Of a stretch of DNA of 64,000 nt, positions 1 through 64,000 are shown one piece after another. The position numbers and the translations under genes are program-made. The notes beneath the pieces were generated by a model. It had not been told where the DNA came from. It did not search any database and saw only the letters and a program-made list of their open reading frames with translations. Numbering within the stretch: the stretch's first letter is position 1; each line of letters begins with the position of its first letter. The DNA comes from Clostridia bacterium (GTDB lineage Bacteria > Bacillota > Clostridia > Christensenellales > CAG-138), in assembly GCA_017435905.1 (NCBI GenBank), contig JAFSEB010000040.1, positions 3,796 to 67,795 on the forward strand, written 5' to 3'.

Positions 1-77
1 AGCTGCGCACCTACACCACCGCCCGTTACTATACCGATGACGAGATCCTCATTGAGATCACCAAGGGAGGGAAATGA
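1..77 (+). CDS. 3' end of an upstream CDS (partial). Context suggests an aconitase-X catalytic (DUF521-type) subunit.
   Basis: The frame is open from the window edge: ...LRTYTTARYYTDDEILIEITKGGK*. Its TGA (75-77) overlaps the ATG (74-76) of the next gene (ATGA coupling). Identity is guessed only from the DUF126-type neighbour. Confidence 0.3.
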   Translation, partial: LRTYTTARYYTDDEILIEITKGGK

Positions 78-523
78 CCATGAAGAAATTTCAGGGACGT
101 ACCGTAGCCGCCGGCACCGTCACGGCGGAGGCTCTCGTTTCCCACGGCGGCCTCAACACCCTTGCATCCTTCCAGAAGGCGCTGCAGTTCGGCGATAAGA
201 AGGCCACCTGCGGCGACCAGAACAACCCCGACCTGTTCGGCAAGCAGATGGCGGGAAAAGCCCTCTGCCTGCCCCAGACCATCGGCTCCACCACCGGCGG
301 CCTTGTGCTGTACTGCGCCTGCAGCATGCACCGGCAGCCTGCCTGCATGCTCTTCAGCCAGCCCATCGATTCGCTGGCGGCGGCAGGCGCCGTGCTGGCG
401 GATGTGTGGCTGGAGGATGTTTCCATGCCCGTTGTGGACTGCCTTGGCGAGGAGTTCCTCAACTATGTGAAGGACGGCATGAAGATCACCGTCTGCGAGG
501 ACGGATCCGTTACCGTGGAATAA
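74..523 (+). CDS. DUF126 / aconitase-X swivel-domain family protein
   Basis: 149-aa ORF. The core LPQTIGSTTGGLVLY...AAAGAVLADV...MPVVD...ITVCEDGSVTV resembles the small swivel subunit that pairs with DUF521 proteins. An alternative start is ATG 80. Confidence 0.65.
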   Translation: MTMKKFQGRTVAAGTVTAEALVSHGGLNTLASFQKALQFGDKKATCGDQNNPDLFGKQMAGKALCLPQTIGSTTGGLVLYCACSMHRQPACMLFSQPIDSLAAAGAVLADVWLEDVSMPVVDCLGEEFLNYVKDGMKITVCEDGSVTVE

Positions 524-531
524 AAAAACAG

Positions 532-564
532 GCATCCCCCGGCAGGTATCGGGGGATGCTTTTT
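532..564 (+). terminator. Rho-independent terminator
   Basis: GCATCCCCC (532-540) pairs with GGGGGATGC (551-559) and is followed by TTTTT, directly after the stop at 523. Confidence 0.6.
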
Positions 565-604
565 CCGTTTTCCGCCACCCTAAAGAAAAAAGGAGTTTGA
601 AACC

Positions 605-1780
605 ATGGATCGTTACGAACGTGCCCTTGCATTGAAGGAGGAACTCGTCTCCCACAGGCGGTATTTCCATACCCATGCGGAGACGGGTCTTACCATGCCC
701 CTTGCAAAGGCGTATATCAAGGAACAGCTGCAGAAGCTGGGCATCGAAGCGAAGGATTGCGGCGAAGGCGTCACCGCCACCGTGGGCAGCGGCGGCAAGG
801 TGATCCTGCTTCGGGCGGATATGGATGCCCTGCCCATGCGTGAGGAAAGCGGCGAGCCCTTTATGAGCCAAACGGATGCCGCCCACACCTGCGGTCACGA
901 TCTTCACGCCGCCATGCTGCTTGGGGCGGCAAAGCTGCTCAAGGAAAACGAAAGCGCCCTTAAGGGTACCGTGAAGCTGATGTTTCAGCCGGCGGAGGAG
1001 ACCCTTTCCGGCGCAAAGCACATGATCGAACACGGCATCCTGTCGGATCCCCCGGTGGATGCTGCCCTTGGGTACCATGTGAACGGCGGCAGGGAAGCGC
1101 CCGGCGGCTTCCTTTATAACAGCAGCGCTGCCATGATGTTCTCTGCGGATATGTTCCGCATCACATTGAATGGAAAGGGAACTCACGGCGCCTATCCCCA
1201 GCTGGGGGTGGACCCCATCCTCATCGGCAGCCACATCGTCATTGCACTTGAAGCACTTATTGCCCGGGAAACGGATCCGCAGGCGGCTGCGGCGCTTACC
1301 TTCGGCAGCTTTCAGGCAGGTGCGAACACCAACATCATCCCCGAAACGGCGGTGTTGCTCGGTTCCCTCCGCACCAACGATGCGGCGCTCAGAAAGCAGC
1401 TCCTTGCACGCATGGAAGCGGTGGTATCGGGCACGGCGGCGGTCTTTGGCGGCAGCGCAGAGGTGGAGATCCTTTCCGCTGCGCCGCCCCTTGTGACGGA
1501 TGCCGCCATGACGGAGGCGGCGGTGCGCTACATGGGCGAGCTGCCCATCCCCGGCATCAACGGGCAGAACGGCTACAGCGTCAGCGGCTCGGAGGATTTT
1601 GCCTACATTGCCGAGCGTGTGCCGGCTGTTTATATGTTCATTTCCGCCGGCTTCCCCGATGCGAAGGAGACCTACAGCGCCCACAACCCCAAGGTGCGCT
1701 TCAATGAGGATGTGCTGCCCATCGGCACGGCGTGGCTTGCCCACTGCGCCGAAAGGTGGCTGGAGGATAACAGCCGCTGA
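605..1780 (+). CDS. M20D-family amidohydrolase (N-acyl-amino-acid amidohydrolase / hippurate hydrolase-like)
   Basis: 391 aa. It has an AGGAG RBS, the motifs HTCGHDLH, MFQPAEE and GKGTHGAYP, and a length typical of peptidase M20D. Confidence 0.85.
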   Translation: MDRYERALALKEELVSHRRYFHTHAETGLTMPLAKAYIKEQLQKLGIEAKDCGEGVTATVGSGGKVILLRADMDALPMREESGEPFMSQTDAAHTCGHDLHAAMLLGAAKLLKENESALKGTVKLMFQPAEETLSGAKHMIEHGILSDPPVDAALGYHVNGGREAPGGFLYNSSAAMMFSADMFRITLNGKGTHGAYPQLGVDPILIGSHIVIALEALIARETDPQAAAALTFGSFQAGANTNIIPETAVLLGSLRTNDAALRKQLLARMEAVVSGTAAVFGGSAEVEILSAAPPLVTDAAMTEAAVRYMGELPIPGINGQNGYSVSGSEDFAYIAERVPAVYMFISAGFPDAKETYSAHNPKVRFNEDVLPIGTAWLAHCAERWLEDNSR

Positions 1781-1793
1781 CAAAAAACGCACA

Positions 1794-1829
1794 ACACCCC
1801 GGGAAAATGCTTCCCGGGGTGTTTTTTTA
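1794..1829. terminator. Bidirectional terminator between convergent genes
   Basis: ACACCCCGGGAA (1794-1805) pairs with TTCCCGGGGTGT (1811-1822). A T7 run follows and an A-rich run precedes. Confidence 0.6.
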
Positions 1830-2357
1830 TTCGATGATTTCCGGTATGCGGGCATCGACATCGTACTGCGTATCGATCAGCAGGTAAGGGATGCCGCAGC
1901 GCTTCGCCTCCCGAAGCATGTGGGCATTGTCGCAAAGAAGGCTTTCCACGGTGCAGTCTTCATCATCAAGCCTGTTTTCGATGATGTTTGCGTGGCGGCG
2001 GATATCCTCATAATGGGAACGGATATAGCCTTCGCTCATCACAAGGCAGATGCAGCGGATCTTCGCCAGGTAGGCTTCGGAAAAATCCTTCCGGTAATCG
2101 CAGGGGATATAGCAGCCCTCCACGATGAGGTTCTGCCCGTTTTCGATGGCGGTCTTGATCATTTCACGCACAATGGGCCACAAAAGGGCGGTCAGTTCCC
2201 CGTCATCGGAAAGGGGCGTTAAGGCTGTGTGACCGCTGCGGATAAGCCCCATCTTTAAATGGTCGATGGAAAGGTAGGGGTAGTGATACCGCACAAGCAG
2301 CTTTTGCGCAAGGGCGGTCTTCCCCGTGTGGGATGCGCCCGATATCAGTATGACCAT
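1827..2357 (-). CDS. P-loop NTPase / small kinase-like protein
   Basis: Start chosen at ATG 2357 (MVILISGASHTGKT, Walker A) with AGGAGGGAAACGG upstream. The longer ORF to 2564 has no RBS and an implausible N-terminus. Confidence 0.6.
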   Translation of the reverse strand: MVILISGASHTGKTALAQKLLVRYHYPYLSIDHLKMGLIRSGHTALTPLSDDGELTALLWPIVREMIKTAIENGQNLIVEGCYIPCDYRKDFSEAYLAKIRCICLVMSEGYIRSHYEDIRRHANIIENRLDDEDCTVESLLCDNAHMLREAKRCGIPYLLIDTQYDVDARIPEIIE

Positions 2358-2535
2358 CCGTTTCCCTCCTGCTGTCTTCACTGCTTCTATGGTATGACAG
2401 AACCGAAGGGTGCGCAAGAGAAAACTTGCCCGACATGTTCGGGCTTTTTTATGCCCGGAAAGGCACGAAAAAGGCAACATGCATCCGTTCAGTACCAAAA
2501 ACGGTACTTTACGGGAAATTCCTCCGTTTTTTCCC

Positions 2536-2564
2536 TTGATAATTAAAGCCGGATGCACTACCAT
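2536..2564 (+). promoter_or_regulatory. Candidate sigma-70-type promoter of the phage-like operon
   Basis: TTGATA (2536-2541), a 17-nt spacer, then TACCAT (2559-2564). Confidence 0.3.
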
Positions 2565-2576
2565 GTTCTTAAAAAC

Positions 2577-2590
2577 AGAACAAATGTTCT
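2577..2590. promoter_or_regulatory. Cheo-box-like LexA operator (GAAC-N4-GTTC)
   Basis: AGAACAAATGTTCT is a perfect inverted repeat, AGAACA/TGTTCT. It lies 13 nt downstream of the candidate -10 and 25 nt upstream of the ATG at 2615. Confidence 0.45.
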
Positions 2591-2614
2591 AATTACAAAA
2601 GGAGGAAATCGAAC

Positions 2615-3181
2615 ATGAAACAGAAAAACGGTTCCTCCGTGCGCATGATCGAAAACCGCATGGTGGATCCCAACGCCCTTGCCGCACACTACGCCGCTGC
2701 GGCATACGGCGATACAAAGGAACAGGAAAAGGCGGCTTATCGGGAAACGGAAAAAAGGCTGTTCGCCCTTCGGGCGCTGCAGGCACGCATGGCGGAAACG
2801 AAGGAGGAGCTCAGCGAACTTGAAAGCCTTGGCATCGATGCGCTTCGGGAGCACAGCGCTTCCCTTGTCAGGGTGCTGCGCCCCGGCATGCGCCTTGAGC
2901 CGGAGGAGGTGCACCGCATGCAGCTTGATATGCTCCGCGGCAGGCTTGCGGCGGATGAACGGGAGTGGAAGCGGATGCGCATCGCCCTCGATTTCATTCG
3001 GGATGATCCCTACTACCCTGCCGTGGAGGCACGCTACCTGAAGGGCATGGGGGATGGGGATGTGGCGCAGCGGCTTTGCTGTGATCCTTCCACCGTGCGC
3101 CGCAACAGGGTGCGCCTTGTGCGCACGCTGGCCCTTCGCCTTTACGGGCTTGGAGGTGTGCTGTGCGTGAACTCTTACTGA
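2615..3181 (+). CDS. Phage late-gene regulator-like protein (ArpU/RinA / sigma-70 region-4-like HTH). It could double as a small terminase.
   Basis: 188 aa. The C-terminal ...YLKGMGDGDVAQRLCCDPSTVRRNRVRLVRTLALRLYG looks like a sigma region-4 HTH. It sits immediately upstream of terL and overlaps it. Confidence 0.5.
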   Translation: MKQKNGSSVRMIENRMVDPNALAAHYAAAAYGDTKEQEKAAYRETEKRLFALRALQARMAETKEELSELESLGIDALREHSASLVRVLRPGMRLEPEEVHRMQLDMLRGRLAADEREWKRMRIALDFIRDDPYYPAVEARYLKGMGDGDVAQRLCCDPSTVRRNRVRLVRTLALRLYGLGGVLCVNSY

Positions 3182-4506
3182 CGGGTACGCCCAATGCAAG
3201 GCAGGCGGAGTTTTTTCGGGCAACGGCACGCCACACCGCCTACGGCGGCGCCCGGGGCGGCGGCAAAAGCTGGGCCATGCGGCGAAAGCTGGTGCTGCTT
3301 TGCCTTGCTACGCCAAACCTCAATGCGCTGCTGCTGCGCCGCACGCTGCCGGAGCTGAGGGAAAACCATGTGGTGCCCCTTTTGAAGGAGCTTCACGGCG
3401 TGGCGGAATATAACGGCACGGAGCGCACCTTCCGCTTTCCCAACGGATCACGGCTGCGCCTTGGCTACTGCGACGGCGCCAACGATGTGTACCAGTATCA
3501 GGGGCAGGAATACGATGTCATCGGCATGGAGGAAGCCACCCATTTTACAGAGGAACAAATGCGCTTTTTGACCACCTGCAACCGTACCGTAAAGGCGGAT
3601 TTCCGCCCACGGATGTACTATACCTGCAACCCGGGCAACGTGGGGCACGCATGGGTGAAGCGGCTTTTTATCGACAGGCAGTACCAAAGCGGCGAACGGC
3701 CGGAGGATTATGCCTTCATCCCTGCAAGGGTGTGGGACAACAAGGTGCTGCTTGCTGCGGATCCCGATTATGTGCGCCAGCTGCAGGCTTTGCCGGAGGA
3801 GCTTCGCCGTGCCCACCTTGACGGCGACTGGGATGTGCACGCAGGACAGTATTTCCGTGAGTTTTCCCGGGAAAAGCACGTGGCGGAACCCTTTTCCGTC
3901 CCCAAATGGTGGCGGCGCTTCCGCTCCATGGATTGGGGGTACAACGATCCCTGCTGCGTGCTGTGGCATGCGGTGGATGGGGATGGGCGTGTGTTCACCT
4001 ACAGGGAGCTGTATGTGCGGCACACGCAGGCATCGGAGGTGGCAAAGAAGATCATCTCCCTGACGGGGGATGAGGAGATCGCCTATACCGTGGCATCGCC
4101 GGATATGTGGCAGAAACGTGGGGCGGTACTGAAGGCGGAGGGCGGCTTTACCGGCGAGAGCATCGCAGAGCTGTTTGCACGCTTTGGCGTTGCGCTGACC
4201 CCTGCGGACAACGCCCGTGTGGCAGGCTGGCAGCGTGTGAGGGAATACCTTGCGGAAAACGAGGCAGGGGAGCCTTATTGGCAGGTGTTTCCCGATTGCG
4301 TGAACCTGATCCGCACGCTGCCCCTTCTGCAGTTTGACTCCCACAACCGTGAGGATGCTGCCGATGGGGATGACCACGCACCGGAGGCGCTCCGCTATGC
4401 GCTGATGTCACGCCCCCGAAAAAGCGAACAGGCCGCAGCAAGGCGGCAGAAACGTTACGATCCTTTTTCCCAGCCCACCGCCCGTGCAGGCTTTATGGAG
4501 CGCTGA
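3163..4506 (+). CDS. terL: Phage terminase large subunit
   Basis: 447 aa. It has the Walker A-like GGARGGGKS, DVIGMEEATHF, and C-terminal acidic nuclease-type motifs (HLDGDWDV, EDAADGDDHAPEA). The GTG start follows GGAGGTG. Confidence 0.9.
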   Translation: MRELLLTGTPNARQAEFFRATARHTAYGGARGGGKSWAMRRKLVLLCLATPNLNALLLRRTLPELRENHVVPLLKELHGVAEYNGTERTFRFPNGSRLRLGYCDGANDVYQYQGQEYDVIGMEEATHFTEEQMRFLTTCNRTVKADFRPRMYYTCNPGNVGHAWVKRLFIDRQYQSGERPEDYAFIPARVWDNKVLLAADPDYVRQLQALPEELRRAHLDGDWDVHAGQYFREFSREKHVAEPFSVPKWWRRFRSMDWGYNDPCCVLWHAVDGDGRVFTYRELYVRHTQASEVAKKIISLTGDEEIAYTVASPDMWQKRGAVLKAEGGFTGESIAELFARFGVALTPADNARVAGWQRVREYLAENEAGEPYWQVFPDCVNLIRTLPLLQFDSHNREDAADGDDHAPEALRYALMSRPRKSEQAAARRQKRYDPFSQPTARAGFMER

Positions 4507-4565
4507 GGAAACAAACACAGGCATACAACAACACAATACAAAACAAAAAAGAGAGGAAACAAGAT

Positions 4566-6164
4566 ATGACCAACAGCAATCGAAACAAGACCGAACGCCT
4601 TTACGAACTTTTTGAAGAATACCGCAGCGCATATGCCGCCGAATGGGACCGCCTTGAGCGCTGCGAGCGCATCTACCGGGGCGACCACTGGCAGGATGTG
4701 CCGCAGCAGGATGAAAACGAGCCCCGACCCGTAACGCCGGTGCTGCAGTCCACCATTGAAAACGTCCGTGCGGACCTTATTGACAACATGCCGGAGGCTG
4801 TCATCGTCTCCGACGGGGCAGGGCATGAGCGTGTGGCGGAAATGCTCACCGCCCTCATTCGGGAAAACCACCGCCTTTGCCGCTTCGACAGGGAATATGC
4901 CAACATGATGCACGACCTGCTTGTGGGCGGCTACATGGTGCAGGAGACCGGCTACGACAGCGAGCTCAACGGCGGCTTCGGCGCAGCATTTCTCCGTGCG
5001 GTGGATCCCCACAGCATCATGTTCGATCCCCTTGTTGCGGATATCCGCCAGTCGAGGGCGATCTTCAAATTTGCACCCTATCCGCTGGATTGGTTCCGTG
5101 CCCATTATCCCGAGCAGGCGGCGGATATGCGGGAGGATATCTTCCGCCCCGTGCGTGTGCAGGATGACCACCTCCGGCAGGAAAACCGGGATATGGTGCT
5201 GCTCATCGAGGCATGGGAACGGGAATACGACAACGAAAGCGGCAGGCACCGTGTGCACATGACAAAGCTGGCAGGCGGCGTCATCCTTGAGGACAGCCGT
5301 GACCACAAGCCCCAGGGCTATTTTGCCCACGGGGAATATCCCTTTGTGGTGACGCCCCTGTTCCTCCGCAAGGGCACGCCCCTCGGCTACGGGTTTGTGG
5401 ATATGTTCGAGACCCAGCAGCGCTATGCGGATAAGCTCGACCAGATCATCCTGAAAAATGCGCTGATGGCATCCCACAACAAGCTGCTCATCACCGGCGC
5501 TTCCGGCTTCGACCCGGAGGATCTTCGCGACTGGTCCAAGGAGGTGCACCGGGGCGAAAGCCTTGCAGGCGTGACATGGTTCCCCACCGCACCGCTGCCG
5601 GGCTACCTTCTCAGCTACGGGGAGCACATCCGCCAAAGCATCCGTGAGGAATCCGGCACCAACGATTTTTCCCGTGGACAGACCTACGGCGGCGTTACGG
5701 CAGCCTCTGCCATCGCTGCGCTGCAGGAAGCCGGCAGCAAGCGCAGCCGCATGATCGCCCGGGCGGTGCACAGCGCCTTTGAGGAAGCCGTCCGTCAGGA
5801 GCTGGAGGTGGAGCGTGAGTTTTGCGTGCTGCCCCGCCGCATCACCCTTGAAAATGCGGAGACAGGCAGGGAGGAAGCCATCGCCTTCACCGGCGAGACC
5901 ATGTTCGAGCTTACCGCACGCAAAAACCGCCTGCCCCTTGAGTTCGGCGTCAGCGTCAAGGCGCAGAAGGAGAACCGCTTCAGCGTGGCGGCCCATAATG
6001 AGCTTGTGCTGAGCCTTGTGAAGCTCAACATGATCACCCCTGCCATCGGCCTTGATATGCTGCTTTTCGACGGCAAACGGGAAGCGCAGGCGAAGATGCG
6101 TGAGCATCTCCGCATGGAGCAGGAGCAGGCACAGCAGGCGCAGGCTGCACCGCTGCAGCGTTAA
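4566..6164 (+). CDS. Phage portal protein
   Basis: 532 aa with RBS AGAGAGGAAA, located directly after terL. Size, position and the N-terminal ...RIYRGDHWQ... region are typical of portal proteins. The family was not verified by HMM. Confidence 0.75.
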   Translation: MTNSNRNKTERLYELFEEYRSAYAAEWDRLERCERIYRGDHWQDVPQQDENEPRPVTPVLQSTIENVRADLIDNMPEAVIVSDGAGHERVAEMLTALIRENHRLCRFDREYANMMHDLLVGGYMVQETGYDSELNGGFGAAFLRAVDPHSIMFDPLVADIRQSRAIFKFAPYPLDWFRAHYPEQAADMREDIFRPVRVQDDHLRQENRDMVLLIEAWEREYDNESGRHRVHMTKLAGGVILEDSRDHKPQGYFAHGEYPFVVTPLFLRKGTPLGYGFVDMFETQQRYADKLDQIILKNALMASHNKLLITGASGFDPEDLRDWSKEVHRGESLAGVTWFPTAPLPGYLLSYGEHIRQSIREESGTNDFSRGQTYGGVTAASAIAALQEAGSKRSRMIARAVHSAFEEAVRQELEVEREFCVLPRRITLENAETGREEAIAFTGETMFELTARKNRLPLEFGVSVKAQKENRFSVAAHNELVLSLVKLNMITPAIGLDMLLFDGKREAQAKMREHLRMEQEQAQQAQAAPLQR

Positions 6165-6179
6165 CGGGAGGCGCTCCCC

Positions 6180-6386
6180 ATGAAAAAGTTTGAACGCATG
6201 ACGAAGAAGGGAGCGGAGGCAGGGCTTTCCTGCCTTCTCTCCATCTGCACGGATACGGAGCAGAAAGCGGCGGACAGGATCGCAGCGGCAAAGGTGCTCA
6301 TCGACTTCGGCCGCAAGGCGGAAGCAGCGGAGGATGGCGCACTTCGGGTGGTGCTGGAGGGCGTGCCGAAGGAGTTTTTATGTTAA
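6180..6386 (+). CDS. Small hypothetical protein (68 aa) in the phage-like operon
   Basis: A GGGAGG RBS lies 6 nt before the ATG. The gene is tightly packed between the portal gene and the 623-aa gene. No recognisable motif was found. Confidence 0.45.
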   Translation: MKKFERMTKKGAEAGLSCLLSICTDTEQKAADRIAAAKVLIDFGRKAEAAEDGALRVVLEGVPKEFLC

Positions 6387-6413
6387 AAAATTAAGAAAAG
6401 GAAGGAAAAATAC

Positions 6414-8285
6414 ATGTATTGGGAGAATTTATACAATAAGAAGAACAAGGTAAACAAGCCTGTGGAGCTGGATTATTTTCAGCAGGAAAAGGTGAAAGAG
6501 TACCGGCAGCTTGCCGATGATGCAAACCGCTGGCTGGATCTTCCTACGGTACCTTCACGGCTTTCCTCTTCGGGGATCTCTATACCGGGCTTTCTGCATG
6601 AGGAGCAGAATGTCAGGAACATGCAGGCAGCCCTCGGCGTAGAGGAAGACGGCGATTGGGGCCCCGTAACGGAAAAAGCATTCCGCACCACCCTTATCAA
6701 CCAGCGTGACGGGGCGGAAAACGCCATTTCGGAGATATTTGCCGCTGCTGCGGCGGAGCAGGAACGGGCGGAGAAGGCGCAGCCGCAGCTTGCCTACGGC
6801 ACGGCGCAGGTGGGGCAGTACCTTGCCGCACCGGCATCAGTACAGAAACCGGTCTACCTTACCGCAGACGGCAGCCGCACCAATGTACCCACCGGCACTT
6901 CCCCGAAAAAGGAACAGGTCTACCTTACCGCAGACGGCAAGCGCACCAACGTGCCGGGCATCACCGCAAGCCCCGGTTCCTCCGGCAGCAAGGGCAGCAC
7001 CGGTATTGCAGCCTATGACCGCACGATGCAAACGGCAGATGCTTCCAGCCTTGGCAGCACCGCAAAAAATACCCTTGCTGCGCCAAGTTATAACCGCACT
7101 GCCCTTACTGCAGACGAGCCCCACGGCGCCGCAGCGGAGCGTGGGAACATCTACAACACCGCAGACGGCAAACGGACGAATGTGGTAGGCGGCGCACGGA
7201 ACAGCGGCATTGGCAGGCCGACAGCCATGGAAAAAGGAGAACCCATTGCCCGCTTTGGCGGTGCAGTGCCCCAAAACAGCAGCCCGACCGACGGCTATCA
7301 AGGTGGGCCTGTGGATGAGACGGTGCTTAGCAGCAAGACAAGCGAGCTTTTGAGTAACGTAGCGAATCAGATGAAACAAACTTACTTAACATACAAAGTA
7401 GATGCTGAGCCGTGGAGTGAAGAATGGAACATGCAGCGAATGAAGAAAAAAGAGCTGCACGATAATTGGCAAAAGGCGCAGTGGCTTTATTGGGATTATC
7501 TGCTGAATCATGAAACGGATGAAATGAACGCAGATGATGTCTATGCAGTTTCACCGAATCTTTTGATTGATTTGGCTGTAAGCGATGGAAAGGATTCGAT
7601 TGCATCGCACGGATATAACAAGGACAATTATCCGCATGTTTCGGTTATAGATAATGAATTGAAACAGTTCAGAGATGAGGGTGCCTTATACACATATGCG
7701 GGCAGCAAATTGAACTATTATACAAAGGTTAGTGGTTTGGAGCATATGTGCAGCATCTATTCGGTGGATTGGGGAAACGGCAATGTTGAATTCGTTACAG
7801 GACCGATTGTAAGCGGAACAATAATCAAAAACGAAAAGAAAAACACGGAAACCCCAAATGTAATCATGCCGTTTGCTGCGAGCATAATTGGTGCGAAAAA
7901 CTACACCGCTGAAATGGAAAAGATATTCAGAGGCGCAAAAGTTGAGTATGAAGGGATCATTCATTCGCATCCAAGCTATTTATCTGATACTTATGGCTAT
8001 GATAATAACGATGAGTTTTCCTGGGGTGACGGATTAGCTGCGCTGCTTGCAGGCCAAATAACCTTGACAACACAAGATAGTACTATGTTTGTCCTGAACC
8101 AGGATGAGGCACTGGAGGTAGTGATATCAGGATTAAAGGCTGATATTGCAAGACTCTTAAAGAATAGCAACTTAGAAAAAAGAGATGAAATTGATTGGAA
8201 CTCTATCATCCAAAGCTCACAAGATTTCCGCAGGGGAAGAAATTTTACAACTCTTCCGTACCACGCTTTTGACGCACGGGAATAA
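6414..8285 (+). CDS. Modular 623-aa protein with a PG_binding_1-like motif, tandem repeats and a C-terminal HSHP...DEFSWGD (JAB/DUF4329-like?) domain. It is the candidate main gene of a polymorphic locus.
   Basis: RBS AAGGAAGGA. There is no signal peptide and no TM helix. NMQAALGVEEDGDWGPVTEKAFRT is a peptidoglycan-binding-type motif. The motif (V/I)Y(L/N)TADG(S/K)RTNV occurs three times. The C-terminus reads GIIHSHPS-x12-DEFSWGDG...ITLTTQDSTMFVL. Confidence 0.8.
   Translation: MYWENLYNKKNKVNKPVELDYFQQEKVKEYRQLADDANRWLDLPTVPSRLSSSGISIPGFLHEEQNVRNMQAALGVEEDGDWGPVTEKAFRTTLINQRDGAENAISEIFAAAAAEQERAEKAQPQLAYGTAQVGQYLAAPASVQKPVYLTADGSRTNVPTGTSPKKEQVYLTADGKRTNVPGITASPGSSGSKGSTGIAAYDRTMQTADASSLGSTAKNTLAAPSYNRTALTADEPHGAAAERGNIYNTADGKRTNVVGGARNSGIGRPTAMEKGEPIARFGGAVPQNSSPTDGYQGGPVDETVLSSKTSELLSNVANQMKQTYLTYKVDAEPWSEEWNMQRMKKKELHDNWQKAQWLYWDYLLNHETDEMNADDVYAVSPNLLIDLAVSDGKDSIASHGYNKDNYPHVSVIDNELKQFRDEGALYTYAGSKLNYYTKVSGLEHMCSIYSVDWGNGNVEFVTGPIVSGTIIKNEKKNTETPNVIMPFAASIIGAKNYTAEMEKIFRGAKVEYEGIIHSHPSYLSDTYGYDNNDEFSWGDGLAALLAGQITLTTQDSTMFVLNQDEALEVVISGLKADIARLLKNSNLEKRDEIDWNSIIQSSQDFRRGRNFTTLPYHAFDARE
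6851..6955 (+). repeat. In-frame tandem coding repeat (two 39-nt copies, 66-nt period)
   Basis: GGTCTACCTTACCGCAGACGGCA(G/A)(C/G)CGCACCAA(T/C)GT(A/G)CC occurs at 6851-6889 and 6917-6955. A degenerate third copy lies at 7149-7185. Confidence 0.8.
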
Positions 8286-8303
8286 TTAAAAGAGGAGACA
8301 AAC

Positions 8304-8744
8304 ATGGAAAAGAAGGGATATCTGCTTCTCTATACGCTTTGCATTGTGGAGGGCATTGCTCTGATCATATTGTGCGTGTGCGGCGGTGCGTTGGAACTGG
8401 TGCGGGGGCTGTTGGCGCTTTCAGCATATGACTACCCCAACTGGAATATGGAAGTGGCCGCCTATCCGAAAAAGATCGCGTATGTGATCGGCAGGGATAC
8501 GGAAATCGATCTTTCAGGTACTGTTGTCAGTTATACCTTCGGGTGGCACGAACCGGAAGAGGACGAGATTTATGCTTATGATGACCCCATATTCGAAGTG
8601 GATACCTCGGCAGTGGATCTGACGAAGGAAGGGACATATGAAGTCGTCATTTCAACGGTTGATCCTACAGACTATGGTGCCGAATGCATCTTGCCGATCC
8701 AAGTGATCGCACCGCAGGAACAAAGTGCACATGTTATGCCCTGA
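8304..8744 (+). CDS. Single-pass membrane protein with one Big_3-like Ig domain (paralog A)
   Basis: RBS AGAGGAG. The N-terminal TM is LLLYTLCIVEGIALIILCVCGG, followed by YPKKIAYVIGRDTEIDLSG...DLTKEGTYEVVI...CILPIQVIAP. Confidence 0.75.
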   Translation: MEKKGYLLLYTLCIVEGIALIILCVCGGALELVRGLLALSAYDYPNWNMEVAAYPKKIAYVIGRDTEIDLSGTVVSYTFGWHEPEEDEIYAYDDPIFEVDTSAVDLTKEGTYEVVISTVDPTDYGAECILPIQVIAPQEQSAHVMP

Positions 8745-8760
8745 TGCGGGAGGGAAGACG

Positions 8761-9168
8761 ATGAAAAAGCAAAAAGATAATTGGCTGATAACATTGTGGA
8801 TCATTGAAAGCATTGCTCTTATCTGTGCTTTGGTCATGGTCGGACGGGTGCGGAATCTCGATGCAAGCAGGGATACAGATAATCCCGATTTTTATGCAAA
8901 AATCAGAAATTTTCCCGATAAAGTGGTTTATGTGGCGGGCGTGGATACGGAATTGGATCTGCGTGGCTGCACCATATCGGAATCGAGGCTTTTTGGTGCG
9001 GACGACGGGACCGCGGAAGATCTTGTCTCCAACTTAGGCACCCACTTTACCGTTGTGTCGGAAGATATCGACTTTTCCACCCCGGGCATTTATGAAGTGC
9101 GCATCCGTGGTTATGATACGGAATGTGCCTTCCCCATCGAAGTCATCGACCCTGCGGCATTGGAGTAA
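8761..9168 (+). CDS. Single-pass membrane Big_3-like Ig-domain protein (paralog B)
   Basis: Start ATG 8761 follows GGGAGGGAAG. The TM is WLITLWIIESIALICALVMVG, followed by FPDKVVYVAGVDTELDLRG...FSTPGIYEVRI...CAFPIEVIDP. Confidence 0.75.
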   Translation: MKKQKDNWLITLWIIESIALICALVMVGRVRNLDASRDTDNPDFYAKIRNFPDKVVYVAGVDTELDLRGCTISESRLFGADDGTAEDLVSNLGTHFTVVSEDIDFSTPGIYEVRIRGYDTECAFPIEVIDPAALE

Positions 9169-9206
9169 AACCCAAGCCCCGGCACACGGCTTTCCGTGCG
9201 TCGGGG
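9022..9206 (+). repeat. Direct repeat copy 1 (3' end of paralog B plus junction stem-loop)
   Basis: About 97% identical by eye to 11863-12046 (roughly 5 mismatches and 1 indel in 185 nt). Confidence 0.85.
9177..9206 (+). repeat. Conserved cassette-junction stem-loop
   Basis: CCCCGGCACACGG-CTTT-CCGTGCGTCGGGG. Homologous hairpins lie at 10161-10187, 11078-11107, 12018-12046 and 13950-13977. Only a weak T tract follows. Confidence 0.6.
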
Positions 9207-9632
9207 TTTGATGCACCGTTTCCCGGCTATCTCAGGCTGACCGAAAAGAGTGTCGAATACCTCTGCATGCTGCATTCGCATCCCTCACGGCGTGATCCAT
9301 CTGATGATAACGATGAGTTTTCCTGGGGCGACGGCCTTGTTGCAGCTGTTTCCGGCAAAATCTATCTGACCACGCCGCATGGGAATGTTTATGCTTTAAG
9401 TCAGGAAGATGCTAAAACAGTAATTGATACAGGACTCGATTGGGACAAAACTGTTTTTGCCCAAAAGAAGAAGCCGCTTTTGAAGGCGTTGTGGTATGGG
9501 CTCAATCCAACTGATGCTTTTTACTATAATGTGCTTGCTGACTACGATGAACATAGGAAGAAAGCGGCACAAACACTCCCCGGATACAATTATGAGACGT
9601 TTGATGCTAAGACCTATAACACATATAAATGA
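9207..9632 (+). pseudogene. Orphan 5'-truncated copy (CT-1) of the 623-aa protein's C-terminal domain
   Basis: The frame reads ...FPGYLRLTEKSVEYLCMLHSHPSRRDPSDDNDEFSWGDGLVAAVSGKIYLTTPHGNVYAL... and ends at 9632. It starts right at the hairpin with no RBS. The first in-frame ATG after the hairpin is 9267 (MLHSHPS). ORF 9123-9632 overlaps paralog B in another frame. Confidence 0.55.
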
Positions 9633-9655
9633 TCTTTGATACAAGGAAGGCTAAT

Positions 9656-10153
9656 ATGGAGCAAGGGAGCAAGAAGCGGATTTCGAAAGAAATAATTGTG
9701 AAATATGTGGCTGCAATGGCGATTATTATGGTATCTGCGCAGGTGATCTTCAGGGGCTGTTTTCCGTTTTTCTTGCTTGCGAATGGAGTTGAGTCCACAT
9801 ATCCCCAAGGCTACCGTATTCACACGCTCCCTGCAAAACAGGTGTATATAGCGGGACAGGATACGGAACTGGACCTTACCGGGGGCGAAATCTGCCATAG
9901 CAATGAACAAAACGAATTTCCTGAACAGTATGGTTACTGCACAACGGAATACTGTGAAGACCCTATTCCCATGGAAGCGGCATTGGCGGAATATGAATGG
10001 CTGAGCGTTGAAACCGATGCGGATTTTTCCATCCCGGGAGAATATAAGGTGACATTTTGGTATCCTAATTTCTTTGATGGTATGGATGATGGCAAGATGC
10101 TCTCCTGCTCCTTCCCCATCGTTGTCATTGACCCCAAAGATGCAGTCAGATAA
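9656..10153 (+). CDS. Single-pass membrane Big_3-like Ig-domain protein (paralog C)
   Basis: Start ATG 9656 follows AAGGAAGG. The TM is YVAAMAIIMVSAQVIF, followed by LPAKQVYIAGQDTELDLTGG...FSIPGEYKVTF...CSFPIVVIDPKDAVR. Confidence 0.7.
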   Translation: MEQGSKKRISKEIIVKYVAAMAIIMVSAQVIFRGCFPFFLLANGVESTYPQGYRIHTLPAKQVYIAGQDTELDLTGGEICHSNEQNEFPEQYGYCTTEYCEDPIPMEAALAEYEWLSVETDADFSIPGEYKVTFWYPNFFDGMDDGKMLSCSFPIVVIDPKDAVR

Positions 10154-10160
10154 AACGGAT

Positions 10161-10187
10161 CCGGCGTGCGGTTTTTCCGCGCGCCGG
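10161..10187 (+). repeat. Conserved cassette-junction stem-loop (variant)
   Basis: CCGGCGTGCGG-TTTTT-CCGCGCGCCGG, located 8 nt after the stop of paralog C. Confidence 0.5.
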
Positions 10188-10603
10188 GCTTGATGTACCG
10201 CTCGCCCGGCTATCTGAGCTTGATCGAAAACGGAGCAAAAGTGGAGCACCTCGGCATGCTGCATTCGCATCCGTCGAGAGCAAATGGCGAAGATAATGAC
10301 GAGTTTTCTTTGGGCGATGCTATTGTTTCTGTAGTGTCAAGAAGAATCTACTTGACTACGCCAGAGGGATATGTATACGCACTGGACAGGAAAGACGGCT
10401 GGAAACTTATCGTGCCCGGATATAAAAGGGAACGCGTAAATGCCGCTGATTGGCAACTTTATTACGGAAGCGTCACGGAAGAAGAACTTCCTAAATGGAT
10501 CGTGGAAGCTTTAGCCGAAGATTATGTTGCGAAGCAGGATGCAAAATCAAAAGGAAGTAATTTTGTGACGTTTGACATTAATACCTATAACACACGAAAG
10601 TAG
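10188..10603 (+). pseudogene. Orphan 5'-truncated copy (CT-2) of the 623-aa protein's C-terminal domain
   Basis: ...SPGYLSLIENGAKVEHLGMLHSHPSRANGEDNDEFSLGDAIVSVVSRRIYLTTPEGYVYAL...TFDINTYNTRK*. No RBS is present. Candidate starts are GTG 10166 (inside the hairpin) or ATG 10193. Confidence 0.55.
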
Positions 10604-10611
10604 AGGGTTTT

Positions 10612-11070
10612 ATGGACAAAAAACAGACAAGCCGAAGCTGGCTTAAAACGCTGCTGATTGTGGAAAATGTGATCATCATCGCAGTTTTGCTGCACTTTGG
10701 TGTTAAGGAGATCAAGAGAGTGGTAAGTTATATTCGTTATCCAAGCTCTGTGTATGTAATCAACATACATCGCTATCCGGACAAGCTGGTTTACGTTGCC
10801 GGAGAAGATACGGTGCTGGATCTTACCGGAGGCGAACTGTGCCTGAGCAGCGAGGGCGGCTTTACAAACGGGTTTCCTTGCGAATTTAATCCGGAACGGA
10901 AAAACATGGGAGAAGGATATTGTGAGATCGTATATTCTATGACAGAAGATGAATATGAAACGAATGCAGATCTTTCCGTGCCAGGCAGATACTATATTCG
11001 CTTTTCGCTGGATAGAGGAACTTGCTCCTTCCCCATCGTGGTCATCGACCCTAAAGATGCGGTGAAATAA
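10612..11070 (+). CDS. Single-pass membrane Big_3-like Ig-domain protein (paralog D)
   Basis: RBS AGAGGG. The TM is WLKTLLIVENVIIIAVLLHFGV, followed by YPDKLVYVAGEDTVLDLTGG...LSVPGRYYIRF...CSFPIVVIDPKDAVK. Confidence 0.75.
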   Translation: MDKKQTSRSWLKTLLIVENVIIIAVLLHFGVKEIKRVVSYIRYPSSVYVINIHRYPDKLVYVAGEDTVLDLTGGELCLSSEGGFTNGFPCEFNPERKNMGEGYCEIVYSMTEDEYETNADLSVPGRYYIRFSLDRGTCSFPIVVIDPKDAVK

Positions 11071-11077
11071 GCCCAAG

Positions 11078-11107
11078 CCCCGGCACATGGCTTTCCGTGC
11101 GCCGGGG
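11078..11107 (+). repeat. Conserved cassette-junction stem-loop
   Basis: CCCCGGCACATGG-CTTT-CCGTGCGCCGGGG. Confidence 0.55.
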
Positions 11108-11163
11108 CGAATGCACTCTTTGTCCGGCCGGGGCTTCTTAAAGGAAAGCGGAGCAAAGACCAA
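11108..11163 (+). pseudogene. Short remnant of a third orphan C-terminal cassette
   Basis: CGAATGCAC...TCCGGCCGGGGCTTCTTAAAGGAAAGCGGAGCAAAGACCAAG parallels the first ~55 nt of CT-1 and CT-2 (..PGYL.L.E.GAK..). Homology then stops and the next Ig-like gene begins. Confidence 0.4.
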
Positions 11164-11188
11164 GGGCAGTAAATAAAGTGAGGAATCA

Positions 11189-11623
11189 ATGAAAAAAAGC
11201 CATTTGCAGCACGCTTTGCTGCTCTATGTGATTTGTGTTGCTGAAAGCTTGTTTTTAATTGCGTATTCAGCAGCGTGGGTTGGCTCGCGGATCATGGTTT
11301 CCATGTCGAACCCGAGGGACACGGTCAACAGGGTAACGGTCGTGAACTACCCGGAACAGTTGGTATATGTTCTTGGTATAGATACGGAACTGAAACTTGA
11401 CGGTTTGACTGTGGCTTATGCAAAATACGGGGATGATGTGACCGAAAATGATCTCTACGAAATAGGCAGTCAATATGTAACAGTGGATACATCCCGGGTC
11501 GATCTTACAACGCCGGGCGTATACGAAGCATACATCGTGCTGTTTGACACATGCTGCATATTGCCGATAGAGGTTATCGATCTACAGCAATATGCTGCAG
11601 CGGAAGGGGTGGAGCATCGGTGA
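11189..11623 (+). CDS. Single-pass membrane Big_3-like Ig-domain protein (paralog E)
   Basis: RBS GTGAGGA. The TM is ALLLYVICVAESLFLIAYSAAWVG, followed by YPEQLVYVLGIDTELKLDG...LTTPGVYEAYI...CCILPIEVID. Confidence 0.75.
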   Translation: MKKSHLQHALLLYVICVAESLFLIAYSAAWVGSRIMVSMSNPRDTVNRVTVVNYPEQLVYVLGIDTELKLDGLTVAYAKYGDDVTENDLYEIGSQYVTVDTSRVDLTTPGVYEAYIVLFDTCCILPIEVIDLQQYAAAEGVEHR

Positions 11624-12009
11624 AAGCAAAAAAAGACAACTGGCTGATCATATTGTGTGTTGTGGAAAGCATGGCGATCCTTTTGCTCGCAGCATATCAA
11701 TTGCACAGGAAGTACGGCTCGCATATTGAATATTATGCGCTGGCGTCCCATTTACCCAACAAGATCGCATATGTGGCAGGCGTGGATACAGAGCTCGACC
11801 TGACCGGTGCCACCGTTATCGAGTCAAGCAACACAGCGTATGCGGTGGGCGAGGAATACGACCTTGTCTCCAACCTTGGCACCCACTTTACCGTTGTGTC
11901 GGAAGATATCGACTTTTCCACCCCGGGCATTTATGAAGTGCGCATCCGTGGTTATGATACGGAATGTGTCTTCCCCATCGAAGTCATCGACCCTGCGGCA
12001 TTGGAGTAA
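11620..12009 (+). CDS. Single-pass membrane Big_3-like Ig-domain protein (paralog F)
   Basis: The GTG start at 11620 overlaps the stop of paralog E (GTGA) and follows GGAAGGGGTGGAG. The TM is WLIILCVVESMAILLLAAY, followed by LPNKIAYVAGVDTELDLTG. The C-terminal 48 aa are nearly identical to paralog B. Confidence 0.7.
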   Translation: MKAKKDNWLIILCVVESMAILLLAAYQLHRKYGSHIEYYALASHLPNKIAYVAGVDTELDLTGATVIESSNTAYAVGEEYDLVSNLGTHFTVVSEDIDFSTPGIYEVRIRGYDTECVFPIEVIDPAALE

Positions 12010-12046
12010 AACCAAAGCCCCGGCACACGTTTTCCGTGCGTCGGGG
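11863..12046 (+). repeat. Direct repeat copy 2 (3' end of paralog F plus junction stem-loop)
   Basis: About 97% identical to 9022-9206. The hairpin is at 12018-12046. After it only about 10 nt (CGAATGC..) of the orphan-cassette 5' end remain. Confidence 0.85.
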
Positions 12047-12122
12047 CGAATGCTTTTAAAATGGCAAATGCAGTATGCTGCCTGAGGGCGGTATTTGACG
12101 GGATCCGCCGAAGAAAGGCAAG

Positions 12123-12812
12123 CTACTCCCGGCAGCTTGGAGTGCAGGTATGAATGGTCATGATCTTCATCAGGGTGCCGCTTTCTTCGTCCACGGCGGA
12201 ATCAAAGGTCATCTTTGTGCTGAAATCGGCGGATGTGTCGGAAGTGACGGTGAGAGACTCATCAAACGCAGTCGTTCTGAACCACCGCATCTGCATATCA
12301 AGAAGCGCACGGCTTTCCTGCGGATGTTGCGAAGCAAGGTCAGGTGTGTAGATCTCATACAGGGCATCAAGCATTGCCTGAAGTGATACGGGGATCTCAT
12401 CGGGGGCTTCATCCTTTGGCACTACATAGCTGATGATCACCTTGTGTACGGGCAGGTCTGCGTGCATGGGCGGCCAGATACGGGAAAAGCCGGTAAGGGA
12501 AAAGGCGATAAAGGTATCATCCTCCGTGTGGGTGGACATGTTGCGGATATAGAGATCATAGGGCGGCCCGGGGGCTTTCCAGTATCCGTCCGCAAGGATC
12601 TCCACGCCGTCATCGGCAAGGGCTTCATTGCAGCGTGCGATGAGTGCATCGGAGCGGATCTCCAGCCCTGCTTTTTTTCGTTCCCGGGCGGCGGAGGCGA
12701 TGTCGGAGCCGGTCAGCCACTTTGCAATAAAAAGGATGCATGCAAAAACCGCTGCAGCAATCCATATCATGCGGCGAAGGGTGCGGGTCTTTTTGGCGGA
12801 TATGTTTTGCAT
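12123..12812 (-). CDS. Membrane-anchored hypothetical protein (229 aa) on the opposite strand inside the array
   Basis: Start ATG 12812 lies 7 nt after AAGGAG. It has an N-terminal basic stretch plus the TM IWIAAAVFACILFIAKW. No family motif was recognised. Confidence 0.6.
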   Translation of the reverse strand: MQNISAKKTRTLRRMIWIAAAVFACILFIAKWLTGSDIASAARERKKAGLEIRSDALIARCNEALADDGVEILADGYWKAPGPPYDLYIRNMSTHTEDDTFIAFSLTGFSRIWPPMHADLPVHKVIISYVVPKDEAPDEIPVSLQAMLDALYEIYTPDLASQHPQESRALLDMQMRWFRTTAFDESLTVTSDTSADFSTKMTFDSAVDEESGTLMKIMTIHTCTPSCRE

Positions 12813-13015
12813 AGCGGTGCTCCTTACGCTTTTTTCCAATATAGCATGAAAGACGGCATGCGTAAAGCACGGTGAGGTGTCTTATTGACGCACGGGACAG
12901 AAAGGAATATGCTTAGACTGAAGATGACACAGCTTTTGCGCAGCATACGGCTGCGAAAAACGTGGTTCGTATTATATTGGTCACCCGAAACAAACGAAAA
13001 AAGGAGGCGCTGCAC

Positions 13016-13486
13016 ATGGAAAAACAGGAAAAACGCAATAACCTGCTGCGAAGGATCCTGACGGCAGAAAACCTGCTGCTCCTGCTTTTGATCGGCTTTT
13101 TATGGATGCGGTCCTGCGTGGAGAATTTCGACGGTGTGGAGATTCTTTATGATGCCGGCATCCACCGTTGGCCGGATAAGCTCACCTATGTGATCGGCGA
13201 GGATACGGCGCTTGACCTGACGGGCGGCGTGATCTGCGCCCACGAGTATGACCGGCCGGATGAACCTGCCCGTTCCTGCGTTTCCTTTGCAGGGAAAGAA
13301 ATCGACCACGGCGAGGACAGCTTTACCTACACCATGCTGGAAGCCTGGGAAGACGGGGAATTGACATCGGATATCGACTTTACACGGGAAGGGGTATACA
13401 CCGTCAGGATCCTGCATCAGGATTGGACAGAACTGTGTTTCCCCGTAACGGTGGTGGCGCCGGACAGCCCGGCGGCGCCGCACTGA
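13016..13486 (+). CDS. Single-pass membrane Big_3-like Ig-domain protein (paralog G)
   Basis: Start ATG 13016 follows AAGGAGG. The TM is ILTAENLLLLLLIGFLWM, followed by WPDKLTYVIGEDTALDLTGG...FTREGVYTVRI...CFPVTVVAP. Confidence 0.7.
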   Translation: MEKQEKRNNLLRRILTAENLLLLLLIGFLWMRSCVENFDGVEILYDAGIHRWPDKLTYVIGEDTALDLTGGVICAHEYDRPDEPARSCVSFAGKEIDHGEDSFTYTMLEAWEDGELTSDIDFTREGVYTVRILHQDWTELCFPVTVVAPDSPAAPH

Positions 13487-13504
13487 CGGTGAAAGGAGAA
13501 CACC

Positions 13505-13945
13505 ATGGAACGAAAACAGAGCAGCTGGGTGAAAACGCTTTTTATCGTGGAAAACGCCATCCTTGCGGCGGTGCTGCTTTGCTATCTGCTGGTTAAGGGA
13601 ATCATGTGGTATGAAGACGAGTGGGTGCGCCACGGCAACATCCACCGCTATCCCACAAAGCTCACCTATGTGGCAGGTGTGGACAAAGAGCTTGACTTGA
13701 CGGGCGGCGAGGTCTGCTTCAGCACCGGCTTAGACCAATCCAAAGGCATATTCTGCGCTTCCGATGCGGCCCGTGCGGACGGGCAGAAAGGGCGCTGCAA
13801 GGCGATCCTGCCCATGGCGGAGGCGAAGGTTTCCACCAATGCGGATCTGGACGTGCCGGGGCAGTATTATGTGCAGGTGGAATACCGGGATAGCACCTGC
13901 TTCTTCCCCATCGTGGTCATCGACCCCAAAGATGCGGTGAAATAA
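13505..13945 (+). CDS. Single-pass membrane Big_3-like Ig-domain protein (paralog H)
   Basis: RBS AAAGGAGA. The TM is WVKTLFIVENAILAAVLLCYLLV, followed by YPTKLTYVAGVDKELDLTGG...LDVPGQYYVQV...CFFPIVVIDPKDAVK. Confidence 0.75.
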   Translation: MERKQSSWVKTLFIVENAILAAVLLCYLLVKGIMWYEDEWVRHGNIHRYPTKLTYVAGVDKELDLTGGEVCFSTGLDQSKGIFCASDAARADGQKGRCKAILPMAEAKVSTNADLDVPGQYYVQVEYRDSTCFFPIVVIDPKDAVK

Positions 13946-13949
13946 ACAA

Positions 13950-13980
13950 ACAGGCGCACGGCTTTCCGTGCGCCTGTTTT
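13950..13980. terminator. Terminator at the end of the array (homologous to the junction stem-loops), shared with the convergent gene
   Basis: ACAGGCGCACGG-CTTT-CCGTGCGCCTGT, followed by TTTT and preceded by an A-rich run. Confidence 0.7.
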
Positions 13981-13993
13981 GCATTTGCTGCTA

Positions 13994-15274
13994 TTACATG
14001 AATTCCACCGCATCGAAGCGGAAGCCGAGGGGTGCGGCCGCATCCGCTTTGAGGGTGAGGGAAACGGCGGCAAGCTCTGCTGCCTGTGCGGTGCCTGGCG
14101 TGCCCGAAAGGAGCATGCCGTACACGGTGAGACCTTCTGCCGTGCGCACGGCGTCATCCATGCGGAAGGCATAGGGCGCACGGGGGTGGATGGGGATGCG
14201 GTACACGCCGTTTTCATATGCGGTGCCGTCGCCGAGGGTGGCAAGGTCGCCGGGCAGGCTGCCTGTGAAGTAAGATGTGAAGGCGGCGGCGTAATCCGCT
14301 TCGGTCACCTCCGCAAAATAGCCTTCTTCTTCGCCGGTGGTGAGCATATAGGTCATGAAGGCGCTTGCCGCATAGGGGGAGGGGCTGCCGCCTGTAAAGC
14401 CCTCGTAATTGGGGGCGCAGGCAGCGGCGATGGCGGCAAAGCCCGGCAGCAGATGCTCGTATTCCTCCGTGCTGAGGGCATCGCCCACGGCGGCAGGGTA
14501 CAGGGCGCTGCGCTCCACCGTAAAGGAAAGGATGCCCTGTTCCTCCGGGGCAAGAACGCCTGCACGGATGTAGAAGGTATAGCCTGTCTCCGACACGGTG
14601 AAGCCGCTCACAAGGTCAAGGGCCAGGCGCACATCCTCCGGGGCGATATCCGCATAATAGGCGTCGCCGTTGCGGTCGATCTCGTTGAAGATCTGCTGTG
14701 CCACAAGGGCTTCCGGCTCATACTGCCCGGAAAGGGCGGCGAAGGAATATTCCGTGCCGGCGCTGTCCAGCACCAGCGCATGGGGGATGACCTCCTTCGC
14801 TTCGCCGAAATAAACGGTCTCAAGGAACAATATGGCGGTGTATTCGCTGCCGCCGAGAAGCGCATCCGTCACTTCCCAGCTGACGGCGGTGGAAGGGGCT
14901 GCTTCGCCCTCCACCCGGTCCGCAAGGGGCAGCCGCTCCTCACGCACCCGGTCGATGAGCTCCTCCTCATAAAGGGAGACCGCCTCGTTGCGCCCATCCC
15001 CCTCGGGGAACAGGGGCAGGGAGTAGGTGAGCACATAATCCGCCGTTTCCGTATCGCTGCCCTCCGGGAAAAAGAGGGTCTGCTCCTTAAAGGAAGAAAC
15101 GATGGCTTCCCCCGGCGCATCGGCGGCAGGGGTCTCCTGCGGCTCCTCCGTGGGGGCAGGGGTGGAGATCACGCTTTCGCTGCCCACATCCAAAGCGGGA
15201 GCATCCTCTTTGCAGGCGGAAAGGGAAACCATAAGAAACGCTGCAAGGCATGCAGCCAAAAGCCGTTTTGTCAT
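13994..15274 (-). CDS. Putative lipoprotein (426 aa)
   Basis: Start ATG 15274 follows GGAGGT. The signal peptide MTKRLLAACLAAFLMVSLSAC carries a lipobox Cys. The mature part was not assigned (possibly DUF3298/DUF4163-like, unverified). Confidence 0.7.
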   Translation of the reverse strand: MTKRLLAACLAAFLMVSLSACKEDAPALDVGSESVISTPAPTEEPQETPAADAPGEAIVSSFKEQTLFFPEGSDTETADYVLTYSLPLFPEGDGRNEAVSLYEEELIDRVREERLPLADRVEGEAAPSTAVSWEVTDALLGGSEYTAILFLETVYFGEAKEVIPHALVLDSAGTEYSFAALSGQYEPEALVAQQIFNEIDRNGDAYYADIAPEDVRLALDLVSGFTVSETGYTFYIRAGVLAPEEQGILSFTVERSALYPAAVGDALSTEEYEHLLPGFAAIAAACAPNYEGFTGGSPSPYAASAFMTYMLTTGEEEGYFAEVTEADYAAAFTSYFTGSLPGDLATLGDGTAYENGVYRIPIHPRAPYAFRMDDAVRTAEGLTVYGMLLSGTPGTAQAAELAAVSLTLKADAAAPLGFRFDAVEFM

Positions 15275-15425
15275 CGGCATTACCTCCGTAGCTGATAGAA
15301 AAACAGTAACACAACAACACGCACAATTCAACCGAAAAGATTGTAAACAACGCACGGGGATTGCCTTTCCCTGCGCTTGTTGCTATACTGAAACCAATTC
15401 ATGAAAGAAAAAAGGAGCGTTTTTT

Positions 15426-16205
15426 ATGGCACGAGTGTTGGATAAAGAAGCCATTCTTGCACGGCTTTCCGCCCTTCCCGGCGCAGTGGGTTTTTACTAT
15501 AAGGATCTTTTGACCGGCGAGGAGCTCGGCTTCAATGAAAACGAGGAATATGAAGCTGCCAGCGTCATCAAACTGCCCATGTTTGCGGCGGCGGCAAAGC
15601 TGGTGAGCGAAGGCAGGGCAAGCTGGGAAGATCAGCTTCTTTGCAAGGCGGAGGACAGGGTGCCCTCCTGCGGCGTGCTGCGCTTTTTTGACGATGGCAT
15701 CAAGGCTTCCCTGAAGACACTTTGTGCGCTGATGATCACCATCAGCGACAACATGGCCACCAACATCATCATGCGCCATTTCGGCATTGAGAAGCTCAAT
15801 GAAGAGTTCCGTGCCATGGGCCTCCAAAAGACCCACATCGAGCGGCTTCTTTTCGACAGCAAGGCCGGCGCCGAGGGCAAGCAGAACAAGATCGTCCCCA
15901 AGGAGATGGGCATGCTGCTGGAGCAGGTGTGGCGGCATGAGTTTATCGATGAAGCCACCTCCGAAACGGTGGAGGAGATCCTTCTTGAGCAGCAGATCAA
16001 CCACAAGATCCCCGGCTACCTGCCCGGGCATATCGACGTGGCGCACAAGACCGGCGAGGACAGCGGCATCACCAACGATGTGGCGGTGGTCTACGCCAAG
16101 GAACCCTTCGTGATGTGCGTTGCCACCAACCGCACCGATACCACGGCAGCGGAGATCGCCATGCGTGAGATCGCCCTGATGCTGGTGGGGGACGAAGAGG
16201 AATAA
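15426..16205 (+). CDS. Class A beta-lactamase-family serine hydrolase
   Basis: 259 aa with SVIK (SxxK), ISDN (SDN) and HKTG (KTG) motifs in the canonical order. There is no signal peptide, so it may not be a true secreted beta-lactamase. Confidence 0.75.
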   Translation: MARVLDKEAILARLSALPGAVGFYYKDLLTGEELGFNENEEYEAASVIKLPMFAAAAKLVSEGRASWEDQLLCKAEDRVPSCGVLRFFDDGIKASLKTLCALMITISDNMATNIIMRHFGIEKLNEEFRAMGLQKTHIERLLFDSKAGAEGKQNKIVPKEMGMLLEQVWRHEFIDEATSETVEEILLEQQINHKIPGYLPGHIDVAHKTGEDSGITNDVAVVYAKEPFVMCVATNRTDTTAAEIAMREIALMLVGDEEE

Positions 16206-16231
16206 AAGCATATTGTTTCGGAAAAAGAAAA

Positions 16232-16263
16232 AGCGCAGAAGTTCGATCGCTTCTGCGCTTTTA
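16232..16263. terminator. Bidirectional terminator
   Basis: AGCGCAGAAG (16232-16241) pairs with CTTCTGCGCT (16250-16259). It is flanked by A-rich and T-rich runs and sits between convergent genes. Confidence 0.55.
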
Positions 16264-16515
16264 TTCTGTTTTTTCTTCCTGCCCGAGCAGCCACAGTACC
16301 GACACCCCGAGCACCTTTGCAAATACCATCAGCTCATAATCCGCCACGAAGCGGTCTCCCGTTTCGATCTTGCTGATGGCTTCCCGTTCAATGAGCACGC
16401 CGTTCACCTGCATACGGGCAGCAAGATCGGCTTGCGACAGCCTGAGCATGCTGCGCCGCTGGTGGATCCTGTCACCGCAAAGGTTCTTTTCCCCTGCATA
16501 ATCGTAGATCTTCAA
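16261..16515 (-). CDS. XRE-family HTH transcriptional regulator
   Basis: ...RIHQRRSMLRLSQADLAARMQVNGVLIEREAISKIETGDR... is a Cro/C1-type HTH. The preferred start is TTG 16515, 5 nt after GGAGGTG. The alternative ATG 16548 lacks an RBS. Confidence 0.65.
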   Translation of the reverse strand: MKIYDYAGEKNLCGDRIHQRRSMLRLSQADLAARMQVNGVLIEREAISKIETGDRFVADYELMVFAKVLGVSVLWLLGQEEKTE

Positions 16516-16633
16516 GGCTTCACCTCCAATTTGCCTTGACGATACCATCGTTTTCGCATTATCTTGTAATAAAGATTTACAGATGATAAGAAAATGATAC
16601 AAAAAGAGAACGATTCGCACAGGGGAGAGGAAA

Positions 16634-17110
16634 ATGAAGGAAAAGACCTGCTGCTTCAGCGGACACAGGATTTTGCCTGCGGATGAGACCGGTGAGATCA
16701 GAAACCGTATAATCAATGCGGTGCGGGAACTGGTACAGCGATATGATGTCCGCTATTTTGGTGTGGGTGGGGCGATCGGTTTTGATATGCTTGCGGCAGA
16801 GACCTTGTTTGAACTTAGGGATGGCGAGTTTCCGCATATCAAAGTGATCCTCGTGTATCCCTTTCCGGGTTATAACGAAAACTGGAGCACGGCACAAAAA
16901 AACAGGCTTCGCATGCTGCTGCCGAAATTTGATAAAACGGTATGCGTTTCACAGCATGGCAGCCGTGAAGCCTATCTTGCAAGAAACAGGCACCTTGTTG
17001 ACAATGCAAAATTCTGCATTGTTTACTGCAATAAGAAAAGCGGCGGCACGGCATATACGCTTTGGTATGCAAAGGCAAAGGGCGCAGCGGTGTATAACCC
17101 GGCGCAGTGA
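16634..17110 (+). CDS. DUF1273 / YpsA-like SLOG-family protein
   Basis: 158 aa. The N-terminal CCFSGHR motif and ...GGAIGFDMLAAE...GGTAYT... are typical of the DUF1273 family. It is divergent from the XRE gene. Confidence 0.65.
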   Translation: MKEKTCCFSGHRILPADETGEIRNRIINAVRELVQRYDVRYFGVGGAIGFDMLAAETLFELRDGEFPHIKVILVYPFPGYNENWSTAQKNRLRMLLPKFDKTVCVSQHGSREAYLARNRHLVDNAKFCIVYCNKKSGGTAYTLWYAKAKGAAVYNPAQ

Positions 17111-17243
17111 GCCGCATTGTTGCGCCATTCCCTAAATACCATACCAATTCATCCGCTGCCGCTTGCCTTTTCCGCTTTGTTGTGATATCTTCTAATATAT
17201 ATGCCGAAAGATCGGTACAAGACAGAAAAAGGGGACTTTTTTT

Positions 17244-18476
17244 ATGATGAGAAACGCATATGACGTGCTGGAAGAACGCGGCTTTATCAAGCAGTCTTCC
17301 CATCCCGAAGAGCTCAAGGAGCTTTTGAGCAAGGAAAGCGTCACTTTTTATATCGGCTTTGATCCCACGGCGGACAGCCTTCACATCGGTCACTATGTGG
17401 CGCTGATGACCATGGCCCACATGCAGCGCTGCGGCCATAGGCCCATCGTGCTGCTGGGCGGCGGCACCGCTGCCATCGGCGATCCCTCCGGCAAAACGGA
17501 TATGCGCCGCATGATGACCATGGAAGAGCTGGACCACAACGCCTCCTGCTTCCAGAAGCAGATGGCAAGGCTCATCAACTTCGAGGGCGAAAATGCCGCC
17601 ATCCTCGCCAACAACGCAGAGTGGCTCCGCAGCCTCAACTTCCTTGAGTTCATGCGTGATATCGGCGTGCACTTCTCCGTGAACCAGATGCTTCGTGCGG
17701 AATGCTACAAGCAGCGCATGGAGCGCGGTCTCACCTTCTTTGAAATGGGCTACATGCTCATGCAGAGCTACGACTTCCTTATGCTCAACCGCAAGCACGG
17801 CTGCGTGCTGCAGATGGGCGGCGATGACCAGTGGTCCAACATCCTCGGCGGTGCAGACCTCATCCGCCGCAAGGAGCGCAAGGCTGCCTACGCCCTGACC
17901 ACCGCCCTTCTTACCACCAGCGAAGGCAAGAAGATGGGCAAGACCGAAAAGGGCGCCCTGTGGCTCGACCCCGAAAAGACCAGCGTGTACGATTTCTATC
18001 AGTACTGGCGCAACGTGGACGATGCGGACGTGAAGAAGTGCCTGAGCCTTCTCACCTTCATCCCCATGGACGAAGTCAACGCCATGACCGCCGAGGGCGG
18101 TGCGGCGCTCAACGCTGCCAAGCGTACCCTTGCCTTCACCCTCACCGCACAGGTGCACGGCGAAGAGGAAGCCAGGAAAGCCCAGCAGGCGGCGGAAGCC
18201 CTCTTCGGCGGCGGCGGCAACCTTGACAACATGCCCACCGTCACCCTGACGGCAGCGGATGTGGAAGCCACCGGGCTGAAGGTGGTGGATCTTCTTGTGA
18301 TGGGCAAGCTCTGCAAGAGCAAGAGCGATGCACGCCGCATGATCGAAAGCGGTGCGGTGCTCATGGATGACGAAAAGGTCACCGATGTGGCTGCGGCGGC
18401 GGATGCTTCCAGGCTGCAGGGCGGCATCGTCCTCAAGAAGGGCAAGAAGAGCTACGTCCGTATCATCGGCGAATAA
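17244..18476 (+). CDS. tyrS: Tyrosine--tRNA ligase
   Basis: 410 aa with HIGH-type motif SLHIGHY, KMSKS-type KMGKT, and a C-terminal S4-like domain. Confidence 0.95.
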
Positions 18477-18499
18477 GTTTTATCCTCAAAAACCGGAAG

Positions 18500-18524
18500 G
18501 GGCGCAGCTACGCCCCTTTCTTTC
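18500..18524 (+). terminator. Rho-independent terminator after tyrS
   Basis: GGGGCG-CAGCTA-CGCCCC followed by TTTCTTT. Confidence 0.55.
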
Positions 18525-18546
18525 ATCCCTGCGGAAAGGAAGAAAT

Positions 18547-19188
18547 ATGGACGCTTTCAAGACCATCGCCCGTGCCTCGGAAGAGGAATACATCATCAAC
18601 CGCTCCCGCTTTATCGGCCGCTGCTACCCCGTGGAAACGGAGGAGGAAGCCCTTTCCATCCTTGCCGCCATCCGCAAGCAGCATTACGATGCCACCCACA
18701 ACTGCTATGCCTACCGGGTGGGCAAACGGGGTGAGACCGCACGCTTTTCCGATGACGGGGAGCCCTCCGGCACCGCCGGCATGCCCATGATGGAGGTTTT
18801 GACCATGAGCGGTGTTACCAATGTGCTTTGCATCGTGACACGCTATTTCGGCGGCATCCTGCTTGGGGCAGGCGGGCTTGTGCGTGCCTATGCAAAGGGG
18901 GCGGCGGAGGCGGTGCGTGCCGCCGGCGTCATGTACCACATTCCCGGCACCGCCATCGAATTCACGGTGGATTACGGCCGCTACGGTGCGGTGGAAGCCT
19001 ATGTCCGCCAGAATGCGCAGGTGGATGATATCGAGTTTTCCGAAAATGTGAAGATCCGTGTGCTGGTGGAAAGCGGCTGTGCGGAAAGCTTCCAAAAGGA
19101 GATCATTGAGCGCACGGACGGACGTGCCGTGCCTGCCGTGACCGGCGAGGGCTATCTGATCCGCCCGGAAGGTGGGGAAAAATCGTAA
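18547..19188 (+). CDS. YigZ / IMPACT-family protein
   Basis: Start ATG 18547. The motifs are YIINRSRFIGRCYPV, ATHNCYAY and SDDGEPSGTAGMPMMEVL. Confidence 0.8.
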   Translation: MDAFKTIARASEEEYIINRSRFIGRCYPVETEEEALSILAAIRKQHYDATHNCYAYRVGKRGETARFSDDGEPSGTAGMPMMEVLTMSGVTNVLCIVTRYFGGILLGAGGLVRAYAKGAAEAVRAAGVMYHIPGTAIEFTVDYGRYGAVEAYVRQNAQVDDIEFSENVKIRVLVESGCAESFQKEIIERTDGRAVPAVTGEGYLIRPEGGEKS

Positions 19189-19274
19189 ACAATTTGTGCG
19201 CCGCTTTCAAAGCGGCGCAATTTCGTGTATAATAGAATACTGAAAGATTCTGTTCTGTTAAGGAGTTAAAATAG

Positions 19275-20993
19275 ATGATGCTGCGCATGAAAAAACGGCT
19301 TGCCCTTCTCGCCGCCCTGCTGATGGCGGTGCTGCTTTCGGGCAGCGCCCTTGCCGCCGAGATCACCGGCAGCTCCACCCCGGAATCCCTTTCCGCTTCC
19401 GGCAACGTTACCTTCACCTTCAACATCAAAAACACCGGCGAAGCGGATATGACGGATATCCGCATCCTTTACAACGGCAGCGATTTCTTCTCCACCGCCG
19501 ATGTGACCATTGCCCCCGGCGAAACGAAGAGCTTCACAAGCTCGCCGCTGTCCGTGCCGGATGCCCTCATCGGGCAGCCCATTGCCTTTGATGTTACATG
19601 GAACGAAAACGGCGAAAGCAAAAACGCCGCCCCCACGGTCACGGTGCTCAAAAGCGGCGGCACCCTTGGAAATGATCCCCTTGCGCCGCAGCTGCCCCAG
19701 AGCATTTCCGTCACAGCATCCCGCACGGTGAGCGCATCGCAGGCATCCACCGGCGAGGTCATCACCCTCACCTATACCGTCACCAACTCCGGCACCGTTG
19801 CCGTTACCGGCGTTTCCATCACCGATAAGGAGATCGGCGGCAGGGAACCCATGGTGAAGGATATCACCGTGGAGCCGGGCATCCCCTATGTATATACCCA
19901 CGAATATAAAATGGGCAGCTCCACCGTTACAAGCGCCCCCGTTATCGCCTACAAAATGCCCGACGGCACCGACGGTAAGGTCACCGTTTCCGAAAAGGTG
20001 CTGGGCATGGTCAAATCCCGTCTGGATGTGACCGTGACGCCGGGCACCGCCACCGCAGAGGGGCAGAGCTTTTCCCTGACCCTCACCAACAACGGCAACC
20101 AGCGCATCAGCAAGATCAGCGTGAAGGATGAGCTTGGCGTCGTGGTGGCGGAAGGCTTCCAGCTTGCCATCGGCGAAAGCAAGACCCTCACCCACACCGT
20201 GCCCACCACCGAGGCACGCAACGTGGTCTTCTACATCGAGGGCGTTGACGGCGTGAAGCAGCAGTATTCCGACAAAACGGAAAGCTATCCCGTCCGTGCG
20301 TACATCGACCCTGCCCTCATCGGCATCGACTTTTCCGCTGAGGTGGTGGAGACGCTCAACAGCGCAGGCTCCATCACCGTTAACTTCACCGTTACCAATA
20401 CCGGCTCCCTTACCATGCAGAACATGGTTTTGACGGAGCAGGAATACGGCGAGGTGCACAGGCTTGAATCCTTTGCCCCCGGCACGGAAAACATCAACGC
20501 CAAGGTGCATGTGGGCACGCCGAGGGACCTTGTGTTCACCCTGTCGCTCCTTGACCCTTCCGGCAACGAGTATACTTACACCGCCAATATCACCGCAGAC
20601 TATGTGGGCACCGTCACCGAACAGGCGCCGGAAGCCCCTGTACCGGAGGAGGAAGGCGACCTTATTGCAGAGGTGGGCTCTTCCGTCAGCAGTGCTTTGC
20701 GCACGGTGCTCATCGTGCTTGGCATTCTGACGGTGATCGCCCTTGCGGCGCTTCTCATCCTTTCCTCCCTTGAAAAGAAGGAACGGGCACGCCTTGCACG
20801 CCGCCGTGCCATCCGTGAACGCAAGCTCCGTGAGCAGGCGCTGGAGGAAGCCAACGCCCTTGCCCGGGGTGCAAACCGCACCGCACCTTCCGCAAGCGGC
20901 AGCACCCAGCGCATTCCGCCCGTAAGCGGCAATGCGCCCCGTGCGCCCCATGACGGCGGCAGCACCACACGGGTGCCCCCTACAAGGAAATAA
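19275..20993 (+). CDS. Cell-surface protein with repeated DUF11/CARDB-like beta-sandwich domains, a signal peptide and a C-terminal TM anchor
   Basis: The signal peptide is MKKRLALLAALLMAVLLSGSALA. Modules of about 100 aa recur (..VTFTFNIKNTGEADM.., ..ITLTYTVTNSGTVAV.., ..FSLTLTNNGNQRI.., ..ITVNFTVTNTGSLTM..). The C-terminus has the TM VLIVLGILTVIALAALLILSSL plus a basic tail. Confidence 0.7.
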   Translation: MMLRMKKRLALLAALLMAVLLSGSALAAEITGSSTPESLSASGNVTFTFNIKNTGEADMTDIRILYNGSDFFSTADVTIAPGETKSFTSSPLSVPDALIGQPIAFDVTWNENGESKNAAPTVTVLKSGGTLGNDPLAPQLPQSISVTASRTVSASQASTGEVITLTYTVTNSGTVAVTGVSITDKEIGGREPMVKDITVEPGIPYVYTHEYKMGSSTVTSAPVIAYKMPDGTDGKVTVSEKVLGMVKSRLDVTVTPGTATAEGQSFSLTLTNNGNQRISKISVKDELGVVVAEGFQLAIGESKTLTHTVPTTEARNVVFYIEGVDGVKQQYSDKTESYPVRAYIDPALIGIDFSAEVVETLNSAGSITVNFTVTNTGSLTMQNMVLTEQEYGEVHRLESFAPGTENINAKVHVGTPRDLVFTLSLLDPSGNEYTYTANITADYVGTVTEQAPEAPVPEEEGDLIAEVGSSVSSALRTVLIVLGILTVIALAALLILSSLEKKERARLARRRAIRERKLREQALEEANALARGANRTAPSASGSTQRIPPVSGNAPRAPHDGGSTTRVPPTRK

Positions 20994-21013
20994 AAACCGC
21001 ATAAGGAAATGAA

Positions 21014-21044
21014 AATGCCCCGCATCGAAAGGATGCGGGGCATT
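21014..21044. terminator. Terminator hairpin between convergent genes
   Basis: AATGCCCCGCATC-GAAAG-GATGCGGGGCATT. Confidence 0.55.
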
Positions 21045-21056
21045 GCTTATACTTTT

Positions 21057-21587
21057 TTACCTGCAGAACAGCTCGATATAAGTATCGATGGATTCCTGAA
21101 TGACACGCACGGCGGCGGCACGGTCCTGAATTTCATCGGTGACAGTCTGCTTGCGCTCAAGGGACTTGTACACCTGGAAGAAGTGGGACATTTCGTTGAA
21201 CACGTGGCGGGGGATCTCGGAAATGTCGTGGTAGCTGTTGTAGGTGGGATCCTCAAAGGGGATGGCGATGATCTTGTCATCCGCAAAGCCGTTGTCCATC
21301 ATGCTGATCATGCCGATGGGGTAGCAGTGCACAAGGGTCATGGGCTGGATGGGCTCGGAGCAAAGCACGAGAACATCAAGGGGGTCCTTATCCGCTGCAT
21401 AGGTACGGGGAATGAAGCCGTAGTTGGCAGGGTAGTGGGTGGAGGTGTAGAGCACACGGTCCAGGCGAAGAATGCCGGTTTCCTTGTCAAGTTCATACTT
21501 GGTCTTGCTGCCCTTGGCGATCTCGATGACAGCGAGAAAATCTTCCTGCTTGATGCGCTTGGGGGAGATATCGTGCCAAATGTTCAT
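21057..21587 (-). CDS. ppa: Inorganic pyrophosphatase (family I)
   Basis: MNIWHDISP..., AVIEIAKGSKTKYELD and YPANYGFIPRT...DKDPLDVLVL are family I PPase signatures. Start ATG 21587 is preferred over TTG 21614. Confidence 0.9.
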   Translation of the reverse strand: MNIWHDISPKRIKQEDFLAVIEIAKGSKTKYELDKETGILRLDRVLYTSTHYPANYGFIPRTYAADKDPLDVLVLCSEPIQPMTLVHCYPIGMISMMDNGFADDKIIAIPFEDPTYNSYHDISEIPRHVFNEMSHFFQVYKSLERKQTVTDEIQDRAAAVRVIQESIDTYIELFCR

Positions 21588-21794
21588 ATCGACAGATGCC
21601 GCTCCTTTTTTCAATATGATTGATGTATGTAATACATTATATCACCGTATTCGATGGATAGCAAGAAGCGGCGGTGCATGGAGAACGGTAAAAACGCATA
21701 GAATAAAGCTGAAGAAAGGAAGGACAGCAGCGGAAAAATGCAGCGCTGCCGCCCGAAACGGAAACCGATCATAAAAAGAAAGGCTGACCTTGCC

Positions 21795-22277
21795 ATGAAA
21801 ACCGAACGGAACAAGCTGAAACACATTTTGATCGCCGTGGCTTTGCCCCTTGCGGTGGGCGGACTTGCGGCGCTTCTTACCAAAAACAGCATGGATATTT
21901 ATGATGATATCGTTAAGCCCGCCTTTGCGCCGCCGGGGAAGCTGTTCCCCTTTGTGTGGGGTGCGCTGTACCTGCTGATGGGCATCGGCAGCTATCTTGT
22001 GTACAAAGCGGATGCACCCACGGCGCAGCGAAACGGCGCCCTTGTGCCATACGGGCTGCAGCTTCTTGTGAACTTCTTCTGGCCGCTGCTGTTTTTCAAG
22101 CTGCAGGCGTTCCTGTTTGCCTTCGTGTGGCTGCTGCTGCTCCTGTTCCTTGTGATCGCCATGATACTTGCGTTCATGAAGGTATCAAAGACCGCCGCAT
22201 GGCTGCAGCTGCCCTATGCGCTGTGGGCAGGGTTTGCGGCGTGCCTCAACTTTGCCGTTTGGTATCTGAACCGCTGA
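21795..22277 (+). CDS. TspO/MBR-family tryptophan-rich sensory protein
   Basis: Five-TM protein with KPAFAPPG, FVWGALYLLMGIGSY, NFFWPLLFF and LPYALWAGFAACLNFAVW. Confidence 0.8.
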   Translation: MKTERNKLKHILIAVALPLAVGGLAALLTKNSMDIYDDIVKPAFAPPGKLFPFVWGALYLLMGIGSYLVYKADAPTAQRNGALVPYGLQLLVNFFWPLLFFKLQAFLFAFVWLLLLLFLVIAMILAFMKVSKTAAWLQLPYALWAGFAACLNFAVWYLNR

Positions 22278-22962
22278 GGGGCACCACCTCGCACACCGTC
22301 AGCATGCCGTCCTTCACACGGAAGCGCACATCAAACCCGGCGAACTCGAAGCCGTAGCGCTCATTGGGATCGTTTCGGTAGGCAGGGCGTGGGTCCTGCG
22401 CCAGGGATGCCTTGAGGGCATCCCGTTTTTCCGCCGGGATCATGGACAGCCATTCCTCCGGGAATTCCACATCAAGGGAATAGGCATACTTTTCGCCGGC
22501 AAAGCCATCGAGCGCATCGGGATGGGAATCGGTAAAGGTCAGGTAGGGCTTGATGTCGTAAATGGGGGTGCCGTTCATCAGGTCCGCACCGGAAACGATG
22601 AGCACCGTGCCAAGGTTCGGCCTTTCCTCCATGCGGAGGAGCTTCACGCTTGAAAGCCCGATGGGGTTCGGGCGGAAGGGGGAACGGGTGGCGAACACGC
22701 CCATGCGCTTGTTGCCGCCAAGGCGGGGCGGCTTCACCATGGGCGACCAGCCTTCCTTTTCCACCATGGAAAAGCCCCAGATGAGCCAGATGTGGGAATA
22801 TCCATCAAGCCCCCGAAGGGCGTTGCGGTCACGGTATTCGCTTTCAAAGACGATCATGCACTCCTGCTCGGGCACAAGACCGCTTTGCCTTGGGATGCCG
22901 AATTTGGTGGTAAAATCGCTTTTGATGCGTGCAATGACTTTGAGTTCAACACTATCGCGCAT
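22246..22962 (-). CDS. trmO: TsaA/YaeB-family tRNA methyltransferase (TrmO-like)
   Basis: Motifs are KFGIPRQSGL, SHIWLIWGFS, PPRLGGNKRMGVFATRSPFRPNPIGLS and a C-terminal extension. Confidence 0.75.
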   Translation of the reverse strand: MRDSVELKVIARIKSDFTTKFGIPRQSGLVPEQECMIVFESEYRDRNALRGLDGYSHIWLIWGFSMVEKEGWSPMVKPPRLGGNKRMGVFATRSPFRPNPIGLSSVKLLRMEERPNLGTVLIVSGADLMNGTPIYDIKPYLTFTDSHPDALDGFAGEKYAYSLDVEFPEEWLSMIPAEKRDALKASLAQDPRPAYRNDPNERYGFEFAGFDVRFRVKDGMLTVCEVVPLSGSDTKRQS

Positions 22963-23229
22963 GGTCGTCCTTCCGCGCCCAAAGGGGCGCTTTTTTCTTG
23001 CTTTTCTTCATTTTACCCCCTTCCGCCGGGAAAGAAAAGGGTGTGGATTAAGCACACGTTATGGGAAAAGCGGTTTTCGGGCAAATATTGTATCATTTTT
23101 TCATCGCAGAGCGAAGAAAGTGCCTACCTTTTGGAGGAAATATGGTTTACAATAATAGTGTGTATATTATAAATATGATGAGCCGGCAGGAACAGCCCCT
23201 GCCGAAAGAAGAACAAGAGGTGAATAACG

Positions 23230-25074
23230 ATGCGGAAACATCTGGATGAAACGGCGGTGTACCTGTTCAATCAGGGCAAAAACGCCTACGCCTACAGGGA
23301 GCTTGGCTGCCACCGTGTCGATGAAGAATCCGATACATACCGTTTTGCCGTTTGGGCGCCAAATGCCCACGCTGTGAGCGTGGTGGGCAGCTTTAACGGT
23401 TACGATGCTTTTGCCGCACCCATGGAGCGCTTCGGCGAAACCGGCGTGTGGTGCTGCTGCGTCGAACATGTACATAAGGGTGATACCTACAAGTTCGCCA
23501 TTCAGACTGCAAACGGCCAGATGCTTTACAAGGCGGATCCCTTTGCGGTCTATGCCCAGCACCGACCCGATACCGCCTCCGTGGTGTGGGATGGCGAGGA
23601 CTATATCTGGAGGGATGCTGCCCACATGGAGGCACGCCGCCGTGCAAATGCCCACACCGCCCCCATGAGCATTTACGAGGTGCATCTTGGCTCCTGGCGC
23701 AAGGGGCTTGATTACGATGCCCTTGCTTATCAGCTTGTGAACTATCTCGTCGAGATGGGCTATACCCATGTGGAGCTGATGCCCCTTTCCGAATATCCCC
23801 TTGATGACAGCTGGGGCTATCAGGTCACGGGCTATTATGCCATCACATCACGCTACGGCACGCCGGAACAGTTCAAAGCCCTTGTGGATGCCTGCCACCG
23901 TGCCGGCATCGGCGTGATCCTTGACTGGGTGCCTGCCCACTTCACAAAGGATGCCCACGGGCTGCGCCGCTTTGACGGCACCGCCCTTTTTGAGCACCCC
24001 GACCCCCGCCGGGGCGAACAGCCGGAGTGGGGCACCATGGTGTTCGACCTTTCCCGCAGCGAGGTCAGGGGCTTCCTGATCTCCAATGCCGTGTTCCTTT
24101 TGAAGGAATACCATATCGACGGCCTTCGGGTGGATGCGGTAAGCAGCATGCTGTACCTTGATTACGGTCACGGCAGCGATTTCCTGCCCAACGAGGAGGG
24201 CGGCAGGGAAAACCTGCACGCCATCAGCTTCTTTAAAGAGCTTTCCGAGACCGTGCACAGGGAGTGCCCCGGTGCGCTCCTGATCGCAGAGGAAAGCACC
24301 GCCTTCCCCCGTGTGACGGGCAAGGTGGAAGAGGGCGGACTCGGCTTTGACTTCAAGTGGAACATGGGCTGGATGAACGACACCCTTTCCTACTGCAAGC
24401 TGGACAGCATCTACCGCCAATACCACCACGATAAGCTGACCTTCTCCATGTGCTACGCCTTTTCGGAGCACTATACGCTGCCCTTTTCCCATGATGAGGT
24501 GGTGCACCTGAAAAACTCCCTCATCGGCCGCTTCCCCGGCAGCTATGATGAAATGTTCATGCAGCTTCGCATGCTCTATATGTACCAGTATGCCCACCCC
24601 GGCAAGAAGCTGCTGTTCATGGGCGGTGAGTTCGGCCAGTTTGCGGAGTGGGATTTCCGCCGCAGCCTTGACTGGCACCTGCTCGATTATCCCCAGCATG
24701 CGGCGCTGCGGGAATTTGTCAAATCCCTCAACCGCCTTTACAGGAACACCCCTGCCCTCTATTCCCGTGATGACGGCTGGGAGGGCTTCGAGTGGCGCAG
24801 CGTGGATGATGCTGCCCAAAGCGTCATCGCCTTCAGCCGCTTCGGGGAGGATGGGGAGATCCTCTGCTGCTATAACTTCACCCCCGTGGCACGCATGCCC
24901 TACGGCATCCCCCTCAGGAAGGAAGCAAAGCTGACAAGGCTGCTTTCCTCCAAACTGACGGATGCCCCTGCCACCTTGATGACGGAGCATGCGGAGGATG
25001 GCAGCATTTATGCGCCCATTCCCCTTTCCGGATTTGAAGCTGTATTTTACCGGGTGGAATATACCGGGAAATGA
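23230..25074 (+). CDS. glgB: 1,4-alpha-glucan branching enzyme
   Basis: 614 aa of GH13 type with GIGVILDWVPAHF, DGLRVDAVSSMLY, LIAEEST and SHDEVVH. It is the first gene of a glg operon. Confidence 0.95.
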   Translation: MRKHLDETAVYLFNQGKNAYAYRELGCHRVDEESDTYRFAVWAPNAHAVSVVGSFNGYDAFAAPMERFGETGVWCCCVEHVHKGDTYKFAIQTANGQMLYKADPFAVYAQHRPDTASVVWDGEDYIWRDAAHMEARRRANAHTAPMSIYEVHLGSWRKGLDYDALAYQLVNYLVEMGYTHVELMPLSEYPLDDSWGYQVTGYYAITSRYGTPEQFKALVDACHRAGIGVILDWVPAHFTKDAHGLRRFDGTALFEHPDPRRGEQPEWGTMVFDLSRSEVRGFLISNAVFLLKEYHIDGLRVDAVSSMLYLDYGHGSDFLPNEEGGRENLHAISFFKELSETVHRECPGALLIAEESTAFPRVTGKVEEGGLGFDFKWNMGWMNDTLSYCKLDSIYRQYHHDKLTFSMCYAFSEHYTLPFSHDEVVHLKNSLIGRFPGSYDEMFMQLRMLYMYQYAHPGKKLLFMGGEFGQFAEWDFRRSLDWHLLDYPQHAALREFVKSLNRLYRNTPALYSRDDGWEGFEWRSVDDAAQSVIAFSRFGEDGEILCCYNFTPVARMPYGIPLRKEAKLTRLLSSKLTDAPATLMTEHAEDGSIYAPIPLSGFEAVFYRVEYTGK

Positions 25075-25117
25075 TCCATAAACAGGACACCACAAATCAC
25101 ATTCAGGAGGAACGCGC

Positions 25118-26344
25118 ATGATCAAGAAACGCATGGTCGCAATGCTGCTGGCGGGCGGCCAGGGCACACGTCTCGGCGTGCTTACCAACCGCACCGCAAA
25201 ACCTGCAGTCCCCTTCGGCGGAAAATACCGCATCATCGATTTTCCGCTCTCAAATTGTGTCAATTCCGGCATTGACACGGTGGGTGTCCTCACCCAGTAT
25301 GAGCCCCTTGAACTCAACAGCTACCTTGGCAACGGCAGCGCATGGGACCTTGACCGCACCACCGGCGGCGTTTACGTGCTGCCGCCCTATGTATCCGGTT
25401 CCACCGGCGAATGGTATTCCGGCACCGCCAACGCCATCTGCCAGAACATGGCATTCATTGAGCAGTATTCCCCCGAATATGTGCTCATCCTTTCCGGCGA
25501 CCATATCTACAAGATGGATTATGCCGACATGCTCAAGCACCATGTGGAAAAGGGTGCGGATGCCACCATCGCCGTGCTGGAAGTCCCCATGGAGGAAGCC
25601 CACCGCTTCGGCATCATGAACACGGACGGGGAAAGCCGCATTGTGGAATTTGAAGAGAAGCCCAAGCACCCCAAGAGCAACAACGCTTCCATGGGCATCT
25701 ACATCTTCAACTGGCCGGTGCTGCGTGCTTACCTTGCGGAGGATAACAAGGATACCGCCTCCGCCCACGATTTCGGCAAGAACATCATTCCCAAAATGCT
25801 CAACAGCGGCAAGCGCATGTTCGCCTACCGCTTCAAGGGCTATTGGAAGGATGTGGGTACCGTGCAGAGCCTTTGGGAGGCCAACATGGACCTCATCGAG
25901 GAAAAGCCGGAGCTTGACCTGAACGATAAGGAATGGCGCATCTACAGCCGCAGCGCCATTTTGCCTGCCCACTACCTGGGCAAGGAAAGCAGCGTTTGCC
26001 GCTCCATCATCACCGAGGGCTGCTATGTGGATGGCAGCGTATCCCACAGCGTGCTCTTCTCCGGCGCCAACATCGGCGAGGGCGCCGTGGTGAAGGATTC
26101 CGTGGTGCTGCCCGGCGCACGCATCGGCGCAAATGCGGTGGTAACAAAGGCCATCATCGGCGAAAACGCCGTGGTGGGCGACGGCGCCGTGCTTGGTGCC
26201 GCACCGGAAGAAGGGGAAAGCTACGATACCTCCCTTACCGGGGATATCACCCTTGTTGCAAGCAATACCGCCATCCGGCAGGGGGCAAGGGTGCCCGCCG
26301 GCATGATCGTCAATCAGGACATTATCGGCAGCAAGGAGGGCTAA
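25118..26344 (+). CDS. glgC: Glucose-1-phosphate adenylyltransferase
   Basis: Motifs are [29 protein letters not shown] and [10 protein letters not shown], with left-handed beta-helix repeats at the C-terminus. Confidence 0.95.
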
Positions 26345-26347
26345 ACC

Positions 26348-27472
26348 ATGGCAGATAAAGCATTCGGCCTCATCTACACCGGCAGTTCCAATATGCAGCT
26401 TCGGGAATTGACCTACTCCCGCTCCGTGGCGGCGGTGCCCTTTGCCGGCCGCTACCGCTGTGTGGACTTCATCCTCTCGAACCTTGTGAACACGGGCATC
26501 ACCAACGTGGGCATCATCACCCAGAAAAACTACCATTCCCTGATGGATCACCTGGAATCCGGCAAGGAATGGGATCTGCACCGCAAGCGTGACGGTCTTT
26601 TCATCCTGCCGCCCTTTGTGACAAGGGACAATACCGGCCTTTACCGGGGCACGGTGGATGCACTCCGCTCCGTGCTCGGCTACATCCGCCGCAGCGCACA
26701 GCGCTATGTGATCCTCACCGGCAGCCACACCATTTTCAACACCACCTTTGATGACATGCTGCAGCAGCACATTATGACCGGTGCGGATATCACCGTGATG
26801 TACAACGAGGAGAATTCCCTCAACACGGATGAACAGTATGACGACCTGCGCCTTACCATGCAGCAGAACGGCCGTGTGATCGACCTTGAATACAACCCCT
26901 ACCGCACGGAAAGCCGCTGCCGCAGCTGCGATGTGTTCATCATGGAAAAAACGCTGCTGGAGTACCTCATTGAGGAAGCGGCAGCCCACGACCTTCTTGA
27001 CTTCACAAGGGATATCCTCCTTAAGAAGGTGAACGATCTGAAGATCTACGGCTGGCGTTACGGCGGCTATGTGGCAAGGCTTGAATCCCTGAGCGAATTC
27101 TTCCGCTACAACATGGCGGTGCTCGAGCGCCCCGTCAGGGAGGATCTTTTCAATCCCGAGCATCCCATCTACACCAAGGTCAAGGACGAAGCGCCTGCCC
27201 GTTACGGCATCGATGCTTCCGTGAAAAACAGCCTTGTGGCGGACGGCTGCCTTGTGGAAGGCACCGTGGAAAACAGCATCCTGTTCCGGGGTGTGCATGT
27301 AGCGAAGGGCGCTGCGGTGAAAAACTGCATCCTCATGCAGGCCACCGAGGTGCAGAGCGGTGCGGAGCTTTCCTATGTGGCGCTTGACAAGGGCGTGCTT
27401 GTCAGGAAGGACCGCCGCCTTGTAGGCTACGAAGGCTTCCCCATCATCATCCGAAAGGGCAGCGTGATCTGA
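26348..27472 (+). CDS. glgD: Glucose-1-phosphate adenylyltransferase regulatory subunit GlgD
   Basis: It is a paralog of glgC lacking the GGxGxRL motif (starts FGLIYTGSS...). The position between glgC and glgA is typical of Firmicutes. Confidence 0.85.
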   Translation: MADKAFGLIYTGSSNMQLRELTYSRSVAAVPFAGRYRCVDFILSNLVNTGITNVGIITQKNYHSLMDHLESGKEWDLHRKRDGLFILPPFVTRDNTGLYRGTVDALRSVLGYIRRSAQRYVILTGSHTIFNTTFDDMLQQHIMTGADITVMYNEENSLNTDEQYDDLRLTMQQNGRVIDLEYNPYRTESRCRSCDVFIMEKTLLEYLIEEAAAHDLLDFTRDILLKKVNDLKIYGWRYGGYVARLESLSEFFRYNMAVLERPVREDLFNPEHPIYTKVKDEAPARYGIDASVKNSLVADGCLVEGTVENSILFRGVHVAKGAAVKNCILMQATEVQSGAELSYVALDKGVLVRKDRRLVGYEGFPIIIRKGSVI

Positions 27473-27534
27473 ACAGAACAGAACAAACAGGAAGCGGCAG
27501 GCGTTTTCGCCTGCCGCAAACGGAAAGGAAACCT

Positions 27535-29001
27535 ATGACGAAAAAACGTGATCTGCCCCACATGCGTGTGCTGTTTGCGGCATCCGAATGCCTGCCCTTC
27601 ATCAAGACCGGCGGCCTTGCGGATGTGGCCGGTGCGCTGCCGAAGCAGCTTAACAAAAACGGCACCGATGCAAGGGTAGTGCTGCCCCTTTACAGGCGTG
27701 TTTGGGAAAAATGGGGCGAGCGCATGGAGCGCCTTTGCGAATTTCCCGTGCAGCTTGGCTGGCGCTGCCAGCCCTGTGCGGTATATACCCTGACAAGGGA
27801 AGGCGTGACATATTATTTCCTTGAAAACGAATACTATTTTGGCCGGGATTATATCTACGGCAATTTCGATAGCGAAGAGGCGGAGCGCTTCGGCTTCTTC
27901 TCCAAGGCGATCCTTGAAATGATGCCCCGCATCGGCTTTGTGCCGGAGGTGCTGCACCTGAACGACTGGCAGTGCGCCATGTGTGCGCCGCTTCTGAAGC
28001 TGCAGTATGCAAAGGATCCTGCCTACAGCCGCACAAGGGTGCTGATGACCATTCACAACCTGAAATTTCAGGGCGTGTTTGACCGCGGCTTTACGGAGGA
28101 ACTGCTTTCCCTTGGCAGCGCCGCCTTCGATCACCGCTGCCTTGAGTTTTACGGCGCCGTGAATTACCTCAAGGGCGGCATCGTGTATGCGGACAGGGTC
28201 AGCACCGTGAGCCCCACCTATGCAAGGGAGATATTGACCCCCTATTACGGCGAGCGGCTTGACGGCGTTCTTCGGGAGCGTGAAAATGCCCTTACCGGCC
28301 TTCTGAACGGCATCGATGCGGATTTATTCGATCCGGAAACGGATCCTGCCCTTGCGGCAAACTACAGCATCGGCGATATGGCGGGCAAAGCCCTCTGCAA
28401 GGAGGCGCTTCTTAAGGAGTTCGGCCTCAGCGTATCGGCGGAGACTCCCGTTGCCGCCGTGGTCACAAGGCTTACCGACCAGAAGGGTCTTGACCTTATT
28501 GCCCATGTGCTCGACGAGATGATGTGCCTTGATATGGCACTTGTGGTGCTCGGCACCGGCGAAAAGCGGTATGAGGAAATGTTCGCCCGGGCGGCGGAAC
28601 GCTATCGGGGGCGTGTGGGCGTGCGCCTTGCCTACGATGAAGCCCTTTCCCACCGCATCTACGCAGGCGCAGACCTGTTCCTGATGCCCTCACGCTTTGA
28701 GCCCTGCGGCCTTTCCCAGCTCATCGCATTGCGCTACGGCGCCGTGCCCGTGGTGAGGGAGACCGGCGGCCTTGCGGACAGCGTGGCGCCCTACAACAAA
28801 TATACCGATACGGGCGTGGGCTTTGCCTTCCTCAACTACAACGCCCATGAGCTTCTTTACACCGTGCAGCATGCGGCAGCCTACTACCACGGCGACAAGG
28901 AAATGTGGGAACGCCTCGTGCGCCGGGGCATGGAAATGGACTATTCCTGGGAAGAAGCATCCGCCCGGTACGAGGACCTTTATGCCCACATGATCTCCTG
29001 A
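27535..29001 (+). CDS. glgA: Glycogen synthase (ADP-glucose type)
   Basis: Motifs are ECLPFIKTGGLADV, HLNDWQ, PSRFEPCGLSQL and RETGGLADSV. Confidence 0.95.
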   Translation: MTKKRDLPHMRVLFAASECLPFIKTGGLADVAGALPKQLNKNGTDARVVLPLYRRVWEKWGERMERLCEFPVQLGWRCQPCAVYTLTREGVTYYFLENEYYFGRDYIYGNFDSEEAERFGFFSKAILEMMPRIGFVPEVLHLNDWQCAMCAPLLKLQYAKDPAYSRTRVLMTIHNLKFQGVFDRGFTEELLSLGSAAFDHRCLEFYGAVNYLKGGIVYADRVSTVSPTYAREILTPYYGERLDGVLRERENALTGLLNGIDADLFDPETDPALAANYSIGDMAGKALCKEALLKEFGLSVSAETPVAAVVTRLTDQKGLDLIAHVLDEMMCLDMALVVLGTGEKRYEEMFARAAERYRGRVGVRLAYDEALSHRIYAGADLFLMPSRFEPCGLSQLIALRYGAVPVVRETGGLADSVAPYNKYTDTGVGFAFLNYNAHELLYTVQHAAAYYHGDKEMWERLVRRGMEMDYSWEEASARYEDLYAHMIS

Positions 29002-29131
29002 AACGGGGAGAACAGATGCAGCATTTCCCCGAAACTTGCCCGTTGAAAGGGAAAAAAGAATGTGATACAATGCCCACAGCGCAAAATATGCGCTGCACAA
29101 AAGAAAAAAACCATAACGGAGGAAATAACAA

Positions 29132-29329
29132 ATGATCAACAAGCATATGACCATCGAGCAGGTTCTTCGCACCGATATCGGCACCGCAGAAGTTTTCATG
29201 GAGTGCGGCATGCATTGCCTCGGCTGCGTGATGGCGAAGGGTGAAGACCTTGAGCAGGCTTGCGCCGTGCACGGCATCGATGCGGATGTTCTTGTCGCCA
29301 AGCTCAACGAGTACATTGAAAACAAATAA
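29132..29329 (+). CDS. DUF1858-type small redox/disulfide domain protein
   Basis: 65 aa with ...VFMECGMHCLGCVMAKGEDLEQAC..., the CxxC-containing DUF1858 pattern. RBS ACGGAGG. Confidence 0.6.
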   Translation: MINKHMTIEQVLRTDIGTAEVFMECGMHCLGCVMAKGEDLEQACAVHGIDADVLVAKLNEYIENK

Positions 29330-29827
29330 ATGAAGCGCCGCTTCCATACGAAACAGCTTGTGCAAAGCGCCCTGATCGGGGCGCTTTATGCCGTTGTGAC
29401 CATGATCTGTGCGCCCATCAGCTTCTCGTTCGTGCAGGTGCGCATATCGGAAGCGCTGACGGTGCTGCCCTATGTGACGCCCGTGGGCGTGCCGGGGCTT
29501 TTCGTCGGCTGCCTTGCCGCCAACTTCATCTGCGGCGCTCCCCTTTACGATGTGATCTTCGGCAGCCTTGCAACGCTGATCGGTGCGCTGCTCACCTACC
29601 TTGTCAGGCGGCAGGGGCTGTCCAAGTGGCTGGCGCCCATGCCCCCCGTTATCGTGAATGCGCTCATTGTGGGTGCGCTGATGAAATACGTCTACATGCC
29701 CGGCGAGATCGGCTTCCTTGCAGCCGCCGCCTATGTGGCATTGGGGCAGCTCATCGCCTGCTACGGGCTTGGCATGCCGCTGCTGGCGCTGGTGGAAAAG
29801 TATAAAGACAGGCTTTTTAAAGCGTAA
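29330..29827 (+). CDS. queT: QueT-family queuosine-precursor transporter
   Basis: 165-aa multi-TM protein with LVQSALIGALYAVVTMICAPISFSFVQVRISEALTVLPY, typical of QueT. Confidence 0.7.
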   Translation: MKRRFHTKQLVQSALIGALYAVVTMICAPISFSFVQVRISEALTVLPYVTPVGVPGLFVGCLAANFICGAPLYDVIFGSLATLIGALLTYLVRRQGLSKWLAPMPPVIVNALIVGALMKYVYMPGEIGFLAAAAYVALGQLIACYGLGMPLLALVEKYKDRLFKA

Positions 29828-29828
29828 G

Positions 29829-29867
29829 AAAAACCGCTCCCGAAGGAGCGGTGCGCATAAAACAGTT
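29829..29867 (-). repeat. Copy L1 of a ~40-nt hairpin-containing repeat family (left boundary of AT-rich islet 1)
   Basis: AAAAA-CCGCTCC-CGAA-GGAGCGG-TGCGCA-TAAAACAGTT. Its reverse complement matches 30694-30734. A perfect 12-bp hairpin follows at 29868-29897. Confidence 0.7.
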
Positions 29868-29975
29868 AACAGGCACAGCAAAACAGCTGTGCCTGTTCTT
29901 GTATATCCGTATCAATTATGATACTATAAAAGCAGTTCAATAAATGCGAATTCTGTGAACGGATTATATCACACC

Positions 29976-30554
29976 ATGATTGCAGAATTGAGAGGTGCTT
30001 TTGTGCGGCGGAAAACAGACCGGTACACAGTTAAAGTAAGTCGCTGGCTCATTATTCTTGCCTCCCTGTGCGTTTTATTTGGCGTTTTCTGCGTCGTGCT
30101 TCCTCATATTGCACCCCGCGTTAGTTATGATTCATTACAGATGAAGGAAGTAACGATCAGCAAATTCAAACATCACTATGGCGGCAGAACCGGTGCCAGC
30201 TACGACTACATTCGCACAACGGATGGCGAAAAATTCAACCTTTCGGGCGACTATCAGCGAGAACAGCTGCAGGAATTGCTGACAGAAGGTAAAACAGCAA
30301 CCGTTAAATGGTATAAGAACGAACCATTTTGGACGCTCCTTGTAGAGGAAATGTATGTTGACGGAGAACGAGTTGTAACATACGATAACGATAAACCTAT
30401 CTCTTGGAAGCCTCCGTTGATTGTCGGTTCTTGCTACATTGTGCTTGGAATAGGCTGCTTTTTATGTTTTTTGTTATTTATGAAAACAAATAGAAAAAGA
30501 CGGAAAAAACGCGATAAGAAAACACAACGAAATTACGGAAATAAAGCAGAATAA
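29976..30554 (+). CDS. Hypothetical two-TM membrane protein (AT-rich islet 1)
   Basis: The ORF is open over 29955-30554. The start is uncertain: GTG 29955, ATG 29976, or GTG 30003, which has GAGAGGTG 5 nt upstream. TM helices are WLIILASLCVLFGVFCVVL and LIVGSCYIVLGIGCFLCFLLF, with a K/R-rich tail. GC is clearly lower than in the flanks. Confidence 0.55.
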   Translation: MIAELRGAFVRRKTDRYTVKVSRWLIILASLCVLFGVFCVVLPHIAPRVSYDSLQMKEVTISKFKHHYGGRTGASYDYIRTTDGEKFNLSGDYQREQLQELLTEGKTATVKWYKNEPFWTLLVEEMYVDGERVVTYDNDKPISWKPPLIVGSCYIVLGIGCFLCFLLFMKTNRKRRKKRDKKTQRNYGNKAE

Positions 30555-30693
30555 ACCTGTTCGAGCATTTTCCGTTTATTGGACAGTAAGGGCGCACTTC
30601 CACACACCGGTCGATGTAATACGTAATATGCAGGTTTACACCGCGCGATTGCAAAATAAAAAACCTCCCTATGAAAATCTCATAGGGAGGTTT

Positions 30694-30734
30694 AACTGTT
30701 TTACAAACACCCGCTCCAAAGGAGCGGTTTTTTT
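30694..30734 (+). repeat. Copy R1 of the repeat family (right boundary of islet 1). It also has the form of a rho-independent terminator.
   Basis: AACTGTTTTA-CAAACA-CCCGCTCC-AAA-GGAGCGG-TTTTTTT. It is preceded by a perfect 11-bp hairpin at 30664-30690. Confidence 0.7.
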
Positions 30735-30743
30735 ATATGCTGT

Positions 30744-31544
30744 TTACACCGTCAGCGTGAAGCCCACGCCCACTTCTTTCACATCAAAATGCTGCGCAAG
30801 CATGGTCTTCACCGCAAGGGAAGTGCAGTGGCAGGGGTACAGCGTTTTAACGCCGAGGGCAAGAAGCCGCTCCGTGACGAAAGCCGCCTGCTCATTGCAA
30901 TCGAAAAGATGCAGACCGCCGAGGATGCCGGCAATGCGGCTTTCCCCCGTCAGGGCGCTGGCGTACTGCACCATGTTGCAGATGCCTGCGTGGGAACAGC
31001 CTGTGAGGATGAACAGCCCATCCGCCGTGGTAATGGCAAGGGCGGTATCGTCAAGAAGAAAGTCCGGTTCAAAGACGCCGCAGCGGTCGGTCTCGCCCAC
31101 CGCAGGCGCTTCAAGAGGATTCACCCGGGGGATCTCCCCAAGGAAAAGCACATTCGGTGCGATCTCCTTCGGCACGTTGGAAAGGCACAGCTTTGCATGG
31201 CAGGGCAGGGCGGCAGGGTCGAAGGGAATGCCCACATCAAGCCCGTCGCAGCGCTTTTTGAGCAGCGCATCCGGGTGAAGGTGGATGTTCACATTCCCGG
31301 GGTGGGCGGCAAGGAAGGGAAGAAGACCGCCGGTGTGGTCGTTGTGCCCGTGGGAGATGACTACATCCGTCACCTTGGAAAGGTCTATGCCCATCCTGCC
31401 TGCGTTTTCAAGGGTCACGGCGGAATAGCCCGTGTCGAGCAGGATGCTCTTTTCCCCGGTGTTGAGCAGGTAGGCTGCCGCCGGCTCGCCAAGGTAATAT
31501 TGGTCGATATAGGTATAGTTGTCCATCAAAACGGTGATCTTCAT
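30744..31544 (-). CDS. MBL-fold metallo-hydrolase
   Basis: 266 aa with the ISHGHNDHTGG (HxHxDH) motif. Confidence 0.8.
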   Translation of the reverse strand: MKITVLMDNYTYIDQYYLGEPAAAYLLNTGEKSILLDTGYSAVTLENAGRMGIDLSKVTDVVISHGHNDHTGGLLPFLAAHPGNVNIHLHPDALLKKRCDGLDVGIPFDPAALPCHAKLCLSNVPKEIAPNVLFLGEIPRVNPLEAPAVGETDRCGVFEPDFLLDDTALAITTADGLFILTGCSHAGICNMVQYASALTGESRIAGILGGLHLFDCNEQAAFVTERLLALGVKTLYPCHCTSLAVKTMLAQHFDVKEVGVGFTLTV

Positions 31545-31547
31545 CCG

Positions 31548-32747
31548 TTACCTCGTTTTTTCAAAGGGTCTTGTGCCGTCAAGAAGCCGCAGCGTCATAT
31601 CGAAAAGATACTGCACGCCGTAGGGCAGCGCTTCCTGATCAAGCTTGTATTTGGCGTTGTGGTGGGGCATATCGCAGCCCTTTTCCGGCGCACGGGAACC
31701 AAGCTCCACAAAGAAGCCCGGCCGCCCTTCGAGGAAGGCGTAGAAATCCTCGCCGGGCATGATGGGGTCGATGCGGTCGATGTGCGCCTCGCCGAAACGG
31801 GAAAGGAGCGTATCCTCCGCAAGGGCGTAAAGTGCGGCATCGTTGAAAACGGAGGCATAGCCCGCATCCCAAATATAATCATAGCCTGCGCCGGCACTCA
31901 TGCACACGCCGGCGGTGATCTCGCCGATCAGCCGCTCGATCTTCTTCCTTGTTTCCGGGGAGAAGGAGCGCACCGCACCCGTCAGCGTCATTTCATTGGG
32001 CAGGATGTTGTAGGCGGTGCCGGCGTTTGCCATGCACACGGATACGATGACGGGATCGTTCGCCGCCACACGGCGGGAGGAGATGGTCTGCAGGGCAAGG
32101 ATAAGCTGCGCTGCGGTGACGATCACATCGGTGCCCTGTTCCGGGAAGGAGCAGTGGGCGCCCTTGCCTTTAACGGTGATGTCGAACCTGTCCACGGCGG
32201 CGGTCAGCACGCCGCTGCGGATGCCGAACACGCCGGTATCCCAGTTGGTGGAAAGGTGCAGCCCCAGCATGGCATCCACGCCCTCCGCTGCGCCGGCACG
32301 CACCATTTCCACGGCACCGCCCGGGGGCAGCTCCTCCGCATGCTGGAAAAAGAGCCGTGCTTCGCCGGAAAAGGCGGAGCGGTTTTCGCTCAAAAGCTTT
32401 GCAAGCCCAAGCAGGATGGCGGTATGCCCATCGTGACCGCAGGCGTGCATCACGCCCGGGTTTTTCGAGCGGTAGGGAAGATCCGTTTCCTCCTGAATGG
32501 GCAGGGCATCGATATCCCCACGGATACCGATGACCGCCTGCTTGCCCTGCTTTTCGCCGAAAATATGCGCTACAAGTCCCGTTTTCGTGGGGCGGCTGAT
32601 GCGGACGCCTTCCATGGCGGAAAGGGCTTTTTCAAGGTAGGCGGTGGTGCTGAACTCCGCAAAGGAAAGTTCCGGGTTTTCGTGCAGGTGCTCCTGCCAT
32701 GCAAAAAGCTGCGGCCTGAGCGCATCGGTGCGGTGGTCAAAGGGCAT
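31548..32747 (-). CDS. M20D-family amidohydrolase (second copy in the window)
   Basis: 399 aa with HACGHDGH, FFQHAEE and GKGAHCSFP, the same architecture as 605-1780. Confidence 0.85.
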   Translation of the reverse strand: MPFDHRTDALRPQLFAWQEHLHENPELSFAEFSTTAYLEKALSAMEGVRISRPTKTGLVAHIFGEKQGKQAVIGIRGDIDALPIQEETDLPYRSKNPGVMHACGHDGHTAILLGLAKLLSENRSAFSGEARLFFQHAEELPPGGAVEMVRAGAAEGVDAMLGLHLSTNWDTGVFGIRSGVLTAAVDRFDITVKGKGAHCSFPEQGTDVIVTAAQLILALQTISSRRVAANDPVIVSVCMANAGTAYNILPNEMTLTGAVRSFSPETRKKIERLIGEITAGVCMSAGAGYDYIWDAGYASVFNDAALYALAEDTLLSRFGEAHIDRIDPIMPGEDFYAFLEGRPGFFVELGSRAPEKGCDMPHHNAKYKLDQEALPYGVQYLFDMTLRLLDGTRPFEKTR

Positions 32748-32765
32748 GGGGAAAACTCCTTCCGG

Positions 32766-34310
32766 TTATTTTCGGGGAAGATCCTGATACAGTTCGCCGG
32801 GCAGCTTTTCGCTGTCCGCCGTTTTGCGGTTAAGCCCAAGGCTGTTGGCAATGCCGAGAAGCTCGGCGTGCAGCGTTTCGACCGCTGCATCGATGGCTTC
32901 GTGGTCAAGGGGTACGTCTGTGGAAACGCCTGCCTCACGGGTGATGAGGGGAATCAGGGCGCTGAGCGCTTCTTCGGCGGTATCACGCTGCTTTTTGAGG
33001 GTCTCCGCTTCCGGCGTAAATGCGCCGAGGCGGAAAAGCTCCGTTTCCGCAAGGGAAAGGATGTATTCTGCGCCGCTCACATAGTGTGAAGCGGTCAATG
33101 CGGATTTTTCGCCCTTCACATGGGCGATATCCGCCGTGGGATCGGGGACAATGGTGGTGCGGAATACCTTTTCGATGAGCGCCACCAGCTTTTCGTTATT
33201 GAGCACATAATAGCTTGCACCGCCGTAGGAGGTATTGCTCACATATTCGCCCTTGAGGGTATGGCGGTTGAGGGTATCCTCGGTAAGGTTCATGCCCAGC
33301 ACGCCCAGGGCGGCGATCTGCTCTGCAGTCAGATTCGTTACCACATAGTCTTTCACGGAATTGTAGACCGCAACCAGATTTTTGAGCTGGTCACGGGATT
33401 TCAGCTGCTCGAACACCGTGAACAGGATGCGCTGCTGCCTGTCGGCACGTCCCACATCCGTGCTGATGCCCTTTCGCGCACGGCAGTAGTCGAGCACCTG
33501 CTGCCCGTCAAGGTGCTGGTAGCCCGTTTCAAGGATGCGCCCGTTGAGCTCAATGCGCACATCCACATCGTACCAAATGCCGCCCATGGCATCCACCACC
33601 GCCTTGAGACCGGTCATGTTCACGCCGGCATAGTAATCGATGGGAATGCCGCCAAGGAGCTTCGATACGCTTTCCATGGCATACGCAAAGCCCTTGCCTT
33701 CTGCGCTGCCGCCCTTTGCAAAGGCGGCGTTGATCTTCCAGTGACCGTTGCCGTAGACCTCGCCGGTATCGGTATATACCCTTGAGAAGGTATCACGGGG
33801 AATGGAGATCAGGTCAGCCTTTTCCCGCTTGAAGTCCACCGTCAGAAGCATGAGCACGTCGCTGCGGAAGTTGTTCTTTTCATCCCGGTAATAGCCGCTG
33901 TCCTTATCGTTGCGCTCCGGGCTTTCATCCCAGCCCAGCATCAGGATGTTCACCCTGTTTTTCATGAAGGAAAGGTCGGCAAGCTCCTGCGGCGTGTAGG
34001 TGGGCGCAGGTGCAGGTGTGGGAGTCGGCTCCGGCGTAGGCGAGGGCGTGGGCGACGGCGAAGCCGTGGGTGCGGCAGTCGGCGAAGGCGTGGGCGCAGG
34101 CGTCGGTGCAGGCGTCGGTTCCGCCGTGGGTGTGGGCGCCGCTGTGGGCACGGGCGTGGGCTGCCCGGGGAATGCGCTCATGGGGTCCACGAACATCACG
34201 TAGAGAAAGCGTGCGGCAACGCCCGCCAGCGCAAGAAGCGCTGCGGCGATGAGTGCAATGCAGATCTTTTGTGCCCGGGAAAGGGGCTTTTTTTCTTTTT
34301 TTCCGTCCAT
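32766..34310 (-). CDS. LytR-CpsA-Psr (LCP) family protein
   Basis: Start ATG 34310 (MDGKKEKK), a TM helix, a P/T-rich linker, then NILMLGWDE...[10 protein letters not shown]...ISIPRDT. The longer ORF to 34706 is an artefact. Confidence 0.85.
33990..34160 (-). repeat. Low-complexity Pro/Thr/Ala-rich linker coding region in the LCP gene
   Basis: Encodes [57 protein letters not shown]. Confidence 0.7.
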
Positions 34311-34390
34311 AAAACCAGTATACCACAGATGAGACCCTTTCGTATGTGGAAAAGAAAAACAAACAGGAAATAATTGCAGATTTGCGAAAC

Positions 34391-34420
34391 AAAAAAGCCG
34401 CACGGCGGTGCCGTGCGGCT
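34391..34420 (-). terminator. Terminator after the APC permease gene
   Basis: On the + strand AAAAA precedes AGCCGCACGG-CGGTG-CCGTGCGGCT, giving a T run after the hairpin on the - strand. Confidence 0.55.
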
Positions 34421-34435
34421 TTGGTGATTCTTTGA

Positions 34436-35791
34436 TCAGATCTTCTGCTCCTTGCGGAAGAAGAAGCCGATGACCATGAAGATGACGAAGGCCACAAGGT
34501 AGGATACCACGGTGGCGCTGTGGGCGAAGATGGCTGCCACTACCATGAAGATGCTGCCGAGGGCGGCAAGGGGGAAGGCTCCGAAACGCTGCAGCTTGGA
34601 AAGGGACTGTTCCTTCTTCATGGCGATGAAGAAGATGGGCAGGTAAGCCGCATAAATGGTGATGATGGGCAGCTCGGAGGAATCGAACCTGAAGAAGCCG
34701 AACCAACCGGAAGTCAGCTGGGAGCCGTAGAAGTACAGCAGCCAGAAGGCGCAGAAGAACAGGCCGAGAACCGCGCTGTTGGTGGGCATATCCGTGGTGG
34801 GATCCACCTGGGAGAATACCTTCGGGGCAGGGCCGCGGCCGCGGACGGCAATGGCATACATACCGCGGCTGGTGCCGAGCATGAGGCCGTTGAGGGTGCC
34901 AAGGCAGGAGATGACCACCAGCACGGAAAGGACGGTGCCGCCAACCCTGGAGAAGAGGGTTTCGAAGGCAACACGTACGCCGGCTTCGCCGCTTTCCATC
35001 AGGACGGCGTTGGTCACGGTGCCGGAAAGGCCGATGTAGTAGAGAATATAGGTGGCAGCCACGATGAGGGTACCGATGACGAGGGCGCGGGGCAGGTTCT
35101 TCTTGGCATCCTTCAGCTCCGCATTAATGCTCGTGGCGATGATCCAGCCTTCAAATGCAAAGGCGGTGGCCACCACGGCGGTGAAAAGCGCCATGCCCGG
35201 GTTCTTGGAAGGATCCACAACGGTGGTGAAGTTTTCAACGGTCATGCCGTTCACAAGGCCCACAATGATGCCCACAACTGCCATCAGCGCAAGGGGGACC
35301 ATCTTGATGACGGTGGTGGAAACCTGGAACTTACCCGCAAGGATGGGGGAGATGGTGTTGAGCACATAGCTGGCAATGAGGAAGAAGCCCGCAATGGTCA
35401 GGCACTCTGCGCCGGTGACGGAGAAGCCCAGCAGCACGCAGAGATAGCGGGAGCTGACCCATGCAAGCACGCTGGTCATGGAGGGGTAATACATGGTGGC
35501 AAGGAACCAGCCCACATAGTAGGCGTAGTTTTTGCCGACGATGGCTTCCGAATAGTCCACAATGCCGTTCACACGCTCATAGCGGGTGGCAAGGAGGGAG
35601 AACGCATAGGCACAGGCCACCATGATGGCGGCACCCACGCACCATGCGAGGATGCCGAGGGGCAGGTTGCCGCCGGTTTCGTTGAGGATCTTTTCCGCTT
35701 TGAAAAAGACGCCGCTGCCGATGACGATGCCTACGACCATGCAGATGGCAGTAAACAAGCCATACTTTTTGTGCAATCCGTTGTTGCTCAT
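34436..35791 (-). CDS. APC-superfamily amino-acid permease
   Basis: 451 aa, about 12 TM helices, with an N-terminal [22 protein letters not shown] motif. Confidence 0.85.
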
Positions 35792-35925
35792 TTGATGAAT
35801 GCTCCGTTTCTTTGGTGTTATTTTAATTTAAAAAATTGAGATAATTATTGCGCAGCCGGGTATTTCTTCCATAGGGAAGGGGCGGCAGCGCATCACATAA
35901 GATAATATATAAAATGTGACGAAAA

Positions 35926-35954
35926 CAGCATACCTTAACTGCACCTTTCTGTCA
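35926..35954 (-). promoter_or_regulatory. Candidate promoter of the permease gene
   Basis: The - strand reads TTGACA, a 17-nt spacer, then TATGCT. This leaves a ~125-nt leader with two hairpins. Confidence 0.4.
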
Positions 35955-36088
35955 ACTTTTTTGGTCAAAAATATGAAAATATTATGAAAAGCGAGACTCC
36001 TCCCTGTGACGAAGCTCCACAAAAGTGACGGAACATGATATACTATGATATTAAGGTAAAAAACAGGTAAACACACAAGAGGGACTCT

Positions 36089-36940
36089 ATGCGCATTTCG
36101 CTTTTTATACCCGCCGTTGATGCGGCGCTTGCCCAAAGCGGGCTTTCCTTCCTTTCCACGGTGATCGATATCCTGATCACCTTCCTGCTGGCGGTAATTG
36201 TGATCGCCGCTGCAAAGCGCATCCTTTCCGGCATCGTCAAAAGCCGGGCAGGCATGCTGGAGGAGCAGAAGGCACGAAGGCTCATGACGGCATGCACGCT
36301 TCTGATGAGCATCATCCGCTATGCGGTGAGCTTCATTGCCATCGCCATTGCGGTGGGTGAGCTTGGCTATTCCGGCGCCATGAATTCCATGCTGGCGGCG
36401 GCAGGCATCGGCAGCCTTGCCATCGGCATCGGCGCACAGAACATCATCAAGGATGTGGCGGCAGGCGTTTCCATGCTCTTTGAAGACCAGCTCAGCGTGG
36501 GGGATTACGTATCCCTTGCCGGCGTTACCGGCACGGTGGAGGCGGTATCCCTTCGCACGGTGACGGTGCGCCAATACGGCGGCGAGGTGAGCATCATCCC
36601 CAACGGCAGCATCGGTGTGCTGACCAACTATTCCCGCACCGACTCCCTTGCCGTGGTGGAGCTGCCCGTTTCCCCGGAGGCGGATATCCCCTTCGCCCTT
36701 TCCCTCATGAAAGAGGAGGCGGAGCGTTACCATGGCGAGCTCAGCGAGACCGCCGCAGCGGCGCCGGAGGTAGTGGGCGCTGTAAAGCTGCAGGGCGGCG
36801 AAACGGTGCTGCGTGTGGTGCAGCGTGTGAAGCCCCTTGAACATTGGGGCGTGGAGAGGGAGCTGAGAAAGCGCATCCTCGGCCGGTTTGTGAAGGAGGG
36901 CATCCCCCTGCCGAAGGCGAGGGTGGAGCTTCTCAAATAA
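36089..36940 (+). CDS. Small-conductance mechanosensitive channel (MscS family)
   Basis: 283 aa with N-terminal TM helices, then GAQNIIKDVAAGVSMLFEDQLSVGDYV...GTVEAVSLRTVTVR...IIPNGSI. Confidence 0.85.
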   Translation: MRISLFIPAVDAALAQSGLSFLSTVIDILITFLLAVIVIAAAKRILSGIVKSRAGMLEEQKARRLMTACTLLMSIIRYAVSFIAIAIAVGELGYSGAMNSMLAAAGIGSLAIGIGAQNIIKDVAAGVSMLFEDQLSVGDYVSLAGVTGTVEAVSLRTVTVRQYGGEVSIIPNGSIGVLTNYSRTDSLAVVELPVSPEADIPFALSLMKEEAERYHGELSETAAAAPEVVGAVKLQGGETVLRVVQRVKPLEHWGVERELRKRILGRFVKEGIPLPKARVELLK

Positions 36941-36951
36941 GGAGTGGAAAG

Positions 36952-37170
36952 ATGATCGAACATTTTGAGCTTGGGGATCATATCGTGATGAAAAAGCCCC
37001 ATGCCTGCGGCGCCAACGAGTGGATCGTGACCCGCACGGGGGCGGATATCAAGCTGCGCTGCAGCCGCTGCGACCGGCTGGTGATGCTGGACAGGGGAGA
37101 TTTCCTTCGCAGCGCACGGAAAAACCTGACACAGAAGAAAGAGGAAAACCATGGCGGAGAAGATCGATAA
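36952..37170 (+). CDS. DUF951-family small protein
   Basis: Start ATG 36952 follows GGAGTGGAAAG. ...VMKKPHACGANEWIVTRTGADIKLRCSRCDRLVML is the DUF951 pattern. It overlaps lepB by 20 nt. Confidence 0.6.
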   Translation: MIEHFELGDHIVMKKPHACGANEWIVTRTGADIKLRCSRCDRLVMLDRGDFLRSARKNLTQKKEENHGGEDR

Positions 37171-37741
37171 AACTTTGCGTGCGGCGCTTTTGAAGGATGC
37201 GGAGGCCATCCACGCAAAGGATGCGCCCTATAAGCGTGCGGCGGATAAGGAATTCATCCTGTGGCTTGTGATCGTGCTGGCGCTGGCGCTGGCGGTGCGG
37301 CTTTTCGTGTTTGAACCCGTGCGTGTGGTGGGCGACTCCATGCACGATACCCTTGTGAACGGGGAAAGGATGCTGGTGGAAAAGGTCAGCTATCTGTTCC
37401 GTGAACCGCAGCGCAGCGATATCATCATCTGCTTCTATCCCCACCATACCACAAGCTGCGTGAAGCGTGTGATCGGCATCGGCGGCGACACCGTGGCGAT
37501 CCGTGACGGCATCCTGTACCTGAACGGGGAAAAGCTCGATGAGTCCGCATATTGGGAAGACAGGATCGATCAGGATATGGAGGAATACATTGTGCCGGAA
37601 GGCCATGTGTTCGTGGTGGGCGACAACCGCAACGAATCCTCCGACAGCCGCAGCGTGCTGGTAGGCGCCATCCCCCTTGAACGGGTGGTGGGCAAGGTGA
37701 TCGGCGTTGTGTGGCCCCTTGATGAAGCAAGGCGTGTTTGA
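37151..37741 (+). CDS. lepB: Signal peptidase I
   Basis: Has a TM helix, GDSMHDTL (Ser box), VKRVIGIGGDTV (Lys box) and VVGDNRNESSDSR. Confidence 0.9.
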   Translation: MAEKIDKTLRAALLKDAEAIHAKDAPYKRAADKEFILWLVIVLALALAVRLFVFEPVRVVGDSMHDTLVNGERMLVEKVSYLFREPQRSDIIICFYPHHTTSCVKRVIGIGGDTVAIRDGILYLNGEKLDESAYWEDRIDQDMEEYIVPEGHVFVVGDNRNESSDSRSVLVGAIPLERVVGKVIGVVWPLDEARRV

Positions 37742-37760
37742 GCATAAAGGCGGAGCGGCA

Positions 37761-38333
37761 ATGGAAAGCAAAGAAAGCATCACAAAAGAAATGCCCCTTC
37801 GGCGCACGGCGGGCAGGGAAAAGGAATACCGCACGCTCAGAATGTACACCTGGGTGTTCACGCTGCTGGCGTCCGCCGCATTGGTGGCGGTGCTCTTTAC
37901 GGCGTGGCTTTTCGGCGTGCAGGTAAGGGATGTGGGCATGGCGCCTGCCGTTATGCCCGGGGATGTGATCCTGTTCGACAGGCTTGCAAAGCATGTGAAA
38001 GCGCCTGCCCGGGGCGATATTCTTGCCTACAGCAGCGTGACCGGCTCCGGCACGTATATCGGCCGCATCGTGGGTCTGCCCGGGGAAAGGGTGGATGTAT
38101 ACGACGGCAGGGTCTACATCGGCGGCGTACTTCTTGATGAGCGCAGCTATGCTTCGGGCGCCCTTTCCGGCAGCATCGAAGCGCACACCGTGCCGGAAGG
38201 ATACTATTTCATCCTGCCAGACGACAGGGAACATGCCCTTGTGGATGCGGACAAGCTGACCGTGGAGGCATCACGCATCCGGGGCAGGGCGTTCATCCGT
38301 GTGTCGCCCCTTAGCAGGCTCGGCATATTTTAA
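37761..38333 (+). CDS. Signal-peptidase-I-like paralog lacking the Ser/Lys catalytic dyad
   Basis: Start ATG 37761. It aligns to lepB, but the boxes read DVGMAPAV (Ser replaced by Gly), IGRIVGLPGERV (Lys replaced by Gly) and ILPDDREHAL. Confidence 0.7.
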   Translation: MESKESITKEMPLRRTAGREKEYRTLRMYTWVFTLLASAALVAVLFTAWLFGVQVRDVGMAPAVMPGDVILFDRLAKHVKAPARGDILAYSSVTGSGTYIGRIVGLPGERVDVYDGRVYIGGVLLDERSYASGALSGSIEAHTVPEGYYFILPDDREHALVDADKLTVEASRIRGRAFIRVSPLSRLGIF

Positions 38334-38369
38334 AAGGAAGCTGCCGCTTTGAAAACAGTGCATAAAATG

Positions 38370-38413
38370 AAAAAAAGCCTCCGGCTCATTCGGCGGAGAT
38401 TCATAAAACAGTG
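38370..38413 (-). repeat. Copy L2 of the ~40-nt repeat family (left boundary of AT-rich islet 2)
   Basis: AAAAAAA-GCCTCCGGCTCATTCGGCGGAGATTCA-TAAAACAGTG. It is about 80% identical to the reverse complement of 39274-39315. Confidence 0.65.
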
Positions 38414-38415
38414 AA

Positions 38416-38452
38416 TCCGACCTATGCTTACGATCATAGGTCGGACTTTTTG
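38416..38452 (+). terminator. Rho-independent terminator
   Basis: TCCGACCTATG (38416-38426) pairs perfectly with CATAGGTCGGA (38435-38445), followed by CTTTTTG. Confidence 0.7.
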
Positions 38453-38577
38453 TAATATACTTCGTTTTAGGGCAAAACCGAACACCGCACGATACATCCA
38501 GCAGAGGTGTATAGAAGTGCGCCCTTAATTCGGTTCAGCGAACTGGTCTATGCGACATTCGCCGTATGCTTTACATT

Positions 38578-39156
38578 TTATCTTCTGCGACCTTCCCGGT
38601 GGAAAAAGTATCCGAGGTTGATTCTAACCTCCCTGCGACCGATATCGTTGTTCGTATAGCAGCAGGTATCAAAGCCTATCAGTTCAAACCCCTGATGAAG
38701 ATAGAACCCGATAGCATTTGTATTGCAGGACTGCGTCTCCAATATGATGGCACGCCTGTTCTGACAGAGAGCAACTTCCTTTGCTTTATTCATCAACTGC
38801 CTTCCGATGCCTTTTCCACGAAGCGAATCACACACCCATAGTTCTGTAACCATGAGTCTGTTAGACCACTCCTCCGGGCACACTTCAATACATGCCATCA
38901 ATTCTCCTGCATCGTTCACAACACCGTAGGCTTCCGCCTTCTCCCAATGATCCTGATATAGTGAATCTGGGAAATCATACTCCTCCGGCGTGTGAACGAT
39001 CTCCTTTTCCGCTGGTTTTTTAACGATGGATACAGTGCAACCTTCATGATGAAACGGGCTTATCTCAAGGTCATAATAGCTGTTGCTTCTGGTAGTCAGG
39101 GGGATGGTGGTGCCTTTCCATCTATCTTTTGGCAATGCGACAATTTCATAATTCAT
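38578..39156 (-). CDS. GNAT N-acetyltransferase, streptothricin-acetyltransferase-like
   Basis: 192 aa. The C-terminal half ...LWVCDSLRGKGIGRQLMNKAKEVA...AIILETQSCNTNAIGFYLHQGFELIGFDTCCYTN... matches the Sat/Nat-type GNAT pattern as I recall it. The region is AT-rich. Confidence 0.7.
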   Translation of the reverse strand: MNYEIVALPKDRWKGTTIPLTTRSNSYYDLEISPFHHEGCTVSIVKKPAEKEIVHTPEEYDFPDSLYQDHWEKAEAYGVVNDAGELMACIEVCPEEWSNRLMVTELWVCDSLRGKGIGRQLMNKAKEVALCQNRRAIILETQSCNTNAIGFYLHQGFELIGFDTCCYTNNDIGRREVRINLGYFFHREGRRR

Positions 39157-39273
39157 ACATTCTCTCTCCGTTCCTCAAATTCAGGTTTGTTGTTCTGCTG
39201 ATATTGTAACATAGTAGCTGACAATAACAATCAATATCTTTCGCAACCATCGTCTCGGGCGATATTACGGGAA

Positions 39274-39315
39274 AACTGTTTTACGGACACCCGCCCTTTG
39301 AGCCGGAGGCTTTTT
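39274..39315 (+). repeat. Copy R2 of the repeat family (right boundary of islet 2)
   Basis: AACTGTTTTA-CGGACA-CCCGCCCTTTGAGCCGGAGGC-TTTTT. The first 21 nt are nearly identical to R1 (AACTGTTTTACAAACACCCGC). Confidence 0.65.
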
Positions 39316-39321
39316 GTTTTG

Positions 39322-40287
39322 TTATGTGCCGAACCCAACGACCCTGTGGGGCTCATAGGGCTCTTCGAGGAAGGCGACATCCGCATCCGTCAGGGCAACG
39401 TTGAATACGCCCACGGCGTCATCCAGGTACTTGGCCTTCGTTGCGCCGATGATGGGGGCGGTGATGCCCTTTTTGAACTGCCACGCCAAAGCCACCTGCG
39501 TCATGGTGGCGCCGTATTGTTCGGCGACCGCATGCACACGCCTTGCGATCTCCCTGTCCGTTGCCTCCGTGCGGTCGTACTTGCCGGCAGCGGTGGTGTC
39601 GGTCTTGCTGCGGTGGGTGTCCGCATTCCATTCGGGGCGGGCAAGCCTGCCGGCAGCAAGGGAACTGAAGGGGGTCAGGGCGACCTTTTCCTGCAGGCAG
39701 AGGGGAATGATCTCCCGTTCATCCTCCCGGTAAAGGAGGTTGTAGTGGTTCTGCATGGCAACAAAGGGCGTCCAGCCGTTACGCTGTGCGCACACCTGCA
39801 TGGTATGGAAGCGGTAGCCGTACATGGCGGAAGCGCCGAGGGCACGCACCTTGCCCGCCTTGACGATGGTGTCAAGGGCTTCGAGGGTCTCCTCGATGGG
39901 GGTGGTGGGATCGAACCGGTGGAGGATGTAAAGATCCACATAGTCCGTGCCGAGCCGCTTGAGAGAAAGGTCGATCTCCCGGAAGATGGCCTTTTTGGAA
40001 AGGTGACCTTCGTTGAAGTAGACCTTTGTGGCAATGACCACTTTGTCACGGGGCACAAGGTTTTTGAGCGCACGGCCAAGGTATTCTTCGCTGGTGCCGT
40101 GGGAATAGGTGTTGGCGGTATCGAAGAAGTTGATGCCAAGATCGAGCGCCCGTTTCACGATGACTTCCGTGGCGGCAGGGTCAAGGGTCCACACGTGGGA
40201 ATCCGGCGAAGGTTCGCCGAAGCTGAGGCAGCCGAGACAGAGCCTTGAGATCTCAATGCCGGAATTGCCGAGGGTGGTGTATTGCAT
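39322..40287 (-). CDS. Aldo/keto reductase
   Basis: 321 aa with LGCLSFG, INFFDTANTYSHGTSEE, DYVDLYILHRFD and ALGASAMY. Confidence 0.9.
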   Translation of the reverse strand: MQYTTLGNSGIEISRLCLGCLSFGEPSPDSHVWTLDPAATEVIVKRALDLGINFFDTANTYSHGTSEEYLGRALKNLVPRDKVVIATKVYFNEGHLSKKAIFREIDLSLKRLGTDYVDLYILHRFDPTTPIEETLEALDTIVKAGKVRALGASAMYGYRFHTMQVCAQRNGWTPFVAMQNHYNLLYREDEREIIPLCLQEKVALTPFSSLAAGRLARPEWNADTHRSKTDTTAAGKYDRTEATDREIARRVHAVAEQYGATMTQVALAWQFKKGITAPIIGATKAKYLDDAVGVFNVALTDADVAFLEEPYEPHRVVGFGT

Positions 40288-40323
40288 GCGGATCTCCTTC
40301 CTGCGGTGGGGTAAAGGGAATGC

Positions 40324-41469
40324 TTATTCTGCGAGGGCAGCCATGTAAGCGCCGACAGCGGTGCCTTCCTTCACGGCAACGCCGCAGGCCTTGAGGGAGC
40401 GCTCTACGCAGCCGAGGGTCTGCACGAGGGTGTTGATGTCGATGTTGCCCATGTGGCCGAGGCGGAAAGCCTTGCCGGCATAAGCGCCGAGGGCACCGGC
40501 AACGATGGCGCCTTCTTCAAACATGCAGTTGCGGAACTTGGCATCTTCCACGCCTTCGGGGTAGATGCACACGCTGAGGGTGCTGGCACGGCACTCTTCG
40601 TTGGCAAGGATCTTGAAGCCGAGGGCTTCCATGGCCTTATGGACGGCCTTGGCATGCTTGGCATGGCGCTCCGCACGGGCCTTGAGGCCTTCCTCTGCGA
40701 TGATGGCGGTGGATTCCTTCATTGCCCAAACCAGGTTGACGGCGGGGGTGGCGAAGTACTTGCCGGGGTTCTCCATGATGGGCAGCCACTTTTCAAAGTC
40801 CACATAGTACTCGGGGATGGTGCCGAGGGCCTTGCGGCGCTCAAGGGCCTTCTTGCCTGCCCAGACGATGAACATGCCGGGGCATACGCCAAAGGCCTTC
40901 TGGGAACCGGTGAGCATGACGTCGATGTTCATGCCGTCCACATCCGCATATTCGCCGGCGGTGGCGGCAACGCCGTCCACGATGTAGAGGGTCTCGGGGA
41001 ACTTGGCAGCCACTTTGCCGATCTCGGCGATGGGAGCCACAACGGCGGTGGAGGTGTCAACATGGGTAACGGTCATGACGGCATAGTTCTTCTCGGCGAG
41101 CTTCTTTTCGATCTCGGCGGGGGAAACGCAGGTGCCCCACTCTGCCTTGATGACATCCACATTGAGGCCCTTGCGGGTGCAGATCTCGATGAACCTGTCG
41201 CCGAAGAAGCCGTTGCTGACGATCAGCACGTTGTCGCCGCGCTTGGTGGTGTTGGCGATGGCCATTTCCATGGCGAGGGTGCCGGTGCCGGCGAGGGGGA
41301 AGGTCTGGCCGCCGCAGTTGAAGAGCTTGCCGAGGTCATCGATGAGTTCTTTGTAATCCTTGACGAAGCGGGGATCGCCGAAGGCCTGGATCTCACGGCC
41401 CATCTGCTCCTGAATGGACTTCACGACCGGGGTGGGGCCCGGGATCATGACGAGAACGTTCTTTTCCAT
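40324..41469 (-). CDS. Class V PLP aminotransferase (serine-pyruvate / alanine-glyoxylate type)
   Basis: 381 aa with MIPGPTPV at the N-terminus and the SQKAF PLP-lysine region. Confidence 0.85.
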   Translation of the reverse strand: MEKNVLVMIPGPTPVVKSIQEQMGREIQAFGDPRFVKDYKELIDDLGKLFNCGGQTFPLAGTGTLAMEMAIANTTKRGDNVLIVSNGFFGDRFIEICTRKGLNVDVIKAEWGTCVSPAEIEKKLAEKNYAVMTVTHVDTSTAVVAPIAEIGKVAAKFPETLYIVDGVAATAGEYADVDGMNIDVMLTGSQKAFGVCPGMFIVWAGKKALERRKALGTIPEYYVDFEKWLPIMENPGKYFATPAVNLVWAMKESTAIIAEEGLKARAERHAKHAKAVHKAMEALGFKILANEECRASTLSVCIYPEGVEDAKFRNCMFEEGAIVAGALGAYAGKAFRLGHMGNIDINTLVQTLGCVERSLKACGVAVKEGTAVGAYMAALAE

Positions 41470-41530
41470 AGTGTTTCTCCTTTTTTAGTTGATTCAATTT
41501 TGAAAGCCCGAAGGGGCTATAAAACGCAGT

Positions 41531-42424
41531 TTATGCGCGCACTTCCACGCCCGCATATTCGAGGGCTTCACGGATCTGCCTGCGGACATCCTCATTGGGG
41601 AGGCGCAGGGGCAGACGGGGCTCGCCGCCGAAGAGGCCCATGTATTCCATGGCGACCTTCAGACCGCCGATGCCGAACTTGGTGGTGACGGCAGCGTTGA
41701 TGGGGATCAGGCGCTTTGCAAGGGCACGGCACTCATCGTACTTGCCTTCGTTGTAAAGCTCGATCATGGAGGCGCACTCGTTGGGGAAGATGTTGGAAAG
41801 GGCCAGCGTGCCGCCCTTGGCGCCGAGGAACAGGGCGGGGAGCAGGAATGCCCAGTTGCCTGCGAGCACGGAGAAATCCTTTTCGCAGTTGAAGATGGTC
41901 TGGCAGATCTGCACGATGTTGCCGGAGGTATCCTTTACGCCCACGATGTTGGGGTGCTTGGAAAGACGGCAAAGCAGCTCATAGGAGGTGTTCACGCCGG
42001 CGTTGAGGGGCATGTTGTACACGATGATGGGCAGGGGGGATTTGTCCGCCAGGGTGGTGTAGTAGTTTTCAAGGTTGGCATCGTTCATGGCGCCCTTGAA
42101 GTAGAAGGGGGTGACTACGAGGGCTGCATCGGCGCCGCAGTCTGCGGAGACCTGGCAGAGGTGGAGCGTTTCATCCATGCAGTTGCTGCCGGTGCCGACC
42201 ACAACGCGCTTTTTGCCGTCGATCACTTTGCAGCAGTGGCGGATGAGCTCTTCCTTTTCGCTTTCGCGCAGGGAGGTGAACTCGCCGTTGGAGCCCATGA
42301 CTACGATGCCTTCGAGCTTGGAAGAAGTCCAGAACTCCATGTTCTTGTCCAGCTTGTCATAAGCGATCTCGCCGTTCACAAAGGGGGTCGCAATGGGACA
42401 GTAGATGCCTTTCAGTTCAAACAT
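41531..42424 (-). CDS. DapA-family (dihydrodipicolinate synthase / N-acetylneuraminate lyase-type) aldolase
   Basis: Start ATG 42424 follows GGAGGT. Motifs are GIYCPIATPF, VMGSNGEFTSL, PIIVYNMP and GVKDTSG. Confidence 0.85.
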   Translation of the reverse strand: MFELKGIYCPIATPFVNGEIAYDKLDKNMEFWTSSKLEGIVVMGSNGEFTSLRESEKEELIRHCCKVIDGKKRVVVGTGSNCMDETLHLCQVSADCGADAALVVTPFYFKGAMNDANLENYYTTLADKSPLPIIVYNMPLNAGVNTSYELLCRLSKHPNIVGVKDTSGNIVQICQTIFNCEKDFSVLAGNWAFLLPALFLGAKGGTLALSNIFPNECASMIELYNEGKYDECRALAKRLIPINAAVTTKFGIGGLKVAMEYMGLFGGEPRLPLRLPNEDVRRQIREALEYAGVEVRA

Positions 42425-42570
42425 AATAACCTCCGGTTTTGATATTACTGTATGATCTGCCGCACGGGCGGCTGTGTTCCATGTTCCATTATCCGATGAG
42501 GGGTGGATATTCGTCAAATACACAGAAAGGAAGGGAATTATTGATGCAAATCAATAAGAAAAGAGGTCCG

Positions 42571-43533
42571 TCAGGGGGAGACAAGGTCGTGCATATCGAG
42601 CTTGAGCGCCAGTTCAATGAATGCGCCGGCGGCTTTGGAAATGTAGCGCTTGCGCTTGTGCACCATGTTCACGCTGCGTGTGGTGTTATCCGCACCGATC
42701 TTGTAGTAAACAAGCTCATTGCCGGGGCTGGAAAGCTTCACGGCGGTGTCGGAGATGAAGGTGACGCCAAGGTGCTGCTTTGCAAGGCTGTAAACGGTGG
42801 CAAGCTGGTTGAGGTACATGAACACGTGGGGCTCAAAGCCGCTTTCCCGGCAGAAGCGCAGACCACGGTTGTGGAGGTCGTACCCACGCTCCAGCATCAG
42901 GAAGGGGTGCTTTTCAAAGGGGGTGAGGGAGATGGCAGGGCAAGCGGTACCGACATGCTTGTCCGCAAGGATATCCGCTGCGGTGAGCATGGCTTTTTCG
43001 TTGCTGCGGTTGATAGGATCGTTGGCAGGCACCGCAAGAAGGATATGTTCTTCAAAGAGGGGATAGATGCGGAAAAGCTCCGGATCGAAATCGTGGCACT
43101 CGATGAGAAGGTCCGCATCGCCGTTGAGGATGATCTCCTGCAGGGAATGGAGGTCCGACTCAGCGATATTCACCTTGATATCCGGATACAGGTGCAGGAA
43201 TTTGGCAAGGTAACGGGGCAGCAGGTAGCTTGCGAACATGTGGGGCACGCCGATGGTCAGGCTGCCGGTCTTCAGCTCCCTGTAATCTTCAAGGTAGGTC
43301 TGCATATCCTGCTCAATGGCAAGGAGCTTCTGGATCTCGTTGATGATGATGACGCCGGCATCCGTCAGCTTCACGGGCATGGTGCTCCGGTCGAAGATCT
43401 GCACGCCGATCTCGCTTTCGTAGCGCTTGATGGTCAGGCTCAGAGAGGATTGGGAAAGAAAGAGCTTCTGGGCAGCCTTGGAAAAGCTGCTTTCACGGTA
43501 AACTTCATAAATATAATGCAGAACACGGAACAT
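42571..43533 (-). CDS. LysR-family transcriptional regulator
   Basis: 320 aa with the N-terminal wHTH SFSKAAQKLFLSQSSLSLTIKRYE and a C-terminal substrate-binding domain. Confidence 0.9.
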   Translation of the reverse strand: MFRVLHYIYEVYRESSFSKAAQKLFLSQSSLSLTIKRYESEIGVQIFDRSTMPVKLTDAGVIIINEIQKLLAIEQDMQTYLEDYRELKTGSLTIGVPHMFASYLLPRYLAKFLHLYPDIKVNIAESDLHSLQEIILNGDADLLIECHDFDPELFRIYPLFEEHILLAVPANDPINRSNEKAMLTAADILADKHVGTACPAISLTPFEKHPFLMLERGYDLHNRGLRFCRESGFEPHVFMYLNQLATVYSLAKQHLGVTFISDTAVKLSSPGNELVYYKIGADNTTRSVNMVHKRKRYISKAAGAFIELALKLDMHDLVSP

Positions 43534-43571
43534 GGCTTGGATCTCCTTCCTGCTTCCTGTGAGGGCTCGTG

Positions 43572-44093
43572 TTATTTCAGGGGATTGGGCAGGTTCTGCG
43601 AAAGCGCACTTTCGTAATCGTCATGCAGCAGGTACAAACAGGATTCCATTACCTTGAAAAAAGCGTCGATCTGTTCGGAGGTGTAGTGCTCCGTCAGCTG
43701 TTTGAAGAATTCGCCCGTCTTTTCATCGTCGTATTTCAGGTGGGCTTTCGTCAGCTGCTTTCCCTTGGGCGTTGCCCAAAGTGACATGCGCTTTTTGTGG
43801 AACTCCTGGCTGGTCTTGATCACAAGCCCCTTGTCGATCAGCTTGGTGACGACCTGGGAGATGGCGCCCTTGCTGCGGTTGCTTTTCTTGGCAAGCTCCG
43901 TGACGGTGATGCCGGGGTTGAAGTAGATCTTTTCCAGCAGGTGCGCCTCCACGGGAGAGTACAGTTCGCCGGTGCCGTAATCCTTCAGCTTCATGTTGCG
44001 GTCGGTATAGCGGAGCGAATAGTCGAAAATAAGGTTGCTCAGCTGATAATGGGGGTAGCTTTCCCAGACATTTTCCTGATGGATGACGAGCAT
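43572..44093 (-). CDS. MarR-family transcriptional regulator
   Basis: Start ATG 44093. ...ITVTELAKKSNRSKGAISQVVTKLIDKGLVIK... is a winged HTH. Confidence 0.7.
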   Translation of the reverse strand: MLVIHQENVWESYPHYQLSNLIFDYSLRYTDRNMKLKDYGTGELYSPVEAHLLEKIYFNPGITVTELAKKSNRSKGAISQVVTKLIDKGLVIKTSQEFHKKRMSLWATPKGKQLTKAHLKYDDEKTGEFFKQLTEHYTSEQIDAFFKVMESCLYLLHDDYESALSQNLPNPLK

Positions 44094-44332
44094 AGGCGGG
44101 TGTTCCTTTCTTTGCCGCAGGGGCACGGGAGCGGCATATGTTGTGTTCTTAGTGCATATATGTGCTAAACATGGTGGTGGCAAAGTTGAATGATGGAAAG
44201 GAATTTTCAGAGAATGTGAAATATTTCACTAAATTAAATTACAACCACGGTTTGAAAAAGATGTTTCACGCCGAAACAACTTGCCACGGCTACATTATAT
44301 ATCTGTTTTTTTTGAAAAACAATGCCCGTGAC

Positions 44333-44361
44333 AAAAAAAGCGCCGGAAAAAATCCGGCGCT
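44333..44361 (-). terminator. Terminator after the RraA-like gene
   Basis: On the + strand A6 precedes AGCGCCGGA-AAAAA-TCCGGCGCT. Confidence 0.5.
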
Positions 44362-44372
44362 CGGTCAGCCTA

Positions 44373-45038
44373 TCAGTCCTTTTTGCGCAGCTCAAGCAGC
44401 ATGGGCACGGTGTTGGTCTCGAACAGGCGCTCGATGTCCCAGCCGGGGAGCTCGCCGCGGCCGAAGATCTGGCGCTGGGTGACCTCAGCGGCAACGGACT
44501 CTTCGGACTTGCGGAGGGCATCTTCGTAGCCGTCCGGGGGAAGAACGACAACGCCGTCCGCATCGCCGAAGACGATGTCGCCGGGGTTGACGATGGTGCC
44601 GGAGCAGGTGATCGGGATCTGGACTTCGCCGGTCACGCCGAGGATGACGGTGGTCACGCAGGAAATACCGGTGCAGAACACGGGGATATCCAGCTTTTTA
44701 ATGGCGACGGAGTCGGTAGCGGGGCCGTCGATGACAAGGCCTGCCATGCCGCAGCCCTGGGCATAGGTGGCAACCATTTCGCCGCAGCAGGCGAAGGTGT
44801 CATCACCGCAGCGGTCCACGACGATAACGCTGCCCTTGGGAGCCTTGGAGATGGCGTAGTAGATACCGCAGGAATCCTTGCCGGGGATACGGAGGGTGTA
44901 GGCAGGGCCCACCATGCGGCGTTCGCCGATGTTGAGGGGTTTCATTTCGGGGCGCATGTAACCGCCGCCGATGTAGTGGCCCATGGTAGCAGGGTCAACG
45001 GCTTTGAAACGGCGAATGAGTTCTTCGGAAAGTGCCAT
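44373..45038 (-). CDS. RraA-family protein / HMG-CHA aldolase-like
   Basis: Start ATG 45038 follows AAGGAGG. Motifs are GSVIVVD...FACCGEMVATYAQGCGMAGLVIDGPATD and GDIVFGDADGVVV. Confidence 0.8.
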   Translation of the reverse strand: MALSEELIRRFKAVDPATMGHYIGGGYMRPEMKPLNIGERRMVGPAYTLRIPGKDSCGIYYAISKAPKGSVIVVDRCGDDTFACCGEMVATYAQGCGMAGLVIDGPATDSVAIKKLDIPVFCTGISCVTTVILGVTGEVQIPITCSGTIVNPGDIVFGDADGVVVLPPDGYEDALRKSEESVAAEVTQRQIFGRGELPGWDIERLFETNTVPMLLELRKKD

Positions 45039-45158
45039 TGGTTTGTTCCTCCTTGAGAAGTATGTTTTTTCAATTTTCAATAAAGAAAATAATGGTGAAA
45101 AATGGGCAAAAAGTGTTTAACACCGAACCAACGTAAAACAAAAATAAAAACTTCCGTA

Positions 45159-45187
45159 TTGACAAAATAGAAACGGGTCTTTATACT
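45159..45187 (+). promoter_or_regulatory. Candidate promoter of ABC operon 1
   Basis: TTGACA (45159-45164), a 17-nt spacer, then TATACT (45182-45187). This leaves a ~270-nt leader. Confidence 0.45.
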
Positions 45188-45465
45188 TTGAATCAAGTTC
45201 AGAGGCTGAACACCCTGCTCGATTTGTATGTTAACAGGCTGGGTAAGAAAAGTCAACACACCATTATTGTGAATTGTGCCGTAACCGGCGCAGGAGAAAA
45301 AAGCACTTCGGGCAAAGGATCGCCGTCTGAGATCAACTGTGAAATAGCTGAGCGTATTGATAGAAGGATATAACGTTTTTAAATGAACGAAATAACATAT
45401 TTAATTATGTTATATAAATTTGCGAACCCTGCGTTCGCACAATAAAAAACCAGGAGGAAACAAAA

Positions 45466-47070
45466 GTGAAACGTACACTGGCACTGCTTCTTGCACTGCT
45501 GCTTGTTGCTTTCGCATTCGTTGGCTGCAAAGAAGTTACCACCGACGAACCCAGCAACGAGCCCGCCACCAGCACTGCTCCCGAAACTTCCACCGCTCCC
45601 GAAGCTTCCGGCAGTGAATCCACCGAGACTGCTGACAAGGTACAGAAGGACACCATCGTTCTTGTTACCGAGTCCGAGCCCGAGACCCTCGACCCCGCCA
45701 GCGCCAACACCGACGCGATCTGCATCGTTCTTGGCATGATCGGTGATCACCTCTTCGATCTCCAGGCTGACGGCACCATGACCCTCGGCGGCGTCTGCGA
45801 GTCCTACGAAATGGTTGACGATACCACCGTTAACTTCGTGCTCAAGGAAGGCCTCAAGTGGTCCAACGGCGAGCCCCTCACCGCCAGCGACATCGTTTGG
45901 GAACTCAACCGTCTGAAGGAAGCCCCCCGCAGCGCCTCCAACTTCGCATTCGTGAACCCCGAAGGCACTGTTGCTACCGATGACACCCACTTCACCATCA
46001 AGATGAACCAGGCATGGGCCCCCTTCCAGAACACCCTTTCCACCGGCCGCGGTACCCTCGTAAGCCAGAAGGCATTCGAGACCATGGGCGAAGCCGACTT
46101 CAGCCGTGCTCCCATCTGCTCCGGTCCTTACAAGGTTGTTGAATGGCTCCCCGGCACTTCCATCTCCCTCACCCGTAACGAGCATTACTGGGGCGAGCCT
46201 GCGAAGACCGAGAACATCCTCATCAAGTTCATCCCCGAAGCCACCAGCCGCGTTATTGAGTGCGAAACCGGTGCTGCCGACATCGCTTACTACATCGAAG
46301 GTAACGACGTTGCCCGTGTTGACGAACTCGAAAACTACCGCATCGAGTCCGGTCATGCTTACCGCTACCTCGTAATCACCTACAGCATGCAGCACGAGAT
46401 CCTCAAGAACCAGGATGTTCGTTATGCTCTGTCCTACGCTATCGATAAGGAAATCCTCGTTGAGGCTTCCACCGATGGTCTCGGCCGTGTTAACAACGGT
46501 ATGATCTCTATGCCTGCCAGCGACTGGAAGGAAATGGAGCCCTGGCCCTATGATGTTGAGAAGGCTAAGGAATATCTGGCCAAGGCCGGCTATCCCGACG
46601 GTTTCGACATCGAGCTCCACATCGAGCCCCTGCCCGTTTACGAAAAGGCTGCTGAGATCCTCCAGGCCATGTGGGCTGAGATCGGCGTTAACGTGAACAT
46701 CGTTTCCAGCGCTCTTGCTACCTACGATGCCGCCAACAACGGCCAGTTCCAGATCTGCATCCGTGACTCCACGGCTTCCGAGGCTTCCAACATGTACATC
46801 ATCTACGAGTCCTCCTTCGGTTCCCGTATGCAGGGCAACGATGATTGGCTCGATGCGAAGCTCCTCGAGCTCCGTACCTACTACTACGACGATCCGCAGC
46901 GCGAAGTCTGCATCGACGAAGTGAACAACTACCTCTACGAGAAGCGTTATTCCTATCCCTACGGCAATATGCCCATCAACTATGCGGTCAGCGAGAAGCT
47001 CGAAGGCTTCGAGTTCCATCCCGCCATTGACCACATGAAGCACATTGCCGACTGGGTAGTTTACGAATAA
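45466..47070 (+). CDS. ABC transporter substrate-binding lipoprotein (family 5, peptide/nickel type)
   Basis: The GTG start follows AGGAGG. It has the lipobox FAFVGC, a TSTAPE-rich linker, then a typical SBP_bac_5 body. Confidence 0.9.
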   Translation: MKRTLALLLALLLVAFAFVGCKEVTTDEPSNEPATSTAPETSTAPEASGSESTETADKVQKDTIVLVTESEPETLDPASANTDAICIVLGMIGDHLFDLQADGTMTLGGVCESYEMVDDTTVNFVLKEGLKWSNGEPLTASDIVWELNRLKEAPRSASNFAFVNPEGTVATDDTHFTIKMNQAWAPFQNTLSTGRGTLVSQKAFETMGEADFSRAPICSGPYKVVEWLPGTSISLTRNEHYWGEPAKTENILIKFIPEATSRVIECETGAADIAYYIEGNDVARVDELENYRIESGHAYRYLVITYSMQHEILKNQDVRYALSYAIDKEILVEASTDGLGRVNNGMISMPASDWKEMEPWPYDVEKAKEYLAKAGYPDGFDIELHIEPLPVYEKAAEILQAMWAEIGVNVNIVSSALATYDAANNGQFQICIRDSTASEASNMYIIYESSFGSRMQGNDDWLDAKLLELRTYYYDDPQREVCIDEVNNYLYEKRYSYPYGNMPINYAVSEKLEGFEFHPAIDHMKHIADWVVYE

Positions 47071-47186
47071 GCTTCAGCAGCGAAACAAAACCAATAGCGG
47101 CGGCACTTTAGCCGCATAGAGGGCCGGCTGCCGGGCTGAGAGCCCGGCAGCCGGTTTTTCCAAGATTTATAGCCGGAGGAAACAAG

Positions 47187-48155
47187 ATGCTCAAGTACAT
47201 CTTTAAGAGGATCATCATGATGATCCCGGTAATGCTTGGCGTAACGTTCATTACATTTTCCATGATGTATTTTTCGCCGGGTGAGACTGCGGATTATATC
47301 CTCGGTGAATTGGCCACAGAAGAAGATAAGGCCCTTTTCAACGAGCAGAACGGTCTGAACCGACCCTTTATTGTGCAATATGTAAGTTATGTGGCAGACG
47401 CGGTCACCGGCGATTTCGGCATTTCCTATGCTACCCGCCAGCCCGTTATGAAAGAGATTATGTCAGCCTTCCCCACGACGATGAAACTTTCGCTTTGGGC
47501 GGAGGTGTTCGCCATTGTGATCGGCGTAACGCTGGGCGTTGTCTCCGCAGTGAAGCAGTATAGCTTCCTCGATAACGCCACCCGTATGTTTGCAATGATC
47601 GGTGTATCTCTCCCCAGCTTCTGGGAAGGTCTTATGCTGATCATTCTGTTCTCGGTCGTCCTCGGATGGCTGCCGCCTTCCGGCCTTTCCAGCTGGAAGC
47701 ACTGGATCCTTCCCGCTTTCACCCTGAGCACCTGGGGCCTTGCCGCCTGCATGCGTATGACCCGTTCCAGCATGCTGGAGGCCATCCGTGAGGACTATGT
47801 CCGCACGGCACGTGCCAAGGGCCAGAGTGAGATCGTGGTGATCATGAAGCACGCATTCCGCAATGCCGTGCTGCCCATCATCACCGTTGCCGGTACCGAC
47901 TTTGCAAAGCTCCTTGGCGGCGCAGCGGTTATCGAAACGGTATTCTCCATCAACGGTATCGGTAAGCTCATCGTTGACGGCATCAACACCAAGAATGCAC
48001 CCCTTGTACAGGGCGGCATCCTGTTCGTTGCCATTGCGATGTCCCTGATCAACCTGATGATCGACATCATCTATGCATTTGTTGACCCGCGCATCCGTTC
48101 CCAGTATGTCAGCGGCAAAAAGACAAAGGCCCCCAAGAAAGAGAAGGTGAGCTAA
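47187..48155 (+). CDS. ABC permease (OppB/DppB type)
   Basis: 322 aa starting MLKYIFKRI... with the EAA-loop region ...YVRTARAKG.... Confidence 0.9.
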   Translation: MLKYIFKRIIMMIPVMLGVTFITFSMMYFSPGETADYILGELATEEDKALFNEQNGLNRPFIVQYVSYVADAVTGDFGISYATRQPVMKEIMSAFPTTMKLSLWAEVFAIVIGVTLGVVSAVKQYSFLDNATRMFAMIGVSLPSFWEGLMLIILFSVVLGWLPPSGLSSWKHWILPAFTLSTWGLAACMRMTRSSMLEAIREDYVRTARAKGQSEIVVIMKHAFRNAVLPIITVAGTDFAKLLGGAAVIETVFSINGIGKLIVDGINTKNAPLVQGGILFVAIAMSLINLMIDIIYAFVDPRIRSQYVSGKKTKAPKKEKVS

Positions 48156-49061
48156 ATGGCTGCGATCAAGAATAAAAAGCAAGCTGTAAATGCTTCTTCC
48201 AATGAAGTTGCTGTTGGCGGTCACGGTCAGGCAAAAGAGATCATCGGTCGCTTCATGCGCAACAAGGCTGCTGTGTTCGGCCTTGTGATCGTTGCATTCC
48301 TTCTCATTGCTGCCATGTTCCCCCAGCTGTTCACCAAGTATGATCCCATTGCGCAGGATCTTCGTGCCCGCTTCCTCCCGCCGAGCAGCGAACACCTTTT
48401 CGGCACGGATGAATACGGCCGCGACATTTTCTCCCGTGTTATCTACGGCTGCCGCACCTCCATGGAGATCGGCCTTGTGACCGTTGCCATCTCCTGCGTC
48501 GTGGGCGTTGTGATCGGCGCAGTTGCCGGCTTCTACAGCGGCGTGACCGATAACGTGCTGATGCGCTTCATCGACATCCTGATGGCCATCCCGAACACGC
48601 TCCTTGGTATCTCCATCGTAGCGGCCCTCGGCAGCACCATCCCGAACCTGATCATCGCACTTTCCATCGGCTCCATTGCAGGCTATGCCCGTGTTACCCG
48701 TGTCAGCGTGCTTTCCACCAAGGGCACCGAATACGTGGAAGCGGCATATTCCACCGGCGCCAGCGATGCACGCATCATCTTCAAGTACATCCTGCCCAAC
48801 TGCCTTGCGCCCATCATCGTGCAGGCGACCATGAGCATTGCGACCACCATCATGTCCGCAACGGGTCTTAGCTTCCTTGGCCTCGGCGTTCCGCCACCGA
48901 CTCCGGAATGGGGCTCCATGGCGTCTTCCGCCCGTGCCTATATCCGCGACTACTGGTGGCTGGTCACTTTCCCGGGTCTTGCCATCATGACGGCTGCGTT
49001 CTCCTTCAACCTCTTCGGAGACGGCCTGCGTGACGCACTCGATCCCAAGCTCAAGACCTAA
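48156..49061 (+). CDS. ABC permease (OppC/DppC type)
   Basis: 301 aa with ...LFGTDEYGRDIFSRVIYG... and six TM helices. Confidence 0.9.
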   Translation: MAAIKNKKQAVNASSNEVAVGGHGQAKEIIGRFMRNKAAVFGLVIVAFLLIAAMFPQLFTKYDPIAQDLRARFLPPSSEHLFGTDEYGRDIFSRVIYGCRTSMEIGLVTVAISCVVGVVIGAVAGFYSGVTDNVLMRFIDILMAIPNTLLGISIVAALGSTIPNLIIALSIGSIAGYARVTRVSVLSTKGTEYVEAAYSTGASDARIIFKYILPNCLAPIIVQATMSIATTIMSATGLSFLGLGVPPPTPEWGSMASSARAYIRDYWWLVTFPGLAIMTAAFSFNLFGDGLRDALDPKLKT

Positions 49062-49075
49062 TGAGGTGAAAAACT

Positions 49076-50050
49076 ATGAGCGAAAACATTCTTGAAATCA
49101 AAGACCTTTATGTGCAGTACAGTGCCGGTAAGGACACCGTGCGTGCGGTAAACGGCATCACCCTTTCCCTTGAAAAGGGCGAATCCCTCGGCCTTGTGGG
49201 CGAGACCGGCGCCGGTAAGACCACCACTGCCCTTTCCATCATGGGCCTGATCCCCAACCCTCCGGGAAAGATCACCGGCGGTGAGATCCTCTACCGCGGC
49301 GAGAACCTCCGTGAGAAGAGCGAGAAGGAAATGCGCAAGATCCGCGGCCACGAGATCTCCATGATCTTCCAGGATCCCATGACGGCGCTCAACCCCATGC
49401 TTACCGTCGGCGACCAGATCGCAGAGGTCATCCGTCTGCATCAGAACGTCACCAAGGCGGAAGCCTTCCAGCGTGCGAAGGAAATGATGGAAGTCGTCGG
49501 CATCGAAGGCGGCCGTGCCAACGAGTATCCCCACCAGTTCTCCGGCGGCATGAAGCAGCGTATCGTTATCGCGATCGCCCTTGCCTGTAACCCCTCCCTG
49601 CTCATTGCAGACGAGCCCACCACCGCCCTTGACGTGACCATTCAGGCGCAGGTGCTCGAGCTCATCGAGCAGCTCAAGCGCAAGTATGATACCTCCCTCT
49701 TGCTCATCACCCATGACCTTGGCGTTGTGGCGGAAGTGTGCAACAAGGTCGCCATCATCTATGCGGGCGAGATCGTGGAATACGGCACGCTGGCCCACAT
49801 CTACAAGAATCCTTCTCACCCCTATACCATCGGCCTGTTCGGTTCCATCCCGAACCTCAACGAGACCGTGACCCGCCTCAAGCCCATCCCCGGCCTGATG
49901 CCCGACCCCACCAAGCTGCCCGAAGGCTGCGCCTTTGCGGAGCGCTGCGGCGAGGCCTGCGAGAAGTGCATGAAGGGTGCTGTGCCTTACATTGAGATCG
50001 AGCCCGGCCACATGGTGCGCTGCACGAAGTTTGCGGGAAAGGAGAACTGA
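49076..50050 (+). CDS. ABC ATP-binding protein (OppD/DppD type)
   Basis: Has Walker A GETGAGKT, signature FSGGMKQR, Walker B LLIADEPT and a C-terminal oligopeptide-type extension. Confidence 0.9.
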
Positions 50051-50051
50051 T

Positions 50052-51014
50052 ATGTCTACCTTAGTTGAAGTCCAAAACTTAAAGAAATACTTCAAGACCC
50101 CCCGCGGCCTGCTCCACGCTGTGGATGATATCAACTTCAAGATCGAGCGCGGCCAGACCCTCGGCGTGGTCGGCGAGTCCGGCTGCGGCAAGTCCACCCT
50201 GGGCCGTACGGTCATCCACCTGCACGAGCGCACGGACGGCAAGATCTTCTTTGACGGCCGTGATGTGAGCGACCTTTCCAAGCAGGAGCTTAAGGAATTC
50301 CGCTCCCATGTGCAGATGATCTTCCAGGATCCCTTCTCCTCGCTCAACCCCCGTATGAGCGTCAGCCAGCTCATCGCTGAGCCCCTTCTGATCTACAAGA
50401 CCACGAAGAACTCTGCCGAGCTCGGCAAGGAAGTGGGCCGCCTGATGGACACCGTCGGTCTTGCAAGGCGCTTTGCCAATTCCTATCCCCACGAGCTGGA
50501 CGGCGGCCGCCGTCAGCGTATCGGCATTGCCCGTGCGCTGGCGCTGAACCCGGAATTCATCGTTTGCGATGAGCCGGTTTCCGCCCTTGACGTTTCCATT
50601 CAGGCACAGATCCTGAACCTGATGCAGGACCTGCAGGATGAGTTCGACCTCACCTACATGTTCATCACCCACAACATGAGCGTTGTGAAGCACATCAGCG
50701 ACAACATCATGATCATGTACCTTGGCAACATGGTGGAGTTCTCTTCTGCGGAGGAGATCTTCAAGAACCGCCTGCATCCCTATACCAAGGCGCTGCTTGC
50801 GGCCGTGCCGATCCCGGAGATCATCGAAGGCAGGAAGCGCCAGCTTCTGACCGGCGAGATCACTTCGCCCATCGACCCGAAGCCCGGCTGCCGTTTTGCT
50901 GCACGCTGCCCCTATGCAACGGATATCTGCCATCAGGAAAATCCGCAGCTTGAGGAAGCGATCGAAGGCCATTTCGTGGCCTGCCACAATGTAAAGGAAA
51001 TCAATCAGCTGTAA
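50052..51014 (+). CDS. ABC ATP-binding protein (OppF/DppF type)
   Basis: Start ATG 50052. Has GESGCGKST, LDGGRRQR and FIVCDEPVS. Confidence 0.9.
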   Translation: MSTLVEVQNLKKYFKTPRGLLHAVDDINFKIERGQTLGVVGESGCGKSTLGRTVIHLHERTDGKIFFDGRDVSDLSKQELKEFRSHVQMIFQDPFSSLNPRMSVSQLIAEPLLIYKTTKNSAELGKEVGRLMDTVGLARRFANSYPHELDGGRRQRIGIARALALNPEFIVCDEPVSALDVSIQAQILNLMQDLQDEFDLTYMFITHNMSVVKHISDNIMIMYLGNMVEFSSAEEIFKNRLHPYTKALLAAVPIPEIIEGRKRQLLTGEITSPIDPKPGCRFAARCPYATDICHQENPQLEEAIEGHFVACHNVKEINQL

Positions 51015-51045
51015 GCTGATGAATGCGGAGGAGAAAACAAATACT

Positions 51046-51795
51046 ATGCAGAACACCAATTGGATCAAACTGATGAGCTCCACCGAGTTTGCGGAGCGCA
51101 AAAAGACTTGTGACACCGTGATCATCCCCGTTGGTGCCATCGAAGTTTACGGTCCCCATATGCCCATGGGCAGCGACATCATCTGCGCACAGGATATCGC
51201 AGAGCGTGTTGCGGAGCGTGTCAACGCCATGATCGGCCCCTCCCTTGAGGTCGGCGAATCCTATTCCCTCACCAAGTATCCCGGCACCCTGTACATCCGT
51301 CCCAGCACCTGGACCGCCATCATCGAGGACTACATGACCTCCCTGCTGCACCTTGGCTTCAAGAACTTCATGTTCATCAACGGCCATGCGGGCAACGTGC
51401 CCATGGTCGGTCAGGTTTGCCGTCCCCTCGAGCGTGAGCTTGGCATCAAGTGTGCACAGGTAGACTGGTGGCGCTTCACCCGCAACCAGGCCCTCGGCGT
51501 ATGCGAGACCACCGGCTGGATGTGCCACGGCCATGCCAGCGAGTGCGGCACTTCCGTCATGCTCCACCTCCATCCCGAGTATGTGGATATGTCCAAGGCT
51601 GAAAAGGTCACCCCCAAAGAGGGCGATGAATACGAAAAGTACGGCGACATCATCGACTTCACCGTGTTCAACGAGACCACCGAAAACGGCATCCTTGGCG
51701 ACGCCACCATCGCCACCGCCGAAAAGGGCAAGGAAGTTGTGGAACGCTGCGTAGCCCGCATTGCGGAGTACATGCAGTGGAAGTTCAACTGCTGA
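51046..51795 (+). CDS. Creatininase-family amidohydrolase
   Basis: ...DTVIIPVGAIEVYGPHMPMGSD...FINGHAGN...HASECGTS... matches the creatinine amidohydrolase family pattern. The alternative start is ATG 51019. Confidence 0.75.
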   Translation: MQNTNWIKLMSSTEFAERKKTCDTVIIPVGAIEVYGPHMPMGSDIICAQDIAERVAERVNAMIGPSLEVGESYSLTKYPGTLYIRPSTWTAIIEDYMTSLLHLGFKNFMFINGHAGNVPMVGQVCRPLERELGIKCAQVDWWRFTRNQALGVCETTGWMCHGHASECGTSVMLHLHPEYVDMSKAEKVTPKEGDEYEKYGDIIDFTVFNETTENGILGDATIATAEKGKEVVERCVARIAEYMQWKFNC

Positions 51796-51823
51796 GCAAC
51801 AGATCCTGAAGGGAGATAAAACC

Positions 51824-52663
51824 ATGTTTGATAAGAAGTACATTGCTGCATGCATCCAGCTTGACACCAACGACAACTACGAGCACAACCTGAAGTGCGC
51901 TGCGGAGCTCATCGGCGAAGCCGCCGGCCGTGGCGCCAAGCTCATCACCATGCCGGAAAACTGGACCTACCAGGGCCATGACTACCGTGACTATGCGGAA
52001 GATATGCCCGGCGGCCGTACCTGCACCATGCTCAGCGAGCTTGCCAAGAAGTACAACATGTGGATCCACAGCGGCAGCTCCAGCCAGAAGAACCCCAACC
52101 CCGAAGATCCCCGTCCCCTGAACACCAGCATGCTCATCAACCCCAACGGCGAGCTTGTTGCCAAGTACACCAAGGTTCATATGTTTGACGTGGATATCAT
52201 CGGCGGCGGCAGCTTCCGTGAGTCCGAGAGCAAGTGCCCCGGCAACGAGATCGTTGTGTACGACACCAAGGAAGTCGGTAAGCTCGGTCTTGCCATCTGC
52301 TACGACCTCCGCTTCCCGGAGCAGTTCCGTCTGATGGCTATGGAAGGTGCGGATGTGTTCTTCAACCCCGCCAGCTTCGTTCTCATGAGTGGCAAGGATC
52401 ACTGGGAAGTGCTCCTCCGTGCCCGTGCCATTGAAAACAGCTGCTACCTGATGGCTGCCGACCAGTGCGGCGTCAAGTATGACGGCCCCACCTACGGCCG
52501 TTCCATCATCATCGATCCCTGGGGCAACGTCATTGCCAAGGCGCCGGACTATCCCTGCGTCATCACTGCGGAGATCGATCCCAACTATCGCATGAAGGTC
52601 AAGAAGCAGGTCATCACCCTTGAAAACAGGCGTGAAGACGTGTACAACCTCAGCAAGGTCTAA
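51824..52663 (+). CDS. Carbon-nitrogen hydrolase (nitrilase superfamily), paralog 1
   Basis: 279 aa with the E-K-C triad context: MPENW, AKYTKVH and LAICYDLRFPE. Confidence 0.85.
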   Translation: MFDKKYIAACIQLDTNDNYEHNLKCAAELIGEAAGRGAKLITMPENWTYQGHDYRDYAEDMPGGRTCTMLSELAKKYNMWIHSGSSSQKNPNPEDPRPLNTSMLINPNGELVAKYTKVHMFDVDIIGGGSFRESESKCPGNEIVVYDTKEVGKLGLAICYDLRFPEQFRLMAMEGADVFFNPASFVLMSGKDHWEVLLRARAIENSCYLMAADQCGVKYDGPTYGRSIIIDPWGNVIAKAPDYPCVITAEIDPNYRMKVKKQVITLENRREDVYNLSKV

Positions 52664-52672
52664 GCGATACGG

Positions 52673-52710
52673 GCGGCGCGGGAGAGATCCCTCTCCCACG
52701 CCGCATTTTT
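52673..52710 (+). terminator. Terminator-like hairpin between the two nitrilase paralogs
   Basis: GCGGCGCGGGAGAG-ATCC-CTCTCCCACGCCGC followed by ATTTTT. Confidence 0.5.
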
Positions 52711-52752
52711 ACGTCCAAATTTTACCAATAATACAGCAAGAGGGAAAAGATC

Positions 52753-53592
52753 ATGTTCGAAAACAAATACGTTGCTGCGGTCATCCAGCTTGACACCAAC
52801 GAAAATTACGAAGAAAACCTGAAAGCGGCTGCGGACTTTATCGGCGAAGCCAGCGCACGTCAGGCAAAGCTCGTTACCCTGCCCGAAAACTGGACCTATC
52901 AGGGCAATGATTACCGTGACTATGCGGAAGATATGCCCGGCGGCCGTCTTGCCACCATGCTCAGCGAGCTGGCGGTGAAGTACAACATGTGGATCCACAG
53001 CGGCAGCTCCAGCGAAAAGAACGAGAACCCTGCAGATCCCCGTCCCCACAACACCAGCATGCTCTTCAACCCCAAGGGCGAGCTTGTTGCCAAGTACCGC
53101 AAGATCCATGCTTCCGATATGGATGTTGCCGGCGCCCACGCCTACCGTGAGAGCGACCACAAGTGCCCCGGCAAGGATATCGTGGTTTACGATACCAAGG
53201 AGATCGGTAAGCTGGGTCTTTCCATCTGCTACGACCTTCGCTTCCCCGAGCTTTTCCGCCTGATGGCGCTTGACGGTGCGGATCTGTTCTTCGTGCCCTC
53301 CAGCTTCTACCTGATGACCGGTAAGGACCACTGGGACATCCTGCTCCAGAGCCGCGCCATTGAAAACAGCTGCTACCTGATGGCCGGCGGCCAGTGCGGC
53401 GTGAAGTACGACGGCCCCACCTACGGCCGTTCCCTCATCATCGATCCCTGGGGCAACATCATCGCCAAGGCTTCCGACAAGCCCTGCGTGATCACCGCCG
53501 AGATCGATCCCGAATACCGCATGAAGGTCAAGAAGCAGGTCATCACCCTTGAAAACAGGCGTGAGGACGTATACAGGCTCTTCAAGAAATAA
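52753..53592 (+). CDS. Carbon-nitrogen hydrolase (nitrilase superfamily), paralog 2
   Basis: 279 aa, about 75% identical by eye to paralog 1, with the triad context conserved (LPENW, AKYRKIH, LSICYDLRFPE). Confidence 0.85.
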   Translation: MFENKYVAAVIQLDTNENYEENLKAAADFIGEASARQAKLVTLPENWTYQGNDYRDYAEDMPGGRLATMLSELAVKYNMWIHSGSSSEKNENPADPRPHNTSMLFNPKGELVAKYRKIHASDMDVAGAHAYRESDHKCPGKDIVVYDTKEIGKLGLSICYDLRFPELFRLMALDGADLFFVPSSFYLMTGKDHWDILLQSRAIENSCYLMAGGQCGVKYDGPTYGRSLIIDPWGNIIAKASDKPCVITAEIDPEYRMKVKKQVITLENRREDVYRLFKK

Positions 53593-53614
53593 TCTTATTT
53601 TCGGCACTTTGCTG

Positions 53615-53650
53615 GAACGCTCCGCAGCGCTTGCTGCGGGGCGTTCTTTC
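53615..53650 (+). terminator. Rho-independent terminator
   Basis: GAACGCTCCGCAGC-GCTT-GCTGCGGGGCGTTC followed by TTTC. Confidence 0.55.
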
Positions 53651-53794
53651 TGCCTTTTGTATGAAAAATGCGCTGCGCTCTTGCAAATGCGCAGCGTTTG
53701 TGTAAAATATAACAGGGAGCCGAAAAGAGCGGCTTTTCGGACATTTTTTCTGCAAAACAAGCGCCTGCTGCGGCGCGGCAAGGAACGGTTTTTT

Positions 53795-54157
53795 ATGAAA
53801 TATCTCACCCAGCTTCTGATCATTTTCGCCTTTACCTTTCTCGGTGAGGCGCTGAGCGCATTGCTGCCGCTGCCCATCCCGGCATCCATCTACGGGCTGG
53901 TGCTTCTTTTTCTTGCGCTGAAGCTGAAGCTGGTGCGCACGCAGCAGGTGGAGGATGTGGGCAGCTTCTTTATCAGCCTGCTGCCGATCCTGTTCGTGGC
54001 GCCCATGGTGGACCTGATGGACTGCTGGGAAACGCTGCGCAGTGCGCTGCTGCCTTCCCTTGCGGTGATCGTGGTCTCCACGGTGTTCGTTTTCTACATT
54101 TCCGGCAGGGTCACGGAACTTGTGCTGCGCAAGCAGGAGGAAAAGCACCATGACTGA
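53795..54157 (+). CDS. CidA/LrgA-family holin-like protein
   Basis: Start ATG 53795. The 120-aa, four-TM protein reads LLIIFAFTFLGEALSALLPLPIPASIYGLVLLFLAL. It overlaps the next gene by 8 nt. Confidence 0.8.
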   Translation: MKYLTQLLIIFAFTFLGEALSALLPLPIPASIYGLVLLFLALKLKLVRTQQVEDVGSFFISLLPILFVAPMVDLMDCWETLRSALLPSLAVIVVSTVFVFYISGRVTELVLRKQEEKHHD

Positions 54158-54845
54158 GTTTCTTTCCGAAAACGCACTCTGGGCGCTGACGCTGACCGTT
54201 GCGGCATATCAGCTTGGGGCGTGGGTGCAGAAAAAGACACGCATTGCCGCCCTGTCGCCCATCCTGACGGGCGCCGCCCTCGTTATCGTGCTGCTGATCG
54301 TGCTGAAAGTGCCCAACGCACAGTACCAGGCCGGTATGACCCATTTATCCTTCCTCTTAACGCCCTGCACGGTCTGCTTTGGGATTCCCCTCTATAAGCA
54401 GCTCGACCGCCTCAAAGGCAATTTAACGGCGATTTTCGCAGGGGTCTTCGCAGGCGCAGCGGCAAGCATTTTTCTGATCGCCGGCATGTGCTTCTTCCTG
54501 CGCACGGAAAACGCCGTCAGCATTGCGCTGCTGCCCAAGAGCATCACCACCGCCATGGCGCTGCCCCTGAGCGAAAAGGCAGGCGGTCTTGTGCCGCTGA
54601 CGGCAGCTGCGGTGATCCTTTCGGGCATCCTTGGCAACGTGGCAGGCGAGGGGATCGCAAAGGCTTCGAAGATATGCCACCCCATTGCCAAGGGCGTTGC
54701 CTTCGGCACCGCATCCCACGTGGCAGGCACCGCAAAAGCGGCGGAGCTTGATGAGCTGACGGGCGCCGTCAGCAGCCTCTCCCTTGTGGTGGCAGGCATT
54801 TTGACGGCAGTGCTGATGCCCTTCCTGCTGCCGCTGTTTGCATAA
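54150..54845 (+). CDS. LrgB/CidB-family membrane protein
   Basis: Start ATG 54150 follows AGGAGG. 231 aa with ...LLPKSITTAMALPLSE...FGTASHVAGTA.... Confidence 0.85.
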   Translation: MTEFLSENALWALTLTVAAYQLGAWVQKKTRIAALSPILTGAALVIVLLIVLKVPNAQYQAGMTHLSFLLTPCTVCFGIPLYKQLDRLKGNLTAIFAGVFAGAAASIFLIAGMCFFLRTENAVSIALLPKSITTAMALPLSEKAGGLVPLTAAAVILSGILGNVAGEGIAKASKICHPIAKGVAFGTASHVAGTAKAAELDELTGAVSSLSLVVAGILTAVLMPFLLPLFA

Positions 54846-55116
54846 CCACCAATGCATGTTGGGGCTGAAGAACTGCGCCAAATATGCGCCTGCTCCCTGA
54901 AGGGCTCCGGCATCTCATTCTAAAGGCCCGTGAACCGTCGGTTCACGGGCTTCTGCGTGCCCCCCTTATTACGGGGCAGGGATCTTCCGTAATCTTTCAT
55001 GACGGTGCCGATATGAAATACGCTGCGCCGTTTATGCAGCAGAAACAGGATTTCCCTTTCATGGAAGGGAAATTTGCTGTATGATATAAAATTGGAAACC
55101 TTTGTGGGAGGAAAAC

Positions 55117-56283
55117 ATGGCAACGCTGCTGCTGATCGTGATCTACGTCGCCTTTGTGGGGCTTGGAGTGCCGGACTCGCTGTTCGGCACGGCTTGGCCT
55201 GCCATTTATGCGCAGTGGGGTCTGCCGGTATCCTTTGCCACATTTGTCAATTCCATCAACTCGGTGTTTTCCTTTTTGTCGAGCCTTGTGAGCGCAAGAG
55301 TCATAAACCGCCTTGGTACCTATAAGGTGGCGCTCATTTCCACCGCCCTGACAGCGGTGGCGCTTTTCGGCTTTTCCGTGGCGCCAAGCTTCATTTGGTT
55401 CGTGCTGCTCTCCATTCCCCTTGGCTTTGGCGGCGGCTGTATCGATGCTGCCCTCAACGGCTATGTGGCCATCCACTACAGTGCGCTCCATATGAATATG
55501 CTGCACTGCTCCTACGGCATCGGCGTTACCGTCAGCCCCTTCATCCTTTCCTTTGCCCTTGCAGGACCGGGCGGCTGGCGGGGCGGCTACCGGGCGGTGG
55601 TGCTGCTGCAGCTTATCATCACGGTCATCGTGGCGGCTTCGCTGCCCCTGTGGCGCAAACAGAGCGGCGGCAACAGTTTGGTGGAGCCGGAAAGCAGGGA
55701 TGTTCCCTTCCGGGAGCTGGTGCGCATCAAGGGCGTGCCTGCCACATGGGTGCTGTTCTTTTCTGCCTGCGCCATTGAATCCACCTGCGGGCAATGGGGC
55801 AGCACGTTTCTTGTGGAAGCGAAGGGCTTCGGGGCGGATGTGGCGGCAGGCTTCGTGTCGCTTTATTATCTCGGACTTGCCCTGGGGCGGTTTTTCTCCG
55901 GCATCCTCTCCCTGCGGCTGAGCGCAGGCAGGCTGGTGGTTCTGGGCGAGTGCATCGTGGGAACGGCCATCATCCTGCTGATTTTGCCCCTTGGCAGCGT
56001 TGTGGCTGCGGCAGGGCTCTTCCTTGCGGGCTTCGGCATCGGCCCCATATACCCGAATCTCATGCACATGACGCCCTACCGCTTCGGCATTGAGGCGGCA
56101 CGCTCCGTCATGGGCACGCAGGCAGCCTGCGCAAGCCTCGGCTTCATGACCATGCCTGCCCTGTTCGGGCTCGTCGCACAGCTGATCGATCCTGCCATGC
56201 TGCCGTATTTCGTGCTGTGCCTGTTCCTGATCCTTGCCATCGTGACAGCTGCTTCCAAAACCGCAAGGCTGAAACGGGATTGA
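55117..56283 (+). CDS. MFS transporter
   Basis: Start ATG 55117 follows GGGAGG. The 388-aa protein has 12 predicted TM helices with MFS-like spacing. Confidence 0.8.
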   Translation: MATLLLIVIYVAFVGLGVPDSLFGTAWPAIYAQWGLPVSFATFVNSINSVFSFLSSLVSARVINRLGTYKVALISTALTAVALFGFSVAPSFIWFVLLSIPLGFGGGCIDAALNGYVAIHYSALHMNMLHCSYGIGVTVSPFILSFALAGPGGWRGGYRAVVLLQLIITVIVAASLPLWRKQSGGNSLVEPESRDVPFRELVRIKGVPATWVLFFSACAIESTCGQWGSTFLVEAKGFGADVAAGFVSLYYLGLALGRFFSGILSLRLSAGRLVVLGECIVGTAIILLILPLGSVVAAAGLFLAGFGIGPIYPNLMHMTPYRFGIEAARSVMGTQAACASLGFMTMPALFGLVAQLIDPAMLPYFVLCLFLILAIVTAASKTARLKRD

Positions 56284-56307
56284 TACCCGAAAGGAAAAAC
56301 GAACCTT

Positions 56308-57144
56308 ATGCTGTATTTGCTTCTTGCGATCCTGACGAGCGCACTCAACACCGTGGTGATGCGCCTGAGTGAAAAACACATTTCCGGCAAAATGCCCCTG
56401 CTGGCGGTGAGCTATACGGTCAGCCTTGTGCTGGCAGGCGGCTGCATGCTCCTCGGCGGCCAGCCCGTGACGGGGGAGGGCATGGGCACCGCCCTGTGGA
56501 TGGGCGGCGTGAACGGCATTTTCTATGTGCTGGGCTTTGTGATGCTGCAGCTGAACGTGAGCCGCAACGGCGTGGTGCTGAGCGCTACCTTTATGAAGCT
56601 CGGTCTTCTGGTACCGCTTCTCATGTCCGTGCTGTTTTTCGGCGAGATCCCCGGCGGTCTGCAGATCGTGGGCATCCTGATGGCGATAGCGGCCATCGTG
56701 CTCATCCATTATGAGAAGGAAGAGACTGTGATGCGCTTTCGCATCGGTCTGCCGCTGCTGCTTCTTGCAGGCGGCTGTTCCGATATCATGAGCAAGATCT
56801 TTGAGGAAACGGGTCCGCTGCAGTTTTCCGACCTGTTCCTGCTGTGTACCTTTGTGATGGCGGTCATCCTCTGCACGGGCATGATGCTGCTGCGCCATGA
56901 GCGACCCCATGCAAAGGATGTGCTCTTCGGCGCCCTTATCGGCATCCCGAATTATTTTTCCGCCCGTGTTATCCTCAAGGCCATCGAGCACCTGCCTGCG
57001 GTGGTGGTATTCCCCACCTACAACGCCGGCGCCATCGTGGCGGTGAGCCTTGCAGGCGTGCTGCTGTTCCATGAAAAGCTCGGCAGGCGCCAATGGATCG
57101 CCGTGGGCATCATCCTTGCTGCCATCGTGCTGCTGAACATCTGA
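56308..57144 (+). CDS. DMT-superfamily (EamA-like) membrane protein
   Basis: 278 aa, about 10 TM helices arranged as two similar halves. The family assignment is tentative. Confidence 0.55.
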   Translation: MLYLLLAILTSALNTVVMRLSEKHISGKMPLLAVSYTVSLVLAGGCMLLGGQPVTGEGMGTALWMGGVNGIFYVLGFVMLQLNVSRNGVVLSATFMKLGLLVPLLMSVLFFGEIPGGLQIVGILMAIAAIVLIHYEKEETVMRFRIGLPLLLLAGGCSDIMSKIFEETGPLQFSDLFLLCTFVMAVILCTGMMLLRHERPHAKDVLFGALIGIPNYFSARVILKAIEHLPAVVVFPTYNAGAIVAVSLAGVLLFHEKLGRRQWIAVGIILAAIVLLNI

Positions 57145-57163
57145 AACGGACGGATACCGTAAA

Positions 57164-57194
57164 AGCCCCGAAGGTGCTGCCTTCGGGGCTTTCT
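57164..57194 (+). terminator. Rho-independent terminator
   Basis: AGCCCCGAAGG-TGCTG-CCTTCGGGGCT followed by TTCT. Confidence 0.6.
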
Positions 57195-57336
57195 GCATAG
57201 CGCAGGGGTTTCCTGCATGTGGTTCATGGTGCAGCAAAGAGGGCAAAAGAAGAGACTTTCCGCCCCATATAAAGCGGAAGGAGAACACCTTTGCGCCGCA
57301 CGGGGAGACCGCATGGATGAATACTTTTTTGCATAC

Positions 57337-57364
57337 AAAAAGGCCGGGGCAAAATGCCCCGGCC
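57337..57364 (-). terminator. Terminator of ABC operon 2
   Basis: On the + strand AAAAA precedes GGCCGGGGC-AAAAT-GCCCCGGCC, downstream of the - strand SBP gene. Confidence 0.5.
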
Positions 57365-57391
57365 CTGTTGTCCGTTTAGAAGATGCTTAAA

Positions 57392-59104
57392 TTAAGCAAG
57401 CTTCATGGTCGGCCAGGAGAACCTGTTCCAGTAACCGCTGTCTTCCCACTGGGTCTGCCAGCCGGTCCAACCGGAAGCATAGGCTTCAAGACCGATGTCG
57501 CCGTAAGCGATGATGTAGGGAACATCCTCATAGATGATCTCGAGCATTTCGTGAACGATCTTCACGCGCTCTTCCTCATCGAGGGTCTGGGCCTGCTTGA
57601 CATACAGCTCATCGTAGTAGGGGTTGCTGTAGTTGCAGTCGCTGCGGCCGCCGATGTTGTCGGTGATCATGATGGAGAGGGTGTAGGACGGATCGTCGGG
57701 ACCAAGATCCCAACCCCAGATATAGATATCGGTGTCGAAGTTCTGGTCGTAGATGATCTCGTTCATGCGAGCACCGTCAACCCAGATGATCTCGATGTCG
57801 ATACCGATCTTTTCGATGTCGCTCTCAACGAGGAGACCCATTTCACGGGCGTTCTCTTCGATAACAGCCATACGGAAGGCAAGGGGAGCGCCGTCAGCGG
57901 ACTCACGGATGCCGTCGCCGTCGGTGTCCTTATAGCCATTGGCCTCAAGGAGGGCCTTACCGGCTTCGGGATCGTAGGGCCTGTAGAGGGGATGGTTCTC
58001 GTCGAAGGTGACGTGATACTTACCGTGGGTAGCGGGGAGGAGGCACTTCTCGGTGAGTGCGATGCCGCCCTTGTAGTAATCGATGATGGTCTGGTAGTTG
58101 ATGGAGTAGTCGATCGCCTGACGGATGACCTTGTCAAGGATCAGGGGATTGCCCTTGGAGGCGGGATCCTGCCAGCAGTTGAAGCCGATCTCGCGCCAAC
58201 CGGACTGGTTGAAGCGGTGAGCGGTAACGCCTTCGGAGTTCTCGGCAGCCTCGAGCTGGGTGGTGGTGATGGTGCAGTAGTCGATATCGCCGGCCTGGAG
58301 AGCCTGGAACATAGCGTCGTTATCGGAGAAGTTGACGAACATCAGCTCATCGAAACCGGTAACGGGGGTGCCCCAGTAATTTTCGTTGGCGCCAAGGCGG
58401 ACATACTCGTCAACTTTGTCGTCGATGTAGTAGAACATGCCGGTACCAACGGGGTTGGCGTTCTCAAATGCAGCGATCTCTTCGTAGCTCTGGAACTGGT
58501 TCCAGATGTGCTCGGGGGTAATCATGAGGCCGAGGCAGACGATGATGTCAGCCTTGGGAGCTTCGGTGGTGATGGAGAAGGTGTAATCGTCGATGAGCTG
58601 ATAATCCTTGATCCACTTCATGTTGGCCCAGGTGATCGGGATCTCATACTCGATAGCCATGCGGTAGGAGTTATAAACGTCGTTGGCGTCCATAGTCTCG
58701 CCGTCATGCCATTTTACGCCTTCACGGATCTTGAAGGTCCAGGTGCAGCCGTCGGGGCTGACTTCCCAGCTCTCCGCGAGAACGCCCATGAGCTCGTTGT
58801 TGGGATCCTTGGTGCAGAGGCTCTCATAGATGTTGTCCTTGAACATCAGGTTGCCTGCGCTGACAACGGAGACGTAGGGGTTCTTGGTGTCGGCCCAGGT
58901 GCCCATGTTGCCGTAGCGGAACACGATGGGTTCGTCAGTTGCTTCAGGAGCTTCGGATGCTTCGGGAGCGGTGGAAGCTTCGGGAGCAGTGGAGGTTTCG
59001 GGGGCAGTGGAGGTCTCGGGTTCGGTGCCGGCGGGCTTACCGCAAGCTGCGAACGCAAGAGCCATCATGCAAACCACCAGGATGAGGGAAATCCATTTTT
59101 TCAT
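57392..59104 (-). CDS. ABC transporter substrate-binding lipoprotein (family 5)
   Basis: Start ATG 59104 (MKKWISLILVVCMMALAFAAC lipobox), a TSTAPE/ASTAPE-rich linker, then an SBP_bac_5 body. Confidence 0.9.
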   Translation of the reverse strand: MKKWISLILVVCMMALAFAACGKPAGTEPETSTAPETSTAPEASTAPEASEAPEATDEPIVFRYGNMGTWADTKNPYVSVVSAGNLMFKDNIYESLCTKDPNNELMGVLAESWEVSPDGCTWTFKIREGVKWHDGETMDANDVYNSYRMAIEYEIPITWANMKWIKDYQLIDDYTFSITTEAPKADIIVCLGLMITPEHIWNQFQSYEEIAAFENANPVGTGMFYYIDDKVDEYVRLGANENYWGTPVTGFDELMFVNFSDNDAMFQALQAGDIDYCTITTTQLEAAENSEGVTAHRFNQSGWREIGFNCWQDPASKGNPLILDKVIRQAIDYSINYQTIIDYYKGGIALTEKCLLPATHGKYHVTFDENHPLYRPYDPEAGKALLEANGYKDTDGDGIRESADGAPLAFRMAVIEENAREMGLLVESDIEKIGIDIEIIWVDGARMNEIIYDQNFDTDIYIWGWDLGPDDPSYTLSIMITDNIGGRSDCNYSNPYYDELYVKQAQTLDEEERVKIVHEMLEIIYEDVPYIIAYGDIGLEAYASGWTGWQTQWEDSGYWNRFSWPTMKLA

Positions 59105-59181
59105 TGTTCGTCCTCCTGTTTTTTGGTTTTGATGTTTGTATCTAACGCCGGGTATCCGGCAGAAACACAAGGGGATGAGGA

Positions 59182-60210
59182 TCAATCCTCTTCGTCGTTC
59201 AGCTGACCGATGGGCTGCGGGAAGTGGCAGCAGATGTAATGGTCTTCGCCGATGGGACGGTACTCGGGGTCTTCCTCGAAGCAGCGCTGCTGTGCGATGG
59301 GGCAGCGGGATGCGAAGCGGCAGCCCTTGGGCAGGTTGACGGGGGAGCTGGTTTCGCCTTCAAGGATGATGCGCTTCATGCGGCGCTTCTCGCCGACCAT
59401 GGCAAGAACGCTGGTGAGCGCCTGGGAGTAGGGGTGCAGACAGCCGCCTGCAATGATATCCGCAGGACCGTATTCCACGATGCGGCCCATGTACATGATG
59501 GCGACATGGTCGCTGATGAGCCATGCAAGGGAAAGGTCATGGGTGATGAAGAGGATGCTGGCGCCCTTTTCTTCCTTCAGGCCCACGAAGAGCTTGAGGA
59601 TGTTGGCACGCACGGAAGCATCCAGCATGGAAACGGGTTCGTCCGCCACGATGAATTCGGGAGCCATGATGAAGCAGGTGGCAATGCTCACACGCTGCCT
59701 CTGGCCGCCGGAAAGCTCATGGGGATAGCGGTACAGGTAATCCACCGCCGGGCGAAGGCCCGCAAACTCCAGCGCCTGAATGGCAAGCATTTCCTTTTCC
59801 GCAAGGTTGGCATCGGAGTTGGTGAGGGTCAGCGGCTCGGTGACGATATCAAATACCGTGAAACGGGGATTCAGGCTCTGGTAAGGATCCTGGAAGATCA
59901 TCTGGGCATGCTTGCGGAATTCACGGTTCCATGCCTTGCTCTTCTTGCCGGTGATGGATTCGCCGTTGAAGATGATGTCGCCGGCGGTGGTGTCCGCAAG
60001 GCGCAGGATGGCACGGCCGGTGGTGGTCTTACCGCTGCCGGATTCGCCTACCAGTGAAACGATCTCGCCCCGGGCGATGTCAAGGTTGATCTTATCCACC
60101 GCATGCACGATCTTCTTGTCACGCAGGATGTATTCCTTGATGAAGCCCTGACGGATGTTAAAGTTTACCTCTACATCTTTCAAGGAGACGATGGGGTCTT
60201 TATCTGCCAT
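59182..60210 (-). CDS. ABC ATP-binding protein (OppF type)
   Basis: Has GESGSGKTT, LSGGQRQR and FIVADEPVS. Its start overlaps the upstream stop (TAATG). Confidence 0.9.
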   Translation of the reverse strand: MADKDPIVSLKDVEVNFNIRQGFIKEYILRDKKIVHAVDKINLDIARGEIVSLVGESGSGKTTTGRAILRLADTTAGDIIFNGESITGKKSKAWNREFRKHAQMIFQDPYQSLNPRFTVFDIVTEPLTLTNSDANLAEKEMLAIQALEFAGLRPAVDYLYRYPHELSGGQRQRVSIATCFIMAPEFIVADEPVSMLDASVRANILKLFVGLKEEKGASILFITHDLSLAWLISDHVAIMYMGRIVEYGPADIIAGGCLHPYSQALTSVLAMVGEKRRMKRIILEGETSSPVNLPKGCRFASRCPIAQQRCFEEDPEYRPIGEDHYICCHFPQPIGQLNDEED

Positions 60211-61181
60211 TATTGATTACCTCCCCTCAGATGACATGCAACAAAGTGTTCGCCGCCCATATCCACAAGCGGGGGCTCCTTGCAGTCGCACAGGCCCTTG
60301 ACGGCATGCTCGCAGCGTGCGTTGAAGCGGCAGCCTGCCGGCGGATTGAACAGATCCGGCGGATCGCCGGGGATGGATTCAACCATCACACGGGGCTGGT
60401 AGATGTTGGGGAAGGCGTGGATCAGCTTGTCGGTGTAGGGGTGCAGGGTCTTCCTGACAACAACATCCGTCTTGCCGTATTCCACGATCTTGCCCGCATA
60501 CATGACCGCAATGCGGTCGCAGGTCTCGGTGATGATGGAAAGGTCGTGGGTGATCATGAGCATGCTCATGTTGAGCTTATGGCGAAGGTCGTTGATCAGG
60601 TCGATGATCTGCGCCTGCACCATGACGTCGAGCGCCGTGGTGGGTTCGTCACCGATGACGAGCTTCGGGTTGCAGGCGAGTGCCATGGCGATGATCGCCC
60701 TCTGGCGCATGCCGCCGGAAAACTCATGGGGATAAGCGTTTACACGCTTCACATCGATGCCAACGAGATCGAAGAGACCCTTGACCCTTTCAAGGGCATC
60801 ACGCTTGGTGACCTTCTCGTGGAGCAGGATGGCTTCTACGATCTGGTCGGAAACCTTCTGCACCGGGTTGAGGGCGTTCATGGCGCCCTGGAAGATCATG
60901 GAAGCCTGTGCCCAGCGGAAATCACGCAGCTCTTTTTCCGGCAGGTTGGTGATATCACGGCCCTCAAAGAGGATCTGGCCGCTGTGGATATAACCGTTGT
61001 CCGGAAGCAGACGGATGGTGGAAAGGGCGGTGGTGGTCTTACCGCAGCCGGATTCACCGACAAGGCCGATGCTCTCGCTGTGGTTCAGGAAGAAGCTGAC
61101 GCCGTCAACAGCCTTAACTTCGCCTGCAGTGATCTTAAAATAGGTTCGGAGGTCTTTTACCTCAAGGAGTCTTTCACTCAT
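60210..61181 (-). CDS. ABC ATP-binding protein (OppD type)
   Basis: Has GESGCGKTT, FSGGMRQR and LVIGDEPTT. Confidence 0.9.
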   Translation of the reverse strand: MSERLLEVKDLRTYFKITAGEVKAVDGVSFFLNHSESIGLVGESGCGKTTTALSTIRLLPDNGYIHSGQILFEGRDITNLPEKELRDFRWAQASMIFQGAMNALNPVQKVSDQIVEAILLHEKVTKRDALERVKGLFDLVGIDVKRVNAYPHEFSGGMRQRAIIAMALACNPKLVIGDEPTTALDVMVQAQIIDLINDLRHKLNMSMLMITHDLSIITETCDRIAVMYAGKIVEYGKTDVVVRKTLHPYTDKLIHAFPNIYQPRVMVESIPGDPPDLFNPPAGCRFNARCEHAVKGLCDCKEPPLVDMGGEHFVACHLRGGNQ

Positions 61182-61183
61182 AA

Positions 61184-62128
61184 TCAGCGCCTCCTCAGTT
61201 TCGGATTCAGGATCTCGTCAAAGCCATAGCCGATGAACACGAAGCTGGCGGCGAGAAGCACGATGCAAAGACCGGCGGGCAGGAACAGCCACAGCGCACC
61301 GCCGGAAACAGCGCCCTGCTGGCGTGCGCTGCGAAGCAGCTGGCCCCAGGTGGGAACGCTGGGATCGCCGATGCCAAGGAAGGCAAGGGTGGTCTCGGAA
61401 ATGATGGCGTTCTGCACGGTGAGAACGAGTTCCGCAAAGATCAGCGGGAACACGTTGGGCAGAATGTGCTTGAACATGATGTAGCTTTCGCTGGCGCCGA
61501 CGGCACGGGCACGCTCAATGTAGGTGCGCTGCTTGATGGAAAGGGTCTGGGAACGCACAAGACGGGCGGTGCCGGTCCAGCCGGTAAGGCCGAGGATCCA
61601 GATGATGTTGGTGAAGTTCTGACCTACGATGGCGGCAAGTACCAGCATCAGCGGCAGGGAGGGGACCATCATGAAGGCCTCCGTAATACGCATGACGATG
61701 GTATCGTAAAGACCGCCGATGTAGGCGGAGGAAATACCCACGACGGTGCCGATGACGGCGATGATCAGCGTAACGAACACGCCGATGGCAAGGGACGCTT
61801 TCGCACCGTAGATGAGGATACCGAGGACGTCACGGCCAAGCTCATCAAAGCCGAGGGGATATTCCGGGGTCGGCGCACCGACACGGGGGCCGAGTGCATA
61901 TGCCTCATGGTCGTATTCATAGAACAGCGGTACCACGAAGGCAAGGATGAAGAAGCACGCCAGCAGGCAGCAGCCGAACACAGCACGCTTGTTGCCGAAG
62001 AACAGCTTCATGTTCATCTTGCGCTTGCGGGCACGGAGCTCCTTTTCACGCTGCTTGAGCTGCTCGAGCAGCTCGGGGGAAAGCTGCTGCGCTTCGGGGG
62101 TATTGGCGGTATTCTTGATGTTTTCCAT
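61184..62128 (-). CDS. ABC permease (OppC type)
   Basis: 314 aa with ...PLGFDELGRDVLGILIYG... and six TM helices. Confidence 0.9.
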   Translation of the reverse strand: MENIKNTANTPEAQQLSPELLEQLKQREKELRARKRKMNMKLFFGNKRAVFGCCLLACFFILAFVVPLFYEYDHEAYALGPRVGAPTPEYPLGFDELGRDVLGILIYGAKASLAIGVFVTLIIAVIGTVVGISSAYIGGLYDTIVMRITEAFMMVPSLPLMLVLAAIVGQNFTNIIWILGLTGWTGTARLVRSQTLSIKQRTYIERARAVGASESYIMFKHILPNVFPLIFAELVLTVQNAIISETTLAFLGIGDPSVPTWGQLLRSARQQGAVSGGALWLFLPAGLCIVLLAASFVFIGYGFDEILNPKLRRR

Positions 62129-62142
62129 GAATCTTCGCCTCC

Positions 62143-63117
62143 TTATTCAACCCTGACGCGCGGGTCAATGTAGGTGTAGAGAATATCAAGCACGAAGTTG
62201 GCGATAATAACCATCAGTGCAATGATATAGTTGGAAGCCTGCAGCATCGGGTAGTCCCTTCGCATAACGGAGTCTACCATAACACGGCCCATGCCCGGCC
62301 AGGTGAAGAGCACTTCGATGGAGAAGGCACCGGTGATGATGAACGCAAGGCTCATGACGATCATGTTGGTGGTAGGCAGCATGGCGTTGGGCACGATATG
62401 GCGGTTGCGCACCTGGCGCTCGCTGAGGCCCTTGGCACGGGCGGTGAGAACGAAGTCCTCGCCGTAAATATCAACGATACTGCCGCGCATGATCATCAGG
62501 TAGCTGCCGAAGCATGCCAGCGCATAGGAGATGGCAGGAAGCGCAAGGTGGCGGAACAGGTCTTTGAGGTATGCCCAGTTGACCGAATTATACTGCACAC
62601 CTGCCGTGAGCATGCCGTTGAAGGGCGCCCACCCAAGCTTGACGCCGAAGATCAGCAGGAAGATCATGGCGAGCCAGAAACTCGGCACGGCGTAAACGAG
62701 CATTGTGAAGGAGGTAATGCCGATATCCAGTTTCTTGCCGTGATGTGCACCGGCAATAATACCGCCTACAACACCTATTATGATGCTGAGCGGTACCGAT
62801 GCGGCACCAAGGATCAGCGTGTTGGCGATCTTATCCTTCAGCACCGTCCAGACATCTTCGCGATACTGGAACGATTGACCGAAATCAAAGGTGATCATGG
62901 ACTTAAGGTAGTTGAGGAACTGGATCGGCAGGGGCTTGTCAAGGCCGTAGAGCTTCTCCATGGCGGCACGGGCTTCCGGATCGGAAACGATTTCCTTCGA
63001 AAGCATGGCGACCGGATCGCCGGGCATCAAACGGAACAGCACGAAGTTAAAGGTAACGACGAACAGAAATACGAAAAGCGTATACATCAGTCGTTTTGAA
63101 AGATACCGTAAACTCAC
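62143..63117 (-). CDS. ABC permease (OppB type)
   Basis: 324 aa starting MSLRYLSKRLMYTLF..., with ...FVLTARAKGLSE.... Confidence 0.9.
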   Translation of the reverse strand: MSLRYLSKRLMYTLFVFLFVVTFNFVLFRLMPGDPVAMLSKEIVSDPEARAAMEKLYGLDKPLPIQFLNYLKSMITFDFGQSFQYREDVWTVLKDKIANTLILGAASVPLSIIIGVVGGIIAGAHHGKKLDIGITSFTMLVYAVPSFWLAMIFLLIFGVKLGWAPFNGMLTAGVQYNSVNWAYLKDLFRHLALPAISYALACFGSYLMIMRGSIVDIYGEDFVLTARAKGLSERQVRNRHIVPNAMLPTTNMIVMSLAFIITGAFSIEVLFTWPGMGRVMVDSVMRRDYPMLQASNYIIALMVIIANFVLDILYTYIDPRVRVE

Positions 63118-63887
63118 TTCTTCTTCATTCTCCTTCCCTTAGTGGGTTTATATGATCCTGCCCGGGGGGGCTGTTATACCGGGGGGAGCAGGTCATAGCA
63201 AATTCAGACACGATGACAATTGTATTCTTTTTTCCCTCTCAGTAAAGGGATTTTGTCGAAAAGCAAAATGACATTTTTGCATCTTAAAATTGCAGGATGA
63301 GCCGGGAATGTAATAACGTTTTTTACATGGAAAACAAAAAAATATTTGTCCTCGCATGAAAGAAAGTGTGCGCTGCAAAGGTTCAAAGAAACAGCAGTTG
63401 GGCAGACACCGAAAAACGATTGCTGCCGAACACACAAAAGCTAATAAATGCATACTAAATATTACGAAAGGTAATGCAATATTAATGTTCACATAAAAAT
63501 ATGTAAATTATATTTTAAACTTATTATACAGGAGCAGCGGGAATACCGCAAGCGACAATTTGTATTAAAATTGGAACTTCTTAGTGGGCTTTATATATAT
63601 AAAACGGCGAAAAATACGTGGAAAACATTGATAAAAAACAAACAAGTTGTACGGAAAAACACCTGCGCCATATCGCTTTGTCAGGGCAGAAAAGGGGTTG
63701 TTTCTGCGCTAACAATGAAGGAAATGAAAACAAAAACTTTCATTTTCATAAAAGCAAAAATGCGATACGGAAAAAGAAAAAAATTCCCCGGGGGTAGTCA
63801 CTCTTTTCGGGAAAGAACGTTTCTGCTATACTGTAAGAAACGGCGCAAGGCCAATTTTTAATTCGTAAGAAAGGGACTGTTTTATAT

Positions 63888-64000
63888 ATGGGAATGGTAC
63901 TGTTAACCGCCCTCGGTGTGGGCGGTGCAACGGCGATCGGCGCCGTGCTGGGCGTCATCTTCAAAAAAACAACGCACAAATTCAGCGACACTGTGCTGTC
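63888..64000 (+). CDS. 5' end of a membrane protein gene (partial). Possibly a ZIP-family metal transporter.
   Basis: The frame is open to the window end: MGMVLLTALGVGGATAIGAVLGVIFKKTTHKFSDTVL.... It opens with a hydrophobic helix. The family is only guessed. Confidence 0.35.
   Translation, partial: MGMVLLTALGVGGATAIGAVLGVIFKKTTHKFSDTVL

Follow-up and report, generated by a model that had tools for sequence, protein, structure and literature searches.

Several described systems hold displaced or silent toxin C-termini next to a full-length gene. The orphan rhs-CT/rhsI modules of Salmonella Typhimurium (Koskiniemi et al. 2014, PMC3967940) are downstream fragments that form an alternative C-terminus with its own immunity gene, lack signals for translation initiation and export, and share homology with the main gene that serves as a recombination site. 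The array described here shares these features, with putative immunity genes, but has no RHS repeats and no DPxGL demarcation motif, and the boundary of its fragments falls inside the catalytic domain. Its homology arm is 22-60 nt, as opposed to 522 bp at 95% identity in Salmonella (PMC3967940), where recombination is experimental, whereas here it is read from metagenome contigs. In the T6SS effector-displacement immunity arrays of Vibrio cholerae (Kirchberger et al. 2017, PMC5361080), incoming modules successively displace old immunity genes and effector 3' remnants downstream, and members resemble genes of other strains more than they resemble one another. The same appears to apply here, although there is no T6SS and the delivery context is different. 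Here the remnants retain the conserved core and one and the same hairpin junction, which allows homologous recombination at both crossovers, unlike in V. cholerae.

Three further systems bear on the main gene. The MuF polymorphic toxins of temperate phages (Jamet et al. 2017, PMC5576092; Bxa, PMC11699363) are likewise large portal-adjacent proteins whose N-terminal part is conserved and whose C-terminal toxin domain (putative here) varies, and small putative immunity genes, sometimes two, come after them. However, no MuF Pfam domain is detected in the main protein, a 68-aa ORF intervenes between the portal and main genes, and no complete prophage surrounds them; orphan cassettes go unmentioned in the two MuF papers ("orphan" has 0 occurrences in both). 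The Tox-JAB-2/DUF4329 toxin domain (Zhang et al. 2012, PMC3482391) is marked by conservation of E, H[ST]H, S and D, which are present in the main protein (EHMC, HSHPS, FSWGD), and is also C-terminal in a polymorphic protein. The main domain differs in falling below the Pfam gathering score and in its additional hypervariable extension, and the putative immunity proteins are TM-anchored and Ig-like as against Imm-NTF2-2 for Tox-JAB-2. Finally, the Neisseria MafB-CT/MafI cassettes (Jamet et al. 2015, PMC4287609) are reported to be promoter-less 5'-truncated C-termini that lie behind a full-length gene and are each paired with an immunity gene, as (putatively) in this array; protein family, secretion route (MafB has a signal peptide) and phylum are all different.

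Results and Discussion

The main gene (6414-8285; features are on the + strand unless noted) encodes 623 aa, has a Shine-Dalgarno (SD) interaction of -8.0 kcal/mol, and lies directly 3' of a phage block (2615-6386) of terS-like (2615-3181), large terminase (3163-4506) and portal (4566-6164) genes and a conserved 68-aa ORF (6180-6386). The terminase and portal have PHROGs matches (E 3.5e-52 and 1.4e-54), the gene order recurs in L004, L006 and L018, and dN/dS of the block is 0.06-0.15 against L004 and L006. Across the window, the whole 64-kb stretch of DNA analysed, no capsid, tail, lysis or integrase genes were found; the toxin-like main gene is in a phage-remnant setting, with packaging genes adjoining. 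An HMM map and a mosaic alignment of main proteins divide it into a conserved N-terminal part of ~284 residues (6414-7265), a variable middle (7266-7955) containing the first half of the JAB-like domain with the catalytic Glu in EHMC (7740-7751), a conserved core (HSHPS...FSWGD...ITLTT, 7962-8072) and a tail (8073-8285). L011 is 96% identical as far as 7266 and divergent beyond, and P0014 of L018 joins the same N-terminus to a C-terminal half that is unrelated. No trafficking domain or signal peptide was recognised in the main protein, which counts against a toxin.

The C-terminus is Tox-JAB-2/DUF4329-like and predicted to be metal-dependent, with a hypervariable helical extension of ~60 residues. 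Alignment of the domain with an RHS + DUF4329 protein by hhalign gives 96.6% probability over main residues 404-567, and the best Foldseek matches of the AF2 model of the JAB-like domain (pLDDT 82.8) are JAMM/MPN enzymes. Two results count against the toxin assignment: the fold matches are weak (E 3e-3, TM 0.2-0.3), and the Pfam DUF4329 matches are partial, spanning profile positions 57-111 only, at 14-17 bits against a gathering score of 28.6.

The setting suggests another reading, in which the main protein would be a cell-wall enzyme or ejection protein of a phage particle, the Ig-like membrane proteins encoded downstream would be superinfection-exclusion or receptor-type factors, and phage-host conflict would diversify both. 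The adjoining portal and terminase genes, recurrent sub-threshold peptidoglycan-binding matches (the L006 main protein, P0031, P0034, P0039) and the predicted outward-facing Ig domains all fit, but we think it improbable given the missing capsid, tail, lysis and integrase genes, the homology that links the C-terminal domain with the toxin domain at the C-terminus of an RHS protein, and the wholly different C-terminal half that P0014 carries on the same N-terminus, which is typical of polymorphic toxins.

Downstream lie two fragments, CT-1 (9207-9632, within an open frame at 9117-9632) and CT-2 (10193-10603), which the sequence-only reading took for 5'-truncated copies of the main gene's C-terminus. 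BLASTP and HMM mapping bear this out (main residues ~507-623, with CT-2 starting at 10193). The main protein matches the CT-1 frame at 35% identity (E 1e-17, main 510-622) and CT-2 at 26% (E 3e-13, main 507-623), and the two fragments match each other at 42% (E 3e-29). HMM mapping found no N-terminal or middle segment 5' of either. The fragments begin within the Tox-JAB-2/DUF4329-like domain at about residue 95-100 of the AF2 model, past helix 23-41 and strands 45-83; they retain HSH...S..D and are without the catalytic Glu and four beta-strands of the fold. CT-1 consists of a leader (9207-9266), the core (9267-9374), a hypervariable tail and a conserved end. Homology had been placed at main residues ~505-560, with divergence from there to the end; the shared core stands, but the last ~15 residues (G.N[FY].TFD.K.Y.TR) are conserved, and the hypervariable stretch is therefore internal (~40-70 central tail residues). 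The CT-1 tail also occurs in L013 (92% nt identity), there with an intact in-frame leader, and the CT-2 arrangement is 98.8% identical in L015. Relative to L015, substitutions cluster at 9278-9303, which we count as gene conversion inside the array. The array region carries the NCBI MAG locus tags IJO10_04095 and IJO10_04105.

A stem-loop precedes each copy, as had been described, but it is not part of the Ig-like gene before it: hairpins 1-4 lie 8-10 nt 3' of the stop codons of Ig2, Ig3, Ig4 and Ig6. Hairpin 1 (junction J1, 9173-9210; -29.2 kcal/mol, z -4.4) has a terminator-type stem with the U-tract absent and is not called as a terminator. Hairpin 2 (J2, 10160-10188; z -1.8) shows compensatory changes relative to it. 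Hairpin 3 (J3, 11077-11108) reaches -29.5 kcal/mol (z -4.4), hairpin 4 occupies 12017-12047, and hairpin 5 (13948-13979; -27 kcal/mol, z -5.9), which a T-run follows, is the terminator of the array. The five fold at about -26 to -29.5 kcal/mol, with z-scores of -4.3 to -5.9 except for the second; 93% of the cells in their alignment are paired, with two compensatory pairs, and a 24-nt hairpin core occurs three times in the window, always within the array, versus 0 expected. The junction hairpin is the terminator hairpin of the preceding module minus its U-tract. Type-A junctions share one breakpoint, this hairpin followed by (C/T)GA/TGATG and the leader. The hairpin junction is lineage-specific; L004 and L012 carry a different terminator and a promoter-like element (TTGACG...TATGCT), the latter also lying 5' of the fragments in L001.

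The two progressively shorter leader stubs described from sequence were confirmed at 11109-11157 and 12048-12056. Stub 3 (11109-11176; ATG 11111, MHSLSGRGFLKESGAK) is interrupted by a deletion at ~11157, beyond which a short out-of-context tail leads to a stop codon. Its leader (11109-11157) is 98% identical to L014, which has a whole CT in that slot: L014 nt 1-482 corresponds to window 10676-11157 at 98.3% and runs on into a full, frameshifted CT. Stub 4, which with its hairpin spans 12017-12056, is reduced to CGAATGC (ATG 12050). Together with the frameshifted orphans of L006 and L010, these copies agree with the earlier description of decayed cassettes.

We considered whether the fragments are instead small stand-alone genes, encoding proteins of ~115-140 aa, such as toxin modulators, that would start at the post-hairpin ATG or at the MLHSHPS Met, with the hairpin regulating their translation. 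The ATG directly 3' of the hairpin is a conserved feature, and CT-2 (10193), stub 3 (11111), L013, L014 and L016 have it in frame; in CT-1 (9211) a 1-nt gap puts it out of frame, as it also is in L003. Gene callers annotate fragments as proteins (P0001, P0017), and the promoter-like element noted above would also fit. CT-1 and CT-2 keep long open frames, intact from core to stop codon, and CT-1 against L013 has a dN/dS of 0.38, from only 21 substitutions; on the basis of these frames, the in-frame CT-2 ATG and this ratio, some translation may occur, a point against the interpretation that we favour. On the other side, candidate CT starts pair with the anti-SD at -2.2 to -5.6 kcal/mol versus -6.3 to -11.8 in 13 real genes, consistent with the earlier statement that they have no RBS; the CT-2 ATG has an SD of only -2.5 kcal/mol, and the strongest candidate (GGGG) is buried within the -29 kcal/mol hairpin. 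Without a usable ribosome-binding site, the catalytic Glu and the four strands, the fragments are probably not made as active proteins. Truncation points also differ among the orphans at six syntenic loci, and several copies are frameshifted or stubs. A stand-alone role is on these grounds decidedly improbable, and the cassettes appear to be silent.

Behind each tail type come one to three Ig-like genes whose products have an N-terminal membrane anchor, and the linkage of tail and Ig genes is maintained across samples, suggesting that the Ig-like proteins are cognate immunity proteins. Ig1 (8304-8744; HMM E 1e-48, SD -9.0 kcal/mol) and Ig2 (ATG 8761-9168; E 1e-53, SD -10.8 kcal/mol), which have a hydrophobic N-terminal segment preceded by K/R residues, accompany the main tail in L001 at 99.6% identity and are its putative immunity pair. 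Ig3 (9656-10153; E 1.5e-52, SD -7.4 kcal/mol), which has an alternative ATG (9629) overlapping the stop codon of CT-1, is linked with the CT-1 tail in L013 and L015 and is the putative immunity gene of CT-1; Ig4 (10612-11070; E 1e-55) is that of CT-2. Two orphan pairs have no CT: Ig5 (11189-11623) with Ig6 (GTG 11620-12009, its start overlapping the Ig5 stop as GTGA), both found by the Ig HMM, and Ig7 (13016-13486), with a promoter-like site 5' of it (12885-12913), with Ig8 (13505-13945), behind which lies hairpin 5. Embedded between the pairs is a gene on the - strand (12123-12839) for a 238-aa membrane-anchored protein with no family match; homologues sit at the equivalent position in L001, L007 and L019, and whether it belongs to the system is uncertain. 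The Ig proteins consist of a TM helix and a beta-sandwich, and membrane-anchored extracellular Ig-like proteins would be an unusual type of immunity protein, which counts against our interpretation.

The same genes bear on the idea that the array is inert debris, left by local tandem duplications and their decay, in which neither CT fragments nor Ig genes have a selected role. Stubs and frameshifted copies are present, and the identical junction breakpoint is compatible with propagation by duplication. Yet all eight Ig genes have intact frames, SD sequences and TM segments, and several resemble genes of other loci more closely than their own paralogues in this array; Ig7 and Ig8 have their best matches in the Ig pair behind the main gene of L004 (50% and 64% identity). 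Modules are moreover common to different samples at 99% identity, in different positions. We consider inert debris very unlikely. Exchange within the array does occur, as the 3' end of Ig6 (11860-12029) is 97% identical to that of Ig2 (9019-9188) over 170 nt, a match that points to gene conversion.

The sequence-only reading had proposed orphan, unexpressed cassettes whose core acts as a homology arm, as in cdiA-CT and rhs-CT, and had suggested searching metagenomes for recombinants. The former gains support from comparison of loci; of the latter, the main tail was seen in an orphan slot, but no full-length gene with a CT-1 or CT-2 tail was found among 5.8 billion proteins. ENA contig L003 matches the main tail and Ig1 (nt 239-950 against window 8000-8711, 99.6% identity) and also an Ig end, hairpin and 5' part of CT-1 (nt 63-271 against window 9128-9334, 92.9%), which places the main tail/Ig module in an orphan slot. 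The overlap of these matches falls precisely on the conserved core GATAAYGATGAGTTTTCYTGGGG, defining a crossover interval of 8000-8032 in the main gene and 9302-9334 in CT-1; the longest exact match between the two is 22 nt (8005-8026 = 9307-9328). L001 and L002 carry the main tail, Ig1 and Ig2 behind a different junction, the main tail of P0015 is 87% identical to orphan P0007, and in L019 an orphan that is 5'-truncated matches the main C-terminal half of P0014 at 95% identity. Judged by these alignments, one C-terminus is at the main position in one sample and orphan in another in three cases.

The location of the L003 crossover, the unbroken frames of CT-1 and CT-2 and the experimental precedent of the Salmonella Rhs orphan (PMC3967940) could also indicate an active switching reservoir, in which the fragments are kept for intragenomic homologous swaps into the expressed gene. 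In this genome, however, CT-1 offers the main gene an arm of just 60 nt (82% identity, including the 22-nt perfect run), and that with CT-2 is 11 nt only, far from the Salmonella arm given above; no swapped product was found among the 5.8 billion proteins, and the second sample, L015, has an unchanged arrangement. We regard such a reservoir as rather unlikely. With an arm this short, a reservoir ready for switching is less likely than relics of displacement or landing pads; the exchange itself may have run as displacement of old tails or as re-use of orphans.

Conclusions

In this uncultured Clostridia genome, the row of fragments and Ig genes is probably the orphan-module array of a rare polymorphic toxin locus. 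The mechanism that we propose follows known models (PMC3967940, PMC5361080, PMC3482391). CT-1, CT-2 and the two stubs would be former or alternative tails of the expressed gene, a putative toxin, and incoming tail and Ig modules would have recombined in, presumably by a RecA-dependent route, moving older tails out. One crossover would lie within the second half of the JAB core, which is conserved (HSHP...DNDEFSWGD...IYLTTP), and the other either upstream, in main-gene sequence, or downstream, in Ig or hairpin sequence. The type-A breakpoint most likely had a single origin, with unequal or homologous recombination spreading copies of it afterwards. Since hairpins 1-4 are without a U-tract, read-through could keep the Ig genes expressed, and these genes, all with a good SD, would be retained as protection against the toxins of neighbours, while the retained core may serve as a landing pad or homology arm for later exchange.

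Results

The gene for the 623-aa putative polymorphic toxin (main gene, 6414–8285, +) lies downstream of and adjacent to a phage-type portal gene (4566–6164, +), with a 68-aa ORF (6180–6386, +) as the sole ORF between them. The portal gene is preceded by a terS-like gene (2615–3181, +) and the large terminase gene, terL (3163–4506, +). These terminase and portal genes are the only phage-type genes in the 64-kb window, in which no capsid, tail, lysis or integrase genes are found. The remainder of the window consists of cellular or housekeeping genes, and the island is flanked by an M20 peptidase gene, a beta-lactamase-like gene, TyrRS, glycogen genes and ABC transporters. Judged by the criteria of PMC5576092, the island would count as a prophage remnant. 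The terS, terL, portal and 68-aa ORFs are under strong purifying selection (dN/dS 0.06–0.15 at dS 0.5–1.4). Comparison with the related loci L004, L006 and L018 shows this stretch (2615–6386) as an isolated packaging module in several MAG lineages. Directly upstream of terS, 1827–2564 (−) gives weak matches to AAA_33 and Zeta-toxin-like kinases and has a homologue at the same place in L018.

The main gene is followed on the forward strand by two of eight membrane-anchored Ig-like genes with a putative immunity role, Ig1 (8304–8744) and Ig2 (8761–9168). Next come hairpin 1 (9173–9210), the truncated copy CT-1 (9207–9632) and Ig3 (9656–10153); hairpin 2 (10160–10188), the truncated copy CT-2 (10193–10603) and Ig4 (10612–11070); and hairpin 3 (11077–11108), the leader remnant stub 3 (11109–11176), Ig5 (11189–11623) and Ig6 (11620–12009). 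Hairpin 4 with stub 4 (12017–12056), a reverse-strand gene (12123–12839, −), Ig7 (13016–13486), Ig8 (13505–13945) and hairpin 5 (13948–13979) complete the array. The GC content drops from ∼60% to 40–50% across 7200–12000. In the NCBI entry from which the sequence comes, a MAG named "Clostridia bacterium", parts of CT-1 and CT-2 are annotated as the hypothetical proteins IJO10_04095 and IJO10_04105. With the main protein, the CTs, the Ig proteins, the reverse gene and the 68-aa ORF as queries, Pfam, PHROGs, NCBIfam and PADLOC yielded no match over threshold, and a PDB sequence-profile search gave no match. The reverse gene encodes a 238-aa membrane-anchored protein on the opposite strand within the array, with no family match; its homologues occupy the same position in L001, L007 and L019, with an orphan CT after them.

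The main protein matches CT-1 over residues 510–622 (35% identity, E 1e-17) and CT-2 over residues 507–623 (26%, E 3e-13), which bears out the sequence-only reading of CT-1 and CT-2 as truncated C-terminal copies; the two copies are 42% identical to each other. That reading also held that their last 70–80 residues diverge from the main gene and from each other. In a 13-sequence alignment, the conserved core (MLHSHP...DNDEFSWGD...GKIYLTTPHG.VYAL) is followed by a hypervariable stretch of ∼40–70 residues and then by a conserved end (G.N[FY].TFD.K.Y.TR). The divergence therefore stands for an internal zone but not for the end, and the tails are diverged homologues rather than unrelated sequences.

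The absence of a ribosome-binding site on the CTs is likewise confirmed, every candidate start being weak in SD:anti-SD energy (−2.2 to −5.6 kcal/mol, as against −6.3 to −11.8 kcal/mol for the 13 accepted genes: terS, terL, portal, 68-aa ORF, main and Ig1–8). The best of these sites, GGGG, is the 3′ arm of the hairpin. Immediately behind the hairpin stands a conserved ATG, which is in frame in CT-2, stub 3, L013, L014 and L016, and out of frame via a 1-nt gap in CT-1 and L003. Fusion of Ig to CT by programmed frameshifting or stop read-through, with the hairpin as stimulator, was considered and is excluded because the frame relation between the two differs from junction to junction (−1 at J1, 0 at J2 and +1 at J3). 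Start/stop overlaps at 9629–9632 (ATGA, CT-1 stop and alternative Ig3 start) and 11620–11623 (GTGA, Ig5 stop and Ig6 start) suggest translational coupling within the array. Between CT-1 and L013, dN/dS is 0.38, a value that comes from 21 substitutions clustered in one loop and does not separate selection from mosaicism.

Alignment of the junctions reproduces the shared stem-loop and leader at J1–J3, with progressively shorter stubs, and leaves a 7–9-nt remnant at J4. The window is 98.3% identical to L014 over 10676–11157, after which L014 goes on into a complete but frameshifted CT, which makes stub 3 the product of a deletion. The hairpins have stabilities of −26 to −29 kcal/mol (z −4.3 to −5.9 in four of the five), and seven distinct copies together have 93% paired cells and two compensatory pairs. 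The central stem of hairpins 1–4 recurs in hairpin 5, the last element of the array, behind which lies a T-run. Behind hairpins 1–4 the CT leader stands where the T-run would be, and these four are not called as terminators; the junction is therefore a terminator hairpin fused to mid-gene sequence. Integron gene cassettes would have attC sites and a neighbouring integrase. All ORFs of the island are accounted for, with no recombinase among them, and the 13-bp perfect-type stem is homologous to the terminal terminator, so this reading was rejected. Mobile hairpins of a REP-like or attC-like kind were rejected on that same homology of hairpins 1–4, the lack of a recombinase and the confinement of the hairpin core to the array, with zero other occurrences in 64 kb.

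A promoter-like element, TTGACG-17/18-TATGCT, lies at 12885–12913, before Ig7. A related, well-conserved copy precedes orphan CTs, after a proper terminator, in L004 (8930–8975 and 9910–9955), L012 (40–75) and L001, and the orphan modules of these lineages may have their own promoter.

The C-terminal domain resembles DUF4329 (PF14220), which Zhang et al. described as the toxin domain Tox-JAB-2, with E, H[ST]H, S and D as its signature residues (PMC3482391). The best Pfam scores, 14–17.5 bits in CT-1, CT-2, the L006 main protein and the related protein P0015, fall short of the gathering score of 28.6, and the window main protein gives no Pfam match to DUF4329. The sub-threshold matches span profile positions 57–111 of 116 in the CTs and 19–111 in full-length relatives. 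The signature residues are present in the main protein as EHMC (codons 7740–7751, with the catalytic Glu at residue 443), HSHPS (517) and FSWGD (535). An exhaustive profile search among 1.84 billion proteins returned only 39 representative clusters, one of which, P0047, carries RHS repeats and a C-terminal DUF4329 (25.6 bits). Main residues 404–567 align with P0047 by hhalign at 96.6% probability (E 5e-10), pairing EHMC with ERVA, HSHP with HTHP, FSWGD with FSDGD and IYLTTPHG.LYAL with MYLVAPSGEIYVIN. Since the domain in P0047 stops right after the VYAL-type strand, the hypervariable tail is an added C-terminal extension. In the AF2 model of main residues 400–623 (pLDDT 82.8), this extension forms three helices. 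The CT start falls after one helix and four sheet strands of the model, so the CT fragments would retain the metal ligands and lack the catalytic Glu and about half of the fold. The best Foldseek matches are mostly JAMM/MPN proteins (BRCC36, an Npl4-containing complex, an Rpn11 homologue and CSN5) together with APOBEC, and are weak (E 3e-3 to 0.7, TM 0.2–0.3).

The main proteins are mosaics: across their alignment the first ∼284 residues are conserved and the remainder is replaceable, so that close homologues share an N-terminus and vary in their C-termini. L011 is 96.3% identical at the nucleotide level to 6001–7266 and has a different middle region and tail beyond 7266, and P0014 (L018) is 95% identical over the first ∼270 aa with an unrelated C-terminal half. 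The latter half (P0014 at L018 4764–6492; ∼300 residues, no family match) occurs in a 5′-truncated orphan form in L019 (203–1567) and may be a second toxin type of this system. The N-terminal part of the main protein matches no family in Pfam, NCBIfam or PHROGs, trafficking and secretion domains included, and has no hydrophobic segment (maximum KD19 0.93). Five main proteins gave no Pfam match to MuF (PF04233, PF06152) at E ≤ 0.1, and main proteins gave no RHS or haemagglutinin Pfam matches. Three copies of a ∼12-residue motif (VYLTADGxRTNVP / IYNTADGKRTNV) occur in the conserved N-terminal part, at 6844–6955 and 7150–7184. DGDWGPVT at 6648–6671 is a peptidoglycan-binding-like segment that scores just under Pfam thresholds in relatives.

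All eight Ig-like proteins have one N-terminal hydrophobic segment preceded by 2–5 Lys/Arg, and in the structural model a long helix leads into a beta-sandwich whose nearest structures are Ig-like, which supports a predicted N-in, domain-out topology. Because of this topology and the sub-threshold peptidoglycan-binding matches, which recur in the window main protein and its relatives, we infer that the toxin target may be extracytoplasmic, in the cell wall. Seven of the eight carry a conserved Glu within the predicted TM helix, in the motif (I/V/A)(V/I/A)E(G/S/N) (e.g., IVEG, IIES, IVEN, VAES, VVES, TAEN), which is unusual for a simple membrane anchor. Ig7 and Ig8 are closer to two Ig genes behind the L004 main gene (50% and 64% identity) than to any paralogue in the window. 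Ig2 and Ig6 are 97% identical over the 170 nt that make up their 3′ ends and the first part of the hairpin behind each (9019–9188 and 11860–12029), as against ∼60% at the protein level for the rest of the genes, which points to recent conversion inside the array. Together with the differences between the window and L015, which concentrate in 9278–9303, these sequence patterns indicate gene conversion both within and between arrays.

The same island (terS, terL, portal, 68-aa ORF, main, Ig genes and orphans) is present in the MAGs SIG369 (L004/L005), UMGS922 (L006), BRZ_CQ bin28 (L007) and GCA_017398525 (L018), and in several metagenome contigs. Scans of viral contigs gave one portal relative and no CT-domain relatives. 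In L017 (IMGVR_UViG_3300029305_009777, 1215–4634), a portal gene 63% identical to that of the window is followed directly by a homologue of the lipoprotein gene at 13994–15355 (−), an island variant without the main gene and without the entire array.

The orphans are 5′-truncated and start-less, at points that vary (at the core, within it, in the middle region or in the N-terminal part), and some are frameshifted or fused to other sequence. The downstream small genes co-vary and travel with the C-terminal type: the main tail, Ig1 and Ig2 occur together in L001 at 99.6%, L013 and L015 both pair the CT-1 tail with Ig3, and L015 also pairs the CT-2 tail with Ig4. Three C-termini occur as part of a main gene in one sample and as an orphan in a different one. 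Orphan modules in L001, L002 and L003 match the window main tail and Ig1 (and Ig2) at 99.6% identity; the orphan P0007, which lies behind a terminator and a promoter-like element, is 87% identical to the P0015 main tail; and L019 has, behind an Ig gene, a 409-aa 5′-truncated copy that is 95% identical to the C-terminal half of the P0014 main protein. In L003, an Ig gene, a hairpin and a CT-1-type leader are followed by the window-type main tail module, and the matches overlap at 8000–8032/9302–9334, placing one crossover in the conserved core. The contigs that support exchange are all short metagenome assemblies (0.9–3.5 kb), for which a chimera at the repeated core is conceivable; L001, L002 and L003, which agree with one another, stem from three separate sequencing or assembly records, two of them Logan runs and the third an ENA assembly. 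No full-length gene with a CT-1 or CT-2 tail was found among 5.8 billion proteins.

Homologous recombination between main and orphan genes has been shown for Salmonella Rhs (PMC3967940), and arrays are also described in which incoming modules move old effector ends and immunity genes aside one after another (PMC5361080). The array pattern fits both routes. An incoming segment composed of tail, Ig gene, hairpin, leader and core could find its right-hand homology in the core retained by an orphan, so that both crossovers can be homologous; L003 has the structure that this predicts. The arm in Salmonella Rhs is 522 bp at 95% (PMC3967940). The suggestion that the core serves as a homology arm is supported by the L003 crossover, but in this genome main and CT-1 share an arm of no more than 60 nt (82% identity, longest perfect run 22 nt), and main and CT-2 share 11 nt. 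Because these arms are so short, we rate the orphans as displaced relics that would double as landing pads, kept with selected immunity genes, above a ready switching reservoir, both directions of exchange being compatible with the data.

Discussion

Orphan toxin/immunity cassettes are familiar from Rhs, CDI, MafB and T6SS effectors; the literature searched holds no description of them for toxins adjoining phage portal genes. Our sequence comparisons show that the locus is a real and well-supported orphan-cassette array in a rare, phage-remnant-associated putative toxin family. It shares the portal-adjacent position with MuF toxins (PMC5576092), but is without a Pfam MuF domain and outside any temperate prophage. 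Neither that paper nor the Bxa paper (PMC11699363) mentions orphan cassettes, and on extra immunity genes in such clusters the latter offers no more than speculation. Whereas Rhs and CdiA orphan modules have RHS or FHA repeats and DPxGL or VENN at the CT boundary, neither is present here, and the boundary falls inside the JAB-like core. The residue signature and profile homology are those of Tox-JAB-2/DUF4329, although the Pfam score is under the gathering score.

Several features of the system are unusual. Exchange takes place within the catalytic JAB-like core and not at the edge of a domain, a short helical extension is what varies, and the putative immunity proteins are predicted to be outward-facing, membrane-anchored Ig-like domains. 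The example comes from uncultured gut/rumen-type Clostridia, with module exchange evidenced directly by metagenomes.

Conservation of a terminase–portal–toxin mini-island without the rest of the phage poses the question of toxin delivery. A speculative answer, which we consider improbable, is that terS, terL, portal and the 68-aa ORF form a domesticated packaging/portal apparatus that loads or exports a polymorphic, probably cell-wall-directed JAB-type toxin, with the orphan array and its exchange in mid-catalytic domain as the diversification engine. It is based on the strong purifying selection that at least four MAG lineages show, and on the absence of capsid, tail and lysis genes nearby. 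If this is true, such an apparatus would give interbacterial toxins a new means of delivery.
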